From: an uncultured Eubacteriaceae bacterium
GTDB lineage: Bacteria; Bacillota; Clostridia; Eubacteriales; UBA1433
Direction: 5' to 3'
DNA: 64,000 nucleotides
Assembly (NCBI GenBank): GCA_964581565.1
Contig: CAZOOZ010000001.1
Location: 131,470-195,469, forward strand
Part shown: positions 1 through 64,000 of the stretch, one piece after another
Layout of the letters: each line of letters begins with the position of its first letter
How positions within the stretch are numbered: the stretch's first letter is position 1
Made by a program: the position numbers and the translations under genes
The notes under the pieces: model-generated
Databases searched by the model: none
The model's input: only the letters and a program-made list of their open reading frames with translations
Told to the model about the DNA's origin: nothing

Positions 1-1
1 A

Positions 2-568
2 GGAAAATCAACATTTGCAAGATGTCTTTGCGGACTTGAAAAAAAATGTAGAGGGAAAATGTGTGTTTGTAACAAGGAATATAAAAATAAAGACAGAATC
101 AAGCAGTGTTATATGGTGATGCAGGATGTGAATCATCAGCTTTTTACAGAAAGTGTTTTAGACGAGATTTTACTCAGTATGCAGGAGCAAGATATCTTAA
201 AAGCTGAGGAGATTCTTGATCATCTTGATCTTGCCCATTTAAAAAATGTTCATCCCATGGCTTTATCCGGCGGACAAAAGCAACGCGTTGCCATCGCTTC
301 GGCTGTGGCGAGTCAGAGGGAAATCATTATTTTCGATGAGCCGACAAGCGGGCTTGATCTGCAACATATGCATGAAGTTGCCCGGTGCATCAGGATGTTA
401 AACGAAATGGGAAAAACAATTCTGATTATATCTCATGACCTTGAGTTTATTTTACAAAGTTGCACACATGTGGTGCGCATCAATCAGGGCAGCGTCATGG
501 ATAACTATTCTTTGGATGAGAAGGGCATAAGACAATTAAAAAAATTTTTTACAGATATAGATATTTAA
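2..568 (+). CDS. ABC transporter ATP-binding protein, 5'-truncated at window edge
   Basis: The frame is open from nt 2. Translation starts GKSTFARCL (end of Walker A), followed by the LSGGQKQRVAIA signature, IIIFDEPTSGLD Walker B and the ISHD H-loop. Confidence 0.85.
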   Translation, partial: GKSTFARCLCGLEKKCRGKMCVCNKEYKNKDRIKQCYMVMQDVNHQLFTESVLDEILLSMQEQDILKAEEILDHLDLAHLKNVHPMALSGGQKQRVAIASAVASQREIIIFDEPTSGLDLQHMHEVARCIRMLNEMGKTILIISHDLEFILQSCTHVVRINQGSVMDNYSLDEKGIRQLKKFFTDIDI

Positions 569-576
569 AGAAGTAT

Positions 577-1875
577 TTATATTTGTATAGTGATGGGGAT
601 TTTTATAACGACTTTTACGCCTAAAGGCATGCTGTTTTCAACTTCGATGGTACCGTTATGACTTTCTATTATTTTTTTACAGATCGAAAGGCCGAGGCCC
701 GATATCCGTCTTCCTTGATCGGATGTGTAAAACGGTTCAAAAATATGCGGCAGATCACCCTCGTCAATTCCCCGGCCGTTATCTATAAACGTAAATACAG
801 CTGTCTTTGTATCACATCTGGCATAAAAATCTATTTTTAACTGCTGTATTTTTGCATGTCGGGTACTATTGGCAATAATATTAGCAAATACGCGGCGCAG
901 TTTTAAAAGATCAATTTGCACAGCAATTTTTTCATCACAGCAATTTTTAATCGTAAAATAAATATTTTTTTCGCGCAGCAGGGCAGTATATTCATCATCC
1001 AGCATTTTAGCGATGTAACTGATTTTGTATGTTTTAATCTGATCAGAATCAGGCAATGTACAGCTAAGATATTCATCAAATTCTTCCACAATAGCGCCGA
1101 TATCCGTGGCTTGATTATAAATTGTTGTTAAGTAGCGATTTTTTTGTTTTTCTTCAAAATCTTTTTTAAGTATTCTCTCGGTGTATCCCAAAACAGAAGT
1201 GAGTGGGGTTTTGATATCATGTGAAATGGAGGCAATGATACGGTTTTGCATTTGTTTTTCTTCGCAAAGAGAAGCAGAAAGCTCAGAAAATTTGTTTTGA
1301 AGATATCCTATTTCATCGTGCCGTGCAGGCATGGGAGTGAGAAGACCCGAAGTATAGCGGGCCATATTTTCTCCAAGGCTAATAAGCGGTTTGACATAGC
1401 GAAAATGCAGTAAGATTCCAACCGAGACGAATAGAATAAATAGCACAATGCATTCAAAATATATAAGCTCACTGATGATACCTCTGGAACGTAAGCTGAG
1501 TAGATCTATATTTTTTTGCATTATAAATATATAGGGCTCATTGGAAAGTGAAATGATCTTCGTTTGTGTGAAACCGGGCATATAAACAGTACTTGCGTTG
1601 ATGAGAGTCTTCTTACCGGTTTCTACGGCTTCAAGCGTGAAGATTAAATCGTTTTTGTTTTCCAACGAAGAAAGATAAGAAAGCGCTTCATTGTAAGTGG
1701 TGCCGTCTATGGCTTCCGACAAGTCATCTATTGCACTGCCTATTGCCTGCTCTGCGAAGCTAAAGCTGTTTTCAACACTTTGAACCATATATAATTTGTA
1801 AAATATTAAAAGAGCGATTAAGTTTATGATAAACACGGCCAGCGTTATAAAAGGGATTTTATATTTCAAACTCAT
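577..1875 (-). CDS. Sensor histidine kinase (two TM segments, extracytoplasmic loop ~110 aa)
   Basis: H-box SISHDIKTPLTSVLGY, N-box NIIANSTRHA, G-boxes DNGRGI and GLGLSICKKI. I moved the start to the ATG at 1875 (MSLKYKIPFITLAV), which forms an ATGA overlap with the upstream response-regulator stop. Confidence 0.85.
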   Translation of the reverse strand: MSLKYKIPFITLAVFIINLIALLIFYKLYMVQSVENSFSFAEQAIGSAIDDLSEAIDGTTYNEALSYLSSLENKNDLIFTLEAVETGKKTLINASTVYMPGFTQTKIISLSNEPYIFIMQKNIDLLSLRSRGIISELIYFECIVLFILFVSVGILLHFRYVKPLISLGENMARYTSGLLTPMPARHDEIGYLQNKFSELSASLCEEKQMQNRIIASISHDIKTPLTSVLGYTERILKKDFEEKQKNRYLTTIYNQATDIGAIVEEFDEYLSCTLPDSDQIKTYKISYIAKMLDDEYTALLREKNIYFTIKNCCDEKIAVQIDLLKLRRVFANIIANSTRHAKIQQLKIDFYARCDTKTAVFTFIDNGRGIDEGDLPHIFEPFYTSDQGRRISGLGLSICKKIIESHNGTIEVENSMPLGVKVVIKIPITIQI

Positions 1876-2567
1876 GATATCACCTCGGGGCGTACGAGCT
1901 TGTAGCCGACACCCCAAACGGTTTTGATGATATGATTATGTGGATCGATTTTATTCCGGAGATTCTTGATCGTTACTGTCACGCTCCCGATATCACTGTA
2001 ATCCATCCCCCACACGGCATCAAAAATCTGTTCTCTGGTCAAGACTTTGCCGATATGATCACACATGTAAATCAGAAGCTGAAACTCTCTTGTTGTCAGA
2101 TTGATATTTTCATCTTGAAACCTTACTTCAAAGCGATCACGAAAAATTGTGAGTTTCCCAATGGTTATAACATTACCATCGGCAGCTAAAATCCTTTTAT
2201 CCCTGCGAATATGCGCTTTTACTTTGGCTACGAGTTCCTCGACAATAAACGGTTTTGTGATATAATCGTCTGCACCGATTTCCAATCCTAAAATCGTATC
2301 GATCGTGCGTTTTTTGGCGGTGAGGAAAAGGATGGGGCATTTAATTTTTTCTCTTATCTGTTTGCAGGCTTCAAGGCCGTTCATTTTAGGCATCATGATA
2401 TCGAGAATGATTACATCAAAGTCAGGGCAAGATTTTATGGCGGGCAAAACATCGCATCCGTCATGAACGATTACTGTTTCGATATTTTCATCATGCAGGC
2501 TGTCTGCGATTAAATAAGCGATGTTGACATCATCGTCAGCAATGAGTACTTTTGACATTGTTATCAT
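1872..2567 (-). CDS. OmpR/PhoB-family response regulator
   Basis: Receiver domain (VLIADDD ... ILDIMMPKMNG ... LTAK) plus a winged-helix C-terminus (LTTREFQLLIYMCDHIGKVLTREQI ... VWGVGYKL). An alternative ATG at 2558 is possible. Confidence 0.9.
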   Translation of the reverse strand: MITMSKVLIADDDVNIAYLIADSLHDENIETVIVHDGCDVLPAIKSCPDFDVIILDIMMPKMNGLEACKQIREKIKCPILFLTAKKRTIDTILGLEIGADDYITKPFIVEELVAKVKAHIRRDKRILAADGNVITIGKLTIFRDRFEVRFQDENINLTTREFQLLIYMCDHIGKVLTREQIFDAVWGMDYSDIGSVTVTIKNLRNKIDPHNHIIKTVWGVGYKLVRPEVIS

Positions 2568-2686
2568 TCAATCCTTAAAATAATATATGTTTCTATTTTC
2601 TGTATAATTGTTTCAGCAAATCATCCTATAATTTATTTTATCATTTTTTATTTGCATAAGTATAGAATTCTTTGCTGACTAAAAGC

Positions 2687-5659
2687 TTATTCAACGCTTT
2701 TGAGAGCTTCTGCAATTACAATTTTTTTAATTTTGGGTTGGATAATCATATTCGTCACAATAGAGACAACAAATGTCACTGCCGTTGAAAGTATTATGAC
2801 AAGGGCGCTTATTTCGTTTGGCAGAGCCAAGTTGCTGCGTGAAATCACATCTGTTAAATAGCGGTATAGCGTTATACCCAGTGGCAATCCGGCAAGACAT
2901 CCCAGGGTTGTTAAGATCATATTCTCCACAAACATCAAGCGGAATACTTCTTTCTTAAAATATCCCAACACCATTAGGGTAGCATATTCTCTCGTACGTT
3001 CAAATATATTAATAGATGTGATGTTATAGATGACGGTTACAGCCAGTACGGACGCAAAAAGAATCATAGTATAAATAGTTACATTCAGAGTTTTAAGCAT
3101 GTCTTGACTGCGTGTTAAGATATCTTGTTTTGTATTCACGCTTTTGATTTGCTCATTGGTTGACAGTGCAGAGATAGCTGCAGGAGTATCGTTGATGTCT
3201 TTTAGTTTTATCATCACTGTATTCATATCCGCATCAATGCCGGATGATTTTATCAGATCATAAGATATATACAGTTTTTCGGTTACGTACTGAATAGAAA
3301 TATCCGTAACCGTAAAGCTGTAGGCAGCATCATCTATTGTCAGTGTAACGAGGCTTCCGGGTGACAGGTTATATTGTTTTGCCAGACTGCTTGGCAGAAT
3401 AAAACTGTCTTGCTGTATATCTATTTTATTTTCTGCCGAATCAAAAAGATCGATAAGCTTGCTATCTGGCTCAATGATTTGCATATTGACATTTACATCT
3501 TCATCGAGCCTTAATGTTGTATTTAAAGAATGCGTTGATTCCAACTCTTCAAATGGAAAATTGAAATTCAACGAATCTATATCCTCAATAGGATCACTAT
3601 AGGTAACTGATAGATCATAATCTATACTTTCAATTGCCGTATTAATGGCATCGGACGCAGAATATTTCAGGGAAAATCCTGTGAATATGAGCATAAAGCT
3701 GCCAATGATACCAATAGAGCTAAGGAGCATGCGTCCTTTATTTAAAAAGATATTTCTCAAAATCAGTTTATTTGAGTAACTCAGTTTTTTCCAAAAAGAT
3801 TTAAATTTTTCTGCTAAAATAGTTTTCGAGCTTTTTGGCGGACGGGGACGCATAGCTTGTGCCGGAATTTCCTTTAAGACTTTTTCTACTGCAAGCAGTG
3901 TTGCAATACTGCAAAAGAAAATGGCCAGCAGTAACGGAAACAAAATATATTTCGGGTAAATCGGAATGATTATGCTCGGCAGCTCAAATCTGCTGATAAA
4001 TGGCCGGATCAAAAATTTTGGGATAAAAATGTTGCCAAGCAGTGCAAAAAGTATGGAGCCAAGCAGACAAGCTGTCAATGAATAAGATAAAAAGCTCAGC
4101 CTAATTTTCCATTTTGAAATCCCGATTGCCTGCATGACGGCAATTTGTGTACGCTGATTTTCAATGCTTTTAGACATGGAAATAAATGCGATTATGGCAG
4201 CCACCAAAAAGAAGATCAAAGGGAAAATACAAGAAATCGTTTTAATCGGATCAAGCGAGCCGCTGACCATGGCGTAGCTTGCCTGATCTTCACGGTCTAT
4301 AAAGGCAATATAATGATCATTCGATTTTGCAAGATCTTCTGCAGTAGACAGATCATCTGTCTTTATGAGCACTTCCTGATAATTTTTTAACGCCTGTGCT
4401 AATTCGGCCTTTGCATCCGCTCTGCTTGTTTGATACTCAGCTTCCGCGTTGGAGATTTTTTCGCGGCTTTTTTCAAGCTTTGATGCAGCTTCATTAAGAT
4501 TGGCGTAGGTTTGTTTTTTTGTGCTGTTTAATTCCGATAAGGATGCATTATATTGACTGTAACCGTGGTCGATTTGCGCCTGACTTGCTTCAAATTGATT
4601 TTGCGCCTCTTCTATTTGAGCATTTAATGCAGACTGCTGATCATCTAAATTTTTGAAACCCTCATTTAATTGACTATATTGCATGTCAACAGCAGCATCC
4701 TGAATTTGCTGTTCTTCGGCGGATAAGCCGGGGCGTATGGACAGGTACTGTTCATAGCTTAAATCTAGCTGTGTTTTTGTGGCATTGAGTTGTTCTGCTG
4801 CAAGATCGATTTGGCTTTGGACAGCATTGGTTGTCTGTGAAAATTCATTTTGCTCGTTGTTCAATTCGTCTTGAGCGGCATCAAGATCTTTTTTCGTTGC
4901 GGCAAGCTTTGCCGTAGCATCCGAAAACGATTGATCCGCTTCGGATTTTTTCTGAATATAGCTAGTGGTCGCATCTTCAAGTTTTGCCTTGGAATCAACA
5001 ATTTGCTGCCGGGCATCATCCAATTTATCGTTGATCTCTTTTTCAAGATCGAGATATATAGCTGTTGTTTTATTTAATGCTATAAGCGTATCTTTCTTTG
5101 CATAAGCAATGCCAAATGCCTTATCCGATATTACTGCTGCGGCGGAATCTTTTTGTTTGTATGCATATTCAGGATTCATGCAAAGTCCGCAGATTCTCAG
5201 ATTTATCGATTGAATTGCGATTTCATCACCAACTGATAGATTATTCGCATCTGCATATTTGTAATCAATAATTACTTCGTTTTCATCTTTGGGAAAAACC
5301 CCGTCTGTCAGCAGCGGCAGATTGATATCCGTCAGGCTGTGGATGCGAAGTGTGCTCTCACTGCCGGCGAGGACAACGTCGGCATTATAGGTATATCGTC
5401 CCTCGGCAGACGTGATGCCGGTTTCGTTTTTCAAATCCTGTACTTTTTCTTCACTAATACCGCTATAGTAGCTCCAGGCATCGGCGAGATTTTGGTCTTC
5501 GTAGTATTGAGAAGTGAACTCGTTCATACCTGTTGTAGAGGCAAACATACCCGCAAGGAGCATGGAGCCTGCGGCAATAACAAGAGCAATGGAGATAAAC
5601 TGACCAAGATTGGATTTGATGTCTCTCAGCATTCGCAAATACAGTTTTTTCATTACCAT
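2687..5659 (-). CDS. ABC transporter permease, duplicated FtsX/MacB-type with long extracytoplasmic coiled-coil insert (990 aa)
   Basis: N-terminal TM, then a MacB-like periplasmic core (VIIDYKYADANNLSVGDEIAI), then a Q/A/E/L-rich heptad region of ~250 aa. Two FtsX-like 3-TM bundles follow, separated by a second extracytoplasmic domain. The gene is translationally coupled to the upstream ATPase. Confidence 0.8.
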   Translation of the reverse strand: MVMKKLYLRMLRDIKSNLGQFISIALVIAAGSMLLAGMFASTTGMNEFTSQYYEDQNLADAWSYYSGISEEKVQDLKNETGITSAEGRYTYNADVVLAGSESTLRIHSLTDINLPLLTDGVFPKDENEVIIDYKYADANNLSVGDEIAIQSINLRICGLCMNPEYAYKQKDSAAAVISDKAFGIAYAKKDTLIALNKTTAIYLDLEKEINDKLDDARQQIVDSKAKLEDATTSYIQKKSEADQSFSDATAKLAATKKDLDAAQDELNNEQNEFSQTTNAVQSQIDLAAEQLNATKTQLDLSYEQYLSIRPGLSAEEQQIQDAAVDMQYSQLNEGFKNLDDQQSALNAQIEEAQNQFEASQAQIDHGYSQYNASLSELNSTKKQTYANLNEAASKLEKSREKISNAEAEYQTSRADAKAELAQALKNYQEVLIKTDDLSTAEDLAKSNDHYIAFIDREDQASYAMVSGSLDPIKTISCIFPLIFFLVAAIIAFISMSKSIENQRTQIAVMQAIGISKWKIRLSFLSYSLTACLLGSILFALLGNIFIPKFLIRPFISRFELPSIIIPIYPKYILFPLLLAIFFCSIATLLAVEKVLKEIPAQAMRPRPPKSSKTILAEKFKSFWKKLSYSNKLILRNIFLNKGRMLLSSIGIIGSFMLIFTGFSLKYSASDAINTAIESIDYDLSVTYSDPIEDIDSLNFNFPFEELESTHSLNTTLRLDEDVNVNMQIIEPDSKLIDLFDSAENKIDIQQDSFILPSSLAKQYNLSPGSLVTLTIDDAAYSFTVTDISIQYVTEKLYISYDLIKSSGIDADMNTVMIKLKDINDTPAAISALSTNEQIKSVNTKQDILTRSQDMLKTLNVTIYTMILFASVLAVTVIYNITSINIFERTREYATLMVLGYFKKEVFRLMFVENMILTTLGCLAGLPLGITLYRYLTDVISRSNLALPNEISALVIILSTAVTFVVSIVTNMIIQPKIKKIVIAEALKSVE

Positions 5660-6357
5660 TCAAGCTCCTCAATATCGGATTTTTTTTGATTCATAATAAT
5701 ATCCTCAATTTGTCCGCTTTTAAGGCGAATGATTTTATCGGCTATCGGGGATATCAATGAATTATGCGTGATGAGAACCACGGTTTTTTCATAGGTGCGA
5801 TTGATTTGTGTCAGAAGTGCAAGAATTTTTTTGCCTGTCTGGTAATCCAGTGCACCGGTGGGTTCATCGCATAAAAGCAGCAGTGGGTTTTTGGCAACGG
5901 CACGAGCTATTGCGACACGCTGCTGTTCTCCGCCGGATAATTGGGTAGGGAAATTATTGGATCGGTCGCTTAAGCCGACACGTGATAGAACCTCGGCAGG
6001 GTCAAGATGATCTTTGCAAACTTCGGCAGCAAATTCGACATTTTCATAAGCGGTTAAATTCGAGATGAGATTGTAGAACTGAAATACAAAACCTATTTTA
6101 TCTCTGCGGTAGCGTGTCAGCGCATGATCATTGTAGAGAGCAATATTTTCGCCGCCTACTAAGATCTGTCCGCTACTTGCGCTGTCCATACCGCCTAAAA
6201 TATTTAAAACGGTTGTTTTGCCGGCGCCGGAAGCACCCAGTATAATCACGAATTCTCCTTTATTGATTGAAAAGTTGACATCTTTTAATGCGTCAATTGT
6301 GATCTCGCCGATTCTGTACTGCTTGGATACATTTCGCATTTCGATTAACGGATTCAT
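5653..6357 (-). CDS. ABC transporter ATP-binding protein (MacB/LolD-like)
   Basis: Walker [10 protein letters not shown], signature [14 protein letters not shown], Walker [21 protein letters not shown] precedes the ATG. Confidence 0.9.
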
Positions 6358-6400
6358 ACTATACTCCTTGGATGGAATACATATAGTATGCTAAAGAAAA

Positions 6401-6447
6401 ATTAAGAGACAAGAGGGAAAAAATTAAGAAAAATTAAGAGATTAAGA
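6401..6447 (-). promoter_or_regulatory. Four direct ATTAAGA (TCTTAAT on the coding strand) repeats upstream of the ABC operon; candidate response-regulator box
   Basis: The heptamer starts at 6401, 6423, 6433 and 6441 (spacings 22, 10 and 8 nt). These lie 44-90 nt upstream of the ATPase start and overlap a possible -35 (TTGTCT) with a TACTAT -10. Confidence 0.35.
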
Positions 6448-6670
6448 AAAATCAAAATTAAAATTTCAAGAAATAAACGACAAAATATTACAAAAATATG
6501 CATATAGATTTAATAAATATAATATAAAATAACAATGTATAAATTTCTTAAGAATTAATTTTAAATAAAAATTTTTAATTATGATATAATAATAAATATT
6601 AATTTGTTGTTTTGCAAATAATTGTTCCTTATCATATATTGATAATGTCATTATCAGGAGTGATATGTAA

Positions 6671-7180
6671 ATGGATTTATTAGGAAAATATTATTTTTAT
6701 AATCATGCAAATGAAATTGTTGCTACCACACATTACCAGGAACTGCATAGATATATACAACACGGTGAGACAACGGTGTTGGAGCACAGCATTTCGGTTG
6801 CGTATTACAGCTATAAATTGGGAAAATCTTTAAAGTTAAAATGTGATTACCGCAGCCTTATTAGAGGTGCGCTGTTGCATGATTTTTTCTTATACGATTG
6901 GCATAAAAAAGATAAGACGCGCAAACCCCATGGCGTATACCACCCTGAGGTAGCGCTTGAAAATGCATTGAAGCATTTTGAACTCAACCATAAAGAGCGC
7001 GATATCATCGCGAACCATATGTGGCCGCTTAGTCCGAAACCTCCCCACTATGTTGAATCATATCTGGTGTGGACAATAGACAAATATTGCACGATTATAG
7101 AAACCACGTCTAAATTCTTTAAATATAAACAAAAAATGCCGAAAACACTGTTCTACAATACGATTAATTTTGATAAATAA
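6671..7180 (+). CDS. HD-domain phosphohydrolase
   Basis: An H...HD motif (GALLHDFFLYDWH) and a small all-helical 169-aa protein. Confidence 0.7.
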   Translation: MDLLGKYYFYNHANEIVATTHYQELHRYIQHGETTVLEHSISVAYYSYKLGKSLKLKCDYRSLIRGALLHDFFLYDWHKKDKTRKPHGVYHPEVALENALKHFELNHKERDIIANHMWPLSPKPPHYVESYLVWTIDKYCTIIETTSKFFKYKQKMPKTLFYNTINFDK

Positions 7181-7838
7181 GGCTGTCAGGCCCGGGGATA
7201 TTCACTATTTTCGTAATATCGTCTATTTTTTGCTGACTGATTTTCTTTGGTATACTTAAGTCCTCCCAGAAATGCATAGGGATTGCAATTTTGGGGGAAA
7301 TTTTTTGGATAAAATATTTTATCGAATAGTCATAAGCATCTTCAAGTCTCGGATCAACGGGGATAAAAGCCATATCTACTTTATATTTACTTAAATTTTC
7401 AATATGCCGTTTATATTCTTTTTCCATATTTATCTGATTTTGCAGTGTATCTTCATTCCAGTGCCACCAATTTAGATCGCCTGAATGGAAGATTTTATAT
7501 TTTTCGGTCACGATATAAAATGAAACGCCCATATCCGTGGAGCCGAATGTGTAGAGAATGAAGTCCTTAAAAGTGTACTCTTCGTATTCCTTTACTAAAA
7601 CAATGTTTTTTGAAGAATCATAATTTTTTATGTCATCACTTAAGATATAGGTTGTATTTTTATTATCTGCATACGCAAAAATATCCTTGGTGTAGTGGTC
7701 GCCGTGGCTGTGAGAGGCAAGAAAATAAACCGGCTTCGTGTTTAGAGAAATTTTAGGAGGCGTGATTGCATCAATAAGCAGGATAAAAGTATCAAATTCA
7801 AGCATAAAACCACTTTGGAACAAATATGTTATTTTCAT
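7164..7838 (-). CDS. MBL-fold metallo-hydrolase
   Basis: HxHxDH motif (ASHSHGDHY) and later conserved H/D residues (FHSGD, PMHF). Confidence 0.75.
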   Translation of the reverse strand: MKITYLFQSGFMLEFDTFILLIDAITPPKISLNTKPVYFLASHSHGDHYTKDIFAYADNKNTTYILSDDIKNYDSSKNIVLVKEYEEYTFKDFILYTFGSTDMGVSFYIVTEKYKIFHSGDLNWWHWNEDTLQNQINMEKEYKRHIENLSKYKVDMAFIPVDPRLEDAYDYSIKYFIQKISPKIAIPMHFWEDLSIPKKISQQKIDDITKIVNIPGPDSLIYQN

Positions 7839-7971
7839 TTTATTTTCTCCTTATACTTTAATAAGATTAATTTAACACAAAAAATATATAAAATAAATAT
7901 TTATGCTATTGATTTCTTATTTAAAACTTAATACAATAATTTAAGTTGTATAAAATAAAAGGAGAGAACAA

Positions 7972-8784
7972 ATGAAAATGCGTAAAACATTAATTTTACT
8001 CACAGTGGTCTTATTTATATTTGTAAGCTTTGCAGCCTGCGGTCAGAGCAGCTCGGCGACAGATGAATCATTAAAATATATCACAGATAAGGGCGAATTG
8101 ATATTAGGCCTTGACGATGCTTTCCCGCCGATGGGTTTTAGGGATGACAATGATGAAATCGTCGGATTTGATATTGATGTTGCAAGAGCAGTCTGTGAAA
8201 AATTGGGCGTAGAGCTTGTGCTTCAGCCGATAGATTGGAATGCAAAAGAACAAGAACTGAATACCAAAAATATTGACTGCATATGGAACGGATTTTCGGT
8301 AAACGAAGAACGTATGGAAAATATGACGCTTTCCGAACCATACATGGATAACAATATGGCTCTTGTTGTACGCGCCGATTCGGGCATTGCCACGCTTGCG
8401 GATATGGCCGGAAAAAGTCTAGCCCTTCAAGCAGGATCAAGCGCACTCGATGCATTAGATGAAAATGCGGAATTCAAAGACAGTCTGGACGAAGTTGTAG
8501 AGCTAAAAGATAATCTGCAGGCTCTAATGAATCTTGATACCAAATCTGTCGATGCCGTTTTAATGGATGATGTGTCGGCAAGATATTATATTGCAACAAA
8601 TGATAAGGATTTTGTAATTGTTGACGAATATCTGTCAACGGAAGAATATGCGGTCGGTTTCAGAAAAGGCGACGAAGCGTTGAAAGATGCTGTTGATAAT
8701 GCACTGCAAGAATTTGCTGCCGATGGAACACTTGCGGAAATTTCTACGCAATGGTTTGGTGAAGATATCACAAAAATAAAATAA
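7972..8784 (+). CDS. Amino-acid ABC transporter substrate-binding lipoprotein
   Basis: Signal peptide with lipobox (SFAACGQ). SBP family-3 pattern (LGLDDAFPPMGF ... GFDIDVARAV ... IDCIWNGFS). Confidence 0.85.
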   Translation: MKMRKTLILLTVVLFIFVSFAACGQSSSATDESLKYITDKGELILGLDDAFPPMGFRDDNDEIVGFDIDVARAVCEKLGVELVLQPIDWNAKEQELNTKNIDCIWNGFSVNEERMENMTLSEPYMDNNMALVVRADSGIATLADMAGKSLALQAGSSALDALDENAEFKDSLDEVVELKDNLQALMNLDTKSVDAVLMDDVSARYYIATNDKDFVIVDEYLSTEEYAVGFRKGDEALKDAVDNALQEFAADGTLAEISTQWFGEDITKIK

Positions 8785-8855
8785 AAGCAATGCTTTTATA
8801 AGAACTACGGGGCTGTAGAAAATACAGCCTCTTTTAAGTCGAGGATGGATAGACT

Positions 8856-9497
8856 ATGGATTTTAATCAATTGTTGGGGCCGATGCTTGAGGGCACTTTT
8901 GTTCTGCTTAAGATATTTTTTTTAACACTGCTTTTTGCGCTGCCCTTGGGTCTGCTCGTTGCGTTTGGGAGAATGAGCAAAAGAAAATATATCAGCCGGC
9001 CTGTTCGAGCCTATCAGCTCATCATGCGCGGAACACCGTTGATACTGCAGTTGATGTTTGTGTTTTTTGCACCTTATTACATATTCGGCAGGACATATGA
9101 TCGTTTTACCGCAGCGATCATCGCTTTTGTTATCAACTATGCAGCGTATTTTGCAGAAATCTATCGCGCCGGGATAGAAAGTATTCCCCAAGGACAATAT
9201 GAAGCGGCCAAAGTGCTCGGGTACTCAAAAGCAAAGACGTTTATCAGAATCATTATTCCTCAGGTTGTAAAACGTATTTTGCCGCCGATGGGCAATGAAA
9301 CGATGACACTTGTAAAAGATACGGCATTGGCTTACACAATCGGGGTCGCCGAGCTTTTTCGTGCAGCGACCAACGCATCAAGCAGAGCGTTTTCCACGAT
9401 GCCTTTGATTGTTGCCGGCCTGATATATTTTATTTTGAACTTCGTTGTAGAGAAATTATTTATTCAAGCTGAGAAAAAGCTGGATTATTACAAATAG
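8856..9497 (+). CDS. Amino-acid ABC transporter permease (His/Glu/Gln/Arg family)
   Basis: Multi-TM protein with the EAA-like loop (YEAAKVLGYSKAKTFIRIIIPQ). Located in the operon between the SBP and ATPase genes. Confidence 0.85.
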   Translation: MDFNQLLGPMLEGTFVLLKIFFLTLLFALPLGLLVAFGRMSKRKYISRPVRAYQLIMRGTPLILQLMFVFFAPYYIFGRTYDRFTAAIIAFVINYAAYFAEIYRAGIESIPQGQYEAAKVLGYSKAKTFIRIIIPQVVKRILPPMGNETMTLVKDTALAYTIGVAELFRAATNASSRAFSTMPLIVAGLIYFILNFVVEKLFIQAEKKLDYYK

Positions 9498-9508
9498 CGG
9501 AGGAGAAA

Positions 9509-10276
9509 ATGTCGGTTATAGAAGCAAGCAATCTATATAAAAATTATAATGGTATAAACGTATTGAATGGCGTATCGCTTACCGTAAACGAAGGAGAAGT
9601 TGTCGCCGTTATTGGTCCGTCGGGATCGGGCAAGTCAACGTTGTTGCGATGTCTGAATCAATTGGTCTATATAGACAGCGGCAGCATTAAAGTTGGCGGT
9701 ATTAATATGGTCGGTACAGATGAAAAGGGAATATGCAGATATGCGCATAAATCTGTGCTGCATCAAATTCAATTAAAGACAGGACTCGTCTTTCAGAATT
9801 TTCATCTTTTCCCTCATTATAATGTGCTGAAAAACATTACCGATGCGCCGGTACAGATATTAAAAATGTCTAAAAAAGAAGCGGAAGAAAAAGCGTATGC
9901 ATTACTTGAACGAATGAATCTTTCCGATAAGGCCGAGGCATATCCTTATCAATTATCAGGCGGGCAAGCTCAAAGGGTATCGATTGCCAGGGCGCTTGCA
10001 CTCTCACCCACCGTGCTGTTTTTTGATGAACCCACAAGTGCGCTCGATCCGGAACTCACGATAGAAATCTTAAAAGTAATTAAAAATTTGGCCAAAGAAA
10101 AAATGACTATGGTGGTTGTTACGCATGAAATGGCTTTTGCACGGGATGTAGCCGATCGAGTTATTTTTATGGATAACGGTTCTGTTATTGAGCAAGGAGC
10201 GGCACAGGAACTATTCACCAATCCGTCAAGCGAGAGAGTAAAACAATTTTTACAGCATTTTTCAATGGAAGGCTGA
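9509..10276 (+). CDS. Amino-acid ABC transporter ATP-binding protein (GlnQ-like)
   Basis: Walker A GPSGSGKST, signature LSGGQAQRVSIARA, Walker B LFFDEPTSALDPE. Confidence 0.9.
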   Translation: MSVIEASNLYKNYNGINVLNGVSLTVNEGEVVAVIGPSGSGKSTLLRCLNQLVYIDSGSIKVGGINMVGTDEKGICRYAHKSVLHQIQLKTGLVFQNFHLFPHYNVLKNITDAPVQILKMSKKEAEEKAYALLERMNLSDKAEAYPYQLSGGQAQRVSIARALALSPTVLFFDEPTSALDPELTIEILKVIKNLAKEKMTMVVVTHEMAFARDVADRVIFMDNGSVIEQGAAQELFTNPSSERVKQFLQHFSMEG

Positions 10277-10303
10277 TCCGGCATATAAAACCGGGTCTTT
10301 TTT
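10275..10303 (+). terminator. Rho-independent terminator after the amino-acid ABC operon
   Basis: Stem GATCCGG / CCGGGTC (one G-U pair) followed by TTTTTTATTT. Confidence 0.6.
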
Positions 10304-10538
10304 ATTTCATGCATTTATGAACGGAAAAACCATACTTTTGATATTCTTAAGCATTACAGGTTATTATATGCGTAGGTGAAATTTTGGATTTTTATAAAAT
10401 ATTAAATACTTGACTTAATTGTACTGTTTTAATTCAAAAAAAATGTTTCATTTTTGTTACAAAATAAGTTAGGTAGTTGTAATTAACTGATCTTTGGTGT
10501 AAAATAAATTGGATTAATGTCGAAGAGGACTTTATTTT

Positions 10539-11402
10539 ATGATAAAAACAAATTGTGATAAATTAATTGTTCAATCGGTTTGCGGTGATATTGCTCATCC
10601 GCCCAGAGCAGGGGCATATCGTGTAAGTAGTCAAGGAGAAGCCTTAGTGCTTCCGGGTGTGGGCGGTATTGTATATAATGTTAAAATCGGAGACAGCGCG
10701 TTTGGCTGGGTTGGAGATCATATCGAGCCCGGGGTCAGCATTAAAAATCCAGAGGCCAAATACAATGAAGCGCTCAATACCATGACATGCATAGGCAATG
10801 AAGCGAAAGTTGTATCAGGTGAAGCCAAAGGGGCGACGGGCTATGTTTCAGGCACACACGGTGGAATAGAGCACGTGCTGGTTCAGTTTAAAAGTGAAGA
10901 TTTAGAAAAAATGGTCATAGGAGATACTATTCAAATAAAAGCATGCGGACAGGGTCTGCAGATTGCAGAAATAAAAAATGTCAAGTGTTTGAATTTGTCT
11001 CCTCAACTTTTAGATAAATGGGATATATTGATAAAAGACGGAATTTTAAACGTTCCGGTGTGTACGAGTGTGCCTGCATATATGATGGGTTCTGGGGTAG
11101 GATCCGGCTCAATGCATAGGGGAGACTATGATATTATGACTTCGGATGCCGATGCGGTTAAAGAATTTGATGTCGATAAACTGCGCCTAGGCGATTTGGT
11201 AATGATTACAGATCATGATACAAGATACGGTGTTGCCTATCGAAAAGGCTACGTCAGTGTCGGTGTGGTTGTTCACACAGATTGCATACAATCAGGACAT
11301 GGGCCGGGAGTGTGTATGTTGCTTACGGGGCCGGCAGAGCGGATACGGCCTGTATATGATAAAAATGCAAACATCGGATTTATGCTAAGTGAGAAGAAGT
11401 AA
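10539..11402 (+). CDS. Conserved hypothetical soluble protein (possibly DUF4438-like)
   Basis: A 287-aa Gly-rich ORF with no TM segment or signal peptide. It has an RBS-like AAGAGGA upstream. The family assignment is from memory only. Confidence 0.5.
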   Translation: MIKTNCDKLIVQSVCGDIAHPPRAGAYRVSSQGEALVLPGVGGIVYNVKIGDSAFGWVGDHIEPGVSIKNPEAKYNEALNTMTCIGNEAKVVSGEAKGATGYVSGTHGGIEHVLVQFKSEDLEKMVIGDTIQIKACGQGLQIAEIKNVKCLNLSPQLLDKWDILIKDGILNVPVCTSVPAYMMGSGVGSGSMHRGDYDIMTSDADAVKEFDVDKLRLGDLVMITDHDTRYGVAYRKGYVSVGVVVHTDCIQSGHGPGVCMLLTGPAERIRPVYDKNANIGFMLSEKK

Positions 11403-11423
11403 GCTTGATATAGGAAGTAAAGA

Positions 11424-12260
11424 ATGAAAAAAGTAATATTATACATTATTGTTATGCTTATATTTTTATGGTCGGGAGCATCCTTTGCTGCGCAGGATCT
11501 AACTTCGTATTCTGCGTATGCCTCTCTTTCGAACGATACAATGAAAGCGCTGGCAAGCACAGATTTTGAAACATTGGTATCACTTGACAATGCTGATAAT
11601 GAAGGTACTACTGTTGAAGACGAAGATCCGTCTCAAGTACTTTATGCGCTGGAAGCAAAAAACGATGAAATAGTTACGCTTAAATACAAACTTTATTATA
11701 TGAATTATTTATCGAATAAGCCGGCAGATACGGATACTGTTTTGGATGAAGCAATGAGTCAGGCTTTAAAAAAATATCAGGAAGATAACAGTCTTACCCA
11801 GTCCGGGGTGGTGGATCAGGCTACATACGATCTGCTGAGTAGTGAACAAATTACTTATGTATCCGGTAAAGAAGGAAATGAGATCCGAGAATATCAGCTG
11901 ATTTTGTATTATATGGATTATATTGATGTCTATCCTTCGGGCTATTTTGGCACCATAACAGTTGAAGCGGTGAAGGCTTATCAAGAAGATAATAACATTG
12001 AAGTGAACGGCAAATTGGATATGCAGACGCAGCAGCTTCTTTCTCAAGAGGACTATGTGTATAAAAAAGGTAAAAAAGGCAGCGTCATTAAAGAAATGCA
12101 GCAGATCCTTATAGATAACGGTTATTTAACCGGAACAGCCGATGGAGATTTCGGTGAAAAAACGCGTCTTGCTGTGATTGAATTTCAAAAAGATAATCAG
12201 CTGGAGCAGACAGGCGAAATTGATAAGACAGCAATGGATTTATTAAATACATTAGAATAA
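11424..12260 (+). CDS. Secreted protein with three peptidoglycan-binding (PG_binding_1-like) repeats
   Basis: Signal peptide (SGASFA-AQD). Three repeats of the pattern A(L/V)KxYQEDNxLxxxGxxDxxTxxLL. Confidence 0.75.
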   Translation: MKKVILYIIVMLIFLWSGASFAAQDLTSYSAYASLSNDTMKALASTDFETLVSLDNADNEGTTVEDEDPSQVLYALEAKNDEIVTLKYKLYYMNYLSNKPADTDTVLDEAMSQALKKYQEDNSLTQSGVVDQATYDLLSSEQITYVSGKEGNEIREYQLILYYMDYIDVYPSGYFGTITVEAVKAYQEDNNIEVNGKLDMQTQQLLSQEDYVYKKGKKGSVIKEMQQILIDNGYLTGTADGDFGEKTRLAVIEFQKDNQLEQTGEIDKTAMDLLNTLE

Positions 12261-12296
12261 TAAACCTACAACTTATATAAAAAATCGGTGAAGAGA

Positions 12297-12977
12297 ATGA
12301 TTAGATTTGACAATGTATCAAAGGTTTATGAAGGAAATGAGAACTATGCTCTAAGAGATATCGATATACATATTCAAACAAGCGAATTTGTATTTTTGGT
12401 TGGAGCGAGCGGAGCGGGCAAGAGTACTTTTTTAAAGCTTATTTTAAAAGATATAGACCCTTCCGGCGGAACGGTATTTTTAAACGATGTAGATGCGAGC
12501 AAATTAAAACGTGGAGATATTCAAAGACTGCGAAGAAGAATGGGCGTTGTTTTTCAGGATTTTAAGCTTTTGGAAGGCAAAACCGTCTATGAGAATATCG
12601 CATTTGCTATGGAAGTATTAAAAAGAGATGCAAAAACAATCCGAAAAAGAGTAAATCATGTTCTGGAAATCGTGGGACTTAATGGTATGGCGGAAAGATA
12701 TCCGATTACAATGTCCGGCGGCGAGCGGCAGAGAGTGGCTATCGCCCGTGCGATTATTAATGGGCCGGAGATATTGATTTGTGACGAACCAACAGGTAAT
12801 TTGGATCCCAGAACCTCTTTCGGAATCATGAAACTGCTTGAAAACATTAATACATTGGGAACGACCATCGTTATGGCTACGCATGATAAACAAGTTGTGG
12901 ATCTTTTTAATAAACGGGTTATCATACTTGAAAACGGGATATTAAAAGGCGATAGACAAGGAGGGTATTTCTATTGA
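12297..12977 (+). CDS. ftsE: Cell-division ABC ATPase FtsE
   Basis: MIRFDNVSKVY start typical of FtsE. Walker A GASGAGKST, signature [14 protein letters not shown], Walker B LICDEPTGNLD. It is followed by ftsX. Confidence 0.85.
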   Translation: MIRFDNVSKVYEGNENYALRDIDIHIQTSEFVFLVGASGAGKSTFLKLILKDIDPSGGTVFLNDVDASKLKRGDIQRLRRRMGVVFQDFKLLEGKTVYENIAFAMEVLKRDAKTIRKRVNHVLEIVGLNGMAERYPITMSGGERQRVAIARAIINGPEILICDEPTGNLDPRTSFGIMKLLENINTLGTTIVMATHDKQVVDLFNKRVIILENGILKGDRQGGYFY

Positions 12978-13876
12978 GAATGTTTTTTAATTTCTTTCGC
13001 GATGCTTATTATAATATAAAACGCAACATGCTTATGAGCACTGCCTCTATTGCCTCTGTTGTCGCTGCCCTGATCATCATGGGAATCGTTTTGGTCATTG
13101 CTATCAATGTTTCTTATATTGCAAACGAAGTTGAAAGTAATCTGGAAATGAAGGTTTATTTAAGTGACGATATATCCGACCAGCGTGTCGATGAAATACA
13201 TGATTACATACAAAATAACGATCATGTAATACAGACAACCTATATATCAAAAGAAGAAGCATTAGAAGAATTTGCATCGTGGTTCAGCGGAAACGAGGAA
13301 GAATTGTTAAAAGGATACGCTGAGAGCGGCAATCCTCTTCCACGTTCATTTGTGATAAAAATAGATGATGCTGCCTATCTGGAGGATGTTTATAATATTA
13401 TCATGGAGTATGACGGTATCACAGATGTCGTATACGGGAAAGAGTACGTTTCGGTTTTACTGAAATTTAATAAACTAATCAATTTGATCAGCCTGATCGT
13501 GGTGTTGATACTGAGTACAGTAAGTTTATTTACGATCTACAATACGATCAAACTCACAATCTATGCAAGGCGCAATGATGTGGAGATTATGAAATATGTC
13601 GGGGCAAGCAGTTCATTTATTAAAATGCCGTTTATTATTGAAGGCAGTGTTTTAGGGCTTGTAGGCGCAATCGCCGCCGTGCTTTTGCTTCGGGGCGGGT
13701 ATACGCTTATTATAGGAATGATGCAGCTTAGCTCGGTGCTTCCACTGAGCGCATCGCTGGCTCCTTTTAATACGGTCATTTATCAAATCACCATCTATTT
13801 TATTCTTTATGGGTTTATTATAGGAGCAGCGGGAAGCTTGATCTCTGTAAGTAAATTTTTGCGAACAGCGGGGTAA
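12974..13876 (+). CDS. ftsX: Cell-division permease-like protein FtsX
   Basis: TM1, an extracellular domain, then 3 TM segments in the FtsX architecture. The start forms a TTGA overlap with the ftsE stop. Confidence 0.85.
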   Translation: MRMFFNFFRDAYYNIKRNMLMSTASIASVVAALIIMGIVLVIAINVSYIANEVESNLEMKVYLSDDISDQRVDEIHDYIQNNDHVIQTTYISKEEALEEFASWFSGNEEELLKGYAESGNPLPRSFVIKIDDAAYLEDVYNIIMEYDGITDVVYGKEYVSVLLKFNKLINLISLIVVLILSTVSLFTIYNTIKLTIYARRNDVEIMKYVGASSSFIKMPFIIEGSVLGLVGAIAAVLLLRGGYTLIIGMMQLSSVLPLSASLAPFNTVIYQITIYFILYGFIIGAAGSLISVSKFLRTAG

Positions 13877-13882
13877 TAAAAT

Positions 13883-15022
13883 ATGGTAAAAACAAAATCA
13901 AAAATTCTCTATATTTTTATCATTTTGGTTATGATATTTTCTTCTTCGGCTCATGTGAAGGCAGAGACAAATCAAGAAAAGTTGAAAAGAATCAATGAAG
14001 AAATTTCGCTTACGCAAGATGATATCGATAAGCTTAAGGACAATATTGATGCGCTTGTTGAGCAGACAAATAAGCTTGATAAAACGATTGATGAATTAGA
14101 AGATGAAATCAGCCGTATTAACGGCGAAATTAAAGTGACGGAAGATAATTTAGCAAAAACGGAAAAGGAATTGGAAGCCGCCGAAAATGAGCGGATCGAG
14201 CATAAAAAAGTAGCTGACGAAAGAATTAAAACCATGTACATGTATGGCAGCGTGGATTATGTACAGATTCTTTTTTCCGCCGAAAGCATTTCCGATCTCA
14301 TTAGCAGAATCGATGCGATTCAAACACTCACAAATTTTGATAAAGATACTTTTGATGAGCTGCTTAGGATTGAAAATGAAATAGCGGCAAAGAAACAAAA
14401 AATAGAAGAAGATAAACAGGCACTTGAAGATTACAAAGGTCAGATTCAAAATACATATGACACGCAGGTAAGCATCAGAGAAGAAAAGCAGAAGCTGATG
14501 GATGAAATGTACAACAATAAAGATTCTCTTGAAGCAGTGCTCGATCAGCAGCAAGCCGATGCAAAAGCCATTCAAAAACTGATTATCGAAGAATCGGTTG
14601 GCGAAGATGTGGATTACGGCAACGAAAAAGGACATTATTTGTGGCCAACCCCGGGATATAAGAGTATCACAAGCCCGTTTGGTTATAGAATTCATCCTGT
14701 GTACGGATATCGAAAATTCCACTCGGGAGTTGATATCGGAGCAGCCAATAAATCAAAAATTATTTCTCCCGGCAGCGGTGTGGTTATCTTAGCCAGTTAC
14801 TACGGTGGATATGGCAATACCGTAATTGTTGATATGGGTGGTGGAGTTACAATGCTTTTCGGACATTGCAGTTCTTTAAAAGTGAGCAAAGGGGATGTTG
14901 TTGTTGCAGGTGAAATTATTGCCTATGTAGGATCGACCGGTGTATCGACGGGGCCGCATCTGCACTTTGAAGTGCGCGTAAACGGTTCTCCCGTAGACCC
15001 GATGCCTTGGGTTATTTATTAA
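13883..15022 (+). CDS. Coiled-coil M23 (LytM) peptidoglycan endopeptidase, FtsEX-associated (EnvC/PcsB-like architecture)
   Basis: Signal peptide, a ~220-aa coiled coil, and a C-terminal M23 domain with HSGVDIG and GPHLHFEV metal-ligand motifs. Confidence 0.85.
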   Translation: MVKTKSKILYIFIILVMIFSSSAHVKAETNQEKLKRINEEISLTQDDIDKLKDNIDALVEQTNKLDKTIDELEDEISRINGEIKVTEDNLAKTEKELEAAENERIEHKKVADERIKTMYMYGSVDYVQILFSAESISDLISRIDAIQTLTNFDKDTFDELLRIENEIAAKKQKIEEDKQALEDYKGQIQNTYDTQVSIREEKQKLMDEMYNNKDSLEAVLDQQQADAKAIQKLIIEESVGEDVDYGNEKGHYLWPTPGYKSITSPFGYRIHPVYGYRKFHSGVDIGAANKSKIISPGSGVVILASYYGGYGNTVIVDMGGGVTMLFGHCSSLKVSKGDVVVAGEIIAYVGSTGVSTGPHLHFEVRVNGSPVDPMPWVIY

Positions 15023-15034
15023 ATAATAAAGGGG

Positions 15035-15062
15035 AAAAACGGCCTATAGCCGTTTTTTTTTA
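15035..15062. terminator. Bidirectional hairpin terminator between convergent genes
   Basis: AAAAACGGC-CTATA-GCCGTTTTTTTTT. Confidence 0.7.
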
Positions 15063-15079
15063 TTTTATATAATATTTAT

Positions 15080-15886
15080 TTATTCTAATATTTTTGGGTT
15101 TTTCAATATTTTTTCGACCGTTTTAAATGCCTTGGACATTGTATACCCGTCACATATTCGCTCGTCAATTGTATAACCTATTGATATTGTTTTAACGCCT
15201 TCGGATGATTTTTGTGTTGTTTTGCCAATTCCCGCGAAAAGGCTGCATGTGCCAAAATTATATAAATGGTGGTATACACGATCGAGTTTTATGGATTTTA
15301 AATAGGTAATATACATGCTCGCATGAAACGGGCTGGCATTTATAATACTTTTGGGAAGAAAGTTATGATTATCTGCAAATTTGCATAAACCAACACCTAT
15401 TCGAATAAGAAAATTTGGCAATTTATTGAAAAAATTAGCCAATGCTTCCGATTGGTTATCATTGATGCTTTTTGTAGCTTTGTTGATTTCTTCCTGCACA
15501 ATCTTTTGTATGTCACAGATATTTTCATTTCCACTGAAACTAATTTTTATAGTCGATTCGTCGCTGTGAAGATCCAGCCGTTTTTTGATAGTAAATGCAA
15601 TGCTGATATCATCTCTCATATAAATTCTTCTATTCACGATAAAACGGTTCAGCTGAGGATTTTCACGAATCGTTCGGACATAACACGCAATAAATAATGA
15701 CAAAAAAGAAATATCTACATGCTCGCTCTGGCGTTTTTCCCTTATATATTCCGTTAAAGGATATGCGTCAAATTCATGCTGATACAGAACTTGAGATTCT
15801 GTTCTGGTAGGCATTATATGAGGAATCACTCTAAAAAACGGATCAGGTAAAGTGATATATTTTCCATCACTTCTTTTTTTGAACAT
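15080..15886 (-). CDS. 2-oxoacid dehydrogenase E2 / CAT-like acyltransferase domain protein with variant active-site motif
   Basis: C-terminal DERICDG aligns with the DHRxxDG motif of the E2 catalytic domain. I moved the start to the ATG at 15886 (MFKKRSDG), which is preceded by AAAGGA. Confidence 0.55.
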   Translation of the reverse strand: MFKKRSDGKYITLPDPFFRVIPHIMPTRTESQVLYQHEFDAYPLTEYIREKRQSEHVDISFLSLFIACYVRTIRENPQLNRFIVNRRIYMRDDISIAFTIKKRLDLHSDESTIKISFSGNENICDIQKIVQEEINKATKSINDNQSEALANFFNKLPNFLIRIGVGLCKFADNHNFLPKSIINASPFHASMYITYLKSIKLDRVYHHLYNFGTCSLFAGIGKTTQKSSEGVKTISIGYTIDERICDGYTMSKAFKTVEKILKNPKILE

Positions 15887-16067
15887 CGTGTAGATCCTTT
15901 CAAACGAAATAATATTTGAGTGGAGGCCATTGTGTTCATTATAATTTTTATTCATGAAAATGTAAAGATATTTACACACATTCTGTGAGAGAGGATAAGA
16001 GATGCTTTTCAATTTTTGTATTTTATGATAATATTTCTATATATTTTGTCTGCATAAAGGAGTATCT

Positions 16068-18326
16068 ATGATTAAGCTATACAGCAAGGGTGTTTTTTTG
16101 GAAAAAGATCAGATCATTTCAACAGATCAGCCACAAGCAAAAAAATACAATGTACAAAACGCGAAAAAAAATACGATCACGTATGCTATATTAAAATCTC
16201 ATAATCAAAATAAGGATATGCAAAAACTGCGTATCACTTTTGATGCGCTTGCGTCTCACGATATCACATATGTGGGAATCATTCAAACGGCAAGAGCAAG
16301 CGGGATGCGTGCATTTGAGCTTCCATATGTGCTTACGAATTGCCATAATAGTTTGTGCGCGGTGGGTGGCACGATCAATGAAGACGATCATGTCTTTGGC
16401 CTCAGTGCCGCAAAAAAATACGGAGGTATTTTTGTGCCTGCCCATCAGGCTGTGATCCATCAGTATATGAGAGAAGTATTTGCCGGATGCGGCAAAATGA
16501 TACTCGGTTCCGACAGCCATACAAGATATGGGGCGCTGGGCACCATTGCCATCGGCGAAGGCGGGCCCGAGCTTGTGAAGCAGCTGTTGAATAAGACATA
16601 TGATATCGACTATCCCGAAGTTGTCTGTGTTTATTTAACAGGGCAGCCCGCTTACGGGGTGGGACCGCAGGATGTTGCTTTGGAAATCATTAAGGCAACT
16701 TTTGCGAACGGATTTGTTAAAAATAAAATCATGGAATTTGTTGGAGATGGAGTTGATACACTCAGCGTTGAATATCGTATGGGCGTAGATGTCATGACCA
16801 CGGAAACTACTTGTCTGAGTTCTGTTTGGAAAACAGATGAACAAGTAAAGAAATATCTGGCTCTTCATAAAAGACAAGGTGATTATAAAAAGCTGCAGCC
16901 GGAAGATGGCGCTTATTATGACAGCTGTCTTGTGGTGGATTTATCCAAAATCAAGCCCAATATTGCGCTTCCTTTTCATCCTTCTAATGTGTACAGCATT
17001 CAGGAGTTTAAAGAAAATATGGAAGATATTTTAGATAGTATAGAGAAAAGGGGCAGAAAACAGCTTGGGGAAGACATTGATTTTTCGCTGAAAGATAAAA
17101 TAACATCAAAAGGTTTTGTGTGTTCTCAGGCAGTTATAGCCGGATGTGCCGGCGGCATGTTTGAAAATATAGTTTCGGCGGCGGATATATTAAAAGATAA
17201 GTATATCGGAAGCGATGCATTTTCTTTGAGTATCTACCCATCCAGCCAGCCAGTCATGTATGATTTAACGCAAAAAGGCATTCTCAATAAGCTCATGCTC
17301 ACGGGAGCAACCATTAGAAGTGCTTTTTGCGGACCGTGTTTTGGAGCCGGAGATGTGCCGAGCAACAAAGGTATATCCATCAGGCATACAACGAGAAATT
17401 TTCCGAATCGTGAAGGAAGCAAGCCAGCGGATAAACAGATCGCATCGGTTGCTTTAATGGATGCAAGAAGCATTGCGGCTACGGCGGCAAACCAAGGAAT
17501 ACTGACAGCGGCAGATGAAATAGATACCATTTATAGTCAGCTTCATTATGAATATAATGATACAATTTATAAAAACAGGATCTATAACGGATGGCAAAAA
17601 CCAAAAAAAGATGAAGAGTTAATTTTGGGCCCTAATATTACACCTTGGCCGCCTCTTTTAAGACTGGCAGAGGATGTGCTTATAAAAGTGGTCTCTGTTA
17701 TAAATGATCCCATTACTACTACAGATGAATTGATCCCCTCCGGAGAGACGTCCTCCTACCGTTCAAATCCTTTAAAATTGGCGGAATTCACGCTTTCGCG
17801 CAAAGATAGCCGATATGTTCAAAACGCAAAAAATGTAAAACGAATGGAAGAATGCAGACAAAGCGGAAAACTTGACAAAGAAATAGAGGCGCTGAGCGAT
17901 TTGTTTAAAAAAGAGTTTGGTTATGATATTGAAAAAATAAAGAATATCCAAGTATCAAGTACGATTTTTGCCGTGAAACCAGGTGACGGTTCTGCAAGAG
18001 AACAAGCTGCATCTTGTCAGAGAGTGCTCGGAGCGGGTGCGAATATTGCTACTGCATATGCTACAAAAAGATATCGATCCAATTTGATAAATTGGGGCAT
18101 GATGCCGTTTGTCTATCAGGGAGAGCATGAATTTAAAACCGGAGAATGGATATTTATACCAGAAATAAGAACATCGATTAAAAATAAAAACAGCCAAATA
18201 AACGCATATTTAATCAATGAACAAGGTACAAGCAAACTGATTTTTGAATTGGGAGAGCTAACAAATTTCGAGAGAGAAATTCTCCTTGCTGGAGGGCTTA
18301 TCAATTATTATAAAGATAATAAATAA
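16068..18326 (+). CDS. Aconitase-family Fe-S hydro-lyase (aconitate hydratase-like, 752 aa)
   Basis: Motifs GSDSHT, AGCAGG and CGPCFG (cluster Cys ligands), TTRNFPNREG, and a swivel-domain C-terminus. Confidence 0.75.
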   Translation: MIKLYSKGVFLEKDQIISTDQPQAKKYNVQNAKKNTITYAILKSHNQNKDMQKLRITFDALASHDITYVGIIQTARASGMRAFELPYVLTNCHNSLCAVGGTINEDDHVFGLSAAKKYGGIFVPAHQAVIHQYMREVFAGCGKMILGSDSHTRYGALGTIAIGEGGPELVKQLLNKTYDIDYPEVVCVYLTGQPAYGVGPQDVALEIIKATFANGFVKNKIMEFVGDGVDTLSVEYRMGVDVMTTETTCLSSVWKTDEQVKKYLALHKRQGDYKKLQPEDGAYYDSCLVVDLSKIKPNIALPFHPSNVYSIQEFKENMEDILDSIEKRGRKQLGEDIDFSLKDKITSKGFVCSQAVIAGCAGGMFENIVSAADILKDKYIGSDAFSLSIYPSSQPVMYDLTQKGILNKLMLTGATIRSAFCGPCFGAGDVPSNKGISIRHTTRNFPNREGSKPADKQIASVALMDARSIAATAANQGILTAADEIDTIYSQLHYEYNDTIYKNRIYNGWQKPKKDEELILGPNITPWPPLLRLAEDVLIKVVSVINDPITTTDELIPSGETSSYRSNPLKLAEFTLSRKDSRYVQNAKNVKRMEECRQSGKLDKEIEALSDLFKKEFGYDIEKIKNIQVSSTIFAVKPGDGSAREQAASCQRVLGAGANIATAYATKRYRSNLINWGMMPFVYQGEHEFKTGEWIFIPEIRTSIKNKNSQINAYLINEQGTSKLIFELGELTNFEREILLAGGLINYYKDNK

Positions 18327-18391
18327 ATTTATTTATCAATGTGATAATCTGTGCTATAATGTTTGAATGATTTTATTAGGAAGAGTATTTT

Positions 18392-19789
18392 ATGGATAAT
18401 GATAACAGCAAAAAATATGAAGACGAAGAAAGCAGTATAAACAACGAAAATGATCAGTCAATAAATGACGAAGATGATCAATTAATAAATGTACACACAG
18501 ATATTGCGAATACTGATGAAAATAATGGGTCAGATATACAGCTTGTCGAACAAATACCTGAAGTTGAATATGATATCTCCGATGATGAAGAATATGATAC
18601 ATACGAGAAGAAAAGTGTCATTCAAAGAAGATGGTTCAAAGTTTTAATATCTGTTATCGTATTGCTGGGTATTGCAGGTGTTGTAGGTTTTGGTTATATT
18701 AATAAACTTGCAAGCAGTGGATCGGATTCGCTGGCAAGAGAAAATGATAAATTTTTAAATAAAGTTAATGTTTATAAGGGTTTAAATACTGCCGAGAATT
18801 TTGACAGCAATACAATTAATGTGTTGGTTTTTGGTATCGACAGAAGTGAGAGCCGGGAGGAAAGCGGTAAATTCGGGGATATTTACAGACCCGATACGAT
18901 CGTCTTAGCAAGTATAAATTTAGACACAGAAGAAGTGAATTTAATTTCTATTCCCAGAGATACGTATGTGCCTCTTTACGGAAACAGAGGAAAAACAAAG
19001 ATTAACTCATGTATGTATTACGGAGCTATTTACGGCGATAAAGACAGTGATTTCGAAAACGGCTTGGATTGCCTTGAGCAAACGGTAAGTGCTTTGTTTG
19101 GCGGGGTTCCCATTGATTTTTATGTGGGAATAGATATGGATACTGTTGTTGATGTTGTCAACAGCATGGGCGGGGTTGAATTCGATGTTCCGTATAATTT
19201 ATATAAAGATGGCGAGTTGAGGCTAAAAAAAGGGACTCAAGTCTTAAATGGAAAAAATTTTCTTTTCTTGGCTAGAGATAGATACAATGCAGGAAGCGAT
19301 ATCGAAAGAGTATCCATGCAGCAGAAATTATTAAAAGCATTGTTTGAACAATTCAAGGAATCCAATAAGTTGATGTCAATTCCCACGATCTATCAGTCAT
19401 TGAAAGAAGATATCTATACGAACTTTACTTTTGAGCAAGTTGTATCGTTGGCTGCCAATATAAAAGATTTGGAAGTTGATAATATAAATACACATACATT
19501 TCCAGGATTTTATGGCTCCAGAGATGGTATTTCTATGTGGATTATCAATCAATCTGCAAGAGTGTCTTTGATTAAAGAAGTTTTTGGTATTACCGCATCA
19601 CAATGGACGCAAGAGGAACTAAGAATAGATACACGCAAAAATACAACGACCACAGATTCAAGTGATGAAGAAGATGTAACGCCTGATGACGATGCATCAA
19701 CCGACGATACATCAACCGACGATGCTTCTACTCCTGATGACACATCGACAGAAGATACTCCTGCGGACGATTCTACAACAACGCCTTAG
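18392..19789 (+). CDS. LytR-CpsA-Psr (LCP) family glycopolymer ligase with acidic N- and C-terminal tails
   Basis: Single TM (VLISVIVLLGIAGVVGFGYI). LCP core (VLVFGIDRS ... RPDTIVLASIN ... ISIPRDTYV ... FLARDRY). Confidence 0.85.
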   Translation: MDNDNSKKYEDEESSINNENDQSINDEDDQLINVHTDIANTDENNGSDIQLVEQIPEVEYDISDDEEYDTYEKKSVIQRRWFKVLISVIVLLGIAGVVGFGYINKLASSGSDSLARENDKFLNKVNVYKGLNTAENFDSNTINVLVFGIDRSESREESGKFGDIYRPDTIVLASINLDTEEVNLISIPRDTYVPLYGNRGKTKINSCMYYGAIYGDKDSDFENGLDCLEQTVSALFGGVPIDFYVGIDMDTVVDVVNSMGGVEFDVPYNLYKDGELRLKKGTQVLNGKNFLFLARDRYNAGSDIERVSMQQKLLKALFEQFKESNKLMSIPTIYQSLKEDIYTNFTFEQVVSLAANIKDLEVDNINTHTFPGFYGSRDGISMWIINQSARVSLIKEVFGITASQWTQEELRIDTRKNTTTTDSSDEEDVTPDDDASTDDTSTDDASTPDDTSTEDTPADDSTTTP

Positions 19790-19798
19790 GCAGAAAAA

Positions 19799-19824
19799 TT
19801 AGCCTTTTACAGGCTGATTTTTTA
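19799..19824 (+). terminator. Weak rho-independent terminator after the LCP gene
   Basis: Stem TTAGCC / GGCTGA followed by TTTTTT. Confidence 0.45.
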
Positions 19825-19850
19825 TTGTGATTTTCCCATAAATAGACAAG

Positions 19851-19878
19851 TTGACAAATATTAAAAATATATTAAAAT
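19851..19878 (+). promoter_or_regulatory. Candidate sigma-A promoter of the phosphonate operon
   Basis: TTGACA (19851-19856), a 16-nt spacer, then TAAAAT (19873-19878). It lies ~80 nt upstream of the ATG at 19961. Confidence 0.45.
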
Positions 19879-19960
19879 ATTGTAAAATCAAATTATTATT
19901 GTAATAAGAAAAACTATGATATAATTAAAAGAAGTTGCATTTTTCTAAGGAGAAAAAAAT

Positions 19961-21274
19961 ATGCAAGATAAGAAAAAAGTATATATAGCTGTGTCCGCTG
20001 ATATTATTCATAGCGGACATATAAATGTAATCGAAGAAGGGGCAAAATACGGACGAGTCATTATAGGTCTTATGACAGATGAAGCGATCGCAGCCTATAA
20101 GAGACTTCCTTTGTTAGATTATGAGGCAAGAGAAAAAATATTTAAAAATATAAAAAATGTTTCAAAAGTAGTACCGCAAACAAGTCTGGATTACACAGAA
20201 AATTTATTAAAATTTAAACCTGATTATGTTCTTCATGGAGACGATTGGAAAAAAGGGATTCAATCGCTTGTAAGAGAAAATGTAATTACCATTCTTTCGC
20301 AGTGGGGCGGAGAATTGGTGGAAGTGCCCTATACAAAAGGAATTTCCGCTACAGACTTAGAGCAGCAATTCAGGCTGTTAAATAACACGCCTGATAACCG
20401 ACGTGCAAAACTTAAACGTTTACTTTCTTTAAAACCCTACATTAGTGCAATGGAAGCTTCCAACGGCTTGACAGGGCTTATCGTTGAAAATATCAGAGTT
20501 GAAAACCCCGTTACTGCGACAATGAAGGAATTTGATGCTATGTGGGTCAGCAGTTTATGTGACTCTACTTTTAAAGGAAAGCCCGACATTGAACTGGTAG
20601 ATTTAACAAGCAGAATAAACACAATCAATGAAATAATGGAAGTGACGACAAAGCCGATTATTTTAGACGGCGATACGGGCGGGAAAATCGAACATTTTGT
20701 GTATAACGTAAAAACACTTGAACGACTTGGTGTTTCCGCAATTATTATTGAAGATAAAACAGGGCTGAAGAAGAATTCGCTTTTTGGTACGGATGTTGAG
20801 CAGACAATGGACGACCCGCATTTATTCGCAAAAAAAATCCTGGCCGGAAAACAAGCGCAGGTTACAAGAGATTTTATGATTTTTGCGAGAATCGAAAGTT
20901 TGATTGCGGGCTATGGGGTTGATGAGGCATTATCGAGAGCGAAGATCTATATAGAAGCAGGTGCGGATGGCATTACAATTCACAGCAAAGAAAAAGACGG
21001 AAAAGAAGTCTTGGAATTTTTAGCAAAATTCAGAGAATATTCGACAGATATACCTATTATCGTTATCCCTACATCGTATAATTATATTAAAGAAGAAGAA
21101 TTGCATGCGGCTGGAGCGAATATTATTATTCATGCCAATCATTTACTTCGAAGTGCGTATCCTGCGATGGAAAAAACGGCAAAAATGATTTTGCAATGCG
21201 GACGAAGTAAAGAAGTAGACGAGTTTTGCATGCCTATAAATGAGATACTGACATTGATTCCAGGAGGCAAATAG
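19961..21274 (+). CDS. Bifunctional cytidylyltransferase (TagD-like, N-terminal) / phosphoenolpyruvate mutase (C-terminal)
   Basis: N-terminal HxGH (IIHSGH), GDDW and an RTxGISTT-like YTKGISAT motif. The C-terminal ICL/PEPM fold has SNGLTGLIVE, ILDGDTGG and IIIEDKTGLKKNS (the Ppm EDKxxxKxNS motif). The gene sits directly upstream of a Ppd gene. Confidence 0.85.
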   Translation: MQDKKKVYIAVSADIIHSGHINVIEEGAKYGRVIIGLMTDEAIAAYKRLPLLDYEAREKIFKNIKNVSKVVPQTSLDYTENLLKFKPDYVLHGDDWKKGIQSLVRENVITILSQWGGELVEVPYTKGISATDLEQQFRLLNNTPDNRRAKLKRLLSLKPYISAMEASNGLTGLIVENIRVENPVTATMKEFDAMWVSSLCDSTFKGKPDIELVDLTSRINTINEIMEVTTKPIILDGDTGGKIEHFVYNVKTLERLGVSAIIIEDKTGLKKNSLFGTDVEQTMDDPHLFAKKILAGKQAQVTRDFMIFARIESLIAGYGVDEALSRAKIYIEAGADGITIHSKEKDGKEVLEFLAKFREYSTDIPIIVIPTSYNYIKEEELHAAGANIIIHANHLLRSAYPAMEKTAKMILQCGRSKEVDEFCMPINEILTLIPGGK

Positions 21275-21276
21275 AA

Positions 21277-22386
21277 ATGATTGAAACAAAAGAATTTTAT
21301 GATTACCTGCAAACAAAACAGCTGGATATGTATATGGGAGTACCCGATTCGCTTCTGAAAAATATCTGTGCCTGCATAAAAGAAAATTGTTGTAATAAGA
21401 AAAATATTATTACAGCAAACGAGGGAAATGCCGTGGCCATGGCATGTGGATATCATATAGCTACAGGCAAATATGGTATTGTTTATATGCAGAACTCAGG
21501 ACAAGGAAATACTGTAAACCCTCTGCTATCTCTCGCGGATGAAGATGTTTATAAAATTCCGATGCTGCTCCTTATCGGATGGAGGGGAGAGCCGGGGACA
21601 AAAGATGAGCCGCAGCATAAAAAACAGGGGAAAGTGACCCTGTCTTTATTGAATGCGATGGGCATTGAGTATATTATTTTGGAAGATGATTATAAATGTC
21701 AGATAGATTATTGCTATGAATATATGAATAAATATAATAAACCGATAGCACTTATTATACGCAAAGGGCTGTTTTCGGACTATAAGGGATCCAAGAAATC
21801 AAGTCCGTACGTTTTGACACGAGAAGAAGCATTAAAGAGTATTTTAAAAATACTTGATGATGACGAGTTTATTGTGTCTACGACAGGGAAAACATCGCGA
21901 GAAATTTTTGAGTTGAGAGAAGCAAGTGGGCAAGGGCACTCCAATGATTTTCTCACCGTTGGTTCTATGGGGCATACGGCATCCATTGCTTTTGGCATGT
22001 CGCTTGGGACGGAGAAAAACATATATTGTATCGATGGCGACGGATCGTTTCTAATGCACGCAGGTGGTTTTGGAATCATTGCGCAAAATGCGCAGAGTAA
22101 TTTTAAATATATATTGATCAACAATGGTGCGCATGAATCTGTGGGAGGACAGCCGACAGTAGCTTTTGATGTCGATATCGAAATGATATTAAAAGGATTT
22201 GGGTTTAAAGATGTTTATACGGCGACTGACTGCAAAGAAATAGAAAATGCAATGGAAAGTCTTAAAGTCAGTCATAGAAGTGCATTGATAATCTATACAA
22301 AACAAGGTTCTAGAAGCGATTTAGGGCGTCCGACAACAACGCCTCAGGAAAATAAAATTGCGATGATGGAGAAATTGAGTAAATAG
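21277..22386 (+). CDS. Phosphonopyruvate decarboxylase (TPP-dependent)
   Basis: N-terminal GVPDSLLKN motif typical of Ppd, TPP-binding GDGSFLMH ... NNGAHES, ~370 aa. There is a 2-nt gap after the mutase gene. Confidence 0.85.
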   Translation: MIETKEFYDYLQTKQLDMYMGVPDSLLKNICACIKENCCNKKNIITANEGNAVAMACGYHIATGKYGIVYMQNSGQGNTVNPLLSLADEDVYKIPMLLLIGWRGEPGTKDEPQHKKQGKVTLSLLNAMGIEYIILEDDYKCQIDYCYEYMNKYNKPIALIIRKGLFSDYKGSKKSSPYVLTREEALKSILKILDDDEFIVSTTGKTSREIFELREASGQGHSNDFLTVGSMGHTASIAFGMSLGTEKNIYCIDGDGSFLMHAGGFGIIAQNAQSNFKYILINNGAHESVGGQPTVAFDVDIEMILKGFGFKDVYTATDCKEIENAMESLKVSHRSALIIYTKQGSRSDLGRPTTTPQENKIAMMEKLSK

Positions 22387-22388
22387 GA

Positions 22389-24227
22389 ATGAGAGCGGTT
22401 ATTTTGAATTCGGGATTGGGAAAAAGAATGGGCGAGCTGACGGAAAATAATCATAAAGCGATGGTGCAACTGTCAAACGGAGAAGCTGTTTTTTTAAGAC
22501 AGCTTCGTATTTTGATGGAATGCGGGATCAAAGAATTTGTCGTCACAACAGGGCCGTATAAAGAAAAGATAGAAGCTGCGGTGGCGCAGATGAATACAAA
22601 GAACCAAGTATCTTTTACTTTTGTGCATAATCCGTGCTATGATAAAACCAATTATATATATTCAATGTATTTGGCGAAGCAATTCTTGGATGATGATATA
22701 CTTCTCATGCACGGCGATCTGGTCTTTACGAAAAAACTTGTCGAGGAAATGTGTAAAGATAAGAGAGATAATATTGCTACCGTAAATAAAAAGAAAAGTT
22801 TGCCTGAAAAAGATTTTAAGGCGAAACTTGAAGAAAATAGAATCCAAAAGATAGGCATAGAGCTTTTTGATGAAGACTGCTATGCATTCCAGCCTTTTTA
22901 TAAGCTAAGCAAAGAATATGTCATGCGATGGCGAGAACAAATATGTAAATTTATAGAAAAAGGAATTGATCAGGTTTATGCGGAAAATGCATTGAATGAA
23001 ATCCTGCCTTCTTTAAACATGAATGCATTCGATTACGAAGATTATTATATAGATGAAATCGATACGCCTGAAGACCTAAAGAGGGTAAGCGAAGAAATCA
23101 GGCAATATGATTTTGATGCACAGCAGATATATGATGAAGAAAACGCATATTTGCAAATTGAGTCTATTCTTCAGAAAAATAACGTCAAAAAAGTTATGCT
23201 GGTTTGCGGCAAAAGTTACGACAGGCAGTTTATAAAAGAGTACATGGATTCTTTGAACGTGGAGATGATTCGTTTTAGCGGCTTTGCATCTAATCCTGTA
23301 TATGAAGATGTGGTGAAAGGTGCTGAATTATTCAAGGCCAATAAATGTGAATTTATAATCTCGGTTGGCGGGGGAAGCGCTATCGATACAGCGAAAAATA
23401 TTAAATTGTTTTCATGTCTTGACAGCACTGATAATTATTTGAAGCAAAAATATAAATTTTGCCCTGTGCAGCATTTAGCAATACCTACAACGGCAGGAAC
23501 GGGCAGTGAATGCACCAGATTTTCTGTTTTGTATTATAAAGGGCAAAAACAATCAGTCAGCCATGACAGCATCATCCCCGATTATGTTATTTTAGAACCC
23601 AGATTGCTGCTTGGGTTACCCGAATATCAAAAAAAATCCACAACGCTTGACGCACTTTGCCAAGCAGTTGAAGCTTTTTGGTCGGTAAATTCAAATAAGA
23701 TCAGCAAACAATATTCTAAAGAGAGTATACAGCTCATACTTAATAGTTTTGATAAAGCACTTTTAAATGATTTAAAAGCATTAAAAAATATGCAAAAAGC
23801 ATCTTTTTTAAGCGGGAAAGCAATTAATATAGCGCAAACAACAGCTGCACATGCGATGAGCTATAAATTATCGTCACTTTATAACATTTCTCATGGTCAT
23901 GCCGTAAGCTTAAGTCTGCCTTATATCTGGGAATATATGGTTCAGCATTTAGATCAATGTGCGGATAAAAGAGGCAGAGCATATTTAGAAAATGTATTCA
24001 TCGAGTTAAACGATATATTTGGGGTCAGTAATACTGATGAATGTATCAATAAATTTAGACAAATATGCAATGAATTTAATCTGCAAAATCCAAAATTAAA
24101 AAATAAAGATGAGTTAGAAGAGTTAATAAACTCTGTAAATCCGCTTCGCTTGAAAAATAATCCTGTCACATTGAATATAGATAGTATTGAAGATATTTAC
24201 AGACATATTTTAACTGAGAAAAAGTGA
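22389..24227 (+). CDS. Fusion of LicC-like nucleotidyltransferase (N-terminal) and iron-containing alcohol dehydrogenase (C-terminal; predicted phosphonoacetaldehyde reductase)
   Basis: N-terminal MRAVILNSGLGKRMGELTENNHKAMV plus YDKTNYIYSMYLAK and IDEIDTPEDL, which parallel pneumococcal LicC. The C-terminal domain has GGGSAIDTAKN and the His-rich AHAMSY...SHGHAV Fe-ADH motifs. Confidence 0.8.
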   Translation: MRAVILNSGLGKRMGELTENNHKAMVQLSNGEAVFLRQLRILMECGIKEFVVTTGPYKEKIEAAVAQMNTKNQVSFTFVHNPCYDKTNYIYSMYLAKQFLDDDILLMHGDLVFTKKLVEEMCKDKRDNIATVNKKKSLPEKDFKAKLEENRIQKIGIELFDEDCYAFQPFYKLSKEYVMRWREQICKFIEKGIDQVYAENALNEILPSLNMNAFDYEDYYIDEIDTPEDLKRVSEEIRQYDFDAQQIYDEENAYLQIESILQKNNVKKVMLVCGKSYDRQFIKEYMDSLNVEMIRFSGFASNPVYEDVVKGAELFKANKCEFIISVGGGSAIDTAKNIKLFSCLDSTDNYLKQKYKFCPVQHLAIPTTAGTGSECTRFSVLYYKGQKQSVSHDSIIPDYVILEPRLLLGLPEYQKKSTTLDALCQAVEAFWSVNSNKISKQYSKESIQLILNSFDKALLNDLKALKNMQKASFLSGKAINIAQTTAAHAMSYKLSSLYNISHGHAVSLSLPYIWEYMVQHLDQCADKRGRAYLENVFIELNDIFGVSNTDECINKFRQICNEFNLQNPKLKNKDELEELINSVNPLRLKNNPVTLNIDSIEDIYRHILTEKK

Positions 24228-25078
24228 GAAAGATGCACGATAATTTATATAGAAATAACATTGAACATACTCAAGTAAAGCAACTGCAAGCATACGAGCT
24301 GGAGATTCTGCTTGCAGTAGACGAATTCTGCAAGCAGAACAATATCAATTATTATTTGGGGGAAGGAACTCTACTCGGCGCAATCCGGCACAATGGCTTT
24401 ATTCCGTGGGATGATGATATAGATCTTTTGATGCCGAGAGAAGATTATGAAAAATTTATTAGTCTGGCTCAGATTGCATTTCCTGATGGTTATTATTTAG
24501 ACTGTATGGAAACAAATCCAAATTACTGGGTCATAGGAGCGAAAATTAAATTGACGAGACAAACAAAATTTGAACAGACAAAAGTAAAAAAACTATCAAA
24601 GTATGCCGGGCCGTATATAGACATTTTTCCTTTGGATTATGTTGCAAAAAGAAGTAGTTTCCCGCAGCTTTGGCAAGGATACAAAATAAAAGCTTTACGA
24701 AGAACATTATTTTTCAAAACCAGATATTCAATGAATTTTAAAAATAAATTTAATGTCTTATTATTTTTGTTCAGTAAAATCGTAACTATTAAATTTATTC
24801 ATAAGAGAATAAAAAAAATCATGACTAAATATAACGATAAAAAAGATAATGCATATATGCTGAGTTATGCAAGTTATTATCCGCCCGCCAATCAGACAGT
24901 GCATAAATCTGTATACGGCAAGGCAAGAATGCATGTTTTCGAAGGCTACGAATTCCCGATTCCGGCGAAAACAGAGTGTTTGCTTACGGCCATCTACGGT
25001 GATTATATGACCGTTCCCGATGAGGAAGACAGAATCATGAAGCATCACTTTTCCGTAAAACAAAATTTTTCATATTAG
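24224..25078 (+). CDS. LicD-family phosphotransferase
   Basis: LGEGTLLGAIRHNGFIPWDDDIDLLMPREDYEKF and YGDYMTVPDEE motifs. GTGA overlap with the upstream stop (alternative ATG at 24233). Confidence 0.85.
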   Translation: MRKMHDNLYRNNIEHTQVKQLQAYELEILLAVDEFCKQNNINYYLGEGTLLGAIRHNGFIPWDDDIDLLMPREDYEKFISLAQIAFPDGYYLDCMETNPNYWVIGAKIKLTRQTKFEQTKVKKLSKYAGPYIDIFPLDYVAKRSSFPQLWQGYKIKALRRTLFFKTRYSMNFKNKFNVLLFLFSKIVTIKFIHKRIKKIMTKYNDKKDNAYMLSYASYYPPANQTVHKSVYGKARMHVFEGYEFPIPAKTECLLTAIYGDYMTVPDEEDRIMKHHFSVKQNFSY

Positions 25079-25091
25079 CAAAGGAAGATGT

Positions 25092-26975
25092 ATGGAACAA
25101 GGTAGCATAAAAGTATCTGTTATTGTGCCGGTTTATAATGTGGAGCATTATCTGCCGCAATGTCTGGACAGCTTGGTAAACCAGACATTAAATGATGTGG
25201 AAATTCTTGTAATCAATGATGGCTCCCCCGATAATTCTCAAGTCATTATCGATGAATATGTAAGAAAATATCCAAATAAAATAAAAGCATTTATAAAAGA
25301 AAACGGTGGGCTCAGCGATGCACGCAACTATGGCATCAAAAAGGCGAAAGGGGAATATATCGGGTTTGTTGACTCGGATGATTATGCCGAAGTAAATATG
25401 TTCGAGGAGCTTTATATAAAAGCCGTCAGTGAGAACTTTGACGTTGTTGTTTGCTATATAAATGAGCTTAAAGAAGATAAAACAAAAATCATGCCTCTGC
25501 ACTATTTAAGAGCTTTTGGAGGCAGCGTTGAAGAAAACCCCGAGGTTTTATTTGCGTGTAAATCTTATGCATTTAACAAATTGTATAAAAGAAAACTCTT
25601 TATAGACAATGATCTATATTTTCCTGTGGGCCAGGTTTTTGAGGATTCGGCCACTGTCTATAATGTGCTTTTAATGGCAAATAAAATTGGGCTTGTCGAT
25701 AAAGCTTTATGCAATTACAGAACAGACAGAGTAAATTCCATCACGAACAGTGTTGATATGGGCATGTTTGATGTATTTAAATCCTGCGATAGTATTATTA
25801 ATTTTTATACATCAAAAGGTGTGTTTGATATCACATATGAAGTGCTGGAAAATATATGCAGAATGCATGTTTTTGCAAGAATCAATACACTTAAAAATTC
25901 AACGAACAGAAAATTTCAAAATCAATTTTTTGATAAAGCATATAAATATTTAGATAACCATTTTCCAAATTGGAGAAAAAATAGATATTATCAATATTCG
26001 TATAAAAATTTAATCAAAAAAAGAACGTACAAAAAGTTTACGAAAGCAAAAATGTATAAAACAAGATTAAAAATGTATTTTATAATCCCGATGAGTTTTC
26101 GGCGAAAACTGATGAAAATATTTTGGCGCAAGAAACCAAAGCTTGTTAAGGCAAAGTTTTCGCCGGAACAATTTAAACAATTACAGCTCATTGAATTAGA
26201 CATATTAAAGACTGTGGATGCTTTTTGCAAAGAAAACAATATCGCGTACTATTTGGCCGAAGGAACACTGCTTGGAGCAATCAGGCACAACGGATTCATA
26301 CCATGGGATGATGATGTGGATATTCTGATGCCGAGAGAAGATTATGATAGATTTATCAAATTATTCAATACACAAATAATTGATAACTGCATACTTTGCA
26401 GTCGTCATACTATAAAAGAGTATCATTTGCCGTTTTCAAAAATAGTCACACTTCAAGATACAGGCTTTATTAATAACGAAAGCTTTTCTTTAAAAGAGTA
26501 TAATGGGGTATATATTGATATTTTTCCTCTCGATAAAGCAATCGAATATGGAGAGGAACAGAATCAAAGAAGAAAAAAAATAAGAAAATACAGAGATATG
26601 CTTCTTTTTAAAACAGGCTATCCCATGAAAGCAACAAAAGAGAGGTTTGTCACAAAGATAAGATCTTGTTTTTATTCATATGAAATTTTACATAAAAGAA
26701 TAGAGCAGCTTTCAACTTACTATAATGATAAAGAAGATTGCGAGTATGTAGCTAACTATGCCAGCTCATACCAGCTGAAAAGACAAACATTTCCCATATG
26801 GGCATTTGAAGAAGTTGAATATGTTTCCTTTGAAACATATAAACTACCTGTTCCAAAAGGATATGATTTGGTTTTGAGTATCATTTATGGCGACTACTTA
26901 ACGTTCCCGCCTCTTGAAAAAAGAAAATCAAAACATAGCTTTATTTATATGAATGACGGGCAGATAAAGAGTTAA
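25092..26975 (+). CDS. GT2 glycosyltransferase (N-terminal) fused to LicD-family phosphotransferase (C-terminal)
   Basis: GT2: VSVIVPVYNVEHYL ... INDGSPDNS ... FVDSDD. LicD: LAEGTLLGAIRHNGFIPWDDDVDILMPREDYDRF ... YGDYLTFPP. Confidence 0.85.
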   Translation: MEQGSIKVSVIVPVYNVEHYLPQCLDSLVNQTLNDVEILVINDGSPDNSQVIIDEYVRKYPNKIKAFIKENGGLSDARNYGIKKAKGEYIGFVDSDDYAEVNMFEELYIKAVSENFDVVVCYINELKEDKTKIMPLHYLRAFGGSVEENPEVLFACKSYAFNKLYKRKLFIDNDLYFPVGQVFEDSATVYNVLLMANKIGLVDKALCNYRTDRVNSITNSVDMGMFDVFKSCDSIINFYTSKGVFDITYEVLENICRMHVFARINTLKNSTNRKFQNQFFDKAYKYLDNHFPNWRKNRYYQYSYKNLIKKRTYKKFTKAKMYKTRLKMYFIIPMSFRRKLMKIFWRKKPKLVKAKFSPEQFKQLQLIELDILKTVDAFCKENNIAYYLAEGTLLGAIRHNGFIPWDDDVDILMPREDYDRFIKLFNTQIIDNCILCSRHTIKEYHLPFSKIVTLQDTGFINNESFSLKEYNGVYIDIFPLDKAIEYGEEQNQRRKKIRKYRDMLLFKTGYPMKATKERFVTKIRSCFYSYEILHKRIEQLSTYYNDKEDCEYVANYASSYQLKRQTFPIWAFEEVEYVSFETYKLPVPKGYDLVLSIIYGDYLTFPPLEKRKSKHSFIYMNDGQIKS

Positions 26976-27138
26976 GAAATTTATAAGTTGTATAAACGGC
27001 TTCGTTTCTGTATAATAGAGGCGATATATTTAGTAGATTAAATGAAAAATAAATATAATAAAACATAAAAACAATCTATACGTTTATAATAATAATGCGC
27101 TAGATGCATGACAAAAATGATGCAAAGTATCATTACAG

Positions 27139-27960
27139 TTGGAGAATTCGAAATTGACTATAGAACAAATAAAAGAGTTGCAGGCTATAGAACTAGATAT
27201 CTTATTGCAAGTAGACAAAGTTTGTAAAAAACATAATATAACCTATTATCTCGGAGAAGGCTCTCTGCTTGGAGCTGTACGCCATAAAGGGTTTATCCCA
27301 TGGGATGATGATTTGGATATTCTAATGAAGCGGGATGAGTATGAAAGATTTTTAAAAATCGCACCGGCAGAAATGGGCCCGAATTATGAAGTACAGCATC
27401 CTACCACTGTGTATAGCTATTGGTCGCCTTTTATTAAAGTAAGATTGCTTGGAAAACAGAAGTTCAGGCAAAAGCATATCGCACATCTTACCGAAAATAA
27501 CGGGCCGTATATCGATATTTTTCCGATGGAATCGGTGCCGAAACTAAAAAGTCTCGGACAATTATGGCAAGGCATGAAGATAAATTTTTTGAGAGCCATG
27601 CTTACCTATAAACTAGTTCTGCGTAAACCTAATACTATGAAAAGAAAACTAGTCACTGCATCATCCAAGTTTTTATCGATCAATACAATACACAAGATGC
27701 TTGATAAAAATTTCAAACTATATAATGACAGAAAAGATAATAATTATACCGTCACGCTTGCCAGTTATCATAATATGTTTAATCAGACAGTGCCCGATGA
27801 AGTATACGGGCAGCCTGTAGAGGTAGAGTTTGAGGGACACGTGTTTCCGGCCCCAAGGCAATACGATTATCTTTTAAGACGGGTTTATGGAGATTACACA
27901 AAGCTGCCGCCCCTAGAAAAACAGACTATTAAGCATCATTTTATAGTCATTGAAGAATAA
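27139..27960 (+). CDS. LicD-family phosphotransferase (third paralog)
   Basis: LGEGSLLGAVRHKGFIPWDDDLDILMKRDEYERF ... YGDYTKLPP. The more likely start is the TTG at 27154, 7 nt after GGAGAA. Confidence 0.8.
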   Translation: MENSKLTIEQIKELQAIELDILLQVDKVCKKHNITYYLGEGSLLGAVRHKGFIPWDDDLDILMKRDEYERFLKIAPAEMGPNYEVQHPTTVYSYWSPFIKVRLLGKQKFRQKHIAHLTENNGPYIDIFPMESVPKLKSLGQLWQGMKINFLRAMLTYKLVLRKPNTMKRKLVTASSKFLSINTIHKMLDKNFKLYNDRKDNNYTVTLASYHNMFNQTVPDEVYGQPVEVEFEGHVFPAPRQYDYLLRRVYGDYTKLPPLEKQTIKHHFIVIEE

Positions 27961-27987
27961 ACTTTGATTATGTAAGCAACACTAGAC

Positions 27988-29871
27988 CTAATTTGAAATT
28001 TTTTCATTTAATTCAAGCCATTCATTTTCATATTGATTCAGCGACTTTTTATTTTCTTCATATTGTTTTGTAATCTCATCACTATTTTCCAGTTTATAAA
28101 AATCATTTTGACACATTATGTCTTCCGCTTCGCTGATTTTTTGTTCAAGGTCGGCTATTATTGTTTCCAACTCTTCAATACGCTTCGCTATTTTCTTTTC
28201 TGTGTTATCGCGTTGAGGACGCTTATTTTTTTGTTTAATTTTTCTTATTTGCGCTTCAGCCTCCCGGCTTGCTTTGCGAGCGAGATAATAATCATAATTG
28301 CCGTCGTAAAAGTTGACGGTATCATCTTCAAACACCAATAAATGATCGCATATATTATTTAAAAAGTACCTGTCGTGTGAGATGAATATAAGAGTACCGT
28401 CATATTGCTTCAAAGCCTTTTCAAGCGCTTCCATAGAATAAATATCCAAATGATTGGTTGCCTCATCCAAGAGAAGAAAATTTGCACCTTTAAGCATCGT
28501 TTTAAGCAAATTTAACCTGCTTTTTTCTCCTCCGGAAAGAACGGAGATATCTTTGCCTACATCTTCCGCGAAGAATAAAAACGAGGCCAGATAATTCCTG
28601 GCTTGCTCAACGGATAAGCTCCTGTCTTCCGAATAAATTATTTCTTCTAGAACAGTATCATGTTTAAAATGAAATTGCTGTTCAAAATAAGCAATATCTA
28701 CATTGTGACCGTAATTTAATTCGCCACTGTACTGAGTATCTTTACCGGCGATAATCTTTAGCAAGGTGGATTTTCCGATGCCATTTGGACCGAATATGCC
28801 GATTTTTTGATTTTTGTAGAAAATATGTGAAAAATCTTTAAGGATTGGCTTAAAATCAAAAAATTTAGATAGGTTTTTTATTTCCAGAACAGTTTTGCCT
28901 GAAGGAGTATTACATTTAAACGATAAATCCATATTGATATTGTTTACGGACGGTTTGTCGATACGGGGCAATTTATCAAGCGCTTTTTGCCTGCTCTCGG
29001 CTTGCTTTATGCTTTTTTCTCTGTTGTATTGACGAAATCGTGCAATGATCTGCTCCTGGCGCGCGATCTCTTTTTTTTGTTGTGTATATTGATTATAATC
29101 TTCTTCGTTTTTCTTATTTTTTAATTTTATATAATTTGTGTAGTTTCCATGATATATGGTCAATTTCGTATTTTCAATTTCAAAAATTTTTTCCACAAGA
29201 GCATCTAAAAAATATCGATCATGCGAGATGATGATAATGGCGCCAGGATAATCCTTAAGGTAATTTTCCAACCATGATATTGTAGAGATGTCAAAGTAAT
29301 TGGTCGGTTCATCAAGAAGCAATATATCCGGTTTTTGCAAAAGAAGTTTTATAAAGGCTATCTTGTTTTGCTGCCCGCCGCTAAAGGTGCCAACAGGACG
29401 CGATAATTCTTCGTCATTAAAACCAAAGCCCTTCAAAGCACCTTTAATAAAAGAAGGATAAGAATACCCGTCTTGCTTTTCATACATATCGAGCAATGCT
29501 GCGTATTTGTTTAATAATTTATCGGTCTGTTCTTGAATATGGGTATGAGGTAACTCATTTTGTATATTTGTTATTTCGTTTTCTATGAGAAGTAAATCTT
29601 TGAATTCGCTTATAAGATTATCATAGGCATTAAGGGACAAATCAAGAGCCGGCATCTGAGTCAGCTGGCCCATTTTTATGCTGGGAGATTTGCTGATGCT
29701 GCCGCTATCCGGAGGCAAGATGCCTATAAGCAAATTAAATAATGTGGTTTTACCGGCACCGTTTTTGCCCACGATACCTATCTTTTCAGATTTATTTAAA
29801 GAAAAAGAAATATTATTAAGTATGGCGGTAGAGCCAAATGATTTATTTATATTGCTGACAGTAAGTAGCAT
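27988..29871 (-). CDS. ABC-F family ATPase (two NBDs, no TM, C-terminal coiled coil)
   Basis: Two Walker A sites (GKNGAGKTT, GPNGIGKST), two signatures (FSGGQQNK, LSGGEKSR), a charged interdomain linker and a basic/acidic C-terminal helix. I moved the start to the ATG at 29871, preceded by GGAGAA. Confidence 0.85.
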   Translation of the reverse strand: MLLTVSNINKSFGSTAILNNISFSLNKSEKIGIVGKNGAGKTTLFNLLIGILPPDSGSISKSPSIKMGQLTQMPALDLSLNAYDNLISEFKDLLLIENEITNIQNELPHTHIQEQTDKLLNKYAALLDMYEKQDGYSYPSFIKGALKGFGFNDEELSRPVGTFSGGQQNKIAFIKLLLQKPDILLLDEPTNYFDISTISWLENYLKDYPGAIIIISHDRYFLDALVEKIFEIENTKLTIYHGNYTNYIKLKNKKNEEDYNQYTQQKKEIARQEQIIARFRQYNREKSIKQAESRQKALDKLPRIDKPSVNNINMDLSFKCNTPSGKTVLEIKNLSKFFDFKPILKDFSHIFYKNQKIGIFGPNGIGKSTLLKIIAGKDTQYSGELNYGHNVDIAYFEQQFHFKHDTVLEEIIYSEDRSLSVEQARNYLASFLFFAEDVGKDISVLSGGEKSRLNLLKTMLKGANFLLLDEATNHLDIYSMEALEKALKQYDGTLIFISHDRYFLNNICDHLLVFEDDTVNFYDGNYDYYLARKASREAEAQIRKIKQKNKRPQRDNTEKKIAKRIEELETIIADLEQKISEAEDIMCQNDFYKLENSDEITKQYEENKKSLNQYENEWLELNEKISN

Positions 29872-30074
29872 GTATTCTCCTTCATTTAAAACATATTCTT
29901 GTTTACATCTGTGTAATTTATGATATAATAATATTGTTAAATATAAAACAAAGTAATTCAAACCTTGAGAGGCTGGCGCAAGAATTAATTTTTAATTATA
30001 AAGGCTGGCTGAATAAATATCAATGAAAAATAAAAAAGATAATTGTTAATACATAAATAGAACTGGAGGCGAAT

Positions 30075-30719
30075 ATGCAGACATTATCTAAAAATGCACC
30101 TATGCCGGTAGTGAGAAGGTTACCTAAATATCACAGATATTTAAAAGAATTGCTTGAAGAAGGTATTTATAAAATATCGTCAAAAGATTTATCTGCCAGA
30201 ATGGGCCTCACGGCATCTCAGATCAGGCAGGATTTAAATTATTTTGGTGGGTTTGGACAGCAAGGATACGGATATAATGTAGAAGACTTAATCGCTGTGA
30301 TTGAAGATATTTTATCCATCAATACTCCGTCCAATTATATTATTATTGGTGCCGGCAATTTAGGCAAAGCCATTACAAATTATATATTTGGCTTGGACGG
30401 CAATGCAAAAGTATGTGCAATGTTTGACAGCGACGAAAATAAAGCTGGGTTATCCGTAAAAGATATTCCCATATACCATATGAAGGAATTAGAAAATTTT
30501 ACGAAAGAAAATGTAGTTGATATCGCAATTTTAGCTGTACCTAAAACAGCGGGGCTTGAAGTGGCGCAGGAAATCATAAAGAACAATATAAAAGCTATCT
30601 GGAATTTTTCTACGGCGGATTTAGAGCTGGATAGTGATATTGTTATTGAAAATGTTGCTATCAATGAGAGCTTCTATGTGCTTACGTATTTGTTATCGGA
30701 AAATCATAAAAACGCTTGA
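30075..30719 (+). CDS. rex: Redox-sensing transcriptional repressor Rex
   Basis: N-terminal VVRRLPKYHRYLKEL winged helix, a Rossmann GAGNLG motif, ~214 aa. Confidence 0.9.
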   Translation: MQTLSKNAPMPVVRRLPKYHRYLKELLEEGIYKISSKDLSARMGLTASQIRQDLNYFGGFGQQGYGYNVEDLIAVIEDILSINTPSNYIIIGAGNLGKAITNYIFGLDGNAKVCAMFDSDENKAGLSVKDIPIYHMKELENFTKENVVDIAILAVPKTAGLEVAQEIIKNNIKAIWNFSTADLELDSDIVIENVAINESFYVLTYLLSENHKNA

Positions 30720-30841
30720 CATTTTGTTTTAATAATGTTATGTTATAAAAAATATAATTTGACAACGGCGTCAACGAATAATACAGGGATAGATGTATTT
30801 CTTATTTAGTTGGCGTTTTTTTAATTTTTAGGAGGATTAAT

Positions 30842-32176
30842 ATGAAAGATGTATGTACAAAAGAAGATGTACTAAGAAAAGCCGATGAGCTCGGTGTCGA
30901 GTTCATACACTTGCAATTCACGGATTTAACCGGAATATTGAAAAATATGTCAATAACACGCTCGCAACTGGAAAAAGCATTAGATAATGAAATTATGTTT
31001 GACGGCTCTTCAATTGATGGATTTGTTCGAATTGAAGAAAGTGATATGTACTTAAGACCAGATATCTCCACTTTTGAAGTTTATCCGTGGAAACCTCAAA
31101 TTGGTCAAGAAGCAAGATTAATATGCGACGTATATACTCCTGACGGCGAACCTTTTGAAGGATGCCCGAGATACATTTTGAAAAAAACAATACAAGAAGC
31201 AAAAGATTTGGGTTATGAAATGTATGTAGGTCCGGAATGTGAATTCTTCTTGTTCCATTTAGATAACGACGGAAAAGCGTCTCTGCGAACACATGACGAA
31301 GCAGGATATTTCTCACTTGCGCCTGTTGATTTAGGTGAAGCGGCAAGAAGAGATATGGTGCTTACACTTCAAAAAATGGGATTCGAAATCGAAGCCTCTC
31401 ATCATGAAGTAGCAATTGGCCAACATGAAATAGACTTCAAATACGCAGATGCACTTACAGCGGCAGATAATATTATGACCTTTAAAATGGTTGTGAAAAT
31501 TATCGCTCAAAGACATGGGCTTCATGCAACATTTATGCCGAAACCGATTTTTGGAATAAACGGTTCAGGTATGCATACAAATCAATCGCTGTTCAAAGAC
31601 GGCAAAAATGCTTTCTATGATCCGAACGGCAAAAATCAATTAAGCGAAGCAACATATCAATATATTGCCGGATTGCTAAACTTTGCAAAACCGATGGCAG
31701 CTATAACAAATCCTACAGTTAATTCTTACAAACGTCTTGTTGTAGGATATGAAGCACCGGTATATTTGGCATGGTCTCCGAAAAACAGAAGTCCATTGAT
31801 TCGTATCCCGGCTAAAAGAGGAGCAAGCACACGTGTTGAGTTGAGAAATCCTGATCCGTCAGCAAATCCTTATTTGTCACTTGCGGTGAATTTGGCTGCA
31901 GGCCTTGAAGGAATAAAACAAAAAATGACAGCTCCCGAACCGGAATCTTCGAACTTATATCATATGAGTGAAGATGAAAGAGCGGCCAAAGGCATCAAAA
32001 GCTTACCGGCTACTTTAATAGAAGCGGTTAATGAGCTTGAAAACAGTGAATTCTTAATGGGTGTTTTAGGACCTCATGCATCAGAAAAATACATTGAAGC
32101 AAAAAGAACAGAGTGGGACAGCTATAGAATGCGTGTCAGCCAATGGGAATTAGACACTTATTTAAACACAATATAA
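30842..32176 (+). CDS. glnA: Glutamine synthetase, type I
   Basis: 444 aa with FDGSSIDGF, the GPECEFFLF-type motif, GSGMHTNQS and NRSPLIRIP. Confidence 0.92.
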
Positions 32177-32241
32177 TATTAATTATATAAAATAAACTAT
32201 ATAGATAAATAGTATATTATTTATATATATTAATTCTCTAG

Positions 32242-32278
32242 AACTGTATGTGTATACTTGCACATACAGTTTTATTTT
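32242..32278 (+). terminator. Rho-independent terminator after glnA
   Basis: 11-bp stem AACTGTATGTG / CACATACAGTT followed by TTATTTT. Confidence 0.8.
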
Positions 32279-32393
32279 GAATATACTAAAATAATTAAAA
32301 AAATCAGAATATTTAAAAATTTTACTTGCATAATTTTTATACTATGTTATAATACGAGGAAAATTATCTATAAACTGGAAGGAAAAAACTATT

Positions 32394-33461
32394 ATGAACA
32401 TCAAATTTAGCCAATCAAAAACCAAAAAAGAAAAACCTTCGTGGGACGAATGTGGATTTTGCAATTATTATTCAGACAATATGTTTGTCGTTGATTATGA
32501 CGATAAAATCGGATGGCATAATGCAAGAATCGAAGAATACGCACAATTTCTGATTGATCCCGCCGCTTTGGTTTTTCATTACGGACAGGAAAGCTTTGAA
32601 GGCATGAAAGCTTTTTATGGGGTAGACGGAAAGATAAGACTTTTCAGACCGGAAAAAAATATGGAACGTATGAATGACACGCATGACCGTTTGGCGATGC
32701 CGACTTTTGCTGTGGATGAAATGCTGGATGCGATCGAAGAACTTATTAAAATAGATCAAGATTGGGTTCCGCCAAAAGATGGAATGGCGCTTTATATCCG
32801 ACCATTTTGTATCGCGACCGGAACACATCTCGGTGTAAAACGTTCCGATAAATATATATATTTTGTAATCTTATCTCCTGTAGGAGCATATTATCCCGAG
32901 GGAATGAAACCCACAAAAATATATATTGAAGATAAATACATACGTTCGGCACAAGGTGGTATCGGCCATTATAAAGCCGGAGCAAACTATGCAGGTACGC
33001 TAAAACCGGGCGAAGAAGTTATTCAAAAAGGTTACTCGCAGATATGCTGGCTTGATGCTAAAGAAAATAAATATATAGAAGAAGTTGGAACGAGCAATAT
33101 TATGTTTGTCATAGACGGTAAAATTGTAACGCCGCCTCTAACAAGAGGAACTATCCTTCCAGGGATTACAAGAGCTACTGTCATTCAGCTCGCCAATGAG
33201 TGGAGTATTCCGGTGGAAGAGAGAGATATCACTGTTGACGAAGTATTTAAAGCGGCGGAAGAAGGTAGATTAACGGAAGCCTTTGCAACGGGTACGGCAG
33301 CGGTTATTTCTCCTGTAGGATTATTGAAATGGAAAGATAAAGAAGCTGTTGTAAACAATCAAGTCATTGGTGAAATTTCACAAAGATTATATGATGAAAT
33401 CACAGACCTTCAATATGGTAAAAAAGAAGATACAAGAGGCTGGATTAAGGTAATAGAATAA
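32394..33461 (+). CDS. ilvE: Branched-chain amino acid aminotransferase
   Basis: 355-aa class IV aminotransferase pattern (FEGMKAF ... LFRP ... GGIGHYKAGANY ... EVGTSNIMFV ... GITR). Confidence 0.85.
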   Translation: MNIKFSQSKTKKEKPSWDECGFCNYYSDNMFVVDYDDKIGWHNARIEEYAQFLIDPAALVFHYGQESFEGMKAFYGVDGKIRLFRPEKNMERMNDTHDRLAMPTFAVDEMLDAIEELIKIDQDWVPPKDGMALYIRPFCIATGTHLGVKRSDKYIYFVILSPVGAYYPEGMKPTKIYIEDKYIRSAQGGIGHYKAGANYAGTLKPGEEVIQKGYSQICWLDAKENKYIEEVGTSNIMFVIDGKIVTPPLTRGTILPGITRATVIQLANEWSIPVEERDITVDEVFKAAEEGRLTEAFATGTAAVISPVGLLKWKDKEAVVNNQVIGEISQRLYDEITDLQYGKKEDTRGWIKVIE

Positions 33462-33507
33462 AATTTGTAATTCGGTTAATCTTAGGAATCATAATAGTAT
33501 AATTATA

Positions 33508-33540
33508 GGGATAGTAAATATGTTTTATTATCCCTTTTTC
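33508..33540 (+). terminator. Rho-independent terminator after ilvE
   Basis: ~11-bp stem GGGATAGTAAA / TTTATTATCCC followed by TTTTTC. Confidence 0.75.
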
Positions 33541-33644
33541 TATTATTGAGATATATATTTATAGAATTGATTTATCTAATTATTTATTATAATATATAAT
33601 ATGAATAAAAATCATAAAAAATATAATATAAATGAGAGAGTTAA

Positions 33645-34514
33645 ATGAATATTCAAAAATATAAAGCTTTTGTAGAAACAGCGGAATATAAAAGCCTAAC
33701 AAAAGCGGCAAGTGTTCTTGGGTGCACACAATCAGCGATAAGCCATATACTTAGCGATCTTGAAAAAGAATGGGGAATTATCTTATTTAAACGCAATCGA
33801 TCAGGTGTTAGAATTACTGTTGACGGAGTCAAAGTATTACCTTTTGCACAAGAAGTCTGCGATGCACATGAAAGGCTTCAAATGCAAATAGAAGACTTGC
33901 ATGGATTGAAAGCGGGGTTTATTCGGATCGGGGCTTTTTCGAGTGTGGCGACACATTGGCTTCCGACCATCATTAAGATTTTTAAAAGAGATTATCCAAA
34001 GGTAGATTTTGAACTGCTTATCGGAGAGTATGCAGAAATTGAAAGTTGGATTATCCAAGGCCGCGTTGACTGTGGATTTTTAAGGCTGCCTACAAAACCC
34101 GGACTTGAAAGCATCTTCTTAGGCCAAGATAAACTATTGGCGATATTACCGCAAAATCATCCGTTGGCAAAGGGCGATAGATTTCCGATTAATGCTTTCA
34201 ATAGTGAACCGTTTATACTTTTAGAGAAAAGTGCAAAATCAGAAATAACGGAAATCTTCGAAAAATATCATCTTTCTCCCAATATACAGCTTACAACATG
34301 GGATGAATATACAATTATGTCAATGGTCGAGCAGGGGATGGGAATCAGTATTTTGCCTGAATTGATTTTAAAGCGTATGCCCTATCATATCATTAGTAAA
34401 GAGCTGGAAGTGGCCGCATATCGTAAAATAGGCTTTGTCATGAGGGATTCCAAGACAGCCTCTCTTGTGCTTAAACAGTTCATTGGGTACTTGCAGTACA
34501 GAAATAACCCTTAA
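33645..34514 (+). CDS. LysR-family transcriptional regulator
   Basis: N-terminal HTH (FVETAEYKSLTKAASVLGCTQSAISHILSDLE) and a LysR substrate-binding C-terminus. Confidence 0.9.
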   Translation: MNIQKYKAFVETAEYKSLTKAASVLGCTQSAISHILSDLEKEWGIILFKRNRSGVRITVDGVKVLPFAQEVCDAHERLQMQIEDLHGLKAGFIRIGAFSSVATHWLPTIIKIFKRDYPKVDFELLIGEYAEIESWIIQGRVDCGFLRLPTKPGLESIFLGQDKLLAILPQNHPLAKGDRFPINAFNSEPFILLEKSAKSEITEIFEKYHLSPNIQLTTWDEYTIMSMVEQGMGISILPELILKRMPYHIISKELEVAAYRKIGFVMRDSKTASLVLKQFIGYLQYRNNP

Positions 34515-34525
34515 ATGAAAGTATA

Positions 34526-34570
34526 CAAAAAAGAGCTGCCTCAATTTAGTGAGACAGCTCTTCTCTTCTT
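34526..34570. terminator. Bidirectional terminator between convergent genes
   Basis: AGAGCTGCCTCA ... TGAGACAGCTCT hairpin, flanked by an A-run upstream and a T-rich run downstream. Confidence 0.7.
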
Positions 34571-34600
34571 ACTTATTTTAAAAAAGCAAATTGTATAAGC

Positions 34601-35620
34601 TTAAAACAATTTATCAATAAAAATTTTGTCTTTTGTAATTTCTGCAAGATTTTTTGCGCCTGTCATCATCATGGTTTCTTTAAGCTGCCCACCTATCATA
34701 TTTGTATAAAGCTTTGCGCCTTCTTGATCCGCTCCATATACCGCAAGGACATAAGGTCTGCCTATCATAACCGCATCGGCGCCCATAGCTAAGCATTTGT
34801 ATACGTCTATGCCGCTTCTTATGGCACCGTCTATAAATATTTTCATTTTGCCCTTCACCGCACCGGCAATTTCTTCGAGCATTTCAATCGGTGCAGGAGT
34901 CTGGTCTTGAACACGACCGCCGTGAGTTGATACAACGATTCCGTAAGCGCCCGTATCCAAAGCTTTCTTTGCTCCGCCCGCAGTCATGACGCCTTTTATA
35001 AGTACAGGTATCTTGACGCTGGAGATGAGATATTCCAGCTGCTTTACAGATTTGGGGCCGACAGGATTTGCACCTCCCTGCACTAAAGAAAGACCTGCCC
35101 CGTCTACATCGGTGGCAACGGCTATGATTCCGTTAGCTTCGGCTTCTTTAAATTGTCGCAGCATGACATCAACGGGCCACGGTTTTACTGTAGGTATGCC
35201 GAGTCCTCCGACTTCTACGATCTCATCAAGAGCTTTGTCATCATTGGGATCGAAAAAGGTAAACGCAAGAGTACCGGCATCTTTGCAGCCATAAATGACA
35301 GCTTTGTTATAGTCGTGATAATTGTATTTTTCACCATACTGTATATGTGTTCCCATTATAGGAGCCGCAAATACCGGATATTTAAAATTTTTGCCAAACA
35401 GTGAACAAGAAGTGTCAATTGGTGCATCGTCATAGATGGTATCCATATGTACCTTAATTTCCTGAAGTTTTTTATACGAACGTACAAAGCCGTCTCCCGT
35501 AGCTTTCCCTCCGGGGCCTGGAATTGTGCCTCTGCATGCTTCGCCGTTACATATTTTGCACACTTTACAGTTTCCGTTCATATGTTTACGTGCGCTTTCT
35601 AAAATTTCCGCATAAGTCAT
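34601..35620 (-). CDS. FMN-dependent alpha-hydroxy-acid oxidase/dehydrogenase family protein with N-terminal Cys cluster
   Basis: TIM-barrel FMN motifs (VSTHGGR, IFIDGAIRSG, IGRP). The N-terminus carries CKVCKICNGEAC. Confidence 0.7.
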   Translation of the reverse strand: MTYAEILESARKHMNGNCKVCKICNGEACRGTIPGPGGKATGDGFVRSYKKLQEIKVHMDTIYDDAPIDTSCSLFGKNFKYPVFAAPIMGTHIQYGEKYNYHDYNKAVIYGCKDAGTLAFTFFDPNDDKALDEIVEVGGLGIPTVKPWPVDVMLRQFKEAEANGIIAVATDVDGAGLSLVQGGANPVGPKSVKQLEYLISSVKIPVLIKGVMTAGGAKKALDTGAYGIVVSTHGGRVQDQTPAPIEMLEEIAGAVKGKMKIFIDGAIRSGIDVYKCLAMGADAVMIGRPYVLAVYGADQEGAKLYTNMIGGQLKETMMMTGAKNLAEITKDKIFIDKLF

Positions 35621-35691
35621 TGATCTACCTCCAAATATATTTTTTAGTTAATATTATTGTTATTCGTTCCATGTATTTAAATTTCAATCAT

Positions 35692-36222
35692 TTAAAACCA
35701 GTCTTTAATATCGACGCCGTAAGTGTCTTTAAACCCTTCTACATCGGCTTCGTAATAATTTCTCGCGTTTTCCAGTACCAGTTCGGCATCTATATCCGTG
35801 TTATCTGAGAGTATTTTATAACCAAGCAGCTCATCTTTGGAATAAGAATATGCAAATTCTATTTCGATGCTGTCTTCTTCACTGTAATAATAACATAAAA
35901 ATATCTTTTGATCAGGCAGAAATGCCGATACATTGAGCTCGGTATTACTGAAATAAATGATAACCAGATATGGATAGGTAAAGGGTTGTATATCTTCCAG
36001 TTCTTCAAAATATTGCATGAATGTAGTCATCTCGGCGTCACTGAGTGCAACGTTTCTGTCGTTATGTGCATAAATAGCATAGCCGCCATCCATGGAATAC
36101 GTATAATAAAATGCATCATCCTGTAATTGAAGTCCGTATTCGGTGAGATCCTTTGTTTGACGGCATGATGTGGCAGTAAAAGCGAGTAGAATAAGTAGTA
36201 TGATTGCCAGTGTTTTTTTCAT
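35692..36222 (-). CDS. Hypothetical lipoprotein
   Basis: Signal peptide with lipobox (LAFTATSC). I recognised no other motif. Confidence 0.6.
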   Translation of the reverse strand: MKKTLAIILLILLAFTATSCRQTKDLTEYGLQLQDDAFYYTYSMDGGYAIYAHNDRNVALSDAEMTTFMQYFEELEDIQPFTYPYLVIIYFSNTELNVSAFLPDQKIFLCYYYSEEDSIEIEFAYSYSKDELLGYKILSDNTDIDAELVLENARNYYEADVEGFKDTYGVDIKDWF

Positions 36223-36359
36223 CTTTTAACCTCATAATTCACAATCATGGTTATTATACCATTATTTATTGCGATCATATAGGCAATTTTTATTTTCTAT
36301 TCGTATGAAGCAAATTAAATATATGATATAATAAAGCATAATTATTTTGGAGGCACTTC

Positions 36360-37127
36360 ATGCTTACAGTATGCAATGTTACAAAAAAATACGGTAAATT
36401 TGTAGCAAATAATGATGTCAGCTTAACCGTAGAAGCCGGACAAACCACTATTTTAATCGGCCCGAACGGAGCGGGTAAGACAACGCTGATAAAATGCATC
36501 GCCGGTCTTTTGCGCTTTGAAGGGAAAATTGAAATATGTAATTGGGATAATAAGTCGATTGAAGCAAAAAAAGTATTTGGATATGTTCCGGAAATTCCGG
36601 CTGTTTATGATTTGCTCACAGTAGCCGAACATATCGAATTTATAGCAAGAGCTTATCAATTAAAAGAATATGAAGAATATGCCGAAGAGCTACTCGAATG
36701 CTTTGAGCTTACCGATAAAAAAGACAAACTCGGAAGAGAGCTTTCAAAAGGCATGCAGCAAAAACTAAGTATTATCTGTGCGCTTCTGCCAAAGCCGAGC
36801 GTTGTTGTTTTTGATGAACCGATGGTTGGACTGGATCCACATGCAATAAAAGAATTAAAAAAAATATTTGTCACATTAAAAAAAGCCGGCGTATCTGTCC
36901 TGATAAGTACACATATGCTTGATAGTATCAAGGAGTTATGGGATAAGGCCTATATCATGATGGATGGCAAAATCGCTGCTTCAAAAGAGAAAAAAAATAA
37001 ATCTAAAGATACATTATCCTTAGAAGAGTTGTTCTTCAATATAACAGAAAATAACAAAACTTTACCTGAAGATGCTTTTGTGCAAAGAGATATAGATGTG
37101 CAAAGGGACATAGAAAATGAAAAGTAG
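36360..37127 (+). CDS. ABC transporter ATP-binding protein
   Basis: Walker A GPNGAGKTT, signature-like LSKGMQQKLSI, Walker B VVFDEPMVGLD. Confidence 0.85.
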   Translation: MLTVCNVTKKYGKFVANNDVSLTVEAGQTTILIGPNGAGKTTLIKCIAGLLRFEGKIEICNWDNKSIEAKKVFGYVPEIPAVYDLLTVAEHIEFIARAYQLKEYEEYAEELLECFELTDKKDKLGRELSKGMQQKLSIICALLPKPSVVVFDEPMVGLDPHAIKELKKIFVTLKKAGVSVLISTHMLDSIKELWDKAYIMMDGKIAASKEKKNKSKDTLSLEELFFNITENNKTLPEDAFVQRDIDVQRDIENEK

Positions 37128-37137
37128 GATTAAATAA

Positions 37138-38700
37138 ATGAATGCTTTATCGTATTTATTTTTTATAAAACTAAAAAACTATTTTAAAAGCTTTAAGCAA
37201 AATATTTCCAGATTAATCGTACTGATAATATTTATTGGTCTGATTGTAGTATCTGCTTTTTCGGCAAAAGGAGGCACCAGTGCTTCCAGAGATATAAGCG
37301 AGTTATATTCAATCCTTTTTGCACTCTATTTATTTGCTTTCATAGCCGGAAGTGTGCAAGGGTTACACTCGGGGGCAACTTTTTACACGCTGTCCGATGT
37401 CAATATTTTATTTCTGAGCCCCATCAATTCAAAACTTATTTTATTATACGGACTTATTAAGCAAATGGGGACATCTTTGCTTATTGGATTGTTTATATTG
37501 TTCCAATATTCGTGGCTTCATAATTTATATGGTATTTCTTTCGCAGATATATTAATCATTTTATTATGCTATGCATTATCAATTTTCGCATCAAATATCA
37601 CGGCAATGGTGATTTATTCTTTTTCAAACCATGATCCGCAAAAACAAAAATTAGTAAGATTTATTTTATATGCTTTTTGCATTGTGATAGGTATCATCAT
37701 TTTTTTGCCGGCAATAGCTAAAATTCTAACGGGGAAAAGCATGATCGAGGCATTCGTACTCGCTTCCAGTGCGCCCGTCATTAGCCTTGTGCCGGTTGCG
37801 GGATGGTTGCAGGTGCTCACGGCTTCCTGGATTATCGGGAATAAAGTTATGTTTATTTTTGCCTTCATTCCCGTTATCATTTATTTATTGATAGCTGTTT
37901 GGATTTTTTTCAAACTGCATCCCGATTTTTTTGAAGAAGTGCTTTTGGCAACTGAAATGAGGCATACGGCCCAAAGCAATGCTATGATGGGCAAGGTTGC
38001 CGAAAATACGCCGCAAAAAATAAAATTAAACAAAACAGGTATTCATAAAGGGAGCGGTGCGAGTGTATTTTTTTATAAACAAATACTGGAAAATAAACGT
38101 TCCCGTGTGATGCTTGTAGATAAAAATTTTCTTATTTATTTTTTCATAACGCTTATTTTCGCTTTTGCAATGAAAAAAATAGGTATTGTAGCCGTATTTA
38201 CTTTTTCAGTCTATATGATGATTTTTTCGACTGCGCTCAGCAGAGGAATCAAAGAACTTGCTATGCATTATGCGTATTTGATTCCGGTAAAGCCCGCTTT
38301 CAAGCTACTTGCTATTTTTATGGAAAGCATTTTAAAAATGACTGTAGAATCCGCAATTACTTTCTTTGTTATAGGCCTGCTGTACAAGGCATCTGCGAGT
38401 GAGATAATTTTATATATTTTTGCACGGATAGGGTTTGGAATTTTATTCTTAGCCGGAAATATTTTGATGGAAAAAGTACTTAAGGGCTCTATGAGCAAAG
38501 TTATAATGATCACATTATATTTCATCATATTAATTGCGTTAGGACTGCCCGGGGTTCTTCTGGGTATTTTGCTGAGCCATTTGTTGTCGGTTGCCTCGGC
38601 GGTATCGTTTATATTTATGATTTCATTTATTTGGAATATCTTTGTTTCGGTGGCAATCGGGTATTTATGCAGAGATTTGCTGCAATATCCTCATGCGTAA
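37138..38700 (+). CDS. Polytopic membrane protein, putative ABC exporter permease partner (520 aa)
   Basis: About 12 or more hydrophobic segments. It lies immediately downstream of the ATPase (10-nt gap). Confidence 0.6.
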   Translation: MNALSYLFFIKLKNYFKSFKQNISRLIVLIIFIGLIVVSAFSAKGGTSASRDISELYSILFALYLFAFIAGSVQGLHSGATFYTLSDVNILFLSPINSKLILLYGLIKQMGTSLLIGLFILFQYSWLHNLYGISFADILIILLCYALSIFASNITAMVIYSFSNHDPQKQKLVRFILYAFCIVIGIIIFLPAIAKILTGKSMIEAFVLASSAPVISLVPVAGWLQVLTASWIIGNKVMFIFAFIPVIIYLLIAVWIFFKLHPDFFEEVLLATEMRHTAQSNAMMGKVAENTPQKIKLNKTGIHKGSGASVFFYKQILENKRSRVMLVDKNFLIYFFITLIFAFAMKKIGIVAVFTFSVYMMIFSTALSRGIKELAMHYAYLIPVKPAFKLLAIFMESILKMTVESAITFFVIGLLYKASASEIILYIFARIGFGILFLAGNILMEKVLKGSMSKVIMITLYFIILIALGLPGVLLGILLSHLLSVASAVSFIFMISFIWNIFVSVAIGYLCRDLLQYPHA

Positions 38701-38719
38701 AGAGGCACAAAAAATCTTC

Positions 38720-39850
38720 TTATGCCATCGCTGTAAAGGCATTGTCGATATGAAGTATTTTATTGTCTTCATAGATTTCAATGATATCGAAGCGAATATC
38801 CGTATCCTGAATATGATGTTGCATGATGTAATGCAGTGCGGTTTGTGTGATCTTATTTATCTTGGCATAGTTGACCGCCATGGAGCCTGTGCCGTAGTCG
38901 GTATTTTTTCTCGTTTTGACTTCGCAAAATACCAGATATTCACGATCTTTATAAACAATATCAATCTCACCGTAAGGACTGGCGTAGTTTTTCTCTAGGA
39001 TGCGATACCCTTTATTTGCGATATATTCACAAGCCAGCACTTCGCCTGCATTGCCTATAGCTTTTTTGTCTTTTAGTGTAAATATATTTTTAATAAAGCT
39101 CTGTCTGTGAATAGTGCAAGGACCGTATTTGCGGATTGCTTCAATATGTGAGGATGTACCGTAGCCTTTGTTCGCATCAAATTCATACATAGGATATTCA
39201 AGAGCATATTGCTTCATCATGTGATCTCTGGTAACCTTTGCGACAATGCTTGCCGCTGCGACGGAGTAATAATTCTCATCAGCTTTACTTGGTCCCGCCT
39301 GTCTGATGGGGCAGGGCAGTAACAGTGCATCAATGAGCAGTGCATCGGGGTTGATATTTAAGTTTTCAACTGCTTGCATCATTGCTTCTTTGGTTGCATT
39401 TAAAATGTTGATTTTATCAATTCTATTATTATCGACAAAGCCGATTCCTATGGACATGGCATTTTCATAAATAGTTTGATATAGTTCTTCACGCTTTTTT
39501 TCGGTTAGTTTTTTGCTATCGTTTAGATACAAAACGGGGTTAGTAGCGCTCATTATTGTTGCACATGCCACGACCGGGCCTGCCAGAGGCCCTCTGCCGA
39601 CTTCATCAATTCCGGCAATGAGAACAGCCTCGCCGCCAAACAATGAATTTTGCGCAGCAATCATATGGTCTGTTCTTGTAATCTCTTTGTGATGCAGCGT
39701 TTCCTGTTTTTGCAATTGAGCTGCAAACGCGAGCACACTTTTACGATGATCTAAAAGTAAGTCATTATAATAATTCTTATATTCTTTTATATGAATTGTT
39801 TTGAAATAATTTTTGATTTCCTGAAGGGAAAAGTCTTTAAAATTTATCAT
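38720..39850 (-). CDS. rnhB: Fusion protein: ribonuclease HII (N-terminal) + YraN/UPF0102 PD-(D/E)xK-like endonuclease domain (C-terminal)
   Basis: RNase HII motif GIDEVGRGPLAGPVV ... DSKKL. The C-terminal ~110 aa (GNAGEVLACEYIANKGYRILEKNYASPYGEIDIVY ... FCEVKTR) match the YraN pattern. The two parts lie in one uninterrupted ORF. Confidence 0.8.
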   Translation of the reverse strand: MINFKDFSLQEIKNYFKTIHIKEYKNYYNDLLLDHRKSVLAFAAQLQKQETLHHKEITRTDHMIAAQNSLFGGEAVLIAGIDEVGRGPLAGPVVACATIMSATNPVLYLNDSKKLTEKKREELYQTIYENAMSIGIGFVDNNRIDKINILNATKEAMMQAVENLNINPDALLIDALLLPCPIRQAGPSKADENYYSVAAASIVAKVTRDHMMKQYALEYPMYEFDANKGYGTSSHIEAIRKYGPCTIHRQSFIKNIFTLKDKKAIGNAGEVLACEYIANKGYRILEKNYASPYGEIDIVYKDREYLVFCEVKTRKNTDYGTGSMAVNYAKINKITQTALHYIMQHHIQDTDIRFDIIEIYEDNKILHIDNAFTAMA

Positions 39851-39855
39851 TTTTA

Positions 39856-40698
39856 TTATTCCATCGGTTCTATATCATCCGGAGCTTGCAGGCTAATTTT
39901 ACCGATGACACCGTTTTTAAATTCATCATAAATCGTATCGGCGCATCGATTAATATCGACCTCGCCGCCTTTTATAATAAAACCTCTTTTTTTAGCAATC
40001 TCAGAGATCATTTCATCACTTGAGCTATGAAGACTGCTCAGTGCGTAACGTGCTTTTATCAAAGAAGGATAACGCTCTTTCATAAAGTCAAGGATTTCCA
40101 TGCAGGCAATATATTTATCAAAAATAATATCTTTGACACAACCTATCGCGACAAGATTAAAAGCATCTGTTTCGTTTTCTATTTTTGGCATCAAAACACC
40201 AGGGGTATCCAAAAGATGAAGCCGGTTATTTATACGTATCCATTGGTTGCCTCGTGTAATGCCTGGACGGTTACCGGTCTTAGCGCCGGAAGAAAGCGTG
40301 AGACTATTAATGAGCATGGATTTGCCGACATTGGGCAGACCGATCACCATAGCCCTGACAGCGCGGTTATAGCGTATATTGGTACCTGCATGACTGATCA
40401 AAATATTCGACAAGGCTTTGATCCCTTTGCGTGTAAGAGCATCAGTAAACACAAAAAGTTCATCATTGTTTTTTAAATATTTTTCCCATTTTTTTGAGGT
40501 AGCGTCATCGGCAAGAGAAGATTTATTATAGGCAACAAGCCGTTTTTTTTCACCTAAAATGGATGTCAACTCGCTGTTTCTGCTCGATACAGGGGCTCTC
40601 GCATCACATACCTCAATGACAATATCCACATTTTTGAGTTGTTCTTTTACAAGACGCATGGCTTTGGCCATATGCCCCGGAAACCATTGAACTTGCAT
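39856..40698 (-). CDS. rbgA: Ribosome biogenesis GTPase A (YlqF/RbgA)
   Basis: MQVQWFPGHMAKA start and a circularly permuted GTPase (NKSSLAD ... GLPNVGKS ... DTPG). Confidence 0.9.
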   Translation of the reverse strand: MQVQWFPGHMAKAMRLVKEQLKNVDIVIEVCDARAPVSSRNSELTSILGEKKRLVAYNKSSLADDATSKKWEKYLKNNDELFVFTDALTRKGIKALSNILISHAGTNIRYNRAVRAMVIGLPNVGKSMLINSLTLSSGAKTGNRPGITRGNQWIRINNRLHLLDTPGVLMPKIENETDAFNLVAIGCVKDIIFDKYIACMEILDFMKERYPSLIKARYALSSLHSSSDEMISEIAKKRGFIIKGGEVDINRCADTIYDEFKNGVIGKISLQAPDDIEPME

Positions 40699-40701
40699 AT
40701 T

Positions 40702-41244
40702 TTACTCCGTTACTATGTTGTAAGGCGAATTGAATTCATTTAGCGGCCATACTCTAAATACGATTTTACCGTCTATATCCTCTTTGGCGATAAAACCCAC
40801 GGAGGCATAACGACTATCCTGGCTTACCGGGCGGTTGTCTCCAAGCACAAAATAGCAGCCATCAGGCACGGTAACGGCGCTAAAGTCAGGATAAGTAAGT
40901 CCCTGCATCAAATAGGGTTCATCGAGCACAGCACCATTTCGATATACAGTGTTGTTTTTAATTTCTATCGTATCACCTTCTTTGCCGACAATACGTTTTA
41001 CATAATCATCAATGCTTTGTGATACATCTATGATTATAATATCGCCATACTCAGGCTCTTTAAAGTGATAGGTGATTTTGCTTACCAAAAGTCGATCGCC
41101 TTCCTTAAGAGTATTAAGCATACTCGTTCCTTCAACTTTGGCAAATACAAAAACGAAACTTCTAAGTATAATAGCCAGAATCAATGTAATGACAATGGCT
41201 TCAATCCATTCCTGCAATTCGGATTTTTTTCTTTTTTGTTTCAT
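40702..41244 (-). CDS. lepB: Signal peptidase I
   Basis: GTSMLNTL (catalytic Ser), VKRIVG (Lys) and GDNRPVSQDSR boxes. I moved the start to the ATG at 41244 (MKQKRKK). Confidence 0.9.
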   Translation of the reverse strand: MKQKRKKSELQEWIEAIVITLILAIILRSFVFVFAKVEGTSMLNTLKEGDRLLVSKITYHFKEPEYGDIIIIDVSQSIDDYVKRIVGKEGDTIEIKNNTVYRNGAVLDEPYLMQGLTYPDFSAVTVPDGCYFVLGDNRPVSQDSRYASVGFIAKEDIDGKIVFRVWPLNEFNSPYNIVTE

Positions 41245-41357
41245 GAAATAGGCCTTTCTTAAAGTCAAACTATACCTGTTCATTATCGCGCAATATCTTT
41301 TTTATTATATATGTTTTAAAACTAAAAAAAAAGGATTATTGTGTATAAAAATTTTCA

Positions 41358-41389
41358 ATAAAAAAAATAAAATCAGCAATGCTGATTTT
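41358..41389 (-). terminator. Hairpin terminator/attenuator downstream of rplS
   Basis: Perfect palindrome AATCAGCA/TGCTGATT flanked by A/T runs. It overlaps the rplS stop. Confidence 0.6.
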
Positions 41390-41750
41390 ATTTTGCTGTT
41401 TTTCTGTCTATCCTTTTTTCTTTGATTTTAGCGGCTTTACCTACTCTGTCTCTTAAATAATATAGTTTAGCGCGTCTTACTTTGCCAAGTCTGACCACTT
41501 CTATTTTATCGATTCTCGGAGAGTGAACAGGGAATGTTCTTTCAACACCTACACCGTAAGAGATTTTTCTTACCGTAAATGTTTCGCCAATACCGCCGTT
41601 TTGCTTTTTGATTACGATACCCTCGAATATCTGAATCCTTTCTCTTTTGCCTTCTACAACTTTAACGTGAACTTTAACGGTATCGCCGATATTAAAATCA
41701 GAGACGGTGTCTTTTAAATAATCACTTTCAATAGCTTTTATGAGGTCCAT
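41388..41750 (-). CDS. rplS: 50S ribosomal protein L19
   Basis: [25 protein letters not shown] ... [18 protein letters not shown]. Confidence 0.95.
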
Positions 41751-41767
41751 AATTGCTACCTCCTTTC

Positions 41768-42487
41768 TTACTTTTTGTTCATTTTTTGTGTGATTTCTGT
41801 CTTTGTCATATATTTTTCATATAGATCTTTTCGGTGCTTTTTTGTTCTTTGAAGCGAATCATGATGTCGATATTCTTTTATTTTGGCATGATTTCCGCTC
41901 AGCAACACACTCGGCACTTCAACGCCTTCAAAAATTTCGGGCCGTGTATAATGCGCATATTCTAAAAGGCCGTTTTCAAAGCTTTCTTCGCTGCTGCTTT
42001 CATCATTTCCAAGTATCCCGCTGCAGTAACGCATAATACTGTCCATAAATACGATTGAGGCGATTTCTCCGCCTGTAAGCACGTAGTCGCCCACAGATAT
42101 ATATTCGTCAACCACCATATCCAACGCACGCTGATCGATGCCTTCATAATGACCGCAAAGCAAAATCAGTTCTTTGTAATCAGAATAAGTTTTTGCAATC
42201 TCATTATTGAGTGTTTGACCGATAGGGGAGAAATAAATCACAGGGATATCTCTGCCGTCTTTTGCGGAATTGACGGCATCTACCACAGGTTGCGGTGTGA
42301 GAACCATTCCTGCACCGCCGCCATAAGGATAGTCATCTGTGTTTTTGTGTCTATCTTGCGAATAGGAACGAATATTTATAAAATTTATTTCCGCCATCGA
42401 GTTTTTTACAGCACGAGAAATGATGCTGTAACTTTTATAGGCTTCAATTATTTCGCTGAATAATCCGACACAAGTAAATTTAATCAT
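41768..42487 (-). CDS. trmD: tRNA (guanine37-N1)-methyltransferase
   Basis: [12 protein letters not shown] and [10 protein letters not shown] motifs. Confidence 0.92.
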
Positions 42488-42998
42488 AATCTACTCCGCT
42501 TGATATATCAACTTTTATCATGCCTTGATCAATAAAAACCGATACATTTTTTTTCAGCGCAGGAATCAAATATTTTTTTTTGCCTGTAATAACGATCACG
42601 TCAACAGATCCCGTTTGGATAATGTCGCTTATTTCACCGATATTGATATTATCTAGATCATAGGCACTCAGCCCGATTAAATCTTCAATAAAATATTCAT
42701 CGTCATTGAGCGGTACGGCATGTGCTCTGTCAATATAAAGAAAATTGTTTTTAAGAGTTTCTGCTTCGTTACGGTTATTGAATTCATCAAATTTAATGAA
42801 AACAATATTCTCATTCAGCTGAACTTTTTGAATCGTTAATTTTTGCGGCATATCACAGTCGTTTAGAAAGACATGTGTTAAATTTTGAAATCTTGTGATG
42901 TCATCTGTCAGCGGAATGACTTTAACGGTGCCTTTGATGCCGTGAGCTGCTGCTATTTTGCCTATTTTCAGATAATTATGCATCGCGGTATTCATCAT
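42480..42998 (-). CDS. rimM: 16S rRNA processing protein RimM
   Basis: IGKIAAAHGIKGTVKV N-terminus and a PRC-barrel C-terminus. Conserved position between the KH-protein gene and trmD. Confidence 0.88.
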   Translation of the reverse strand: MMNTAMHNYLKIGKIAAAHGIKGTVKVIPLTDDITRFQNLTHVFLNDCDMPQKLTIQKVQLNENIVFIKFDEFNNRNEAETLKNNFLYIDRAHAVPLNDDEYFIEDLIGLSAYDLDNINIGEISDIIQTGSVDVIVITGKKKYLIPALKKNVSVFIDQGMIKVDISSGVDYD

Positions 42999-43225
42999 TA
43001 AATGATTTCTAATTCAACACGGCAATTCTCTTTGATCGCTGCAGCTTTAAGCACAGTTCGCATAGCATGCGCTACTCTGCCTTGTTTTCCTATGACTTTG
43101 CCCATATCTGTGTCTGCGACATGCAATTCAAGGAATATGGTGTTTCCTTCTTTTCGCTCTGTTACTTCAACTTGTTCCGGGTAATCAACCAGTGACTTTG
43201 CTATTGTTTGTATTATTTCTTTCAT
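42998..43225 (-). CDS. KH-domain RNA-binding protein (YlqC-like)
   Basis: 75 aa with GKVIGKQGR (a GxxG KH motif). Conserved position after rpsP. Confidence 0.85.
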   Translation of the reverse strand: MKEIIQTIAKSLVDYPEQVEVTERKEGNTIFLELHVADTDMGKVIGKQGRVAHAMRTVLKAAAIKENCRVELEII

Positions 43226-43240
43226 AATAACCTCGTTATC

Positions 43241-43483
43241 TTAAGAGATAATGCCTTCTTTTTTTAACAGTGATTTCACCGTATCAGTAGGCTGTGCACC
43301 ATAACTAAGCCATTTTAGTGCCTTTTCTTTATCGATCGCAAGATCTTTTTCTCCGACAGGTTTATAGTAGCCTATTTCGTCTATATTTCTGCCGTCTCTG
43401 GGTGCTCTAGCATCTGCAACAACAATCCTGTAAAAGGGTTTTTTCTTTGCGCCCATTCTTTTAAGTCTGATTTTAACTGCCAT
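43241..43483 (-). CDS. rpsP: 30S ribosomal protein S16
   Basis: [32 protein letters not shown]. Confidence 0.95.
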
Positions 43484-43524
43484 TTTTTCACCTCCTCGAG
43501 TTAGATATATATATTTAGAATTTA

Positions 43525-44841
43525 TTACATAAAAGGAAAGTTGAGTTTTCCTTTTTTGCCTGATTTGCCTGAAAATTGTTTCATTAATTTTTTGCTTTGT
43601 TCATATCCGTTGATCAGTTTATTCACGTCACTGACATTGGTACCGCTTCCGCTGGCTATTCTTCTTCTTCTGGAAGCATTCAATATAGATGGATTTTGGC
43701 GCTCCTTTACTGTCATAGACTGAATAATGGCTTTTTGATGCAGCAAGTCTTTTTCGTCTATTTTTAATCCTTTGAATTGTTTTGCATTCGGCATCATTTT
43801 AAGCATTTCTTCAATGCCGCCCATTTGCTGCATTTGCTGGAGCTGCTGCAAAAAATCTTCCAGAGTAAATGCGTTTTTTGCTATTTTGCGGCTTAGCTCT
43901 TCTGCCGCCTGTGCATCATATGCTATTTCCGCTTTTTCAATAAGACCCAAAACATCTCCCATACCGAGAATTCTGCCAACGATTCTATCGGCGTTGAAAA
44001 TCTCCAAATCGGATATTTTTTCACCTACTCCGCAAAATTTAATGGGTTTTTGTGTCGTGTGGGTGACAGATAAAGCTGCACCGCCTCGCGTGTCACTGTC
44101 AAGCTTTGTGAGTATGATGCCGGTTAGGTTTAGCGTTTCATCAAATGCTTTTGCAGTGTTCACTGCATCCTGGCCGGTCATAGCGTCAATACACAGTAAT
44201 ATTTCAGTAGGATTTGTAATTTTGGCAATATCCGATATTTCAGCCATCATTTCTTCATCAATACTCATTCGTCCCGCTGTATCGACTATCAAAACATCAA
44301 CGAATTGTTCTTTGGCTGCTTTTAAAGCCGCTGATACAATTTCCTGAGGTTTGGAATCCGTATAAAAAACGGGGATATCTATTTGAGCTCCGAGTGTTTG
44401 CAGTTGTTTTACGGCGGCAGGACGATAGGTGTCGCAGGCAGCCAGCATCACTTTTTTATTTTGTTTTCTGATGAGATTCGCAAGTTTGGCGGCAGATGTT
44501 GTTTTTCCGCTTCCTTGAATACCTGCCATTAAGATTACGGTAAGGCCGCGGCTGCTGTAATTGAGTTTATTGTCTTGTCCGCTTAATATATCAATCATCT
44601 CGTCGCGAACGATTTTTATATATTGCTGGGAAGGGGTAAGGCTTTTCATTACTTCATCGCCTAAAGCCCTTGCAGATATTTTATCTGTAAATTCTTTTAC
44701 GACTTTATAGTTCACATCGGCTTCAAGCATAGCCAGCTTTATTTCTCTGCCGGCTGTCTTGATATCTGCTTCCGTAAGTTTTCCTTTTTTTTTGAGTTTG
44801 GAAAGGGAGTCTTGCAGTTTGCTTCCTAAATTATCAAACAT
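43525..44841 (-). CDS. ffh: Signal recognition particle protein Ffh
   Basis: NG domain ([18 protein letters not shown]) and a Met-rich M domain. I placed the start at the second ATG (44841), 8 nt after AGGAGG. Confidence 0.93.
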
Positions 44842-44855
44842 TGACATCGCCTCCT

Positions 44856-45200
44856 TTATTCATTGATGAATGCATCAAGTAACGTTTCAATATCTTTTAT
44901 GGTTTTTTTATCTTGCCCATCTGCACAAAGGGTAGACAAAAGAGCTTTTATTTCACTGATCGAGTTTTCACGCAGGGATTGTTTTTGCAGTAAATGAAGC
45001 ATATTTTCATATTTGTTCAACAATGCTTCTCCTTTTTTTATGGTGTCATGCGCCGCTTGCCTTGATATCAAATATAAATCGGCAATCTCGCTCAGCGAAT
45101 AGTCTTCTTCGTAATATAATTTCAAAATTTCGCTTTGCTTATCGGTCAACAATATGCCATAATGATCGAGAAGCATTGAAATGCGTACAAACTCTTTCAT
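44856..45200 (-). CDS. ylxM: YlxM/UPF0122 HTH protein (SRP-operon associated)
   Basis: LLDHYGILLTDKQSEILKLYYEEDYSLSEIA, a sigma-70 region-4-like HTH. Located upstream of ffh. Confidence 0.85.
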   Translation of the reverse strand: MKEFVRISMLLDHYGILLTDKQSEILKLYYEEDYSLSEIADLYLISRQAAHDTIKKGEALLNKYENMLHLLQKQSLRENSISEIKALLSTLCADGQDKKTIKDIETLLDAFINE

Positions 45201-45406
45201 AATCCACCATGATCGTAAAGTTTATTGGCTTTGTAAAGCAATATCACTTTACACCTAAGATATTTTAAATAAATATATTGAATTTGTCAATTATTATTTT
45301 GTAAAACATGTAATAAAATGAATCTGATTGATATAATCTAATATATATGTTAAAATGTTTTATCTATCTAAAATAAACAAGCACTTTAGCTATAGGGAGG
45401 TAAAAA

Positions 45407-46339
45407 ATGATTTCGATTTATTATACTGAAAATGAAAAATTACATAAAAATGATACTATATTGCCCGATAGTTGGGTGCATTTAATAAGTCCCACTTCCG
45501 AGGAGATTGACTATGTCTGCGAGTCTTTGAATATCGATATCGATTTTTTAAGGGCATCATTGGACGAAGAAGAGAGGGCGAGACTCGAGATTGAAGACGG
45601 CCACACAATGGTTATCTTTGACACTCCCATCGTTGAAGCAGACGGGGACGGATATGTATACAGCACAATTCCGGTAGGCATTGTATTAACTGAAAATAAT
45701 ATTATAACAATCTCTCTTAAAGATGTACCTACGCTGAAATATTTTTACGATTTTCGAATGGTAAAATTTTCTACAAAAAAAAGAAACAGAATGTTTTTGC
45801 AAATACTGTACAGAAATGCGGCGCTGTTTTTAACTTACTTAAAACAAATAGATAAAATGAGCACAAAAGTAGAACAGGAACTGCATAAATCCATGAAAAA
45901 CAAAGAGTTGATACAAATGCTCAAACTTGAAAAGAGCTTGGTTTACTTTGCTACATCACTGAAATCAAATGAAGTGGTTATGGAAAAGCTTTTACGTGTA
46001 TCTTTTATCAAAAAATATCCGGATGATTTGGATTTGCTGGAAGATGTTATCATTGAAAATAAACAAGCTATTGAGATGTGTAATATTTACAGGGATATCC
46101 TAAGCGGCACAATGGATGCATTTGCTTCGGTGATTTCAAACAATCTAAATATTGTCATGAAGCTTCTCACATCCATCACGATTATCATTGCAATTCCGAC
46201 GCTTATAGCCAGTCTTTGGGGAATGAACGTAGCCGTTCCTTTTAAAAATGATGCGTACGGATTTGTTATTGTAGTGGCTATCGCGCTTGTTTGTGCGATC
46301 GTGAGCATTTTTGTTATGATTCGAAAAAAAATGATGTGA
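45407..46339 (+). CDS. corA: CorA-family divalent cation transporter
   Basis: C-terminal two TM segments with the GMN signature (LWGMNV), ~310 aa. Confidence 0.88.
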   Translation: MISIYYTENEKLHKNDTILPDSWVHLISPTSEEIDYVCESLNIDIDFLRASLDEEERARLEIEDGHTMVIFDTPIVEADGDGYVYSTIPVGIVLTENNIITISLKDVPTLKYFYDFRMVKFSTKKRNRMFLQILYRNAALFLTYLKQIDKMSTKVEQELHKSMKNKELIQMLKLEKSLVYFATSLKSNEVVMEKLLRVSFIKKYPDDLDLLEDVIIENKQAIEMCNIYRDILSGTMDAFASVISNNLNIVMKLLTSITIIIAIPTLIASLWGMNVAVPFKNDAYGFVIVVAIALVCAIVSIFVMIRKKMM

Positions 46340-46358
46340 ATAGAATGCAAACAAAATA

Positions 46359-46390
46359 AAAAGTGCAGTTATGACACTGCACTTTTTTAT
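46359..46390. terminator. Bidirectional terminator between corA and proS
   Basis: AAAAGTGCAG-TTATGACA-CTGCACTTTTTT. Confidence 0.8.
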
Positions 46391-47833
46391 TTAATACGCT
46401 CTTGCCAGATAAACCATTGTATCGGATTGCTTGCCGCAGCATATACACGTGCCGTCTCCGATGACTTCCTGCTCAAAAGGAATACAGCGGATACTTGCGC
46501 CCGTGAGTTCTTTTATCTTCTCTTCGCATTCTCTGCTGCCGCACCACATAGCCTTAATAAAACCGGGGTTTTCTTTAAGATTTGTTTTCATTTCTTCAAT
46601 ACTTTGCGCGGTGCTTGTTTTTTGTTCTCTCATTTCCAATGCGCGATGATACATATTATTTTGAATATCTTGTAAGGTTTGTGCTGCGATTGTGTTTGCT
46701 TCATCAAGACAAACATTAAATTTTTCACCTGTGTCTCTTCTCACAAAAACACATTTGTTATTTTGTATATCTTTGGGACCGATCTCTATGCGGAGAGGCA
46801 CGCCTTTCATTTCCCACTGGCTGAATTTCCATCCCGGCGAATAGCTTTCAGAATCGTCCACTTTCACCTTATATTCCTTTAAACATTCTTTAAGCTTGTA
46901 AGCTTTGTTCAATACGCCTTCCTTGTGCTGAGCAATAGGAACGATAACAATTTGTATTGGGGAAATTTTGGGAGGCAGCATAAGCCCGCTGTTATCGCCG
47001 TGAACCATGATAATAGCACCTATTAATCTGGTTGAAATACCCCATGATGTGTGATAGGGATAGGAACGTTTGCCTTCTCGGTCTGTATACATAATATCGA
47101 ATGCTTTTGTAAAATGCTGCCCTAAATTATGACTGGTGCCGGATTGCAGTGCTTGTCCGTCATGCATGAGCGCTTCCATCGTATATGTTGCATGAGCGCC
47201 GGCAAATTTTTCTTTTTCGCTCTTTTGACCTGTAATCATAGGGATGGCCATATATTCTTCAGCGACTTTTCTGTAGATATTCAGCATTTGCATTGTCTCG
47301 GTCTGCGCTTCTTCTTCGCTTTCATGCAAGGTGTGTCCTTCCTGCCATAAAAATTCGGAAGTGCGCAGAAAAGGCCTTGTTGTTTTTTCCCAGCGCACAA
47401 CACTGCACCATTGATTATATAAAAAAGGCAGCTGACGCCATGTTTGTAGCCATTTGGAATACATGCTGCATATTATCGTTTCCGAAGTAGGGCGTATACA
47501 TAGTTTTTCCGCAAGTTCCGAGCCGCCGCCATGTGTGACCCATGCCACTTCGGGAGCGAATCCTTCCACATGTTCGGCTTCTTTTTTCAACAAGCTCTCA
47601 GGGATGAGAAGAGGGAAATACATATTTTCATGCCCTGTCTGTTTGAATAATTTGTCATATTCATTTTTAATATTTTCCCATATTGCAAAGCCATATGGAC
47701 GTATAACCATGAATCCTTTCACAGGAGAATAATCCGCAAGCTCTGTTTTCATGATCACATCTGTGTACCATTTTGCGAAGTCTTCCTCCATATTTGTGAT
47801 TGCTTCAATGTTTTGTTGTTTATCTTTTGCCAT
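46391..47833 (-). CDS. proS: Prolyl-tRNA synthetase (archaeal/eukaryotic-like type, 480 aa)
   Basis: Class II motifs (FRxE-like [19 protein letters not shown] ... GTSHNLG), no bacterial INS editing insertion, and a C-terminal Cys-rich domain. Confidence 0.9.
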
Positions 47834-47864
47834 GTAGCCTTCTCCTAAATTATTTGTCTATAGA

Positions 47865-49691
47865 TTATCTGTTTCTTTGTCTTAATTTTATTATTATAAT
47901 ACATGCTGCAAGAACTATAAATACCGCACCTATGATAATGACGGCAGTGAGCGGGAATGTCGAGAGACTGACGGGATCAAAGCTAAATTCCAGCTGCTCT
48001 CCGTCATCTGTTGTGCATTTCACTTTCAGCGTAATATCTTTATCGTCTTTATAGTCTTGATCTGATAGCTGTATTACTTGTTTATCGCCAATGATAAGGG
48101 AATCGAGTGTGGCGAGCAAGGCGCCGTTTCTCGCATCGATGATTTCTATATTATTTAAATTTGCATTTCCGTCATTAAGCAGTGTCACATCAAAGCTGAC
48201 ATGTTCTTTATCTTTAGAATTGATATTTTCAATTAAGAGCATTGTGCTCGGTTCGTTTTTACGCTCGACTTCAAAAATCTGTTTCGATAATATGAAAGAA
48301 TTTGCCGTATTTTTTCCGTCTTGCAAAGTCACGCTCACACTGGGAGCACTGACAAAATCGTTTGTGAATTTACCGGTTGCTGTAAAGCTGAATTCTTCAC
48401 CTACAGCTATGCTGTCCGCGGTATAAATTTCTCCCAGAACACCATCCGATATTACCAAATCCGTCAGTTCATAGTCACTGACGTTTTTGGCGGTGTAGGA
48501 AATGGTCGCGTCTGTATAAAAAGGCAACTTATCCGTATCTATACTTCTTTGTATATCCAAACTTGGCGGAACAGAAGAAATGGTGAGTTCGGCGGTTGCT
48601 TTAAAAGGCGTGCTGCTGTCGGCTACATAGGCGTAAATTGCAAACGAATATTGCTTATCGGGTTCAATGGTCATATTTTCCGTAGATGAATTTGAAGCGC
48701 CTGATGCAACTGCGCCTATATCAATGATAGGTTCACTCGATGCTTTGCCGCTGTCATCAAGCAGATAGATAAAAGCTGTAATGACTTCGTAATCCGTATT
48801 ATTTTGAAAATCAAACATAATATCCATTTTTTCTGCGGTTTCGATATAGGTCTTTGCAGGCGTGATATCTAAAGTCAGTTTGCTCTCAATCGGTGAATCT
48901 ATAACTTTGCCTGTTACCTTAACTGTGGGAAGCTCTGTTCGTACACTTTCGCCTGTCATGGCATCCGTATATTCTAAAATAATGTACGAGTTGACGGAGC
49001 CTGCCGGAACAGAGATGTCTTTTTGAAACCGCTTGCTCTGGCCTTCTTTGAGATCGCCGAGGCTGCCAAGCAATCCGTAAGTGGAATCATAGACTTTTAC
49101 ATCGTTTGCTTTCCCGCCCGATGATAAGGTTACTTTTCCGCCGAAAAAGACAGGAAAGTCGCTGATGCCAACCGGATCGGCATCTGTGGTATAAGTGACG
49201 GTAAACTGGGGGGAATAAAGCTTGATCGTGTTACTTGAAGAGGAGTATTCAATCCATTCATTATCCAGTTTATACATAAGTTTGTAAGCAATAGTTATGC
49301 TTTTTCCGTATGTAGATTTCATCGTAACAGAGGTGCCGGTCACTTTTGCTGTTGAGTTTTGGTTTACTGTGGCATACAAGGTTGTCCAGTCTGAGACAAC
49401 GCTGCCGGCCGTGGATGTTATTTTTTCATAAATTGCTATTTCTATAGAACCAGTATACGTGGAGGAGTTTTTAATGCTGTATGTTTGAGCAAATACGCTA
49501 TCCTCGCTTACGGTATAAGTGTCATCTATTGTTTTACCCTGGCCGCTGCTTACAATTTGCGATACGCTTAGGTTCAAATTTATGCTGTCTTGTGTGAGAA
49601 GTTCTTCCGCTGAGATAAATGTCATACTAAAAAGTAAAAAGGTAGTTATAAATAATAACGATATAATCGGTTTAATATTTCTTTTTATCAT
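47865..49691 (-). CDS. Large membrane-anchored surface protein, beta-rich repeat domains, unknown function (608 aa)
   Basis: N-terminal signal peptide (LFSMTFISAEE). The body is S/T/V/Y-rich and looks like several Ig-like modules. A C-terminal TM segment is followed by the basic tail KLRQRNR. Confidence 0.7.
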   Translation of the reverse strand: MIKRNIKPIISLLFITTFLLFSMTFISAEELLTQDSINLNLSVSQIVSSGQGKTIDDTYTVSEDSVFAQTYSIKNSSTYTGSIEIAIYEKITSTAGSVVSDWTTLYATVNQNSTAKVTGTSVTMKSTYGKSITIAYKLMYKLDNEWIEYSSSSNTIKLYSPQFTVTYTTDADPVGISDFPVFFGGKVTLSSGGKANDVKVYDSTYGLLGSLGDLKEGQSKRFQKDISVPAGSVNSYIILEYTDAMTGESVRTELPTVKVTGKVIDSPIESKLTLDITPAKTYIETAEKMDIMFDFQNNTDYEVITAFIYLLDDSGKASSEPIIDIGAVASGASNSSTENMTIEPDKQYSFAIYAYVADSSTPFKATAELTISSVPPSLDIQRSIDTDKLPFYTDATISYTAKNVSDYELTDLVISDGVLGEIYTADSIAVGEEFSFTATGKFTNDFVSAPSVSVTLQDGKNTANSFILSKQIFEVERKNEPSTMLLIENINSKDKEHVSFDVTLLNDGNANLNNIEIIDARNGALLATLDSLIIGDKQVIQLSDQDYKDDKDITLKVKCTTDDGEQLEFSFDPVSLSTFPLTAVIIIGAVFIVLAACIIIIKLRQRNR

Positions 49692-49762
49692 AGGATCCTC
49701 TCTATACTTTTATACTTAGTAATTACTTTAAAGTATATTATAATCAAATTACAAAAAAAAGA

Positions 49763-49795
49763 AAATAAAAAAGACAGCAAGCTGTCTTTTTTTGC
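49763..49795. terminator. Hairpin terminator downstream of the Cys-rich protein gene
   Basis: AAGACAGC-AA-GCTGTCTT flanked by A-runs and T-runs on both sides. Confidence 0.75.
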
Positions 49796-49804
49796 AAAAT
49801 GATA

Positions 49805-50479
49805 TTAACATCTTTGTTGAGGCGGGAAAAATTCCGGGAAGGGAGTAACATTTTCATCCATGAATGTATCGCAGAATTCGATATCGCTTGGCATTTCATC
49901 ACATTCAGGCGGAATATCACAAAATCCATAAGTAGGAATTTTAAGTTGCACTTCACTGACAACTTTTACAATCAAGAATACGCCTATGCTCAGTTGTATC
50001 GCTTCTCTGTTGTCTACGAGATTGCTATAGCCCACTTCTGCAAAGCTTTCAACATAAGGCTCAAAACGGCCTTGTCTTAAATATTCAGCCGGCGCATAGA
50101 CAACAACTTCTATCGGGAAACGTATTTTATTATCGCATTGCATCGTTCCGTTTACAAGTAGTTTGGCGGGAAGTCTGAATATTTCTCCGTCACATTTTCT
50201 TTTTACGACTACGTAGACAGGTATTGCAGCGACAAATCTCATCAATGCATAATTTTCATTGATTTCTTGGAAAAACGGATAATCTCCCCAAGGTTCTACA
50301 TGTGCTTTGCCGAAGTCGGCATGTAAAAATTTATAATCATCGGCTGTACCCGTTGGAAAGTTTACGCAGAATAATGCTCGCTCCAAACAATCGCGCTTTG
50401 AACATGCGTCGTAAACTTTATTTACAATTAAACAATCAACTTCCATACAGCAATTGTTTACTTCAATTCTTTCATCCAA
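49805..50479 (-). CDS. Cysteine-rich hypothetical protein (224 aa, 12 Cys)
   Basis: Uninterrupted ORF with an N-terminal CC-x4-C-x9-C-x4-C-x6-C cluster and a C-terminal FCD..ECD..FCD...C cluster. It has no signal peptide and has its own terminator. Confidence 0.6.
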   Translation of the reverse strand: MDERIEVNNCCMEVDCLIVNKVYDACSKRDCLERALFCVNFPTGTADDYKFLHADFGKAHVEPWGDYPFFQEINENYALMRFVAAIPVYVVVKRKCDGEIFRLPAKLLVNGTMQCDNKIRFPIEVVVYAPAEYLRQGRFEPYVESFAEVGYSNLVDNREAIQLSIGVFLIVKVVSEVQLKIPTYGFCDIPPECDEMPSDIEFCDTFMDENVTPFPEFFPPQQRC

Positions 50480-50619
50480 ATGCTTAATCCTCCTTTATTT
50501 ATTTCTATGGTCATTATATGAGGCGGCAAATGAAGTGTGCGGGATATTTCTTTTGTTTGATAATTATTCAAATAATATAAAAAAATTCAGCATTTGCTGA
50601 ATTTCATATCTCTGTAAAT

Positions 50620-51171
50620 TTATTCTTGAATAAGCCTTTTTCTTAGTTTTACGAGTTCGATTTGATTTTCCAAAAGCCGCTCTTCCATCGATTCATATTC
50701 ATGTTTCATTTTTTCGTTTTCGGTACGTATTTCGGTAAGGCGTGTTTTATAGCCTGCTATGATTGCGTTAGAGCGATTTAATTCTTCGCTCACACGCTTG
50801 ATCTCTTCCTGATATTGTTCGATTTTTTTAAGCTCGTTCTGATTTTTTGTCAGATTCATATTTTCTATATCGATAACTCTTTCTTCTTTTTTTGTCTGAT
50901 AAGAGGAAGGAGCTGCGGCAGGTGTGCTCGCAAGTTTTTTCTGAAGATTTAGAAACGCTTTTTGTGTATCCAGAATTTCTTCACTTAAGTTCATGCATGT
51001 CAGGATAAGTGCCACATAGTTGCTTATGTAAGGATTTTTCTTTTTGGTATCATTTAAAATATATTCAAGATAGTTTACGGTATCTTCAATTTTTACGGTA
51101 TCATTTGTACTTGTCAGAAATGAATATTCTGAACCCAATATCTTCACGCTTACTTTGTTTTTCTTATCCAT
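50620..51171 (-). CDS. zapA: ZapA-like cell-division protein with extended C-terminal coiled coil
   Basis: The N-terminus VSVKILGSEYSFLTSTNDTVKIEDTVNYLE resembles the ZapA fold signature. The C-terminal ~90 aa are heptad-rich. Confidence 0.55.
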   Translation of the reverse strand: MDKKNKVSVKILGSEYSFLTSTNDTVKIEDTVNYLEYILNDTKKKNPYISNYVALILTCMNLSEEILDTQKAFLNLQKKLASTPAAAPSSYQTKKEERVIDIENMNLTKNQNELKKIEQYQEEIKRVSEELNRSNAIIAGYKTRLTEIRTENEKMKHEYESMEERLLENQIELVKLRKRLIQE

Positions 51172-51430
51172 ATACTAAAAATGATCCTTTCCTGCAAATT
51201 ATTACAAGATTACACGTATTCAAAATATATTATATATGAACAGCATTAAAATTACAAATAATTATTTTATGTTCAAAAGAAAATAAAGTAAAAATTTTAA
51301 GCTGCCAATCAGGATAAAAATATTAAATTTATTAAAGAATAGCAAGAGAACTATTGTTTTTATTTTGAAGAGCTTGTATTATTATACTACTGATAAAATT
51401 GAAGCATAAACGATATGTTTGAGGTGTAGA

Positions 51431-51787
51431 ATGGATTATATCAAAAAGGCTGAGTTAATAGCAAAATGGGCGGAAGAAAAAAATGCAGAAGATATTCATA
51501 TTATCGATGTTACGGCGTTGACGTCGATTACGGATGCGTTTGTGTTTTTAAGTGCTTCAAACGAACGCCAGTTGGATGCTATCACAGAGCATATTTACTT
51601 ACAGTCAAAAGAAAACGGAATGGATATACCCATCATTGAAGGCAAAAAAGAAAGCCGATGGATACTGCTTGATTTCGGCGATGTGGTCGTGCATGTTTTT
51701 CATAAAGAAGAGAGAAGTTATTACGATATTGAAAAGCTATGGGCTGACGGTAAATTTATACTTTTGCCCAGCAGAGATGAACACTAA
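51431..51787 (+). CDS. rsfS: Ribosome silencing factor RsfS (iojap-like)
   Basis: AEDIHIIDV ... TDAFVFLSASNERQLDAI ... WILLDFGDVVVHVF ... REYYDIEKLW-like motifs. I placed the start at the ATG at 51431, after GAGGTG. Confidence 0.88.
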   Translation: MDYIKKAELIAKWAEEKNAEDIHIIDVTALTSITDAFVFLSASNERQLDAITEHIYLQSKENGMDIPIIEGKKESRWILLDFGDVVVHVFHKEERSYYDIEKLWADGKFILLPSRDEH

Positions 51788-51920
51788 ATTAAAAATAAAA
51801 AGCCATAGTTAGTTAAGAGCGTTACCATGAGAAAACATGAAGAAACCTAGTAAAATCAATGTTTTTGGGCAGCGGATAACGGGGGCAGGAAACTAAAACT
51901 GAATATGTAAATGCCAAAAA

Positions 51921-51951
51921 GGGTGCTATCTATGAAGATAACGCCCTTTTT
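51921..51951 (+). terminator. Rho-independent terminator ~130 nt downstream of rsfS
   Basis: Stem GGGTGCTATCT / AGATAACGCCC (one mismatch, one G-U pair) followed by TTTTTG. Confidence 0.6.
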
Positions 51952-52106
51952 GTGTGTTTTCATATCAGCAATTTTTTTTGTGAAAGCTTAACTCTTCACG
52001 TAACAATCTTAAATGCTGACCAATTATCTTTAAGCAACCGCTTTCTTTTTGTTAATTACATTTTATTCGATAAAAGAATTATTAATTGTTGATATGATCC
52101 CTCTTC

Positions 52107-52135
52107 TTGACTAAATACATATACGGTGTTAAAAT
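52107..52135 (+). promoter_or_regulatory. Candidate promoter of the AraC-family gene
   Basis: TTGACT (52107-52112), a 17-nt spacer, then an extended -10 TGtTAAAAT (52127-52135). Confidence 0.5.
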
Positions 52136-52137
52136 TA

Positions 52138-52155
52138 AGTTAGCAAAGGCTAACT
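52138..52155 (+). promoter_or_regulatory. Palindromic box AGTTAGC-AAAG-GCTAACT (copy A)
   Basis: Perfect 7-bp arms located just downstream of the candidate -10 and 20 nt upstream of the AraC ATG. Copy B is at 53246. Confidence 0.55.
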
Positions 52156-52174
52156 GTAAAGCGGGGCTACTATT

Positions 52175-53161
52175 ATGGAGCAAGAGATTTCTATAAACTC
52201 AAAGGATGAATATTTCAGTGATCTCGTAAATCGCTATGGCTTCTCTTATGCGCAGGGTGAAAATACGGCAACCCTGATACCTCCAAAAGAGCTTGGTAGC
52301 GGATATATCAAAGCGGTTCAAGCAAGCGGCGATATTGACATCGGGATCATAGATCTTTTTCTGGCGCGGCCGATTATTTCATATTATGATAATTATTCAA
52401 ATACCTGTGAGGTGACATATTGTTTCAGCGGACATATTTTCTACTCGGAAACTGGTATCACAAAGGCAAATTTAAATAAAAATGAAATGGGAATATATGC
52501 ACTTCCATACAGTCGGGGAATGACCATGATTCCTTCGGGTAAGCGGGTATGTGTTGTGTCGGTGGAATCAAAGAAGCCCTTTCACGATCGACTGCCGTAT
52601 ACCGAGAAGTGCACACAATATGACGATACGTCAGTGAAGAAATTATTACACCAGTTGGTACAGCCGAAAAAGGCAAATGCAAAAATCCACAACTATTTCA
52701 GTCAAATTATAGAAAATAATATCGGTCGGGAATTAAAGAATACATACCTTGATTCGTTAGGCAAAGTCTTATTATCTGATCTGTGGCAGGAAAATATCAT
52801 ACTTCCTCTCACCGGAGGGAAACGCACGGTTTATTCCGGTTTTGAAAGAAACGCACTACTGGAAGCCAAAGAAATTTTATGTGACCATTATTCTTCTCCG
52901 CCAACTATTCCTGAGTTGGCCAAGATGGTTGCGCTCAACGAGCATAAGCTAAAATCTGGTTTCCGTGATATGTATGGCAAGAGCATATATGAATACGTCC
53001 GCAGTTTAAGGATGAAAAACGCAAGCCACCTGCTTGAGAATGTTGATTTAAGCATCAGCGAGATTGCGGGGATGGTGGGGTACGTGAACACCAGCCATTT
53101 TGCCCGCGCCTTCCGAAATGAATATGGCTTAAACCCCAGCGATTTTCGTCTTGGAGTGTAA
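52175..53161 (+). CDS. AraC-family transcriptional regulator (328 aa)
   Basis: C-terminal double HTH (TIPELAKMVALNEHKLKSGFRDMYG ... ISEIAGMVGYVNTSHFARAFRNEYGLNPSDFR) and a ~220-aa N-terminal putative ligand domain. Confidence 0.9.
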   Translation: MEQEISINSKDEYFSDLVNRYGFSYAQGENTATLIPPKELGSGYIKAVQASGDIDIGIIDLFLARPIISYYDNYSNTCEVTYCFSGHIFYSETGITKANLNKNEMGIYALPYSRGMTMIPSGKRVCVVSVESKKPFHDRLPYTEKCTQYDDTSVKKLLHQLVQPKKANAKIHNYFSQIIENNIGRELKNTYLDSLGKVLLSDLWQENIILPLTGGKRTVYSGFERNALLEAKEILCDHYSSPPTIPELAKMVALNEHKLKSGFRDMYGKSIYEYVRSLRMKNASHLLENVDLSISEIAGMVGYVNTSHFARAFRNEYGLNPSDFRLGV

Positions 53162-53204
53162 AAAATCCCGGTTGGAGCGGCGGGAACAACATCATAACTG
53201 GTAA

Positions 53205-53238
53205 AATAAGTGTTGATTTGTAGGCGCTTATTTTTTTT
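53205..53238 (+). terminator. Rho-independent terminator after the AraC gene
   Basis: Stem AATAAGTG / CGCTTATT followed by a T-run. Confidence 0.6.
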
Positions 53239-53245
53239 GAATTGA

Positions 53246-53263
53246 AGTTAGCAAAGACTAACT
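53246..53263 (+). promoter_or_regulatory. Palindromic box AGTTAG-CAAAGA-CTAACT (copy B)
   Basis: 6-bp arms, 21 nt upstream of the permease TTG start. It is embedded in a 34-nt stretch that is 29/34 identical to copy A by manual alignment. Confidence 0.55.
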
Positions 53264-53283
53264 ATATAGTGGGGGTACATATA

Positions 53284-54222
53284 TTGTGGAAATTCTTGTG
53301 TAGACGGGTAATTCATCTGATAACAGTCTTGATTGGTATATCGTTGTTATCTTTTGTCCTCGCCAATATATCGGCCGTTGATCCGGCAGAAGCTTATGCA
53401 AGGCGCGTTTCAAAAACAGCCAGTGAAGAAATGGTCGAGCAATACCGCGAAGAATTGGGATTTAATCAGTCGATACCAGAGCAGTATTGGAATTGGCTGA
53501 AGAATGTTGTACGCCTGGATTTTGGCAACTCTTATATCACCGGCCGGCCGGCCATGCAGGATTTGTTGAGCGTTATGCCTATGACACTTATCTTATCCGG
53601 CTTATCGTGTATCCTGATCATCGCCGGCGCTGTTCCGCTGGGGATACTGGCGGCGTTCAAAGAAGGAAAATGGGTTGATAAACTGGTTATGGGGTTGTCT
53701 TTTGTCTCAATCTCTGTGCCGGGATATTTTCTTGGTTTGCTGTGCCTGCTGGTTTTTGGCATATATTTAAGGCTGATGCCGATCGTGGGCCATAACCACC
53801 CGATAACATTATTATTTGCTTCGCTGGTTTTATCTTTTCCGATGGTCGGTGCACTTGCACGGATACTGCGTTCACTTTTACTGGAAAATCAAAGAAGTGA
53901 ATATGTTGTATATGCGAAGGCCAGAGGTATCGGCAGGCGTAGGGTGATGACCAACCATCTGCTGCGAAATGCTGCCCCTTCCTGTATTGTGATGTATGGC
54001 CAAAACATCGGGTATCTGCTTGCGGGCACAGCGATTGTCGAAACGATTTTTTCAATATCGGGGTTGGGACAGTATGCGTTGAACGCCGCAGTCAACCGGG
54101 ATTTTCCGGTCATCAACGCCTATATTGTCCTGATGGCGCTTTGTTTTGTGGTATGCAACGTTACGGCCGAAGTCTGCGGCCGGCTGCTCAATCCCAGCCT
54201 GAACCGGGAGGACCGTGCATGA
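53284..54222 (+). CDS. Peptide/nickel-family ABC importer permease (DppB/NikB-like)
   Basis: (M)WKFLCRRVIHLITVLIGISLLSFVL N-terminus typical of the family. TTG start 8 nt after GTGGGGG. 6 TM segments. Confidence 0.85.
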   Translation: MWKFLCRRVIHLITVLIGISLLSFVLANISAVDPAEAYARRVSKTASEEMVEQYREELGFNQSIPEQYWNWLKNVVRLDFGNSYITGRPAMQDLLSVMPMTLILSGLSCILIIAGAVPLGILAAFKEGKWVDKLVMGLSFVSISVPGYFLGLLCLLVFGIYLRLMPIVGHNHPITLLFASLVLSFPMVGALARILRSLLLENQRSEYVVYAKARGIGRRRVMTNHLLRNAAPSCIVMYGQNIGYLLAGTAIVETIFSISGLGQYALNAAVNRDFPVINAYIVLMALCFVVCNVTAEVCGRLLNPSLNREDRA

Positions 54223-55049
54223 GACGGCTAAAACATAATAAAAGTGTGATGGTGGGTCTTGGATTCATTACGATCATTGTATTGTGCGCTGTGTTTGCGG
54301 GTGAACTGTCCCCCAATGACCCTATGAAAATCAATATGAGCCTGCGTTTTACGGAACCCTCGCAGAGCTTTCCGTTGGGAGCCGACGCATACGGCAGATG
54401 CGTTTTTTCCCGTCTACTGTATGGGGCAAGGTATTCATTGGGGCTTGCTTTTTTGGTCATGATCGGGATCGTTATTACGACAATACCGTCTGGAATGGCC
54501 GCGGTGTATAAAGGTGGTTTTTTTGAGCGCATATTCCTGTGGCTGTGCGATATCAGCATGGCCCTTCCCCCCACCGTGTTGGTGCTTGCCATCATGGGCG
54601 TGATAGGAAACGGAATTGCCAATCTGGTGTTTAGTACGCTATTTTCCTATTGGGGTTGGTATGGGCGGATGGTACGCAGCTATACGCAGACTGAGCTGGC
54701 CAAAGGGTATGTCACATACGCCGTAACAGGTGGGGCTTCAGGCGTTTCCGTGTTGGTAAGGCAGGTACTTCCCAATATATTCCCCGGCCTGATTATACTA
54801 TTCGCGCTGGGAATCGGAGATACCATACTGATGATTTCAGGGTATTCCTTTTTGGGCATTGGCCTTCCGTCCGGCCTGCCGGAATGGGGCGCCATGCTAA
54901 ACGACGCCAAAAGCATGCTGTTGCAGGCACCGCAGTATGCCATTTATCCGGGTGTCTGTGTTTTTATCACCGTATGTGCTTTTAATTTGTTTGGAGAAGG
55001 AATGAGAAAGGCGCTCGCCGTAGGCGGCATGGGAGTAAATTATGAATAA
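54219..55049 (+). CDS. Peptide/nickel-family ABC importer permease (DppC/NikC-like)
   Basis: The ATGA overlap with the upstream stop gives the start MRRLKHNKSVMVGLGF. It contains the binding-protein-dependent transport signature region. Confidence 0.85.
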   Translation: MRRLKHNKSVMVGLGFITIIVLCAVFAGELSPNDPMKINMSLRFTEPSQSFPLGADAYGRCVFSRLLYGARYSLGLAFLVMIGIVITTIPSGMAAVYKGGFFERIFLWLCDISMALPPTVLVLAIMGVIGNGIANLVFSTLFSYWGWYGRMVRSYTQTELAKGYVTYAVTGGASGVSVLVRQVLPNIFPGLIILFALGIGDTILMISGYSFLGIGLPSGLPEWGAMLNDAKSMLLQAPQYAIYPGVCVFITVCAFNLFGEGMRKALAVGGMGVNYE

Positions 55050-55854
55050 AGACACTATTTTGGCTGTACGGGATTTATCCGTTCGTTATCTCAGTACCGG
55101 CGTCAATATCGAGAAAATGACTTTTGAGATCGGGCGTGGAAAGGTTTTGGGTTTGGTGGGGGAAAGCGGCAGCGGGAAAAGCACCGTATGCAACGCCATT
55201 CTCGGCCTGCTGGATTCCGCCGCAGTCCAGATATCCGGCAGTGTTCGACTGCAGGACAAAGAGATTTTACCGCTGTTTTGGGACGAACGCGAGAAGATTA
55301 ACGGCAAGGAGATCGGTGTCATTCTACAAAATTCCATGGCTGCCTTCAACCCCTGCATGCGAATACGGACCCATTTCATTGAAACGCTGTATACGCACTT
55401 GCTTTGCAGTAAACGTGATGCGACACTGTATGGGATCGAACTGTTGCGTAAGGTCGGTCTGCCCGATGGACAGAGAGTTATGCGCAGTTATCCGTATCAA
55501 TTGAGCGGTGGCATGCTCCAACGCGTGATGATTGCAATTGCAATATCACTGAATCCGGTGCTGATTATCGCGGACGAGCCGACGACGGCGCTTGATACCG
55601 GCAATCAGGCCATCATCTTGGAACTTCTTTCTTTCATAATGAAGGAATATAAGCCGGCCATGCTTTTGGTCTCCCATGATATGGATACTGTTACGGCTTT
55701 GGCGGACGATATTGCCGTGATGAAAGACGGCCGCGTTTTGGAACAGGGTACCAAAACAAAAATACTGCATGATCCGCAGGTTGGCTACACGAAGGAATTG
55801 CTGGCCTCGGCAGGTTTAATGGAGGAGACGGATTGCTTGAGATCAGGAATGTAA
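55042..55854 (+). CDS. ABC importer ATP-binding protein (DppD/NikD-like)
   Basis: Walker A GESGSGKST, signature LSGGMLQRVMIA, Walker B IIADEPTTALD. Confidence 0.88.
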   Translation: MNKDTILAVRDLSVRYLSTGVNIEKMTFEIGRGKVLGLVGESGSGKSTVCNAILGLLDSAAVQISGSVRLQDKEILPLFWDEREKINGKEIGVILQNSMAAFNPCMRIRTHFIETLYTHLLCSKRDATLYGIELLRKVGLPDGQRVMRSYPYQLSGGMLQRVMIAIAISLNPVLIIADEPTTALDTGNQAIILELLSFIMKEYKPAMLLVSHDMDTVTALADDIAVMKDGRVLEQGTKTKILHDPQVGYTKELLASAGLMEETDCLRSGM

Positions 55855-56606
55855 GAAAGAAATATGGCCATCAGGTTGCATTGGATGATGTATCGTTATC
55901 CATTGCACCCGGCGAAAGCGTATCCTTGATCGGGGAGAGCGGTAGCGGAAAAAGCACGCTTTCAAGGCTTATTCTCGCCCTTGAAAAGCCGTCGGGTGGC
56001 GTCATACTTTGGAACGGCAGAAACGTATCCGAGTTGCGTGGCAAAAAGTTGTACCGGGACATTCAGCCGGTCTTTCAGGACAACACGGGCTGTTTCAATC
56101 CCCGGCGCAGAGTAATGGACAGCCTTGACGAGCCGATGAGAAACTTACTTGGGATACCTGCAGCCGAGCGGGAAAAAAGAATTTGCAGCTTGCTTGAACG
56201 GGTTGGTCTCCCGGTGGATATTGCAAACCGCTATCCGCACGAGCTGTCCGGTGGGCAGCGCAGGCGCGTTTGCATCGCAAGAGCCATCTCCATCCATCCC
56301 GAGCTGGTAATTCTTGATGAAGCGGTTACCGGCCTGGACGCTACGGTCATGATGAAAATACTGGCCCTGCTGAAAGCGTTGCAGCGGGAGACCGGATGCG
56401 CTTATCTGTTTATCACCCACGATTTGCGCGCCGCCCTGTATATATCTGAAAAAATCGCGGTGATGAAAGACGGCCGCATCGTGGAAACCGCCGAGCATGT
56501 CTCTTCATTGTCTGCGTTTAAACATCCTTTTTCCAAACAGCTTATAGGAAACAGGAAATATATATTACTAAATCAGGAGGATTATAATGAAATACTACAT
56601 GAGTAA
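55833..56606 (+). CDS. ABC importer ATP-binding protein (DppF/NikE-like)
   Basis: TTG start 5 nt after GGAGGAG. Walker A GESGSGKST, signature LSGGQRRRVCIARA, Walker B VILDEAVTGLD. Confidence 0.88.
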   Translation: MLEIRNVRKKYGHQVALDDVSLSIAPGESVSLIGESGSGKSTLSRLILALEKPSGGVILWNGRNVSELRGKKLYRDIQPVFQDNTGCFNPRRRVMDSLDEPMRNLLGIPAAEREKRICSLLERVGLPVDIANRYPHELSGGQRRRVCIARAISIHPELVILDEAVTGLDATVMMKILALLKALQRETGCAYLFITHDLRAALYISEKIAVMKDGRIVETAEHVSSLSAFKHPFSKQLIGNRKYILLNQEDYNEILHE

Positions 56607-58188
56607 ACTAATTACACTGCTGCTTGCTGTCGTACTGGCTTTTTCGCTGGCGGCGTGCCAAAGCAGCAACGATGAAAGCGATATTTCAGAAATCATAATC
56701 GGCGAATCGGTGGACTTCTCCAGCTTCGATCCCATAGGTATCTATGACGGTCAGGGTTTTTACCATTATACCAAACTCGTCTATGAAACTCTCGTTGATT
56801 TTGAAGACGGAATTGCCGTACCTTCTCTTGCAGAGAGCTGGGAAAATGACGGAGATACATGGACATTTTATTTGAGAGAGGATGTGACATTCTCGGACGG
56901 CGAAGCGTTCAACGCGGAAGCGGTCAAACTCAACTTTGACACCATGCGGGAAAATATGATGGATTATATATCATACTATGGCGGCGTGTCCAGAATCACC
57001 GAAATAGAAATCGTTGACGAATACACGGTCGCTTTCCATTATGACGCGCCGTACTATGCTGTTTTACAGGACTTAAGCGCAGGGGCTTTTGGTATCATGT
57101 CGCCGAGTCTGTTTTCGGACGGCAATATCCCTTATAACAATGTGCTTACCGAAACGGCCGGAACGGGGCCGTATGTGATACAGGAAGGGAATTATACTGT
57201 TGGCGCTTCCTACAACTTTGTACGCAACGAAAATTACTATGGCAGTGCTGCCGGTCCAGATGGGTTCGCGGTTAAAATCATCACGGATGCCGACAGTCGT
57301 ATGATGGCGCTGCAATCCGGCGAAATCGACTTATTGTATGGTTCTTATCAGGTGACTTATGATATGTTTGACTATCTGGCCAAGCTGGATAACGTGCAGG
57401 CGGTGCAGTCCGAAACCACATATGCAACGCGCAACCTGCTGCTAAATACGACTTCCGAAATTCTGAGCGATCCGCTGGTGCGTCAGGCGATCCAACACGG
57501 CACCGACAAGGAACAGATCAACAGCACGGTACTGCACGGGATGGAGTCTGCTGCGGACACGCTGTTCCCTTCCACCCTGCCCTACTGCGACGTGGCGCAG
57601 GTCATCTATGACTTCGACCCGGACTTGGCCGCAAGCCTGCTGAGTGATGCCGGTTGGAGTGAGCTGAACGAAGAGGGTATCCGTATCAAAGACGGACAAA
57701 CGCTTTCCCTCGATGTGATTTATATGAGCGAACGCTCCACGGACGAGCAGATTCTCATGGCCTTCAAAGGGCAGATGGCTGAAATCGGAATACAAATTAA
57801 TATCAACGGCTATGAGGCAATGACATGGTGCGAAAAAGGGATGGCAGGCGAATTTGACATTACCGTGAACGATACCTACGGCTTCCCGCAAGATCCGCAA
57901 GTGTTCTTGGCTGCCATGCTGGATTATGCCGTGGATTATCCTGCACAGCAGGGCCTTGCGCAAAAGCCGGAAATCGATGCGCAGATCACGGTGATGCTGA
58001 ACACAACGGATGAAGCAGTGATCCAGCAAGCCTATACCTATGTGCTGACGACATTACAGGACGAGGCGGTGAATGTGCCGACGACAAATATCCGGGAAAT
58101 GGCCGTCTTCAATTCAGAGAAAATCAAAAGCGTACATTTTTCGGACGACCCAACCTGCTGCGATGTTTGCGGAATCGTACTAAAATAG
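56587..58188 (+). CDS. Family-5 (peptide/nickel/opine-type) substrate-binding lipoprotein
   Basis: Lipobox (FSLAACQSS), 533 aa, SBP_bac_5-like pattern (YTKLVYETLVDFEDG ... PSLAESWE ... DGDTWTFYLREDVTFSDGE). Confidence 0.85.
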   Translation: MKYYMSKLITLLLAVVLAFSLAACQSSNDESDISEIIIGESVDFSSFDPIGIYDGQGFYHYTKLVYETLVDFEDGIAVPSLAESWENDGDTWTFYLREDVTFSDGEAFNAEAVKLNFDTMRENMMDYISYYGGVSRITEIEIVDEYTVAFHYDAPYYAVLQDLSAGAFGIMSPSLFSDGNIPYNNVLTETAGTGPYVIQEGNYTVGASYNFVRNENYYGSAAGPDGFAVKIITDADSRMMALQSGEIDLLYGSYQVTYDMFDYLAKLDNVQAVQSETTYATRNLLLNTTSEILSDPLVRQAIQHGTDKEQINSTVLHGMESAADTLFPSTLPYCDVAQVIYDFDPDLAASLLSDAGWSELNEEGIRIKDGQTLSLDVIYMSERSTDEQILMAFKGQMAEIGIQININGYEAMTWCEKGMAGEFDITVNDTYGFPQDPQVFLAAMLDYAVDYPAQQGLAQKPEIDAQITVMLNTTDEAVIQQAYTYVLTTLQDEAVNVPTTNIREMAVFNSEKIKSVHFSDDPTCCDVCGIVLK

Positions 58189-58251
58189 AAATCCCGATCG
58201 GAGCGGTGAAAATCCGGTTCGGGGTGGTATAAAACCAAACATACCGTTAGA

Positions 58252-58283
58252 ATGGGCATTGAGGGATTGATGCCCATTTTTTT
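58252..58283 (+). terminator. Intra-locus rho-independent terminator immediately upstream of the exporter-fold ABC genes
   Basis: Perfect 8-bp stem ATGGGCAT / ATGCCCAT, then TTTTTTT, then AAGGAGG and the ATG at 58299. Confidence 0.7.
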
Positions 58284-58298
58284 AAGGAGGCAATCAGG

Positions 58299-60080
58299 AT
58301 GACTAAGCGAAATAGAAAAAAGGGGCTTTGGGCGATTATGGCCCCGGTAAGTCGCTATGTCAAAGCGGCCATAGGCCTTTCGGCATTCGGTGGGATAAGC
58401 GCACTTTTCGGGTATGTTTTTTTGGCGTACGTGCTTTCAATCGCCACAGGCGGAAGCATAGCATTTTTCGGACTGACATTGCGTTTTAACCAGGCGTTTT
58501 TGATACTGGCGCTGGTGGTGATCCTTTCCTTCGTGATTAAATATTATTCGACTGTCGTATCACATCTCGGCGCTTTTAAGCTTGAGGAGATATTAAGAAC
58601 GGATATCACCGCGCATCTGGCAAAGGTGCCGTTGGGATACGTCATTTCCACAGGCACAGGGGCATTTAAAAAAGTCCTGCTGGATGACGTCAAAAATCTT
58701 CACGCTTTCGTCGCGGATAGTACGCCGATGATCGGCAGGAGCATCGCCACACCTGCTGCGTCCCTCGCCGCCCTTATCATCATTGATTACAGGTTGGCGG
58801 TTATCGCTTTGAGCGTATTGCTGCTCGGCGCCGCAATCATGTATTTTGCTATGAAGGATGAAGCCAGCCGCAGGAGCAAATATGAGCAAAGCCAGTCGGA
58901 TATCAATAAAGCGGTGATCGAGTTTGTTCAGGCGATGCCGGTTGTCAGGACGTTTGACGACGGCACGACTTCTTTTAAGCGCTATAATAAAGCGCTTCAT
59001 CGATACCGTATCCATTTGAAAGCATGGATCGCGGCGACAAGCACACCTGCCAGAATCTCCATGATTATACTAAGCCCGATGCCGACACTGATTGCGGTCA
59101 CGATAGCGGGTATCTTTTTTGTGTCGGGCGGCAGTTTATCGTTTGCCGTTTTCATTGCCGCGTTGCTGGTCAGCACCGGCATGGCGGATGTTTTGATGCC
59201 GCTGATGTGGGCGAGCGAGTTCATCAAAATATCTCAGGCGGCAGCCGTCAGGATCCATGAAATTATGGATTTGCCCGAACTTAGAAGCGCTTCGGCTTTT
59301 CAAAAACCAACAAAGTTTGATGTCGTTTTTGACAACGTTTCATTTAAGTATAATGAAAAAGATCCATACGCGTTAAAGAATATCAGCTTCAGTGTCCTGC
59401 AAAACACGATCACAGCACTCGTGGGACCAAGCGGTGCCGGGAAAAGTACCGTTGCAAAGCTCATCCCCAGGTTCTGGGACGTGACGGAAGGCAGCATAAA
59501 AATAGGCGGTATAAATATAAGGAATATGGATGCGGCGGCGCTCATGGATACCGTTTCATTCGTTTTTCAGGATACGTTTTTATTCAATGATACGCTTGCG
59601 AACAATATCAAAATCGCCAATGACAATGTAACATATGAATCCATGATAGAGGCTGCAAAAGCAGCGCAGATTCATGATTTTATCATGACCTTGCCGGGCG
59701 GATACGAAACAATGGCCGGAGACAGAGGCACAAGCCTATCCGGCGGCCAGAAGCAAAGGATTACGATTGCGAGAGCCATTTTAAGAAACGCCCCGATTAT
59801 TGTCCTTGATGAAGCGACGGCCTTTACTGACCCCGAGAACGAAGAAGAGATCATCAAAGCGCTGTCCAACCTGATGAAAAACAAAACAGTCATCGTTATC
59901 GCGCACAGGCTTTCGACGATTAGGAACGTAGAGCAAATCGTGGTTTTTGATCAGGGAGAGATATCAGAGATAGGTCAGCATGATGAGCTGTTAAAAAAAC
60001 GGGGGATATACGAGAAACTGTGGCGCAATTTTGACAAAGCGCAGAATTGGGATTTACACCATATGGGAGATATAAAATGA
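58299..60080 (+). CDS. ABC half-transporter, fused TMD-NBD (type I exporter fold), subunit 1
   Basis: 6 TM segments plus an NBD with Walker A GPSGAGKST, signature LSGGQKQRITIARA and Walker B IVLDEATAFTD. Confidence 0.88.
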   Translation: MTKRNRKKGLWAIMAPVSRYVKAAIGLSAFGGISALFGYVFLAYVLSIATGGSIAFFGLTLRFNQAFLILALVVILSFVIKYYSTVVSHLGAFKLEEILRTDITAHLAKVPLGYVISTGTGAFKKVLLDDVKNLHAFVADSTPMIGRSIATPAASLAALIIIDYRLAVIALSVLLLGAAIMYFAMKDEASRRSKYEQSQSDINKAVIEFVQAMPVVRTFDDGTTSFKRYNKALHRYRIHLKAWIAATSTPARISMIILSPMPTLIAVTIAGIFFVSGGSLSFAVFIAALLVSTGMADVLMPLMWASEFIKISQAAAVRIHEIMDLPELRSASAFQKPTKFDVVFDNVSFKYNEKDPYALKNISFSVLQNTITALVGPSGAGKSTVAKLIPRFWDVTEGSIKIGGINIRNMDAAALMDTVSFVFQDTFLFNDTLANNIKIANDNVTYESMIEAAKAAQIHDFIMTLPGGYETMAGDRGTSLSGGQKQRITIARAILRNAPIIVLDEATAFTDPENEEEIIKALSNLMKNKTVIVIAHRLSTIRNVEQIVVFDQGEISEIGQHDELLKKRGIYEKLWRNFDKAQNWDLHHMGDIK

Positions 60081-61846
60081 ATAAACTTAAGTTTACATCT
60101 GTTTTCAACATTTACAAATTGACGCTGGAACTGGCGGGAGAAAAAGCGGACAGCTTCAAAAGAAGCATGATCTGGTTTACAATTGCTTTTGTGCTGCAGG
60201 GGTTTGCATTCGGGTTGTTTTATCCGCTTTTAACACGCCTGTTTGCCGAATCTGTCGTGATGATGGATATATGGCCTTATCTTGGGCTGATGGTTCTTTT
60301 CAGCACTATATCTTCTGCGGCAAAATGGAAAGGGTATGATTTTGATTATACGGGCAACATCGTCGATATCACGCACGACTTGAGAACAAAGCTGGGCGCC
60401 AGCCTGAGAAGGATGCCTCTAGAGAAATTATCCGACTATAAAACGGGCGAGCTGAACGCCATATTTTCAAGCAATGTGGATGATTCCGTATTACACATGG
60501 GCTCGGTTGCCGCCATGCTATTGGAGCTGGTGATCGTTCCGGTTATAATCGCTGCCGTGACTTTTTTCGTCGATTGGCGGCTAGCCCTTTTAATGCTGCT
60601 GCTTTTTCCGCTGGCCATACCGATCTGCCGCTGGATGAGGAAGCTTGCCCTTGATGAGAAGACAGAGCTGGCCCTTGCCAATGCGGCGCTTGAATCGGGA
60701 TTTATCGAGTATATTCAGGGGCTGCCGGTGCTAAGAGCCGTCAACAAAACGGGCATCAATGCGCAGAACCTGCAGGGGTCTATCAAGTATGTCAGGTCGG
60801 TGCAAAAGCAGGGCCTTTATAAGCAGCAGTTTCCATTTGTTTTAATGGGTGTTTTGATGGAGGCAATACTCCTCATCATTTTATTGGTTGGAGCTTGGTT
60901 TGTTGGAGGCCATACTCTGGCACTCGTGACGCTGGGAGCCGGTATTGTGATTGTGGCCAGGCTGACAGAGCCTTTATCATTATTTTTGGGCGTTGTCACG
61001 CTGTTTGATTTGATGGATTCCTCGTTCAAAAGAATCAAGTCGGTATTGAAAACAGATCCGCTTGAAACCGACAAGCCCATTCAAACGCCCGAAAGCTTTG
61101 ATATAGAGTTCAGCCATGTGGATTTTACATACGCTGGACAGGATATAAAAGCGATCAACGATATCAGCTTTTATATACCCAATCGAACGATGACGGCTAT
61201 CGTCGGGCATTCGGGTTGCGGCAAAACAACGCTAACACGGCTAATGATGAGATATGCGGATGTTCAAAAGGGAAATATCAGAATCGGGGGAGTTAATATA
61301 AAGAATATGAATCCTGATGATTTGATGAAAAATATATCTGTGGTGTTTCAGGATGTATATTTATTTGACGATACGATTTTGAACAATATCAAAATGGCAA
61401 ACCCGAATGCAACGGATAAAGAAGTGGAAACAGCGGTGAACTCAGCCCACTGCCATGAGTTTATATCTAGATTGCCAGATGGATACGATACAAAGGTGGG
61501 CGATATCGGAGGAAGCTTATCCGGCGGGGAAAGGCAAAGAATCAGCATTGCGAGGGCTATTTTAAAAAATGCGCCTATTGTGATTCTGGATGAACCGACC
61601 GCAGCGCTGGATACTGAAAGCGAGGTGGCGGTACAACATGCGATCGATAAGCTTGTGAAGGATAAGACCGTTATTGTAATCGCCCATCGGTTATCGACGA
61701 TTGCTGGAGCGGATCATATATTGGTCGTGGACAACGGCGTCATCATCGAAAGCGGGAAACATGGCGAGCTGGTGGCAAAAAGAGGGCAATACTTTAATAT
61801 GTGGTCTGCACAACAACGAGTAAAAGAATGGCATATAGATTCATAA
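60077..61846 (+). CDS. ABC half-transporter, fused TMD-NBD (type I exporter fold), subunit 2
   Basis: The ATGA overlap gives the start MNKLKFTSVF. The NBD has Walker A GHSGCGKTT, signature LSGGERQRISIARA and Walker B VILDEPTAALD. Confidence 0.88.
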   Translation: MNKLKFTSVFNIYKLTLELAGEKADSFKRSMIWFTIAFVLQGFAFGLFYPLLTRLFAESVVMMDIWPYLGLMVLFSTISSAAKWKGYDFDYTGNIVDITHDLRTKLGASLRRMPLEKLSDYKTGELNAIFSSNVDDSVLHMGSVAAMLLELVIVPVIIAAVTFFVDWRLALLMLLLFPLAIPICRWMRKLALDEKTELALANAALESGFIEYIQGLPVLRAVNKTGINAQNLQGSIKYVRSVQKQGLYKQQFPFVLMGVLMEAILLIILLVGAWFVGGHTLALVTLGAGIVIVARLTEPLSLFLGVVTLFDLMDSSFKRIKSVLKTDPLETDKPIQTPESFDIEFSHVDFTYAGQDIKAINDISFYIPNRTMTAIVGHSGCGKTTLTRLMMRYADVQKGNIRIGGVNIKNMNPDDLMKNISVVFQDVYLFDDTILNNIKMANPNATDKEVETAVNSAHCHEFISRLPDGYDTKVGDIGGSLSGGERQRISIARAILKNAPIVILDEPTAALDTESEVAVQHAIDKLVKDKTVIVIAHRLSTIAGADHILVVDNGVIIESGKHGELVAKRGQYFNMWSAQQRVKEWHIDS

Positions 61847-61935
61847 GCCTATGGATACATTTTTACGACGTTACAGCAAACCAATTTATGTGATTTGCGC
61901 AAAAACAGCCTGAAATCAATCTTATCTCTTGCGTA

Positions 61936-62478
61936 TTATGCGTAGATCTTGATTCCTGTTGAACTCATAACGTCTAACGCGTTTTTATGCATAGCTTCGT
62001 CAAAGCTGGCACATGCTGAGGAATCGACCATAATGCTGCTGTCAAAAAAGCGCGACTGTAAAATAAATGCGTTGGCAATCACGCATATATTGGTCACGAC
62101 TCCGCATAGTTCGATTTCTTCTATGGACGATTTTTTCTGCACGGATTCAATAAAATCAGGTAGCATTGCTGTGCCGTAGGTGTTTTTGTTGATGAAATGA
62201 ATATGTTTATTCTCCAAGTTTTCAAACTCTCTCATTTTGCCGTATAAATGCCAGCCTTCTTCGTTCAGTTGACAGTGGAGGGGAAATAGAGAGCCTTCTT
62301 TGCTGTCTTTATAGCTGTCGTCATGTGTATCCATCGTAAAAAAAACTTCATAGCCGTTTTGCAGATATGTTTTAATTTTATCATAAATTGTGTCTTCTAT
62401 GTTTTTTGCACCTTCAAATCCGAGGGAACCTGTCACGAAATCATTTTGGTAATCGACAACAATCAATATTTTACACAT
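61936..62478 (-). CDS. Isochorismatase-family cysteine hydrolase (nicotinamidase-like)
   Basis: ILIVVDYQNDF and ELCGVVTNICV (catalytic Cys) motifs. I placed the start at the ATG at 62478, after AGGAGAA. Confidence 0.8.
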   Translation of the reverse strand: MCKILIVVDYQNDFVTGSLGFEGAKNIEDTIYDKIKTYLQNGYEVFFTMDTHDDSYKDSKEGSLFPLHCQLNEEGWHLYGKMREFENLENKHIHFINKNTYGTAMLPDFIESVQKKSSIEEIELCGVVTNICVIANAFILQSRFFDSSIMVDSSACASFDEAMHKNALDVMSSTGIKIYA

Positions 62479-62507
62479 GATGTTCTCCTGTTTTTTAAAA
62501 TTATTTA

Positions 62508-63515
62508 TCACACCGCTAGCGAATCGGCGTTCTTGGGTTTAGTATCGGCGAATGAATGAAAAAATATTTTATATAAATTGACAGCACTTACCGTTACTTC
62601 GTTTGTGTTTATAAAATTTGCATAGTGATAGAGCATTATTTGAGAAGTGAATAGGTAGCGGATGATTTTAGTCAATAAATAAATTGGGATAAGGAAGGCG
62701 ATACCTATTATGCTTACACTTAAAAGCAAAGCAATAAGGATGATACACGCAATGCTGATCAAATTGCCGAAAATGAAAACAGATAAATTTGTCTTATAGT
62801 TGTTTTTTATTAAAACACATGAATACTTTAGCGCACCTATGATGCTGATATCATATAGCAGTGCCAGCATTTGCGTAAGCTGAAAAAAAGAGGCGAGAGC
62901 GATAGTTATAAGCAGGCCTATGATACTGACAGAGCAAAAAACAATTAAACTTTTACGGCTGATTAAAAGGCTGTCGCCAAGCAGTTTTATCGACATATCC
63001 TTAAAGTATATATATGGTTGGGCAGAAAGATATGCAATATAAATTGTAAGTAAAATGAGCATCGCAAGTAAAATAAATACACTCAAACTGACCAGAATTG
63101 TTTTGGGAAGCCGTTTGAATGAAAAACGCATAATTTCATTATAAGACAACAGGTGATGATCGTTGTAATAATTAAAGGACAGTATTGTAAAGATGTTTCT
63201 TATGAATAGCATAGAACATGAAATAACACAATAAATGACTGCGCAAAAAAACAAAGTCACAGCAATCCATGATCTTGGGATATCTTCCAAAGGCTTCGTA
63301 CTAAGCAAGGTGAGCAGATATTTTAACATTGGGATAAACCATGAAAATAACATCACAAAAATAAGAGTCGTAACGATCGAGGTCAGCACTCCCAACAGAA
63401 TGAATATTTCTTTTCTTTGTTTTTTTATGATGGCAAAGCTGTTTTTAAAAAATAATTTTATAAGTGCAAAGGATGAAGACGAATTATTTTTATGTAAGGT
63501 CAGTAATGTATTCAT
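62508..63515 (-). CDS. Polytopic membrane protein, unknown function
   Basis: About 7-8 hydrophobic segments and no recognisable motif. I placed the start at the ATG at 63515, 8 nt after AGAGGGG. Confidence 0.55.
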   Translation of the reverse strand: MNTLLTLHKNNSSSSFALIKLFFKNSFAIIKKQRKEIFILLGVLTSIVTTLIFVMLFSWFIPMLKYLLTLLSTKPLEDIPRSWIAVTLFFCAVIYCVISCSMLFIRNIFTILSFNYYNDHHLLSYNEIMRFSFKRLPKTILVSLSVFILLAMLILLTIYIAYLSAQPYIYFKDMSIKLLGDSLLISRKSLIVFCSVSIIGLLITIALASFFQLTQMLALLYDISIIGALKYSCVLIKNNYKTNLSVFIFGNLISIACIILIALLLSVSIIGIAFLIPIYLLTKIIRYLFTSQIMLYHYANFINTNEVTVSAVNLYKIFFHSFADTKPKNADSLAV

Positions 63516-63642
63516 TTTAAATGCCCCTCTGAAAAACATGCAGTAAAATATATAAATAAGTATATCACAAAATGTATAGTTTAAATGAATGAAAAATTTT
63601 ATTTAATAAATTTTTATGAATACATATTGTTTAAAATATATT

Positions 63643-64000
63643 TTAATAATAATAACGCCTTGCGAAATTGATGCAGGAATCCACATGTGAAATTGCGGCG
63701 TTTTGTGCCACTTCCGGAATACCTGATTCTATGCTGTTGCAGATTGCCAGATGCTGATATGCAATGGATGAAATAGATTTTATTTGAGGGGCTTTATCCA
63801 AATACAGCCTTGTTTTGGCAGAATGATAGCGCACGAGTTTCTCAATGTCTTCATACATTTTAATTAAAAATTTGTTATTTGAAGAAAGTATGATCATCTT
63901 ATGAAAGGGCACATCCAGCTGATCGAGTGCATCGAAATTTTTAGTATGAAACAATGTTTCGAATTTGCTCGCATAGTCTTTGAGACGCTTTATATCGATC
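63643..64000 (-). CDS. GntR/FadR-family regulator, C-terminal FCD-like domain; N-terminus lies beyond the window
   Basis: The frame stays open to nt 64000 (... IDIKRLKDYASKFETLFHTKNFDALDQLDVPFHKMII ...). The helical ligand-binding domain pattern includes conserved His residues. Confidence 0.6.
   Translation of the reverse strand, partial: IDIKRLKDYASKFETLFHTKNFDALDQLDVPFHKMIILSSNNKFLIKMYEDIEKLVRYHSAKTRLYLDKAPQIKSISSIAYQHLAICNSIESGIPEVAQNAAISHVDSCINFARRYYY

Follow-up and report, generated by a model that had tools for sequence, protein, structure and literature searches.

The early steps of the fosfomycin pathway are known from Streptomyces, where Fom1, Fom2 and FomC together produce the cytidylylated 2-hydroxyethylphosphonate, HEP-CMP (PMC8158854; PMC6697681). 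The Pnt pathways of oral anaerobes, represented by Tde1415 and Ari-PntC, have a proposed cell-surface destination (Rice et al. 2019, PMC6697681), in common with the locus described here; the crystallised Tde1415 is a PntC fused to a 2-aminoethylphosphonate (AEP) transaminase and makes CMP-AEP (PMC6697681). The HEP phosphonoglycans of a Glycomyces sp., dating from 2014, are, from the papers citing them (PMC8942020, PMC13576164), the only isolated glycans known to contain 2-HEP. According to the same citations, they originate from a Ppm-Ppd-Fe-ADH (PhpC-type) neighbourhood resembling the core of the present locus, with the difference that they are secreted exopolysaccharides of two actinomycetes. 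In the Lic phosphocholine system of S. pneumoniae and H. influenzae (LicC, LicD), a head group is cytidylylated and then transferred to a glycan by LicD, a sequence of steps shared with the scheme proposed below, in which the head group, unlike that of the Lic system, would be formed de novo from PEP and contain a C-P bond. The original prediction that the gene combination is not characterised is correct at the bench, but its logic and the HEP branch had already been described (PMC6697681, PMC8942020), the prior publications covering the Pnt pathways, the PhpC-type neighbourhoods and the HEP phosphonoglycans of two actinomycetes.

The locus is a genuine six-gene operon of a gut-type Firmicute and was analysed in a window of 64,000 nucleotides, i.e. 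the whole stretch of DNA. According to the ORF listing, the co-directional + strand genes g1-g6 span positions 19961-27960 and are separated by 2, 2, -4 (overlap), 13 and 163 nt, respectively (Table 1). The co-directionality and tight packing noted previously were confirmed; however, the arrangement of "six" genes followed by "a sixth" turned out to be five packed genes and then the sixth, which is preceded by an AT-rich gap. The start of g6 is more likely TTG at 27154, with a GGAG ribosome-binding site ahead, and a protein of 268 aa was given by gene callers. An AAGGAG ribosome-binding site is located 8 nt ahead of the ATG of g1, and a TGATATAAT-like extended -10 was detected by sequence inspection at about 19918-19926. 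All the motifs quoted earlier (HSGH, GDDW, YTKGISAT, IIEDKTGLKKNS, GVPDSLL, GDGSFLMH and GGGSAIDTAKN) were present in the translations, and the domain assignments of g1-g6 were upheld, the profile matches being far above chance.

Table 1. Coordinates of the operon genes, their domains and the upstream features in the window.
Feature	Position (nt)	Residues	Strand	Details
LCP (LytR-CpsA-Psr) glycopolymer ligase gene	18392-19789		+	PF03816 E 2.3e-33
Terminator-like hairpin	19793-19823		+	immediately 3' of LCP gene; 13-bp stem, then T run
Promoter-like site, operon	19851-19878		+	TTGACA, 16 nt, TAAAAT; 11/12 consensus matches, consensus match only
g1	19961-21274		+	437 aa
g1 cytidylyltransferase domain	19976-20365	6-135	+	PF01467; CTP_transf_like E 2.7e-11
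g1 PEP mutase domain	20411-21265	151-435	+	PF13714
g2	21277-22386		+	369 aa; TPP_enzyme_N and TPP_enzyme_C domains
g3	22389-24227		+	612 aa
g3 LicC/IPCT-like nucleotidyltransferase (NT3)	22389-23108	1-240	+	PF12804, PF00483; NTP_transf_3 E 2.3e-10
g3 group III Fe-alcohol dehydrogenase (Fe-ADH)	23124-24209	246-607	+	PF00465, PF25137; Fe-ADH E 1.2e-37
g4 (LicD family)	24224-25078		+	284 aa; ATG 24233 = alternative start; PF04991 E 3.1e-46
g5	25092-26975		+	627 aa
g5 GT2 glycosyltransferase domain	25101-25835	4-248	+	PF00535 E 1.2e-34
g5 LicD domain	26226-26891	379-600	+	PF04991 E 1.8e-45
g6 (third LicD paralogue)	27139-27960		+	273 aa; PF04991 E 4.1e-45

Judged from its sequence, g1 is a bifunctional Fom1-type protein in which a cytidylyltransferase is joined to a PEP mutase. 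The mutase domain scored 380 bits with the PEP_mutase model TIGR02320, above the NCBIfam equivalog cut-off of 319.55, compared with 89 and 40 bits on the methylisocitrate lyase and CPEP mutase models, respectively. It also carries the EDKX5NS motif (as EDKTGLKKNS), and its earlier assignment as a PEP mutase was thereby upheld. The N-terminal domain, containing the HSGH motif, matched the Fom1 CyTase domain (PDB 5X3D) with 164 bits vs 36 bits for TagD and is classified as a close homologue of that crystallised HEP-cytidylyltransferase domain. Further PDB matches of g1 were 5UNC (150 bits) and 1M1B (127 bits). The g2 protein, with its GDGSFLMH motif, reached 435.9 bits on the Ppd model TIGR03297 (NCBIfam equivalog cut-off 312.5) and is assigned as a phosphonopyruvate decarboxylase, a thiamine-diphosphate enzyme.

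Three chemical steps are common to the operon and the early fosfomycin pathway (Fom1 CyTase-PepM, Fom2 Ppd, FomC Fe-ADH), as is the bifunctional architecture of Fom1. In contrast to that pathway, Fom3, FomD and Fom4 are missing from the operon, the reductase bears an extra LicC-like nucleotidyltransferase, and LicD and GT2 transferases are encoded downstream. Because of these downstream genes, the nucleotide would be a transfer handle for a polymer and not the transient tag of an antibiotic route.

The g3 protein is predicted to be both a phosphonoacetaldehyde reductase and a HEP cytidylyltransferase. Its Fe-ADH domain, which matched PDB 6JKO with 124 bits, is the sole conserved core enzyme that could consume phosphonoacetaldehyde. 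On the phosphonate Fe-ADH model TIGR03405 it reached 140 bits against a cut-off of 424, a score not above those obtained with generic Fe-ADH models, and the substrate is therefore assigned from context. The catalytic residues G9, G11, R13, K23, D110, E223, D225, D421, H488 and H502 and the GGGS loop were conserved across 75 homologues. As in the Pnt pathways, a LicC-like PF12804 domain is N-terminal to the phosphonoacetaldehyde-converting enzyme, a second, Ppm-fused nucleotidyltransferase belongs to the same cluster, and LicD-like transferases are nearby. However, the fusion partner in g3 is an Fe-ADH replacing the class-V aminotransferase, and for this reason HEP rather than AEP is predicted.

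The PF04991 domains of g4-g6 contain the DDDxD motif; on the single LicD-type equivalog model of NCBIfam (Mf1, cut-off 225) they scored no more than 83-90 bits. The g4 protein belongs to the LicD orthogroup that in other loci is fused to the g3-type protein, and g6, which is 40-47% identical to the LicD domains of g4 and g5, has its own orthologues in other loci; the three LicD orthogroups are old paralogues. The GT2 domain of g5 matched GalT1 (5HEA) with 136 bits and TarS (5TZE) with 75 bits.

The three-gene core is widespread in bacteria, the nucleotidyltransferase-ADH fusion being present in 339 species genomes. Upstream sequence was sufficient in 73 related loci; of these, 72 had PepM and all 73 had Ppd next to NT3-FeADH, and the core gene order was kept in about 72. 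All family members seen carried the reductase and the activating enzyme as one fusion. The g4-type LicD shared an ORF with NT3-FeADH in about 17 of the related loci, as it did in most homologues from actinobacteria. Single-ORF fusions comprised NT3-FeADH-LicD, NT3-FeADH-LicD-LicD, NT3-FeADH-LicD-GT2 and, once, NT3-FeADH-LicD-GT2-TagF-like; since genes separate here are joined into one protein elsewhere, a shared pathway is indicated. GT2-LicD fusions like g5 were found in six further loci, the closest relative included. No Glycomycetaceae name occurred among the best 120 matches of the actinobacterial profile, most entries having no name. In eight loci without the g1-type domain, NT3 was the sole nucleotidyltransferase found; in the one of these scanned fully, NT3 has a CDP-alcohol transferase and a B12 radical-SAM enzyme as neighbours. 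The NT3 active-site residues were identical in loci with and without the g1-type domain.

Glycan and teichoic-acid genes abound in the neighbourhoods of the cassette, where glycosyltransferases, TagF-like enzymes, ABC-2 exporters and Wzy are encoded. The recurrence of TagF-like (PF04464), GT2/GT4 and ABC-2 exporter genes beside it, as well as the adjoining LCP ligase gene in the window, resembles wall teichoic acid and TagF-like multi-domain capsule polymerase systems. Unlike these, the window operon has no TagF-like, TagO or TagGH gene, encodes phosphotransferases belonging to the LicD family and is predicted to use a phosphonate as monomer. The LCP gene (99 bits on TIGR00350, cut-off 62.3) is probably a transcription unit separate from the operon, since the terminator-like hairpin and the promoter-like site lie between them. 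Its adjacency, previously taken as an argument for a decoration system, is correct for the window but weak as support: according to tblastn it was kept in the closest relative only, and the link of the LCP gene to the operon is uncertain.

We consider it fairly probable that the operon forms a self-contained unit for phosphonyl tailoring, by which HEP is added to a cell-surface glycopolymer. The transfer of CMP-HEP to such a polymer by LicD enzymes, as originally predicted, gained support from the Fom1-like g1, the LicD fusions and the glycan-rich neighbourhoods without a recurrent AEP transaminase. Several findings count against the CMP-HEP scheme. NT3 is distant from Tde-PntC (6PD1, 28.7 bits, the match being limited to the N-terminal 130 residues) and somewhat nearer to inositol-phosphate cytidylyltransferase (2XME, 42.7 bits), with LicC (1JYK) at 38.9 bits. 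Two nucleotidyltransferases are present for one proposed product, a LicD gene was within 10 kb in only 22 of the 51 well-covered related loci, and genes for the backbone of a polymer, its initiation or its export were not found close to the operon within the window.

HEP might be a chain-building unit instead of a terminal decoration; the three LicD enzymes would then serve as primer, extender and polymerase of a teichoic-acid-like backbone containing C-P bonds. As HEP has both a hydroxyl and a phosphonate, sugar and HEP could be added in turn by g5 and the other LicD enzymes. The GT2-LicD, LicD-LicD and NT3-FeADH-LicD-GT2-TagF-like fusions are similar to multi-domain teichoic-type polymerases, genes of the TagF-like and TagF-GT4 types are repeatedly found next to the cassette (Yeguia hominis included), and the LicD orthogroups are old paralogues. 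However, no such LicD-family polymerase is documented in the literature surveyed, and most related loci do not have more than one LicD gene. Moreover, in the known phosphonoglycans HEP is reportedly, from the work of Yu et al. in 2014, a substituent ester-linked to hexose or glycerol. We regard the chain-building role as unlikely.

A head group other than HEP, either 2-AEP made by a transaminase encoded elsewhere or a hydroxylated or methylated HEP, with the Fe-ADH otherwise employed, is quite unlikely. Among surface phosphonates AEP is the most frequent, being the predicted product of 56% of ppm neighbourhoods (PMC8942020), and the sequence does not fix the substrate of the Fe-ADH. Cytidylyltransferase-Ppm fusions constitute 23.6% of all Ppm (PMC6697681) and some presumably belong to AEP clusters; the similarity to Fom1 alone is therefore no proof of HEP specificity. 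Against these points, none of the window ORFs scanned encoded a class-V aminotransferase. These ORFs were also free of B12 radical-SAM enzymes and epoxidases, in agreement with the earlier reading of the window; the scan covered all but a few ORFs, of which 60047-61846, lying among ABC exporter genes, is the sole one longer than 300 aa. No recurrent class-V aminotransferase was detected in the 124 neighbour ORF families examined, and the operon contains no oxygenase or methyltransferase. The constant reductase-activator fusion also argues for HEP, as does the replacement of Glu104 of Tde-PntC, which contacts the AEP amine, by an invariant His in the NT3 family.

Characterised LicD-family enzymes move phosphocholine or polyol phosphates. 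The LicD enzymes of the operon could likewise use CDP-choline, CDP-glycerol or CDP-ribitol made by one of the nucleotidyltransferases, the phosphonate having a different fate. Such donors would agree with the known LicD substrates (Lic pathway: PMC6697681) and with PntC being more distant from NT3 than the inositol-phosphate and phosphocholine cytidylyltransferases are, and would account for the two nucleotidyltransferases. We regard this as very unlikely: the operon, in contrast to the Lic system, has no choline uptake or kinase genes, nor a TarJ-like enzyme or other precursor gene, NT3 is joined to the phosphonate-forming reductase and LicD, and the g1 domain is Fom1-like and not TagD-like. 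A small-molecule phosphonate of the fosfomycin type is hardly conceivable as the product, although g1-g3 match Fom1, Fom2 and FomC (PMC8158854), as a Fom3-like radical-SAM enzyme, FomD and the Fom4 epoxidase are absent from the operon and the scanned window ORFs, where the operon has three LicD transferases and a GT2 in their stead, and glycan-synthesis genes dominate the neighbourhood family.

The analysis establishes to which families the enzymes belong, that their catalytic residues are conserved, the order of the genes and their fusions; HEP itself, the CMP donor and the acceptor polymer with its peptidoglycan anchoring are inferred. In the favoured HEP-decoration pathway, PEP would be converted to phosphonopyruvate by the g1 mutase domain and decarboxylated to phosphonoacetaldehyde by g2, drawing the unfavourable mutase step forward, and the Fe-ADH domain of g3 would reduce the aldehyde to HEP. 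The coupling of HEP with CMP to CMP-HEP is ascribed to the N-terminal domain of g3 as the conserved, obligatory activator, while the Fom1-like domain of g1 may be a second activator, acting on HEP or on a phosphonate closely related to it. At the cytoplasmic face, the LicD enzymes would then move the phosphonyl group from CMP-HEP to hydroxyls on the sugars or polyols of a lipid-linked precursor, either teichoic-acid-like or of a wall polysaccharide, and the polymer would be anchored to peptidoglycan. In this pathway g4 would be the primary transferase, g5 a transferase also adding a sugar via its GT2 domain, and g6 a transferase for a further site or acceptor.

The six genes of the phosphonate operon (g1-g6) were co-directional according to the ORF list, with intergenic spacings of 2, 2, -4, 13 and 163 nt from g1 to g6. 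The original prediction had counted six closely spaced genes ahead of a sixth; the direction was correct, but the operon comprises five tightly packed genes and a sixth. Every motif quoted there was found in the translations, and the domain assignments of g1-g6 were upheld by Pfam and NCBIfam profile searches. A strong AAGGAG ribosome-binding site is located 5' of g1. The genes g3 and g4 overlap; with ATG at 24233 as the start of g4, they would be separated by 5 nt. The start of g6 is probably TTG at 27154 with a GGAG site ahead, and the AT-rich gap between g5 and g6 could provide room for a second promoter.

Features of the operon in the window and of related loci in other genomes (L numbers), the latter found via relatives of the g3-type fusion (NT3-FeADH) of a LicC-like nucleotidyltransferase domain (NT3) and an Fe-alcohol dehydrogenase (Fe-ADH)
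Feature	Position	Strand	Domains or remarks
LCP ligase gene	18392-19789		5' of operon
Hairpin, 13 bp, with T tail	19793-19823		3' of LCP stop codon
Promoter-like site	19851-19878		TTGACA-16 nt-TAAAAT, near consensus, 5' of g1
g1	19961-21274	+	CTP_transf_like + PEP_mutase (Pfam/NCBIfam)
g2	21277-22386	+	phosphonopyruvate decarboxylase (Pfam/NCBIfam)
g3	22389-24227	+	NTP_transf_3 + Fe-ADH (Pfam/NCBIfam)
g4	24224-25078	+	LicD (Pfam/NCBIfam)
g5	25092-26975	+	GT2 + LicD (Pfam/NCBIfam)
g6	27139-27960	+	LicD (Pfam/NCBIfam)
Single ORF	L011 10001-13477; L051 7054-10845		NT3-FeADH-LicD-LicD
Single ORF	L002 2790-6524		NT3-FeADH-LicD-GT2
Single ORF, 1847 aa	L004 3255-8798		NT3-FeADH-LicD-GT2-TagF-like, Oscillospiraceae MAG
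Single ORF	L026 2751-5441		GT2-LicD-LicD
Cluster type without the Fom1-like domain	L056 1661-11806 (Butyrivibrio sp. LB2008); also L046, L049, L059, L064, L067, L071, L077

The neighbouring LCP ligase gene, offered earlier as support for a surface-polymer function, was confirmed upstream of the operon, but its support is weak because the adjacency is kept solely in the closest genome, an uncultured Eubacteriaceae MAG (L001; 75-97% amino acid identity across the operon). Due to the hairpin and the promoter-like site between LCP and g1, the phosphonate genes are most likely transcribed as a separate unit. The LCP gene was rejected as an operon member on the grounds of these two intervening elements and the unconserved adjacency. 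Seventeen metagenome contigs belong to the same species and show this gene context as well. The operon is flanked by housekeeping genes: FtsEX, a PcsB-like peptidase, an aconitase-family hydratase and a convergent ABC-F gene, and further Rex, glutamine synthetase and a class IV (branched-chain type) aminotransferase. Between the PcsB-like and aconitase-family genes, a 310-aa ORF (15080-16012, minus strand; 268 aa in metagenome annotations) has only faint similarity to the 2-oxoacid dehydrogenase acyltransferase domain.

TagO, TagF, TagGH and flippase genes were not detected near the operon in the window, and the set of a wall teichoic acid locus (TagO initiator, TagB/F polymerase, TagGH exporter) was not found there. 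As had been stated from the sequence, the scanned window ORFs contained no class-V aminotransferase of the AEP (2-aminoethylphosphonate) transaminase kind, B12 radical-SAM enzyme or epoxidase. Fom3 (B12 radical-SAM methyltransferase), FomD and Fom4 (epoxidase) were absent from the operon and the scanned window ORFs, in agreement with the view that the product is not a fosfomycin-type antibiotic. The Rfam scan of the whole window gave zero matches, therefore no riboswitch or RNA element was considered to be involved.

Several other features of the window were recorded. An ABC importer is encoded at 7972-10276, the family-3 solute-binding protein of which weakly matches the phosphonate-binding PF12974 (28.8 bits, cut-off 27); an amino-acid transporter is the most likely reading. 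The stretch 52175-61846 carries an AraC-type regulator, Opp/Dpp-type ABC importer genes (permeases, family-5 binding protein) and ABC exporter genes. Its GC content is 0.45-0.50 compared with about 0.36 in the rest of the window, and it is probably a horizontally acquired island. Two minus-strand ORFs of 608 aa (47865-49691) and 343 aa (62508-63539) had no Pfam match at E <= 1e-4.

The mutase domain of g1 scored 380 bits with the NCBIfam equivalog TIGR02320, above the cut-off of 319.55, and 131, 89 and 40 bits with the sister models Pphn_pyruv_hyd, prpB (methylisocitrate lyase) and CPEP mutase, respectively. The domain therefore groups with PEP mutases (PepM) and not with methylisocitrate lyase or CPEP mutases, a placement that would have counted against the original prediction. 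The sequence EDKTGLKKNS of g1 corresponds to the PEP mutase motif EDKX5NS (PMC6697681). The g2 product, a phosphonopyruvate decarboxylase (Ppd), reached 435.9 bits with the equivalog TIGR03297 (cut-off 312.5) and contains the thiamine-diphosphate motif GDGSFLMH...NNGAHES.

The N-terminal PF01467 domain of g1 (CyT) matched the crystallised cytidylyltransferase domain of Streptomyces Fom1 (PDB 5X3D) with 164 bits over residues 6-135; the score with TagD was 36 bits. HSGH (the HxGH motif) and YTKGISAT are present and the domain is fused to the mutase, as in Fom1, of whose cytidylyltransferase domain it is a close homologue. The search for such fusions resulted in close homologues only (at least 71% identity). 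Fom1, Fom2 and FomC jointly yield the CMP derivative of 2-hydroxyethylphosphonate (HEP) (PMC8158854; PMC6697681). The formation of CMP-HEP by the g1 domain is thus predicted, and the similarity would also be compatible with AEP or another phosphonate.

The NT3 domain of g3 matched PF12804 with an E value of 2.3e-10. G9, G11, R13, K23, D110, E223 and D225 were invariant in 75 homologues, i.e. the nucleotide- and Mg-binding residues are intact. The PDB matches were, in descending order, 2XME (42.7 bits), 1JYK (38.9 bits) and 6PD1 (28.7 bits; E 1.1e-5, covering the N-terminal 130 residues only), which are an inositol-phosphate cytidylyltransferase (IPCT), LicC and the PntC domain of Tde1415, respectively. 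With 28.7 bits, NT3 is not closely related to the characterised PntCs (Tde1415, Ari1348); it forms a distinct subfamily within the LicC/IPCT/PntC-like group, with its catalytic residues intact. The characterised PntCs favour AEP, the amine of which is contacted by Glu104 and Glu196 of Tde-PntC (PMC6697681). The position of Glu104 is occupied by an invariant His108 in the g3 family, and that of Glu196 by Glu199, which retains the acidic contact. This pattern would fit, short of proof, a non-cationic, hydroxyl-bearing head group. The layout of g3 resembles that of Tde1415, where an N-terminal PntC is fused to an AEP transaminase and the product is CMP-AEP (PMC6697681), but in g3 the transaminase is replaced by Fe-ADH.

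The Fe-ADH fold of g3 was recognised by PF00465 and PF25137. The NAD(P)-binding GGGS loop is conserved, as are the metal ligands D421, H488 and H502. In the fourth ligand position, canonically the His of DxxxH, g3 has Gln425 (residues 421-425, window 23649-23663). Gln was found at this position in 62 of 75 homologues and His in 13; the counts were 54 and 13 among the 67 CyT-type homologues, and all eight CyT-less ones had Gln. The best PDB match of the domain, 6JKO, has Gln there as well. The score with the phosphonate Fe-ADH model TIGR03405, 140 bits, was below the cut-off of 424 and similar to those with generic Fe-ADH models, therefore the role as phosphonoacetaldehyde reductase rests on context. 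The reading as glycerol-1-phosphate dehydrogenase for a CDP-glycerol precursor was rejected: NF002022 gave 28.7 bits versus the 140 of the phosphonate model, and phosphonoacetaldehyde would be left without a consuming enzyme. In public annotations, NT3-FeADH proteins are only called 'iron-containing alcohol dehydrogenase' or 'hypothetical'.

The NT3-FeADH fusion was detected in more than 120 clusters (90% identity grouping) with near full-length coverage and 47-78% identity, and in 339 species-level genomes. The carriers among Clostridia were Oscillospiraceae, Acutalibacteraceae, Christensenellaceae and Eubacterium; the others were Bacilli, Propionibacteriaceae, Microbacteriaceae, Eggerthellaceae and a small number of MAGs with the label Muribaculaceae or Bacteroides. 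Among the cultured strains with the fusion are Yeguia hominis NSJ-40, Butyrivibrio sp. LB2008, Adlercreutzia sp. ZJ304 and Tessaracoccus caeni. The names Glycomyces and Stackebrandtia did not occur among the 120 best matches of the actinobacterial profile search, few entries of which bear names.

For synteny, the domains of the window were mapped onto the best 80 loci, 73 of which have enough upstream sequence. PepM, Ppd and the Fom1-like domain accompanied NT3-FeADH in 72, 73 and 64 of these 73 loci, respectively, in the same order as in the window. LicD was directly adjoining or fused in 25 of the 73. When at least 5 kb was available on both sides (n = 51), LicD was present in 22 loci, two or more copies in 10, and three, as in the window, in 4. 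The recurrent neighbours were ABC-2 exporter pairs, TagF-like enzymes, GT2/GT4/GT8 transferases, epimerases, Wzy and acyltransferases, and no class-V aminotransferase recurred among 124 non-redundant neighbour ORF families in the Pfam scan. The neighbourhood comparison thereby favours glycan synthesis, as had been proposed. Downstream of the cassette in Yeguia hominis come a TagF-like-GT4 fusion, a LicD gene and a glycolipid-type glycosyltransferase, and TagF-like and ABC-2 genes stand beside the cassette in other genomes. One Clostridia clade has the three-gene cassette alone among housekeeping genes, with an HD-domain protein and a 138-aa Pfam-less protein directly 5' of the CyT-PepM gene (L043 6313-7398 and four other loci). 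A hydrolase of the CMP-phosphonate, with a FomD-like role, is conceivable here.

Eight loci, including that of Butyrivibrio sp. LB2008 (L056), have a stand-alone PepM and neither the Fom1-like domain nor LicD. The L056 cluster encodes a CDP-alcohol phosphatidyltransferase, a B12-binding radical-SAM enzyme of Fom3-like architecture, a PlsC-type acyltransferase, an AMP-binding enzyme and two Pfam-less proteins; the set was checked gene by gene in L056 only, and some of the families recur in the other seven loci. The cluster resembles a phosphonolipid pathway, in which the head group may be a C-methylated HEP. NT3 is the only nucleotidyltransferase found in L056, and the downstream enzyme types there use CMP- or CDP-activated substrates. 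The active-site residues of NT3 are identical in both locus types and only Y91 differs (to Val). Therefore, the obligatory HEP-activating role was assigned to the N-terminal domain of g3. The g1 domain would act as an additional activator, either for the same phosphonate or for one closely related to it. Rice et al. met the same two-nucleotidyltransferase puzzle in AEP clusters (PMC6697681).

The LicD domains of g4, g5 and g6 each matched PF04991 with an E value of about 1e-45 and contain the acidic DxD-type motifs WDDDIDLLM, WDDDVDILM and WDDDLDILM. Their pairwise identity is only 40-47% and their best matches elsewhere differ from one domain to the next, which indicates three old paralogues in three orthogroups. 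The g4-type LicD was located in the same ORF as NT3-FeADH in about 17 of the 80 best loci, and the same fusion is seen in the majority of actinobacterial homologues, with a length of about 905 aa. From this in-frame fusion, CMP-HEP is predicted to be the LicD donor. The longer fusions in the table link reduction and activation with phosphonyl transfer, glycosyl transfer and teichoic-type polymerisation for a single product. Unless these ORFs of up to five domains are assembly artefacts, few fusions of precursor synthesis and polymer assembly would be more extensive.

Family membership, conservation of catalytic residues, synteny and fusions were observed directly, and the proposed pathway would be as follows. 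The g1 mutase would convert PEP to phosphonopyruvate, g2 would form phosphonoacetaldehyde, and the C-terminal domain of g3 would reduce it to HEP. The N-terminal domain of g3, that of g1, or both would then produce CMP-HEP. The phosphonyl group may be moved onto the hydroxyls of sugars or polyols in a lipid-linked surface glycopolymer, by g4 first, by g5 together with the sugar added by its GT2 domain, and by g6 at a further site. We infer HEP as the head group, its CMP form as the donor, and the acceptor polymer with its anchoring to the wall; the original interpretation, in which LicD enzymes use CMP-HEP to place HEP on a wall glycopolymer, is supported at this level.

Alternatively, since HEP carries a hydroxyl and, at its opposite end, a phosphonate, it could be the backbone monomer of a teichoic-acid-like polymer. 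The GT2-LicD, LicD-LicD and TagF-linked enzymes would then act on the chain, and the two nucleotidyltransferases would feed priming and elongation separately. We consider this improbable. If true, Gram-positive gut bacteria would possess a wall polymer whose repeating linkage holds a phosphatase-resistant C-P bond.

The proposed decoration pathway shares its first three steps with early fosfomycin synthesis, the late antibiotic genes of which are absent here. As a whole, it follows the logic of the Pnt and Lic pathways, with HEP instead of AEP or phosphocholine (PMC6697681). The claim that the combination is uncharacterised held in so far as no characterising paper was found, but the logic itself is known from those pathways. 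The system is a variant of known decoration logic, not categorically new, and widespread beyond this window. PhpC-type (HEP) neighbourhoods form 8.5% of ppm (PEP mutase) neighbourhoods, and only two PhpC-type gene-cluster families have a known product, one being the Stackebrandtia HEP exopolysaccharide (PMC8942020). According to a 2026 paper, two actinomycetes are still the sole phosphonoglycan sources of HEP (PMC13576164). Searches of the accessible literature for a LicD phosphonyl transferase, the NT3-FeADH fusion or a HEP-bearing Firmicute wall polymer gave no characterisation, and those for LicD with HEP, CMP-HEP or 'phosphonyl tailoring' after 2019 gave nothing beyond PMC6697681 and PMC8942020.

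The analysis shows that a compact cassette of three genes, with CMP-HEP as the predicted product, is common among the Clostridia and Bacilli of gut and rumen and among Propionibacteriales and Eggerthellaceae. In many carriers, it forms physical fusions with LicD, GT2 and TagF-type transferases. Phosphonate decorations alter the surface charge of bacteria, their resistance to phosphatases and their recognition by phages and the immune system. To our knowledge, biochemistry is so far available for AEP-type tailoring only, and HEP-glycans come from just two soil actinomycetes. If confirmed, the system would extend Gram-positive wall chemistry by a new head group, make the transfer step of phosphonyl tailoring accessible for the first time and be a likely biological source of the HEP catabolised by other microbes. 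It offers a testable route into the phosphonate transfer step and a possible new wall chemistry of gut anaerobes.

Follow-up and report, generated by a model that had tools for sequence, protein, structure and literature searches.

A cytidylyltransferase domain joined to a PEP mutase (Ppm) is known from Fom1 of the actinomycete Streptomyces wedmorensis, in which an N-terminal PF01467 domain is followed by the Ppm domain, with phosphonopyruvate decarboxylase (Ppd) and an Fe-dependent alcohol dehydrogenase (Fe-ADH) coming later in the fosfomycin pathway. Fom1 is reported, in the passage of PMC6697681 that cites Cho 2017, to cytidylylate 2-hydroxyethylphosphonate (HEP). According to the same study, 23.6% of all PEP mutases carry a fused PF01467 domain, and most of these fusions lie in cell-surface clusters (Rice et al., 2019; PMC6697681). 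It also described Pnt clusters in Atopobium rimae, Olsenella uli and Treponema denticola, where a Ppm-nucleotidyltransferase fusion is accompanied, one or two genes away, by a second nucleotidyltransferase of the PntC type and by LicD-like or glycosyltransferase genes, and where the phosphonate is destined for the surface of the cell. Cytidylylation of phosphonates is proven for PntC enzymes; the Pnt clusters encode the aminotransferase AEPT and make AEP, and in Tde1415 PntC is fused to AEPT, the maker of its own substrate (PMC6697681). A further branch is formed by the HEP-type ppm neighbourhoods with a PhpC-like Fe-ADH, which represent 8.5% of neighbourhoods and include that of Stackebrandtia nassauensis, whose exopolysaccharide bears HEP (Li and Horsman, 2022; PMC8942020). 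The irreversible decarboxylation catalysed by Ppd supplies the pull on the mutase step (PMC8942020). Transfer of an activated head group to a wall glycan has its model in the Lic system of Streptococcus pneumoniae (LicC, LicD1, LicD2), where imported choline undergoes cytidylyl activation and is then transferred to teichoic-acid sugars by LicD proteins, of which there is more than one paralogue.

The fusion gene and its neighbourhood

The window, that is, the whole 64-kb stretch of DNA that was analysed, has about 37% GC and its nearest genome is that of an uncultured Eubacteriaceae MAG, in agreement with the low-G+C Gram-positive origin proposed by the first-pass annotation. The features relevant here are the following:

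18392..19789, + strand: LytR-CpsA-Psr (LCP) family protein, putative wall-polymer-to-peptidoglycan ligase (PF03816, 115.9 bits)
19793..19823, + strand: terminator-like hairpin of 13 pairs with a T-run, 3′ of the LCP gene
19851..19878, + strand: sigma-70-like promoter candidate, TTGACA-16-TAAAAT (11/12, consensus match only)
19961..21274, + strand: bifunctional cytidylyltransferase-PEP mutase ORF, 437 aa (single ATG-to-stop frame; Pfam, NCBIfam and PDB matches)
19961..20365, + strand: N-terminal Fom1-type cytidylyltransferase domain, residues 1-135 (PF01467; 5X3D match)
20411..21274, + strand: C-terminal PEP mutase domain, residues 151-437 (TIGR02320; 5UNC and 1M1B matches)
21277..22386, + strand: TPP-dependent Ppd (TIGR03297, 435.9 bits, cutoff 312.5; PF02776, PF02775)
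22389..24227, + strand: LicC/PntC-like nucleotidyltransferase (residues ~1-240) fused to an Fe-ADH (~245-612) (PF12804, PF00483, PF00465, PF25137)
24224..25078, + strand: LicD-family phosphotransferase 1 (PF04991, 158.7 bits)
25092..26975, + strand: GT2 glycosyltransferase fused to a LicD domain (PF00535, PF04991)
27139..27960, + strand: LicD-family phosphotransferase 3 (PF04991, 155.1 bits)

Domain searches bore out the earlier identification of the gene as a Fom1-type fusion. PF01467 (CTP_transf_like) matches residues 13-133 with 44.2 bits (cutoff 21), N-terminal to a Ppm part that is recognised by PF13714 (PEP_mutase; residues 163-411, 171 bits) and exceeds the equivalog cutoff of TIGR02320 (PEP_mutase; 380 bits against 319.55, residues 151-435). 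This second domain also matches the PDB entries 5UNC (E 1e-42) and 1M1B (E 1e-35), and the fusion protein stays far under the cutoffs of the NCBIfam models for phosphonopyruvate hydrolase, methylisocitrate lyase and CPEP mutase. Judged from the sequence, the matches to both domains are strong homology signals with chance excluded, and the C-terminal domain would be a true PEP mutase, predicted to convert PEP to phosphonopyruvate.

The two signature motifs that had been placed in the N-terminal domain are exactly there, HSGH spanning residues 17-20 (nt 20009-20020) and YTKGISAT spanning 124-131 (nt 20330-20353), and the protein retains all family motifs (HSGH, YKR, Q101, GDDW, YTKGISAT). In a 15-sequence cross-phylum alignment, H17, G19, H20, Y124 and T125 are invariant. 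Of the Mg2+/catalytic set of the mutase domain, which includes the Asp pair of a DxD motif, D236, E264, D265, N272 and S273 are invariant as well, and D238, K270, R310 and H341 show at least 90% conservation; we take the catalytic residues of this domain to be those equivalent in the Mytilus Ppm numbering. The segment EDKTGLKKNS (residues 264-273, nt 20750-20779) corresponds to EDKxxxxxNS, defined as the Ppm-specific motif (PMC6697681). Seventeen metagenome contigs encode an identical protein in the same gene neighbourhood.

The organisation of the region is that expected of an operon, because the genes are tightly spaced and preceded by their own promoter-like site. A ribosome-binding site (AAGGAG) lies 8 nt upstream of the fusion ORF, the Ppd gene starts 2 nt past the fusion stop codon, and the start of the first LicD gene overlaps the stop of the upstream gene by 4 nt. 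The fusion, the PntC-like-ADH gene, the three LicD domains (40-47% identical to one another) and the GT2 are all contained within 8 kb on one strand. The LCP gene, which ends before the terminator-like hairpin, probably belongs to a separate transcript; it also adjoins the fusion locus in L001 and L028-L033 of the locus set described below. Rfam at its gathering threshold gave no matches across the 64 kb, and hence no riboswitch or leader that would explain the regulation of the operon.

Gene content sets this locus apart from the fosfomycin pathway. Pfam searches of ORFs of at least 150 aa over the 64 kb detected no Fom3 (B12/radical-SAM methyltransferase), Fom4/HppE, FomD or resistance kinase; the presence of the LCP, LicD and GT2 genes instead upheld the earlier proposal of a cell-envelope, non-antibiotic context. 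Unlike in the fosfomycin pathway, the predicted CMP-HEP would serve here as a LicD donor and not as a transient carrier for C-methylation, and a low-GC, Clostridia-type bacterium takes the place of the actinomycete host. Resemblance to the Pnt clusters is closer, since Ppm, a nucleotidyltransferase and LicD-like or glycosyl transferases occur in one neighbourhood, as the definition of those clusters has it, with a second PntC-type enzyme nearby and a predicted surface destination. However, no class-V aminotransferase (AEPT, PF00266) was detected by Pfam in the 64-kb window and an Fe-ADH holds its place, so that the locus appears as the HEP variant of the Pnt scheme. With the S. nassauensis type it shares the Ppm-Ppd-FeADH core and the glycan destination; it differs in phylum and in its accessory genes (three LicD, LCP, the PntC-like-ADH fusion), and its HEP product is predicted. 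As in the Lic system, cytidylyl activation would be followed by LicD transfer, and there are several LicD paralogues, but the head group would be made de novo with a C-P bond, and neither licA nor licB was found in the 64-kb window. That the PntC-like domain acts on phosphocholine, as in the Lic pathway, was considered and set aside in view of this absence from the window, although both genes could lie elsewhere in the genome.

The product of 22389-24227 introduces a second candidate cytidylyltransferase. Its N-terminal domain scores 41.3 bits with PF12804 (cutoff 27), matches IPCT 2XME, LicC 1JYK and Tde-PntC 6PD1, and carries the G-x-G-x-R plus Lys signature, with NSGLGKRM and HKAM aligning with AAGLGTRL and PKAL of LicC. 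The residues that contact the amine are E104 and E196 in Tde-PntC, and D105 and D192 in LicC. Its ADH part is predicted to reduce phosphonoacetaldehyde to HEP, and the PntC-like part is possibly a second HEP cytidylyltransferase. The nucleotidyltransferase-FeADH fusion is widespread, and some versions add LicD, giving a triple NT-ADH-LicD protein inside CT-Ppm/Ppd clusters. By Rosetta-stone logic, fusion to the ADH and, in relatives, to LicD makes the PntC-like domain at least an equal candidate for HEP activation, and the Ppm-fused domain could therefore be redundant. The arrangement parallels Tde1415, except that the fusion partner is an ADH where Tde1415 has AEPT. A reductase and a cytidylyltransferase are likewise combined in the bifunctional CDP-ribitol synthases (Bcs1, TarI-TarJ type), which by the same logic reduce a carbonyl compound and activate what results with CTP for use in a wall polymer, but these use a short-/medium-chain dehydrogenase fold and a pentitol phosphate where the present protein has an Fe-ADH and, presumably, a phosphonate, and the folds are unrelated.

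Substrate of the Ppm-fused cytidylyltransferase

The comparison with Fom1 and TagD suggested by the first-pass annotation favoured Fom1. The N-terminal domain aligns with the cytidylyltransferase domain of Fom1 (PDB 5X3D) with no gaps, 72 of 130 residues being identical (55%; E 1.3e-48), and with TagD (PDB 1COZ) at E 3.8e-9 and with a 9-residue insertion relative to TagD. The TagD equivalog model TIGR01518 gives 51.2 bits against a cutoff of 165.4, which makes glycerol-3-phosphate an unlikely substrate. Fom1 and the window domain share HxGH, SYKRLP/AYKRLP and PYTxGIS(S/A)T, and in the alignment both have exchanged the arginine of the RTxGISTT motif for tyrosine, whereas TagD and ECT keep it. 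Y46-K47-R48 is encoded at nt 20096-20104, and the Y46-K47 loop aligns with TagD K44-K46, where K44 and K46 presumably play their part in the TagD pocket.

Homologues of the fusion number at least 8000 and occur in many phyla, and the best 120 of them all have the cytidylyltransferase-PEP mutase architecture. Together with the published share of such fusions among PEP mutases, this removes the unusualness implied by the earlier annotation. The locus set consisted of the window and 107 related loci, 75 of which could be classified by context. HEP-type context (Fe-ADH beside Ppd) was found in 68 of the 75, the Fe-ADH calls in distant loci resting on 25-48% tblastn identity plus position, and AEP-type context (AEPT) in the other 7 (~9%). 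The classified loci span Clostridia, Bacilli, Bacteroidales, Ignavibacteria, Pelagibacteraceae and Methanosarcinales. When the locus DNA was searched by tblastn with two queries of the PntC type, 50 of the 68 HEP-type loci gave no PntC-like (PF12804-type) gene; the fused cytidylyltransferase is therefore the only candidate activator seen in those 50.

Context was paralleled by a residue pattern. Tyr46-Lys47, which Fom1 has as SYKRLP, is present in 66/68 HEP-type and 0/7 AEP-type loci, these being raw counts in which kinship is ignored; the AEP-type loci represent three separate lineages, with YW, FA and H[KR] at positions 46-47. L084, an ADH-type locus, has a non-YK, HPGL form, and in one CT-Ppm lineage found together with PntC genes the second histidine of HxGH has been lost (HPGL or HPGY). 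Lys47 alone, which had been drawn from 15 sequences as an HEP/AEP marker, was abandoned since four AEP-type loci have K or R at this position, and it was refined to the Tyr46-Lys47 pair. While the first-pass annotation regarded the substrate as unreadable from the sequence, the ADH context and the residue pattern shared with Fom1 make HEP the likely substrate of the domain.

A predicted HEP pathway and its alternatives

What was observed directly, namely which domains and motifs are present, how the genes are ordered and with what they are associated in related loci, suggests with a probability of roughly 0.68 that the fusion protein is a bifunctional enzyme in a pathway that tailors the cell surface with a phosphonate and ends in HEP. 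HEP is predicted, and not AEP, because an Fe-ADH is encoded and AEPT is absent; a wall-glycan destination is predicted because LicD, GT2 and LCP are present. All enzyme activities in the proposed pathway are predictions, as are the use of HEP by the cytidylyltransferase and the nature of the acceptor polymer. The C-terminal PEP mutase domain would convert PEP to phosphonopyruvate, which Ppd would irreversibly decarboxylate to phosphonoacetaldehyde, pulling the unfavourable mutase equilibrium. The Fe-ADH domain of the 22389-24227 product would then form HEP, which the Fom1-type N-terminal domain would convert with CTP to CMP-HEP; the PntC-like domain may do likewise. From CMP-HEP, the three LicD proteins, one of them fused to GT2, would transfer the phosphonyl group to the sugars of a wall polymer (a polysaccharide or a teichoic-acid-like chain), and the LCP enzyme would anchor the decorated polymer to peptidoglycan. 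The genes for the acceptor glycan fall outside the 64-kb window. This scheme does not accommodate the earlier idea that fusion serves to link the unfavourable mutase reaction with cytidylylation, since the pull comes from Ppd (PMC8942020), encoded 2 nt downstream, and cytidylylation would follow two steps later.

The presence of two putative activating enzymes leaves room for other divisions of labour. The Ppm-fused domain might be redundant or in the course of being lost, an inherited passenger of structural or regulatory function, with CMP-HEP supplied by the PntC-like domain. The abundance of NT-FeADH fusions, with triple NT-ADH-LicD versions in CT-Ppm/Ppd clusters, agrees with this, as do the proven activity of PntC enzymes (PMC6697681), for which the PntC-AEPT protein Tde1415 and its CMP-AEP provide a model, and the HPGL/HPGY lineage, which indicates that the domain can decay where PntC is present. 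Every family motif is intact in the window protein, however, and its cytidylyltransferase domain is 94% identical to that of another species while the neighbouring genes reach 78-89%, which argues for purifying selection, and we consider redundancy unlikely. Retention of both enzymes would also be accounted for if their substrates were split, the PntC-like domain activating HEP and the N-terminal domain a phosphate ester, such as glycerol-3-phosphate, for a teichoic-acid-like backbone. PF01467 is indeed the family of TagD, and in related clusters CT-Ppm is accompanied by genes for a TagF-like CDP-glycerol glycerophosphotransferase (Glyphos_transf) and for an ABC exporter, with no stand-alone TagD visible within 8 kb. 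This is nevertheless quite improbable: the TagD model stays far below its cutoff, the match to TagD is much weaker than that to Fom1, residues 46-47 vary with the kind of phosphonate made (ADH or AEPT loci), a correlation unexpected of a glycerol-3-phosphate enzyme, no TagF-like gene was found in the 64-kb window, and most HEP-type loci gave no PntC-like gene by tblastn. An extension of the HEP pathway to which we likewise assign a low probability is that the two cytidylyltransferases are not redundant and the operon makes something new for Gram-positive walls. Since HEP has both a hydroxyl and a phosphonate, CMP-HEP could then not only decorate but also extend a chain as its monomer, LicD here and TagF-like enzymes in relatives building a phosphonate-ester-linked teichoic-acid-like polymer or side chain, with one cytidylyltransferase for priming and decoration and the other for elongation or a second head group.

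Even less probable is action of the N-terminal domain on another phosphonate, either AEP from a transaminase encoded elsewhere or phosphonoacetaldehyde. About 9% of the related fusions do occur in AEPT clusters, and PF01467-Ppm fusions are listed among AEP clusters by Li and Horsman (PMC8942020), but the window has an ADH where AEP clusters have AEPT, contains no class-V aminotransferase, and its protein displays the HEP-associated Y46-K47 and none of the AEP-associated variants. As for a diffusible fosfomycin-like antibiotic made through transient CMP-HEP, as in Streptomyces, the Fom1-like architecture and the predicted HEP intermediate would allow it; with three LicD, GT2 and LCP in place of any Fom3-like, HppE, FomD or resistance-kinase gene in the operon or window, gene content brings this reading close to refuted.

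Predicted phosphonates at the cell surface

The design of this fusion is already published and widespread, the gene is an ordinary member of its family, and the non-antibiotic envelope reading is right but not new. Among the literature on LicD with HEP, PntC and Fom1/CMP-HEP, no study was found that deals with an HEP wall polymer in a Firmicute or with the presence of two cytidylyltransferases. The picture of 2019-2022 is thus unchanged, with one more uncultured Clostridia-type (Eubacteriaceae-like) bacterium predicted to decorate its surface with phosphonates, which bear on phosphorus cycling, on phage and immune recognition and on the phosphatase resistance of wall polymers. The comparison has two results of modest use. 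One is that the great majority of Fom1-like CyTase-Ppm fusions belong to the HEP branch, and the other that Tyr46-Lys47 and HxGH are altered or degenerate in AEP-type clusters dependent on PntC. Combined, the two provide a testable rule for which phosphonate is activated by a Ppm-fused cytidylyltransferase, and they make concrete the question of why some clusters retain two cytidylyltransferases.

The fusion gene and its surroundings

The first-pass annotation had reported a fusion of a cytidylyltransferase and a PEP mutase (CT-Ppm), an observation that is confirmed here. The protein, of 437 aa, is encoded by a single ORF preceded by a ribosome-binding-like AAGGAG 8 nt 5′ of the ATG. Residues 13-133 match PF01467 (cytidylyltransferase-like) and residues 163-411 match PF13714 (PEP mutase) in Pfam, and the motifs HSGH and YTKGISAT were found as described, at residues 17-20 and 124-131. 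The assignment of the remainder to a PEP mutase also stands, as the protein reaches 380 bits with the NCBIfam PEP mutase equivalog TIGR02320 (cutoff 319.55) and carries the Ppm-specific EDKxxxxxNS as EDKTGLKKNS (residues 264-273). The sister enzymes of the superfamily in NCBIfam all fall far under their own cutoffs. In a cross-phylum alignment of 15 sequences, the metal and catalytic residues of this C-terminal domain are invariant or nearly so, and it matches solved PEP mutases with E values of 1e-42 and 1e-35. The gene is part of a local unit of seven genes, all on one strand:

18392-19789, + strand, LCP protein (putative ligase)
19793-19823, terminator-like hairpin that ends the LCP gene
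19851-19878, strong promoter-like site ahead of CT-Ppm
19961-21274, + strand, CT-Ppm
21277-22386, + strand, phosphonopyruvate decarboxylase (Ppd; TIGR03297, 436 bits vs 312.5)
22389-24227, + strand, LicC/PntC-like nucleotidyltransferase fused to an Fe-alcohol dehydrogenase, 612 aa (NT-FeADH)
24224-25078, + strand, LicD
25092-26975, + strand, GT2-LicD fusion
27139-27960, + strand, third LicD

From CT-Ppm to GT2-LicD the spacing ranges from a 4-nt overlap to a 13-nt gap, and 163 nt precede the last LicD gene. Housekeeping genes flank the unit: a hydratase of the aconitase family on the upstream side, with the FtsEX-PcsB division genes beyond it, and an ABC-F protein on the downstream side. Elsewhere in the 64 kb, Pfam annotation of ORFs of 150 aa or more detected neither a class-V aminotransferase nor a choline kinase or choline transporter, and no Fom3-, Fom4- or FomD-like genes; no Rfam family reached its gathering score anywhere in the window (1-64000).

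Other features were recorded along the window. In the LCP protein, a long acidic stretch of low complexity (~90 residues rich in D/E/N) forms the N-terminus ahead of the membrane segment, and the C-terminal tail is rich in D, S, T and P. The hydratase and the PcsB-like M23 peptidase are separated by an oppositely oriented ORF of 310 aa (15080-16012, −; 268 aa according to gene callers on related contigs), which matches the acyltransferase domain of 2-oxoacid dehydrogenases only weakly and in part, and has no match in NCBIfam. A single 376-aa ORF (38720-39850, −) fuses RNase HII with a UPF0102 (YraN-like) domain. The region 52175-61846, with 45-50% GC inside a window of ~37% GC, encodes an AraC-type regulator, two fused ABC exporter proteins and an ABC importer of the Opp/Dpp type, which comprises two permeases, two ATPases and a single binding protein of family 5. 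The whole region may be a transport island gained by horizontal transfer. No Pfam match at E <= 1e-5 was obtained for five ORFs, 176-608 aa in length (47865-49691, 49805-50479, 62508-63539, 7164-7838 and 35692-36222, all −).

Proposed pathway and substrate of the fused domain

Domain identities, motifs, gene order and locus statistics are observed directly; the enzyme activities, the assignment to 2-hydroxyethylphosphonate (HEP) and the acceptor polymer in the following pathway are inferred from them. The Ppm domain would convert PEP into phosphonopyruvate, which Ppd would irreversibly decarboxylate to phosphonoacetaldehyde for reduction to HEP by the Fe-ADH domain. The Fom1-type domain, and possibly the PntC-like domain too, would then form CMP-HEP. 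The three LicD enzymes would move the phosphonyl group onto sugars added by the fused GT2 and by enzymes encoded elsewhere, and LCP would attach the polymer to peptidoglycan. It had been proposed that the fusion couples the unfavourable mutase step to cytidylylation, a view that is not upheld: the mutase equilibrium strongly favours PEP and pathways pull it via the irreversible Ppd decarboxylation (Li & Horsman, 2022; PMC8942020), and Ppd is the next gene after CT-Ppm. Cytidylylation uses a product that arises two steps further along and is not the thermodynamic partner of the mutase.

The N-terminal domain aligns without gaps to the cytidylyltransferase domain of Fom1, the fosfomycin-pathway fusion (PDB 5X3D; 72 of 130 residues identical, E 1.3e-48); the structures ranking next are those of human ECT, at E 4e-17, and TagD, at E 4e-9. 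Fom1 and CT-Ppm both have Tyr at the Arg position of RTxGISTT, as well as an insertion following GDDW, and TagD and ECT show neither change. The window and 107 related loci (27 genome, 80 metagenome) were typed by tblastn with the window Ppd, ADH, PntC-like and LicD proteins, together with an AEP transaminase (AEPT) from locus L005 whose identity was confirmed with Pfam. Among the 75 loci with enough flanking DNA, Fe-ADH lies beside Ppd in 68 and AEPT in seven. In 50 of the 68 loci of ADH type, tblastn detects no PntC-like gene in the available DNA, which leaves the Ppm-fused domain as the sole candidate activator seen there; by contrast, a PntC-like gene is present in 6/7 AEPT-type loci. The loop aligned with TagD K44-K46 reads Tyr46-Lys47 in the window protein and in Fom1. 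This pair occurs in 66/68 ADH-type but 0/7 AEPT-type loci (Fisher 2e-8, kinship ignored), the latter, from three separate lineages, having YW, FA or H[K/R]. In one CT-Ppm lineage the second His of HxGH is lost (HPGL or HPGY) and Tyr46 becomes His (first ~25 residues of each match to the cytidylyltransferase domain; L065, L074, L076, L079, L084, L094-L096, L100 and L106). Where context is visible, this lineage mostly occurs with AEPT and a separate PntC gene, and its domain may be inactive or repurposed. The window protein keeps all Fom1-like features, and synthesis of CMP-HEP is the best reading of its N-terminal domain.

Distribution and the second cytidylyltransferase

At least 8000 proteins match CT-Ppm at E <= 1e-10 (word-index search), and the best 120 of them (71-100% identity) share the two-domain architecture. 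Seventeen metagenome contigs carry the identical protein with unchanged neighbours; among genomes the closest match, at 96% identity, belongs to an uncultured Eubacteriaceae MAG. Fusions of 44-96% identity are present in genome loci of Clostridia, Bacilli, Bacteroidales, Ignavibacteria, Paceibacterota, Neomarinimicrobiota, Pelagibacteraceae and one Methanosarcinales archaeon. Rice et al. (2019; PMC6697681) counted PF01467 fusions among 23.6% of all PEP mutases. According to them, such fusion clusters serve mostly cell-surface tailoring with LicD-like transferases, and several encode a further nucleotidyltransferase at a distance of one or two genes. PF01467-Ppm fusions were listed by Li and Horsman (2022; PMC8942020), who assigned 8.5% of neighbourhoods to an HEP branch defined by PhpC-like Fe-ADHs. 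The spread agrees with this literature, so the architecture and its non-antibiotic context were already known. CT-Ppm is an ordinary representative of a published, very common architecture; the first-pass reading of the sequence was correct and its functional guess sound.

Two relatives depart from the common form. In a Bacilli MAG (L003, 8001-9298) the gene is broken across two reading frames near residue 84, a frameshift or assembly error. A Spirochaetia homologue (L027, 8001-9221) keeps the cytidylyltransferase domain with a degraded Ppm motif (EDEAASIHRNSL), has DIGRSE where DGDTGG is expected and lacks an adjacent Ppd; it is unlikely to be a PEP mutase.

In the ADH protein, the first 240 residues resemble LicC and PntC and retain the G-x-G-x-R and Lys signatures. 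This fusion is widespread, being found in 120/120 of the clusters listed (47-100% identity; relatives of 22389-24227 include P0125, P0144, P0163, P0186, P0194, P0203, P0215, P0224 and P0229), and some relatives carry an added LicD, giving triple fusions of 875-1005 aa. Two of these lie directly after CT-Ppm and Ppd (L114, 8001-10676; L115, 8001-10637), beside a gene for a TagF-like glycerophosphotransferase (Glyphos_transf) and an ABC exporter. Tde1415 joins PntC to AEPT, the enzyme supplying its substrate, whereas here the PntC-like domain is fused to Fe-ADH; this parallel argues that the PntC-like domain also acts on HEP. The two cytidylyltransferase domains may be redundant, kinetically specialised or directed to different substrates. 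In conclusion, some residual value of this locus lies in the residue rule for HEP and AEP and in the question of its two cytidylyltransferases.

Follow-up and report, generated by a model that had tools for sequence, protein, structure and literature searches.

Why would a phosphonate operon encode a nucleotidyltransferase fused to an iron-containing alcohol dehydrogenase when its first gene already carries a nucleotidyltransferase domain of another kind? The two-domain gene considered here lies in a window of 64,000 nucleotides (the whole stretch of DNA that was analysed), and a preliminary description had proposed that its dehydrogenase makes 2-hydroxyethylphosphonate (HEP) and channels it to a LicC-type activator. 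The family to which the gene belongs sharpens a question already seen in Rice et al. 2019, namely why phosphonate clusters should contain two unrelated cytidylyltransferases.

Results

The operon and its surroundings

The operon (positions 19961-27960; Table 1) encodes a cytidylyltransferase (CyTase) fused to a PEP mutase (Ppm), a phosphonopyruvate decarboxylase (Ppd), the fusion of a nucleotidyltransferase (NT) with an alcohol dehydrogenase (ADH), and three LicD domains. Both Ppm (TIGR02320, 380 bits with a cutoff of 320) and Ppd score above their NCBIfam equivalog cutoffs. The LicD domains are mutually 43-47% identical, and all three keep the WDDDVD and DIFPLD motifs. Directly upstream lies an LCP gene, which is also the neighbour in relatives L001 and L004. 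It is probably a separate transcript, and the phosphonate operon likely starts at the sigma-70-like site listed in Table 1, the best such match of the region. The true start of the first LicD gene is probably the ATG at 24233; its homologue in L001 starts 12 nt past the ADH stop codon.

In agreement with the preliminary description, Pfam and NCBIfam searches found no aminotransferase in the operon, and no class-V aminotransferase was seen in the scanned remainder of the window. A class-IV (IlvE-like) gene at 32394-33461 is the sole nearby aminotransferase; a divergent ABC-F gene, Rex and GlnA lie between it and the operon. It was considered as a hidden AEPT and rejected, given its wrong class, the divergent gene that separates it from the operon, and its conservation in L001 as a housekeeping neighbour.

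Table 1. Features of the phosphonate operon and its upstream region (nucleotide positions refer to the window, aa positions to the NT-ADH protein).
Feature	Position	Strand	Evidence
LCP (LytR-CpsA-Psr) glycopolymer-to-peptidoglycan ligase	18392..19789	+	Pfam LytR_cpsA_psr E 2.3e-33
Terminator-like hairpin	19793-19823	+	between LCP gene and gene 1
Sigma-70-like site, TTGACA-16-TAAAAT	19851-19878	+	consensus scan, 11/12 matches; consensus match only
Gene 1, Fom1-like cytidylyltransferase (aa 1-140 of gene 1) and PEP mutase (aa 148-437 of gene 1)	19961..21274	+	PF01467 E 2.7e-11; PF13714 E 3.9e-50
Gene 2, phosphonopyruvate decarboxylase (Ppd)	21277..22386	+	TIGR03297 436 bits, cutoff 312.5
NT domain, LicC/PntC-type nucleotidyltransferase, 'His clade'	22389..23108	+	PF12804, PF00483, PDB matches
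NTP_transf_3 (PF12804)	aa 3-132		Pfam E 2.3e-10, 41.3 bits, cutoff 27
NTP_transferase (PF00483)	NT domain of ORF 22389-24227		Pfam E 3.1e-8
ADH domain, predicted PhpC-type phosphonoacetaldehyde reductase, group-III metal-dependent ADH	23124..24227	+	PF00465, PF25137
Fe-ADH (PF00465)	aa 246-404		Pfam E 1.2e-37, 129.6 bits, gathering threshold 31.3
ADH_Fe_C (PF25137)	aa 417-607		Pfam E 9.4e-25, 87.9 bits, gathering threshold 27
LicD-family phosphotransferase	24224..25078	+	PF04991 E 3.1e-46
GT2 glycosyltransferase fused to LicD domain	25092..26975	+	PF00535 E 1.2e-34; PF04991 E 1.8e-45
Third LicD-family phosphotransferase	27139..27960	+	PF04991 E 4.1e-45

The fusion of a nucleotidyltransferase with an Fe-ADH, as first described, is borne out by a single uninterrupted open reading frame on the plus strand (22389-24227, 612 aa) and by its Pfam domains; the NT domain (aa 1-240) and the ADH domain (aa 246-612) have no linker between them. 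In an AlphaFold2 model (pLDDT 92.7, pTM 0.89), helix 227-243 runs directly into the ADH domain. An assembly or frameshift artefact is ruled out by a 100% identical protein on an independent metagenome contig, by more than 120 full-length homologues of the same architecture (48-78% identity), and by the family alignment. No description of the fusion was found in the literature searched on CMP-HEP, LicD with HEP, and phosphonoglycans. There is also an annotation gap: NCBI and JGI label the fusions only 'iron-containing alcohol dehydrogenase', and stand-alone orthologues are named 'phosphonoacetaldehyde reductase'.

The ADH domain

The ADH domain exceeds both Pfam gathering thresholds and has the invariant dinucleotide motif G327-G-G-S-A-I-D333 (the GGGSxxD of group-III ADHs) and four metal ligands. 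Its best solved relative is BkTauF, a sulfoacetaldehyde reductase (6JKO), in which D192/Q196/H261/H275 form the Zn site with Gln as a ligand (PMC6616044). These residues match D421/Q425/H488/H502 of the ADH domain, of which D421, H488 and H502 are invariant and Q425 represents the BkTauF variant. Among the 67 family members in which the second metal ligand could be read, 54 have Gln and 13 have His.

Four residues past the His ligand the domain has Y492, which aligns with BkTauF Phe265 and occupies the position of PhpC Tyr264; Tyr is found there in all 70 family members with a locatable motif. PhpC Tyr264 is described as 'strictly conserved in PhpC' and predicted to hydrogen-bond with the phosphonate, and sulfoacetaldehyde reductases have Phe (PMC13576164). 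By register, the invariant K387 and T484 correspond to PhpC Lys157 and Thr256, and R587, likewise invariant in the family alignment, is a candidate counterpart of PhpC Arg349.

Among plasmid-borne Fe-ADHs, the closest annotated relatives are stand-alone genes that RefSeq calls 'phosphonoacetaldehyde reductase', from Segatella copri (46.6% identity) and Fulvitalea (37.4%), both beside aepX and aepY; the others are below 31% except for one partial match with 35.5% identity across 72% of the domain. With 139.9 bits, the ADH domain misses the cutoff of NCBIfam TIGR03405 (Phn_Fe-ADH / PsrA; 423.7 bits). Because the RefSeq-named S. copri reductase also falls below it (133.5 bits), we take this model to describe a different subgroup. 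NCBIfam equivalogs were set aside for this domain, as no cutoff was reached and the ErcA, PsrA, FucO and AdhE scores were about equal and did not discriminate. Taken together, the relatives, Y492, the metal site, and the position beside ppm and ppd with no competing AEPT indicate that the ADH domain is very probably a PhpC-type reductase that converts phosphonoacetaldehyde to HEP, as had been proposed.

The NT domain

The LicC-type motifs GLGKR (aa 9-13), YDKTNYIYSMYL (aa 84-95) and YYIDEID (aa 219-225) all align to pneumococcal LicC (1JYK), confirming the parallels drawn earlier. The alignment to LicC covers aa 2-235 (E 8.4e-9), and a profile of the NT family matched LicC with E 4e-19 in a three-sequence search. 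The top PDB match, however, is inositol-1-phosphate cytidylyltransferase (IPCT, E 5.8e-10), not a phosphonate enzyme; Tde PntC-AEPT matches with E 1.1e-5. As expected for a PntC, the PF12804/LicC-like domain lies two genes after ppm.

Residues G9, G11, R13, K23, H108, G109, D110, E223 and D225 are invariant in the family alignment and E199 is nearly so; His was found at position 108 in 71 of 74 members. The choline pocket of LicC is not retained: where LicC has Asp105 and Trp191, the NT domain has His108 and Ala198. The AEP-binding pair of Tde-PntC, Glu104/Glu196, is absent as well, and the NT domain has His108/Glu199. Glu104, which aligns with His108, is a ligand of the AEP amine (PMC6697681). 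A His in its place would fit a neutral hydroxyl head group, and the His108/Glu199 pair argues against AEP as the substrate, not against a phosphonate. These sequence features support the NT domain as a LicC/PntC-type activator; it might nevertheless be redundant or act on another substrate, because gene 1 has a domain that is 55% identical to the Fom1 CyTase.

Gene 1 and the occurrence of two activators

Gene 1 has a PF01467 domain with HxGH that is N-terminal to a Ppm with EDKxxxxxNS, as in Fom1, and its motifs read HSGH, YTKGISAT and EDKTGLKKNS. Within the family, 53 of 57 CyTase-Ppm proteins have HxGH, and EDKx5NS was seen in 67 of 67. The N-terminal domain of gene 1 matches the Fom1 CyTase (5X3D) with E 1.6e-48, versus 4.5e-9 for TagD in the PDB, and it scores 51.2 bits with the TagD model TIGR01518 (cutoff 165.4), so the earlier description of this domain as TagD-like has to be abandoned. 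The Fom1 CyTase converts HEP to CMP-HEP and is, to our knowledge, the sole domain of its type for which activity on HEP has been demonstrated. The gene 1 CyTase probably also acts on a phosphonate. The plasmid collection contained only two HEP-type examples and no AEP-type CyTase-Ppm for comparison; a PF01467-Ppm fusion does sit in an AEPT cluster of Bacteroides fragilis (PMC8942020).

Of the Ppm proteins, 66 of 75 from genome loci and 46 of 56 from metagenome loci carry the CyTase, and clusters with just one of the two activators also occur. In four loci (L117, L127, L142 and L153) a C-terminal PF12804-like domain of a different fold occupies the Ppm-fused slot and the His-clade NT is kept, which favours two roles. 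The Fulvitalea cluster has a CyTase-Ppm, Ppd, reductase and LicD and no PF12804 NT, so LicD can evidently be served without a His-clade NT. Six Lachnospiraceae-type loci have a Ppm that lacks the CyTase domain; in them the NT-ADH gene adjoins a CDP-alcohol phosphatidyltransferase, and no other nucleotidyltransferase was detected. Within these clusters a 215-aa gene (c12), considered as a hidden nucleotidyltransferase, had no Pfam, NCBIfam or PDB match, and a B12-radical-SAM gene, considered for likeness to Fom3, gave nothing informative in the PDB or in NCBIfam. Loci with both activators have between 0 and 3 LicD genes, which does not bear out the suggestion that two activators fit three LicD paralogs.

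Distribution and gene linkage

Genomes representing GTDB species yielded at least 432 relatives; the carriers are predominantly gut and rumen Clostridia and Bacilli-class MAGs, with some Actinomycetota and Bacteroidota. The preliminary description had suggested surveying co-occurrence across genomes; in 80 genome loci with a fusion relative, Ppd is present in 79 and Ppm in 75, and four of the five loci without Ppm end at a contig edge. The His-clade NT always occurs with this ADH, in 22/22 metagenome loci with 3 kb or more of sequence flanking the NT gene on each side. Class-V aminotransferase matches are rare among neighbouring ORFs of 320-460 aa (2/109 and 2/93).

In 5 of the 80 genome loci, and in the majority of metagenome loci, the NT and the ADH are encoded by separate genes. 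Segatella copri carries this unfused form, and there, as in others, the fusion partner of the NT is Ppm. Because the two domains also exist split or differently fused, the fusion does not imply substrate channelling, contrary to the earlier claim, and is a convenience of gene organisation that is optional for the mechanism. LicD, TagF-like or CDP-alcohol transferases are encoded in 51 of the 80 loci and TagGH-like ABC exporters in 12. TagF-like genes occur in 19 of 80 and are the commonest neighbour of 320-460 aa (13 of 93 ORFs); in S. copri one lies directly 3' of the reductase gene.

Discussion

We suggest, with a probability of roughly 0.7, that the gene carries out the last two soluble steps of a HEP branch of the 'phosphonyl tailoring' pathway. 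In this scenario, the PEP mutase of gene 1 and the phosphonopyruvate decarboxylase of gene 2 would supply phosphonoacetaldehyde, which the C-terminal ADH (Zn/Fe-type group III, of the PhpC kind) would reduce to HEP with NAD(P)H. The N-terminal LicC/PntC-type domain would then convert HEP and CTP to CMP-HEP and pyrophosphate. The three LicD phosphotransferases, including the GT2-LicD fusion, could transfer the HEP-phosphonyl group from CMP-HEP to hydroxyls of a cell-wall glycopolymer, and the adjacent LCP enzyme may attach the decorated polymer to peptidoglycan. The scheme is built directly on the identity of the domains, on catalytic residues that are conserved and on the linkage of the genes in hundreds of genomes, from which we infer the substrates, the nucleotide used, the order of the steps and the final acceptor. 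Given a reductase and a LicC/PntC-type activator, and LicD genes in the same operon, the pathway would end in an NMP-phosphonate used by LicD enzymes. This much of the earlier interpretation (reductase, activator, NMP-phosphonate for LicD) stands, and its arguments from channelling, TagD and LicD number do not.

The presence of two activators could instead reflect a division of labour, much as the preliminary description had suggested, in which the gene 1 CyTase makes CMP-HEP and the NT domain activates another molecule, for instance a second head group, or a phospho-alcohol or sugar phosphate that goes into the same polymer. The resemblance of the gene 1 domain to a HEP-active CyTase, the co-conservation of both activators, the two slots kept despite a change of fold in one, the pairing of LicD with a CyTase alone in Fulvitalea, and the match of the NT domain to an inositol-phosphate enzyme are all consistent with this. 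We nevertheless regard it as unlikely, given that neither the operon nor the window contains licA, licB, a kinase or any other gene for synthesis or import of a second head group, and that every arrangement links the NT clade to the reductase and to no other recurring enzyme. Moreover, the Lachnospiraceae-type clusters, where the NT is the sole nucleotidyltransferase detected, still have a CDP-alcohol-type transferase, and the number of activators is not tracked by that of LicD genes.

The order of the two steps might also be reversed, with the NT domain cytidylylating phosphonoacetaldehyde and the ADH then reducing CMP-phosphonoacetaldehyde to CMP-HEP. A tight, linker-free two-domain protein would suit such a sequence of steps, and there is a precedent in FrbH of FR-900098 biosynthesis, where the fused partner domain reportedly works on the CMP-conjugate. 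PMC6697681 names FrbH as a PF12804 enzyme with a phosphonate substrate. We consider the reversed order very improbable, however: both domains commonly occur as stand-alone orthologues, the ADH has Y492 and, by register, K387 and T484, PhpC-type residues proposed to clamp a free phosphonate, and the transaminase domain of Tde1415 uses free AEP and phosphonoacetaldehyde. A role outside phosphonate metabolism, with a generic alcohol dehydrogenase and a LicC that makes CDP-choline, the classical LicD donor, would agree with the database name and with the lack of any NCBIfam equivalog score above cutoff. It is scarcely credible beside the near-absolute linkage to Ppm and Ppd, a window without licA and licB, the His at the position of LicC Asp105, and the PhpC-typical Tyr.

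HEP ends in a free hydroxyl, unlike AEP or choline, and CMP-HEP is therefore a structural analogue of CDP-glycerol. It is conceivable, although we think it doubtful, that LicD/TagF-like transferases polymerise CMP-HEP into poly(2-hydroxyethylphosphonate) or a mixed, teichoic-acid-like wall chain, for which the TagF-like neighbours, the TagGH-like exporters, the TagF-like gene of S. copri and the LCP gene beside the operon are circumstantial signs. The two cytidylyltransferases might then serve priming and elongation, or provide two donors. If so, the polymer would have C-P bonds in its backbone and would resist phosphodiesterases.

Work on cell-surface phosphonates has so far mostly dealt with AEP decorations, and the NT-ADH family points to a second, HEP-based surface decoration. 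Such a decoration, if true, would be a concrete biological source of HEP for the recently described HEP-catabolic pathways, which are widely distributed (PMC13576164). Cultured carriers in which HEP could be sought are Yeguia hominis NSJ-40, Anaerosporobacter mobilis DSM 15930, Butyrivibrio sp. LB2008 and Segatella copri DSM 18205.

Comparison with known systems

Glycan-attached HEP is an established class of natural product, with HEP-bearing exopolysaccharides in Stackebrandtia nassauensis and Glycomyces (cited in PMC8942020 and PMC13576164). Those organisms are Actinomycetes, and the literature searched contains no report of comparable HEP glycans in gut or rumen Clostridia, nor does it define the enzymes that act after HEP in the actinomycete glycans.

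BkTauF (6JKO/6JKP; PMC6616044) is the closest solved structure to the ADH domain (E 1.9e-34, TM 0.84 on target), with an identical D/Q/H/H Zn site and a substrate, sulfoacetaldehyde, that is the sulfonate isostere of phosphonoacetaldehyde. However, identity is only 25%, Phe265 stands where the ADH domain has Tyr492, and the genomic context of BkTauF is taurine metabolism. PhpC and FomC (PMC13576164) share the PF00465 fold, the Tyr at PhpC position 264 and a gene position beside ppm and ppd, and by register the Thr and Lys of PhpC positions 256 and 157 have counterparts as well. The ADH studied here differs in being fused to an NT and in falling under the TIGR03405 cutoff, and its second metal ligand is Gln where His is reported for PhpC.

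Pneumococcal LicC has the same fold as the NT domain and the same G-x-G-x-R, Y..N..YS.YL and (Y)xEID motifs, and its product also goes to LicD enzymes. The NT domain differs in the replacement of Asp192 by Glu199, in addition to the two pocket changes noted above, and is linked to ppm rather than to choline genes, with licA/licB not nearby. The early steps of fosfomycin biosynthesis are carried out by Fom1 (CyTase-Ppm), Fom2 (Ppd) and FomC (Fe-ADH), and the chemistry predicted here is the same up to CMP-HEP, with gene 1 sharing the Fom1 architecture. The operon differs in having a second, unrelated nucleotidyltransferase fused to the reductase, and Fom3, Fom4 and FomD are not found in the window. 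Its predicted output is a cell-surface decoration via LicD, whereas the fosfomycin pathway yields an antibiotic.

In Treponema denticola, the PntC-AEPT fusion Tde1415 (PDB 6PD1/6PD2; Rice et al. 2019, PMC6697681) produces CMP-AEP, and its transaminase domain acts on free AEP and phosphonoacetaldehyde. Like the NT-ADH protein, it joins an N-terminal PF12804 cytidylyltransferase to an enzyme that turns phosphonoacetaldehyde into a head group, and its gene lies just after ppm and ppd, in a cluster that also contains a Ppm-fused nucleotidyltransferase, with LicD-like transferases or glycosyltransferases nearby. The NT domains are distant from each other (the match covers aa 2-133), and the amine ligand Glu104 there is His here. 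The partner is a class-V aminotransferase in Tde1415 and a group-III alcohol dehydrogenase in the protein studied here, so that the predicted product is CMP-HEP instead of CMP-AEP. By analogy, the NT-ADH protein would be the HEP counterpart of Tde PntC-AEPT, with a reductase in place of the transaminase, and the operon is a widespread variant of a known pathway rather than a new kind of system.

Organization of the operon

NT-ADH is encoded by one 612-codon ORF. Pfam places NTP_transf_3/NTP_transferase at residues 3-134 and an iron-type alcohol dehydrogenase at residues 246-607 (Fe-ADH, E 1.2e-37; ADH_Fe_C, E 9.4e-25), which bears out the preliminary description of a LicC-like nucleotidyltransferase and an Fe-ADH in one protein. 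The LicC motif parallels noted there were also found, as residues 2-235 align to pneumococcal LicC (1JYK) and the family profile aligns alike. The gene is closely spaced in its operon, with 2-nt gaps to the adjoining genes; on the 3' side it overlaps the first LicD by 4 nt or stands 5 nt from it, according to which LicD start codon is used. The ORF list starts this LicD from a GTG across the ADH stop codon, and the downstream ATG, with GAGAAAG ahead, is a better match to the homologue's spacing. The top promoter-like site is within the 171 nt that precede gene 1, behind a putative terminator-like hairpin, and an LCP ligase gene is directly upstream of the operon.

The operon has no aminotransferase, as first described. 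No class-V aminotransferase, licA or licB was detected in the rest of the window, which holds housekeeping and transport genes. A class-IV aminotransferase was considered as part of the pathway and rejected, being a housekeeping neighbour that is found in a relative too.

Elsewhere in the window, one stretch of about 50% G+C (32-42% in the rest) carries genes for a peptide ABC importer of the Opp type, made up of two permeases, two ATPases and a binding protein (SBP_bac_5), and for two half-transporters of ABC exporters, and may have been horizontally acquired. A DUF4438 protein with both domains (E 1e-59 and 1e-51) adjoins a protein with three PG_binding_1 repeats.

Features of the window and of relatives' loci (L, fetched loci; P, related proteins)
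Feature	Position or handle	Strand	Remark
CyTase-PEP mutase	19961-21274		operon gene 1
Phosphonopyruvate decarboxylase	21277-22386		operon gene 2
NT-ADH	22389-24227	+	operon gene 3
LicD	24224/24233-25078		operon; GTG/ATG start
GT2-LicD	25092-26975		operon
LicD	27139-27960		operon
Class-IV aminotransferase	32394-33461		rejected
DUF4438 protein	10539-11402	+	
RNase HII fused to UPF0102 (YraN-like) domain	38720-39850	-	376 aa
High-G+C transporter stretch	53242-61846		
ORF, no Pfam match at E <=1e-5	47865-49691	-	608 aa
ORF, no Pfam match at E <=1e-5	62508-63539	-	343 aa
ORF, no Pfam match at E <=1e-5	7164-7838	-	224 aa
ORF, no Pfam match at E <=1e-5	49805-50479	-	224 aa
Large fusions	L007:3255-~8800, L017, L133		~1845 aa
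Large fusions	P0005, P0024, P0043, P0074, P0083, P0095, P0104		875-1005 aa
Ppm with C-terminal PF12804-like domain	L117:3887-5494, L127:3365-5059, L142:616-2358, L153:2-1129		
Lachnospiraceae-type variant	L050, L054, L064, L067, L070, L081		e.g., L064:5293-8018, L070:6647-8003
DUF6564 matches	P0002, L084:5826-7835		
HD-domain/small-protein subgroup	L024, L026, L027, L038, L047, L015		e.g., L026:5755-6477, L024:6850-7332

Identity of the ADH domain

Sequence models alone leave the identity of the ADH domain unsettled, because it reaches no NCBIfam equivalog cutoff and several unrelated Fe-ADH models score alike. Given that genomic context, nearest annotated relatives and active-site residues converge, we conclude that it is very probably a PhpC-type phosphonoacetaldehyde reductase producing 2-hydroxyethylphosphonate (HEP), with a probability of about 0.85.

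In 80 genome loci examined by our own ORF calling and BLAST probes, NT-ADH relatives lie beside a phosphonopyruvate decarboxylase (Ppd) in 79 cases and a PEP mutase (Ppm) in 75, and a contig end cuts four of the five loci that lack Ppm. When the ADH domain was compared by tblastn with 72,556 plasmid records, two matches stood out, in Segatella copri DSM 18205 (46.6% identity) and Fulvitalea axinellae (37.4%), both named phosphonoacetaldehyde reductase in RefSeq and both following aepX-aepY. The remaining matches were below 31%, bar one that covered 72% of the domain at 35.5%. All key ADH residues are common to the window protein and these two reductases.

Among solved structures, BkTauF (6JKO), a sulfoacetaldehyde reductase of Bifidobacterium, comes closest in both sequence and fold; its substrate is the sulfonate isostere of phosphonoacetaldehyde. 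The Zn ligands of BkTauF are Asp192, Gln196, His261 and His275, of which the Gln is atypical (PMC6616044), and D421, Q425, H488 and H502 of the window protein are in register with them. According to a 2026 study (PMC13576164), Tyr264 of PhpC is strictly conserved in PhpC, replaced by Phe in sulfoacetaldehyde reductases, and predicted to hydrogen-bond to the phosphonate. The window protein has Tyr492 at this position, whereas BkTauF has Phe265, and Tyr occurs there in all 70 family members with a locatable motif. The rest of the PhpC site comprises Lys157, Arg349 and Thr256 (PMC13576164); Lys387 and Thr484 are in register with the first and last of these, and Arg587 is an unproven candidate counterpart of Arg349.

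The nucleotidyltransferase domain and its arrangements

By sequence, the NT domain is a member of the LicC/PntC/IPCT group, with PDB matches to IPCT (5.8e-10), LicC (8.4e-9), 4JD0 (3.3e-8) and Treponema (Tde) PntC-AEPT (1.1e-5). Its catalytic signature (G9, G11, R13, K23, D110, E223 and D225) is invariant in the family. In the Treponema PntC structure, the amine of AEP is contacted by Glu104 and Glu196, equivalent to Asp105 and Asp192 of LicC (PMC6697681). PntC Glu104 aligns with high posterior probability to the invariant His108 of the NT domain, and LicC Asp192 aligns to Glu199; 71 of the 74 members of the family carry the H-G-D motif. A His in place of one of two carboxylates would fit a neutral hydroxyl head group.

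An exhaustive search with the NT domain of 1.84 billion cluster representatives returned 185 at E <1e-30. The best 150 of these include 62 NT-ADH or NT-ADH-LicD fusions, about 81 stand-alone forms of about 240 aa, in which the His is conserved as well, and 4 fusions of NT to a CyTase (a Fom1-like domain, as in gene 1), with or without Ppm. Alignment of stand-alone members yielded 80 metagenome loci, in which the same five domains occur in many orders, such as [CyT-Ppm][Ppd][NT][ADH], [Ppd][NT][CyT-Ppm][ADH], [NT-CyT-Ppm][ADH][Ppd] and the fused form as in the window. The same ADH was present in all 22 metagenome loci with at least 3 kb on either side of the NT gene. Given this linkage and the varied domain orders, the NT clade goes together with the predicted HEP-forming reductase, and the fusion is one arrangement of several. 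Class-V aminotransferases are rare neighbours (2 of 109 ORFs in genome loci, 2 of 93 in metagenome loci). The AepX of S. copri is an NT-CyT-Ppm triple fusion with an NT part 46% identical to that of the window.

The NT domain also has weak to moderate matches to Pfam DUF6564 (PF20202; S. copri AepX, 34 bits vs a cutoff of 25), and thus DUF6564 seems to overlap the NT clade.

Two activating domains

The N-terminal domain of gene 1, originally called TagD-like, resembles the cytidylyltransferase domain of Fom1 far more than TagD (E 1.6e-48 to 5X3D, 4.5e-9 to TagD). It is 55% identical to 5X3D over 130 residues and retains the HxGH and TxGIS motifs. According to Cho et al. 2017, as summarised in PMC6697681, this domain of Fom1 turns HEP into CMP-HEP. 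The two-activator layout is a known pattern: in clusters of Treponema, Atopobium and Olsenella, Rice et al. (PMC6697681) recorded one nucleotidyltransferase fused to ppm and a further one at a distance of one or two genes.

Both activators are usually retained, the CyTase being fused to 66 of the 75 Ppm proteins of the genome loci and to 46 of the 56 of the metagenome loci. Six Lachnospiraceae-type loci lack it; they encode a B12-binding radical-SAM enzyme, a CDP-alcohol phosphatidyltransferase and a 215-aa protein, with Ppm, Ppd and NT-ADH after these, and no second nucleotidyltransferase besides NT was detected in them. Conversely, CyTase-Ppm is grouped with Ppd, the reductase and LicD in Fulvitalea, and the PF12804 NT is absent from that cluster. 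Therefore, either activator alone can accompany a CMP-dependent transferase. In four other loci, a distantly related PF12804-like domain (motif Y/N-S-D-I-L-F) at the C-terminus of Ppm replaces the N-terminal CyTase and a separate NT with the invariant His remains, and thus two nucleotidyltransferase slots are kept, one with a different fold. That the two slots tend to be preserved argues for non-identical roles.

One subgroup without LicD has an HD-domain protein (~180-240 aa) and a small protein (~140-160 aa) directly 5' of CyTase-Ppm.

Proposed pathway and acceptor

From the domain identities, conserved residues and gene linkage observed here, we infer a pathway, including its substrates, its nucleotide, whether reduction precedes cytidylylation, and its acceptor. 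Ppm would convert PEP to phosphonopyruvate, Ppd would yield phosphonoacetaldehyde, and the ADH domain with NAD(P)H would reduce this to HEP. The NT domain and/or the Fom1-like CyTase would use CTP to form CMP-HEP, from which LicD enzymes may transfer the HEP-phosphonyl group to a glycan made partly by the fused GT2, and the LCP ligase would anchor this glycan to peptidoglycan. Channelling, which the fusion had been taken to imply, is unsupported, since the domains are commonly found unfused or in other fusions, and it may occur within the fused form.

The three LicD paralogs had been thought to fit two activators. However, LicD genes number 0 to 3 across loci, independent of activator number, which leaves that argument unsupported. 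The three LicD domains of the window are 43-47% identical and all keep the conserved acidic motifs. Pneumococcal LicD1 and LicD2 are a precedent for LicDs decorating different positions or polymers, and by analogy those of the window probably do the same.

Other products are conceivable in relatives. The Lachnospiraceae-type variant, of which Anaerosporobacter mobilis, Butyrivibrio sp. LB2008 and Faecalimonas provide examples, suggests that the product is a phosphonolipid, and CMP-HEP might undergo Fom3-like C-methylation on the way. TagF-like polymerase and TagGH-like exporter genes are frequent neighbours of the module. Given these neighbours and the free hydroxyl of HEP, a chain of repeated HEP units might be built, although we regard such a teichoic-acid analogue with a phosphonate backbone as improbable. 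In the human-gut Prevotellaceae type strain S. copri DSM 18205 (NZ_CP085933.1, 113-133 kb, on a 167-kb replicon labelled plasmid), the genes after the 669-aa triple fusion encode Ppd, a phosphonoacetaldehyde reductase in stand-alone form, a TagF-like transferase, Wzy, a flippase and an adenylation/carrier pair of D-alanylation-like type.

Distribution and relation to known systems

An identical protein (100%) occurs on an independent metagenome contig, and its architecture is shared by more than 120 homologues that match it over the full length at 48-78% identity. The nearest genome, an uncultured Eubacteriaceae MAG (78%), has identical synteny. Scanning one genome per GTDB species gave 432 relatives, mainly in Clostridia (Oscillospiraceae, Acutalibacteraceae, Christensenellaceae, Lachnospiraceae and Ruminococcus) and MAGs labelled Bacilli; the others come from Actinomycetota, a few from Bacteroidota and one from Chloroflexota. 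Among the carriers in culture are Yeguia hominis NSJ-40, Anaerosporobacter mobilis DSM 15930, Butyrivibrio sp. LB2008 and Adlercreutzia sp. ZJ304. Conservation of both domains is strong across the family, and AlphaFold2 on the family alignment gave a pLDDT of 92.7 and a pTM of 0.89, with no linker disorder.

Larger fusions, either NT-ADH-LicD or an NT-ADH-GT2-LicD that reaches 1849 aa, would place phosphonate synthesis, activation and transfer in one polypeptide. Naming is uneven: stand-alone ADH orthologues are 'phosphonoacetaldehyde reductase' in RefSeq, and fused forms are 'iron-containing alcohol dehydrogenase' (NCBI) or 'alcohol dehydrogenase class IV/GTP:adenosylcobinamide-phosphate guanylyltransferase' (JGI).

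It was recently suggested that HEP may abound where plant fibre is degraded, with community members producing it; this agrees with the rumen and gut distribution of the family and lends it some ecological weight. HEP-bearing exopolysaccharides of two actinomycetes are cited in PMC8942020 and PMC13576164. The literature searched gave no account of an NT-Fe-ADH fusion, and none of a cell-surface pathway that involves CMP-HEP. The NT-ADH family is widespread and uncharacterised, with a predictable mechanism. Its closest known system is the Treponema PntC-AEPT fusion of a phosphonyl tailoring pathway, and the closest chemistry is the Fom1/Fom2/FomC stretch of fosfomycin biosynthesis.
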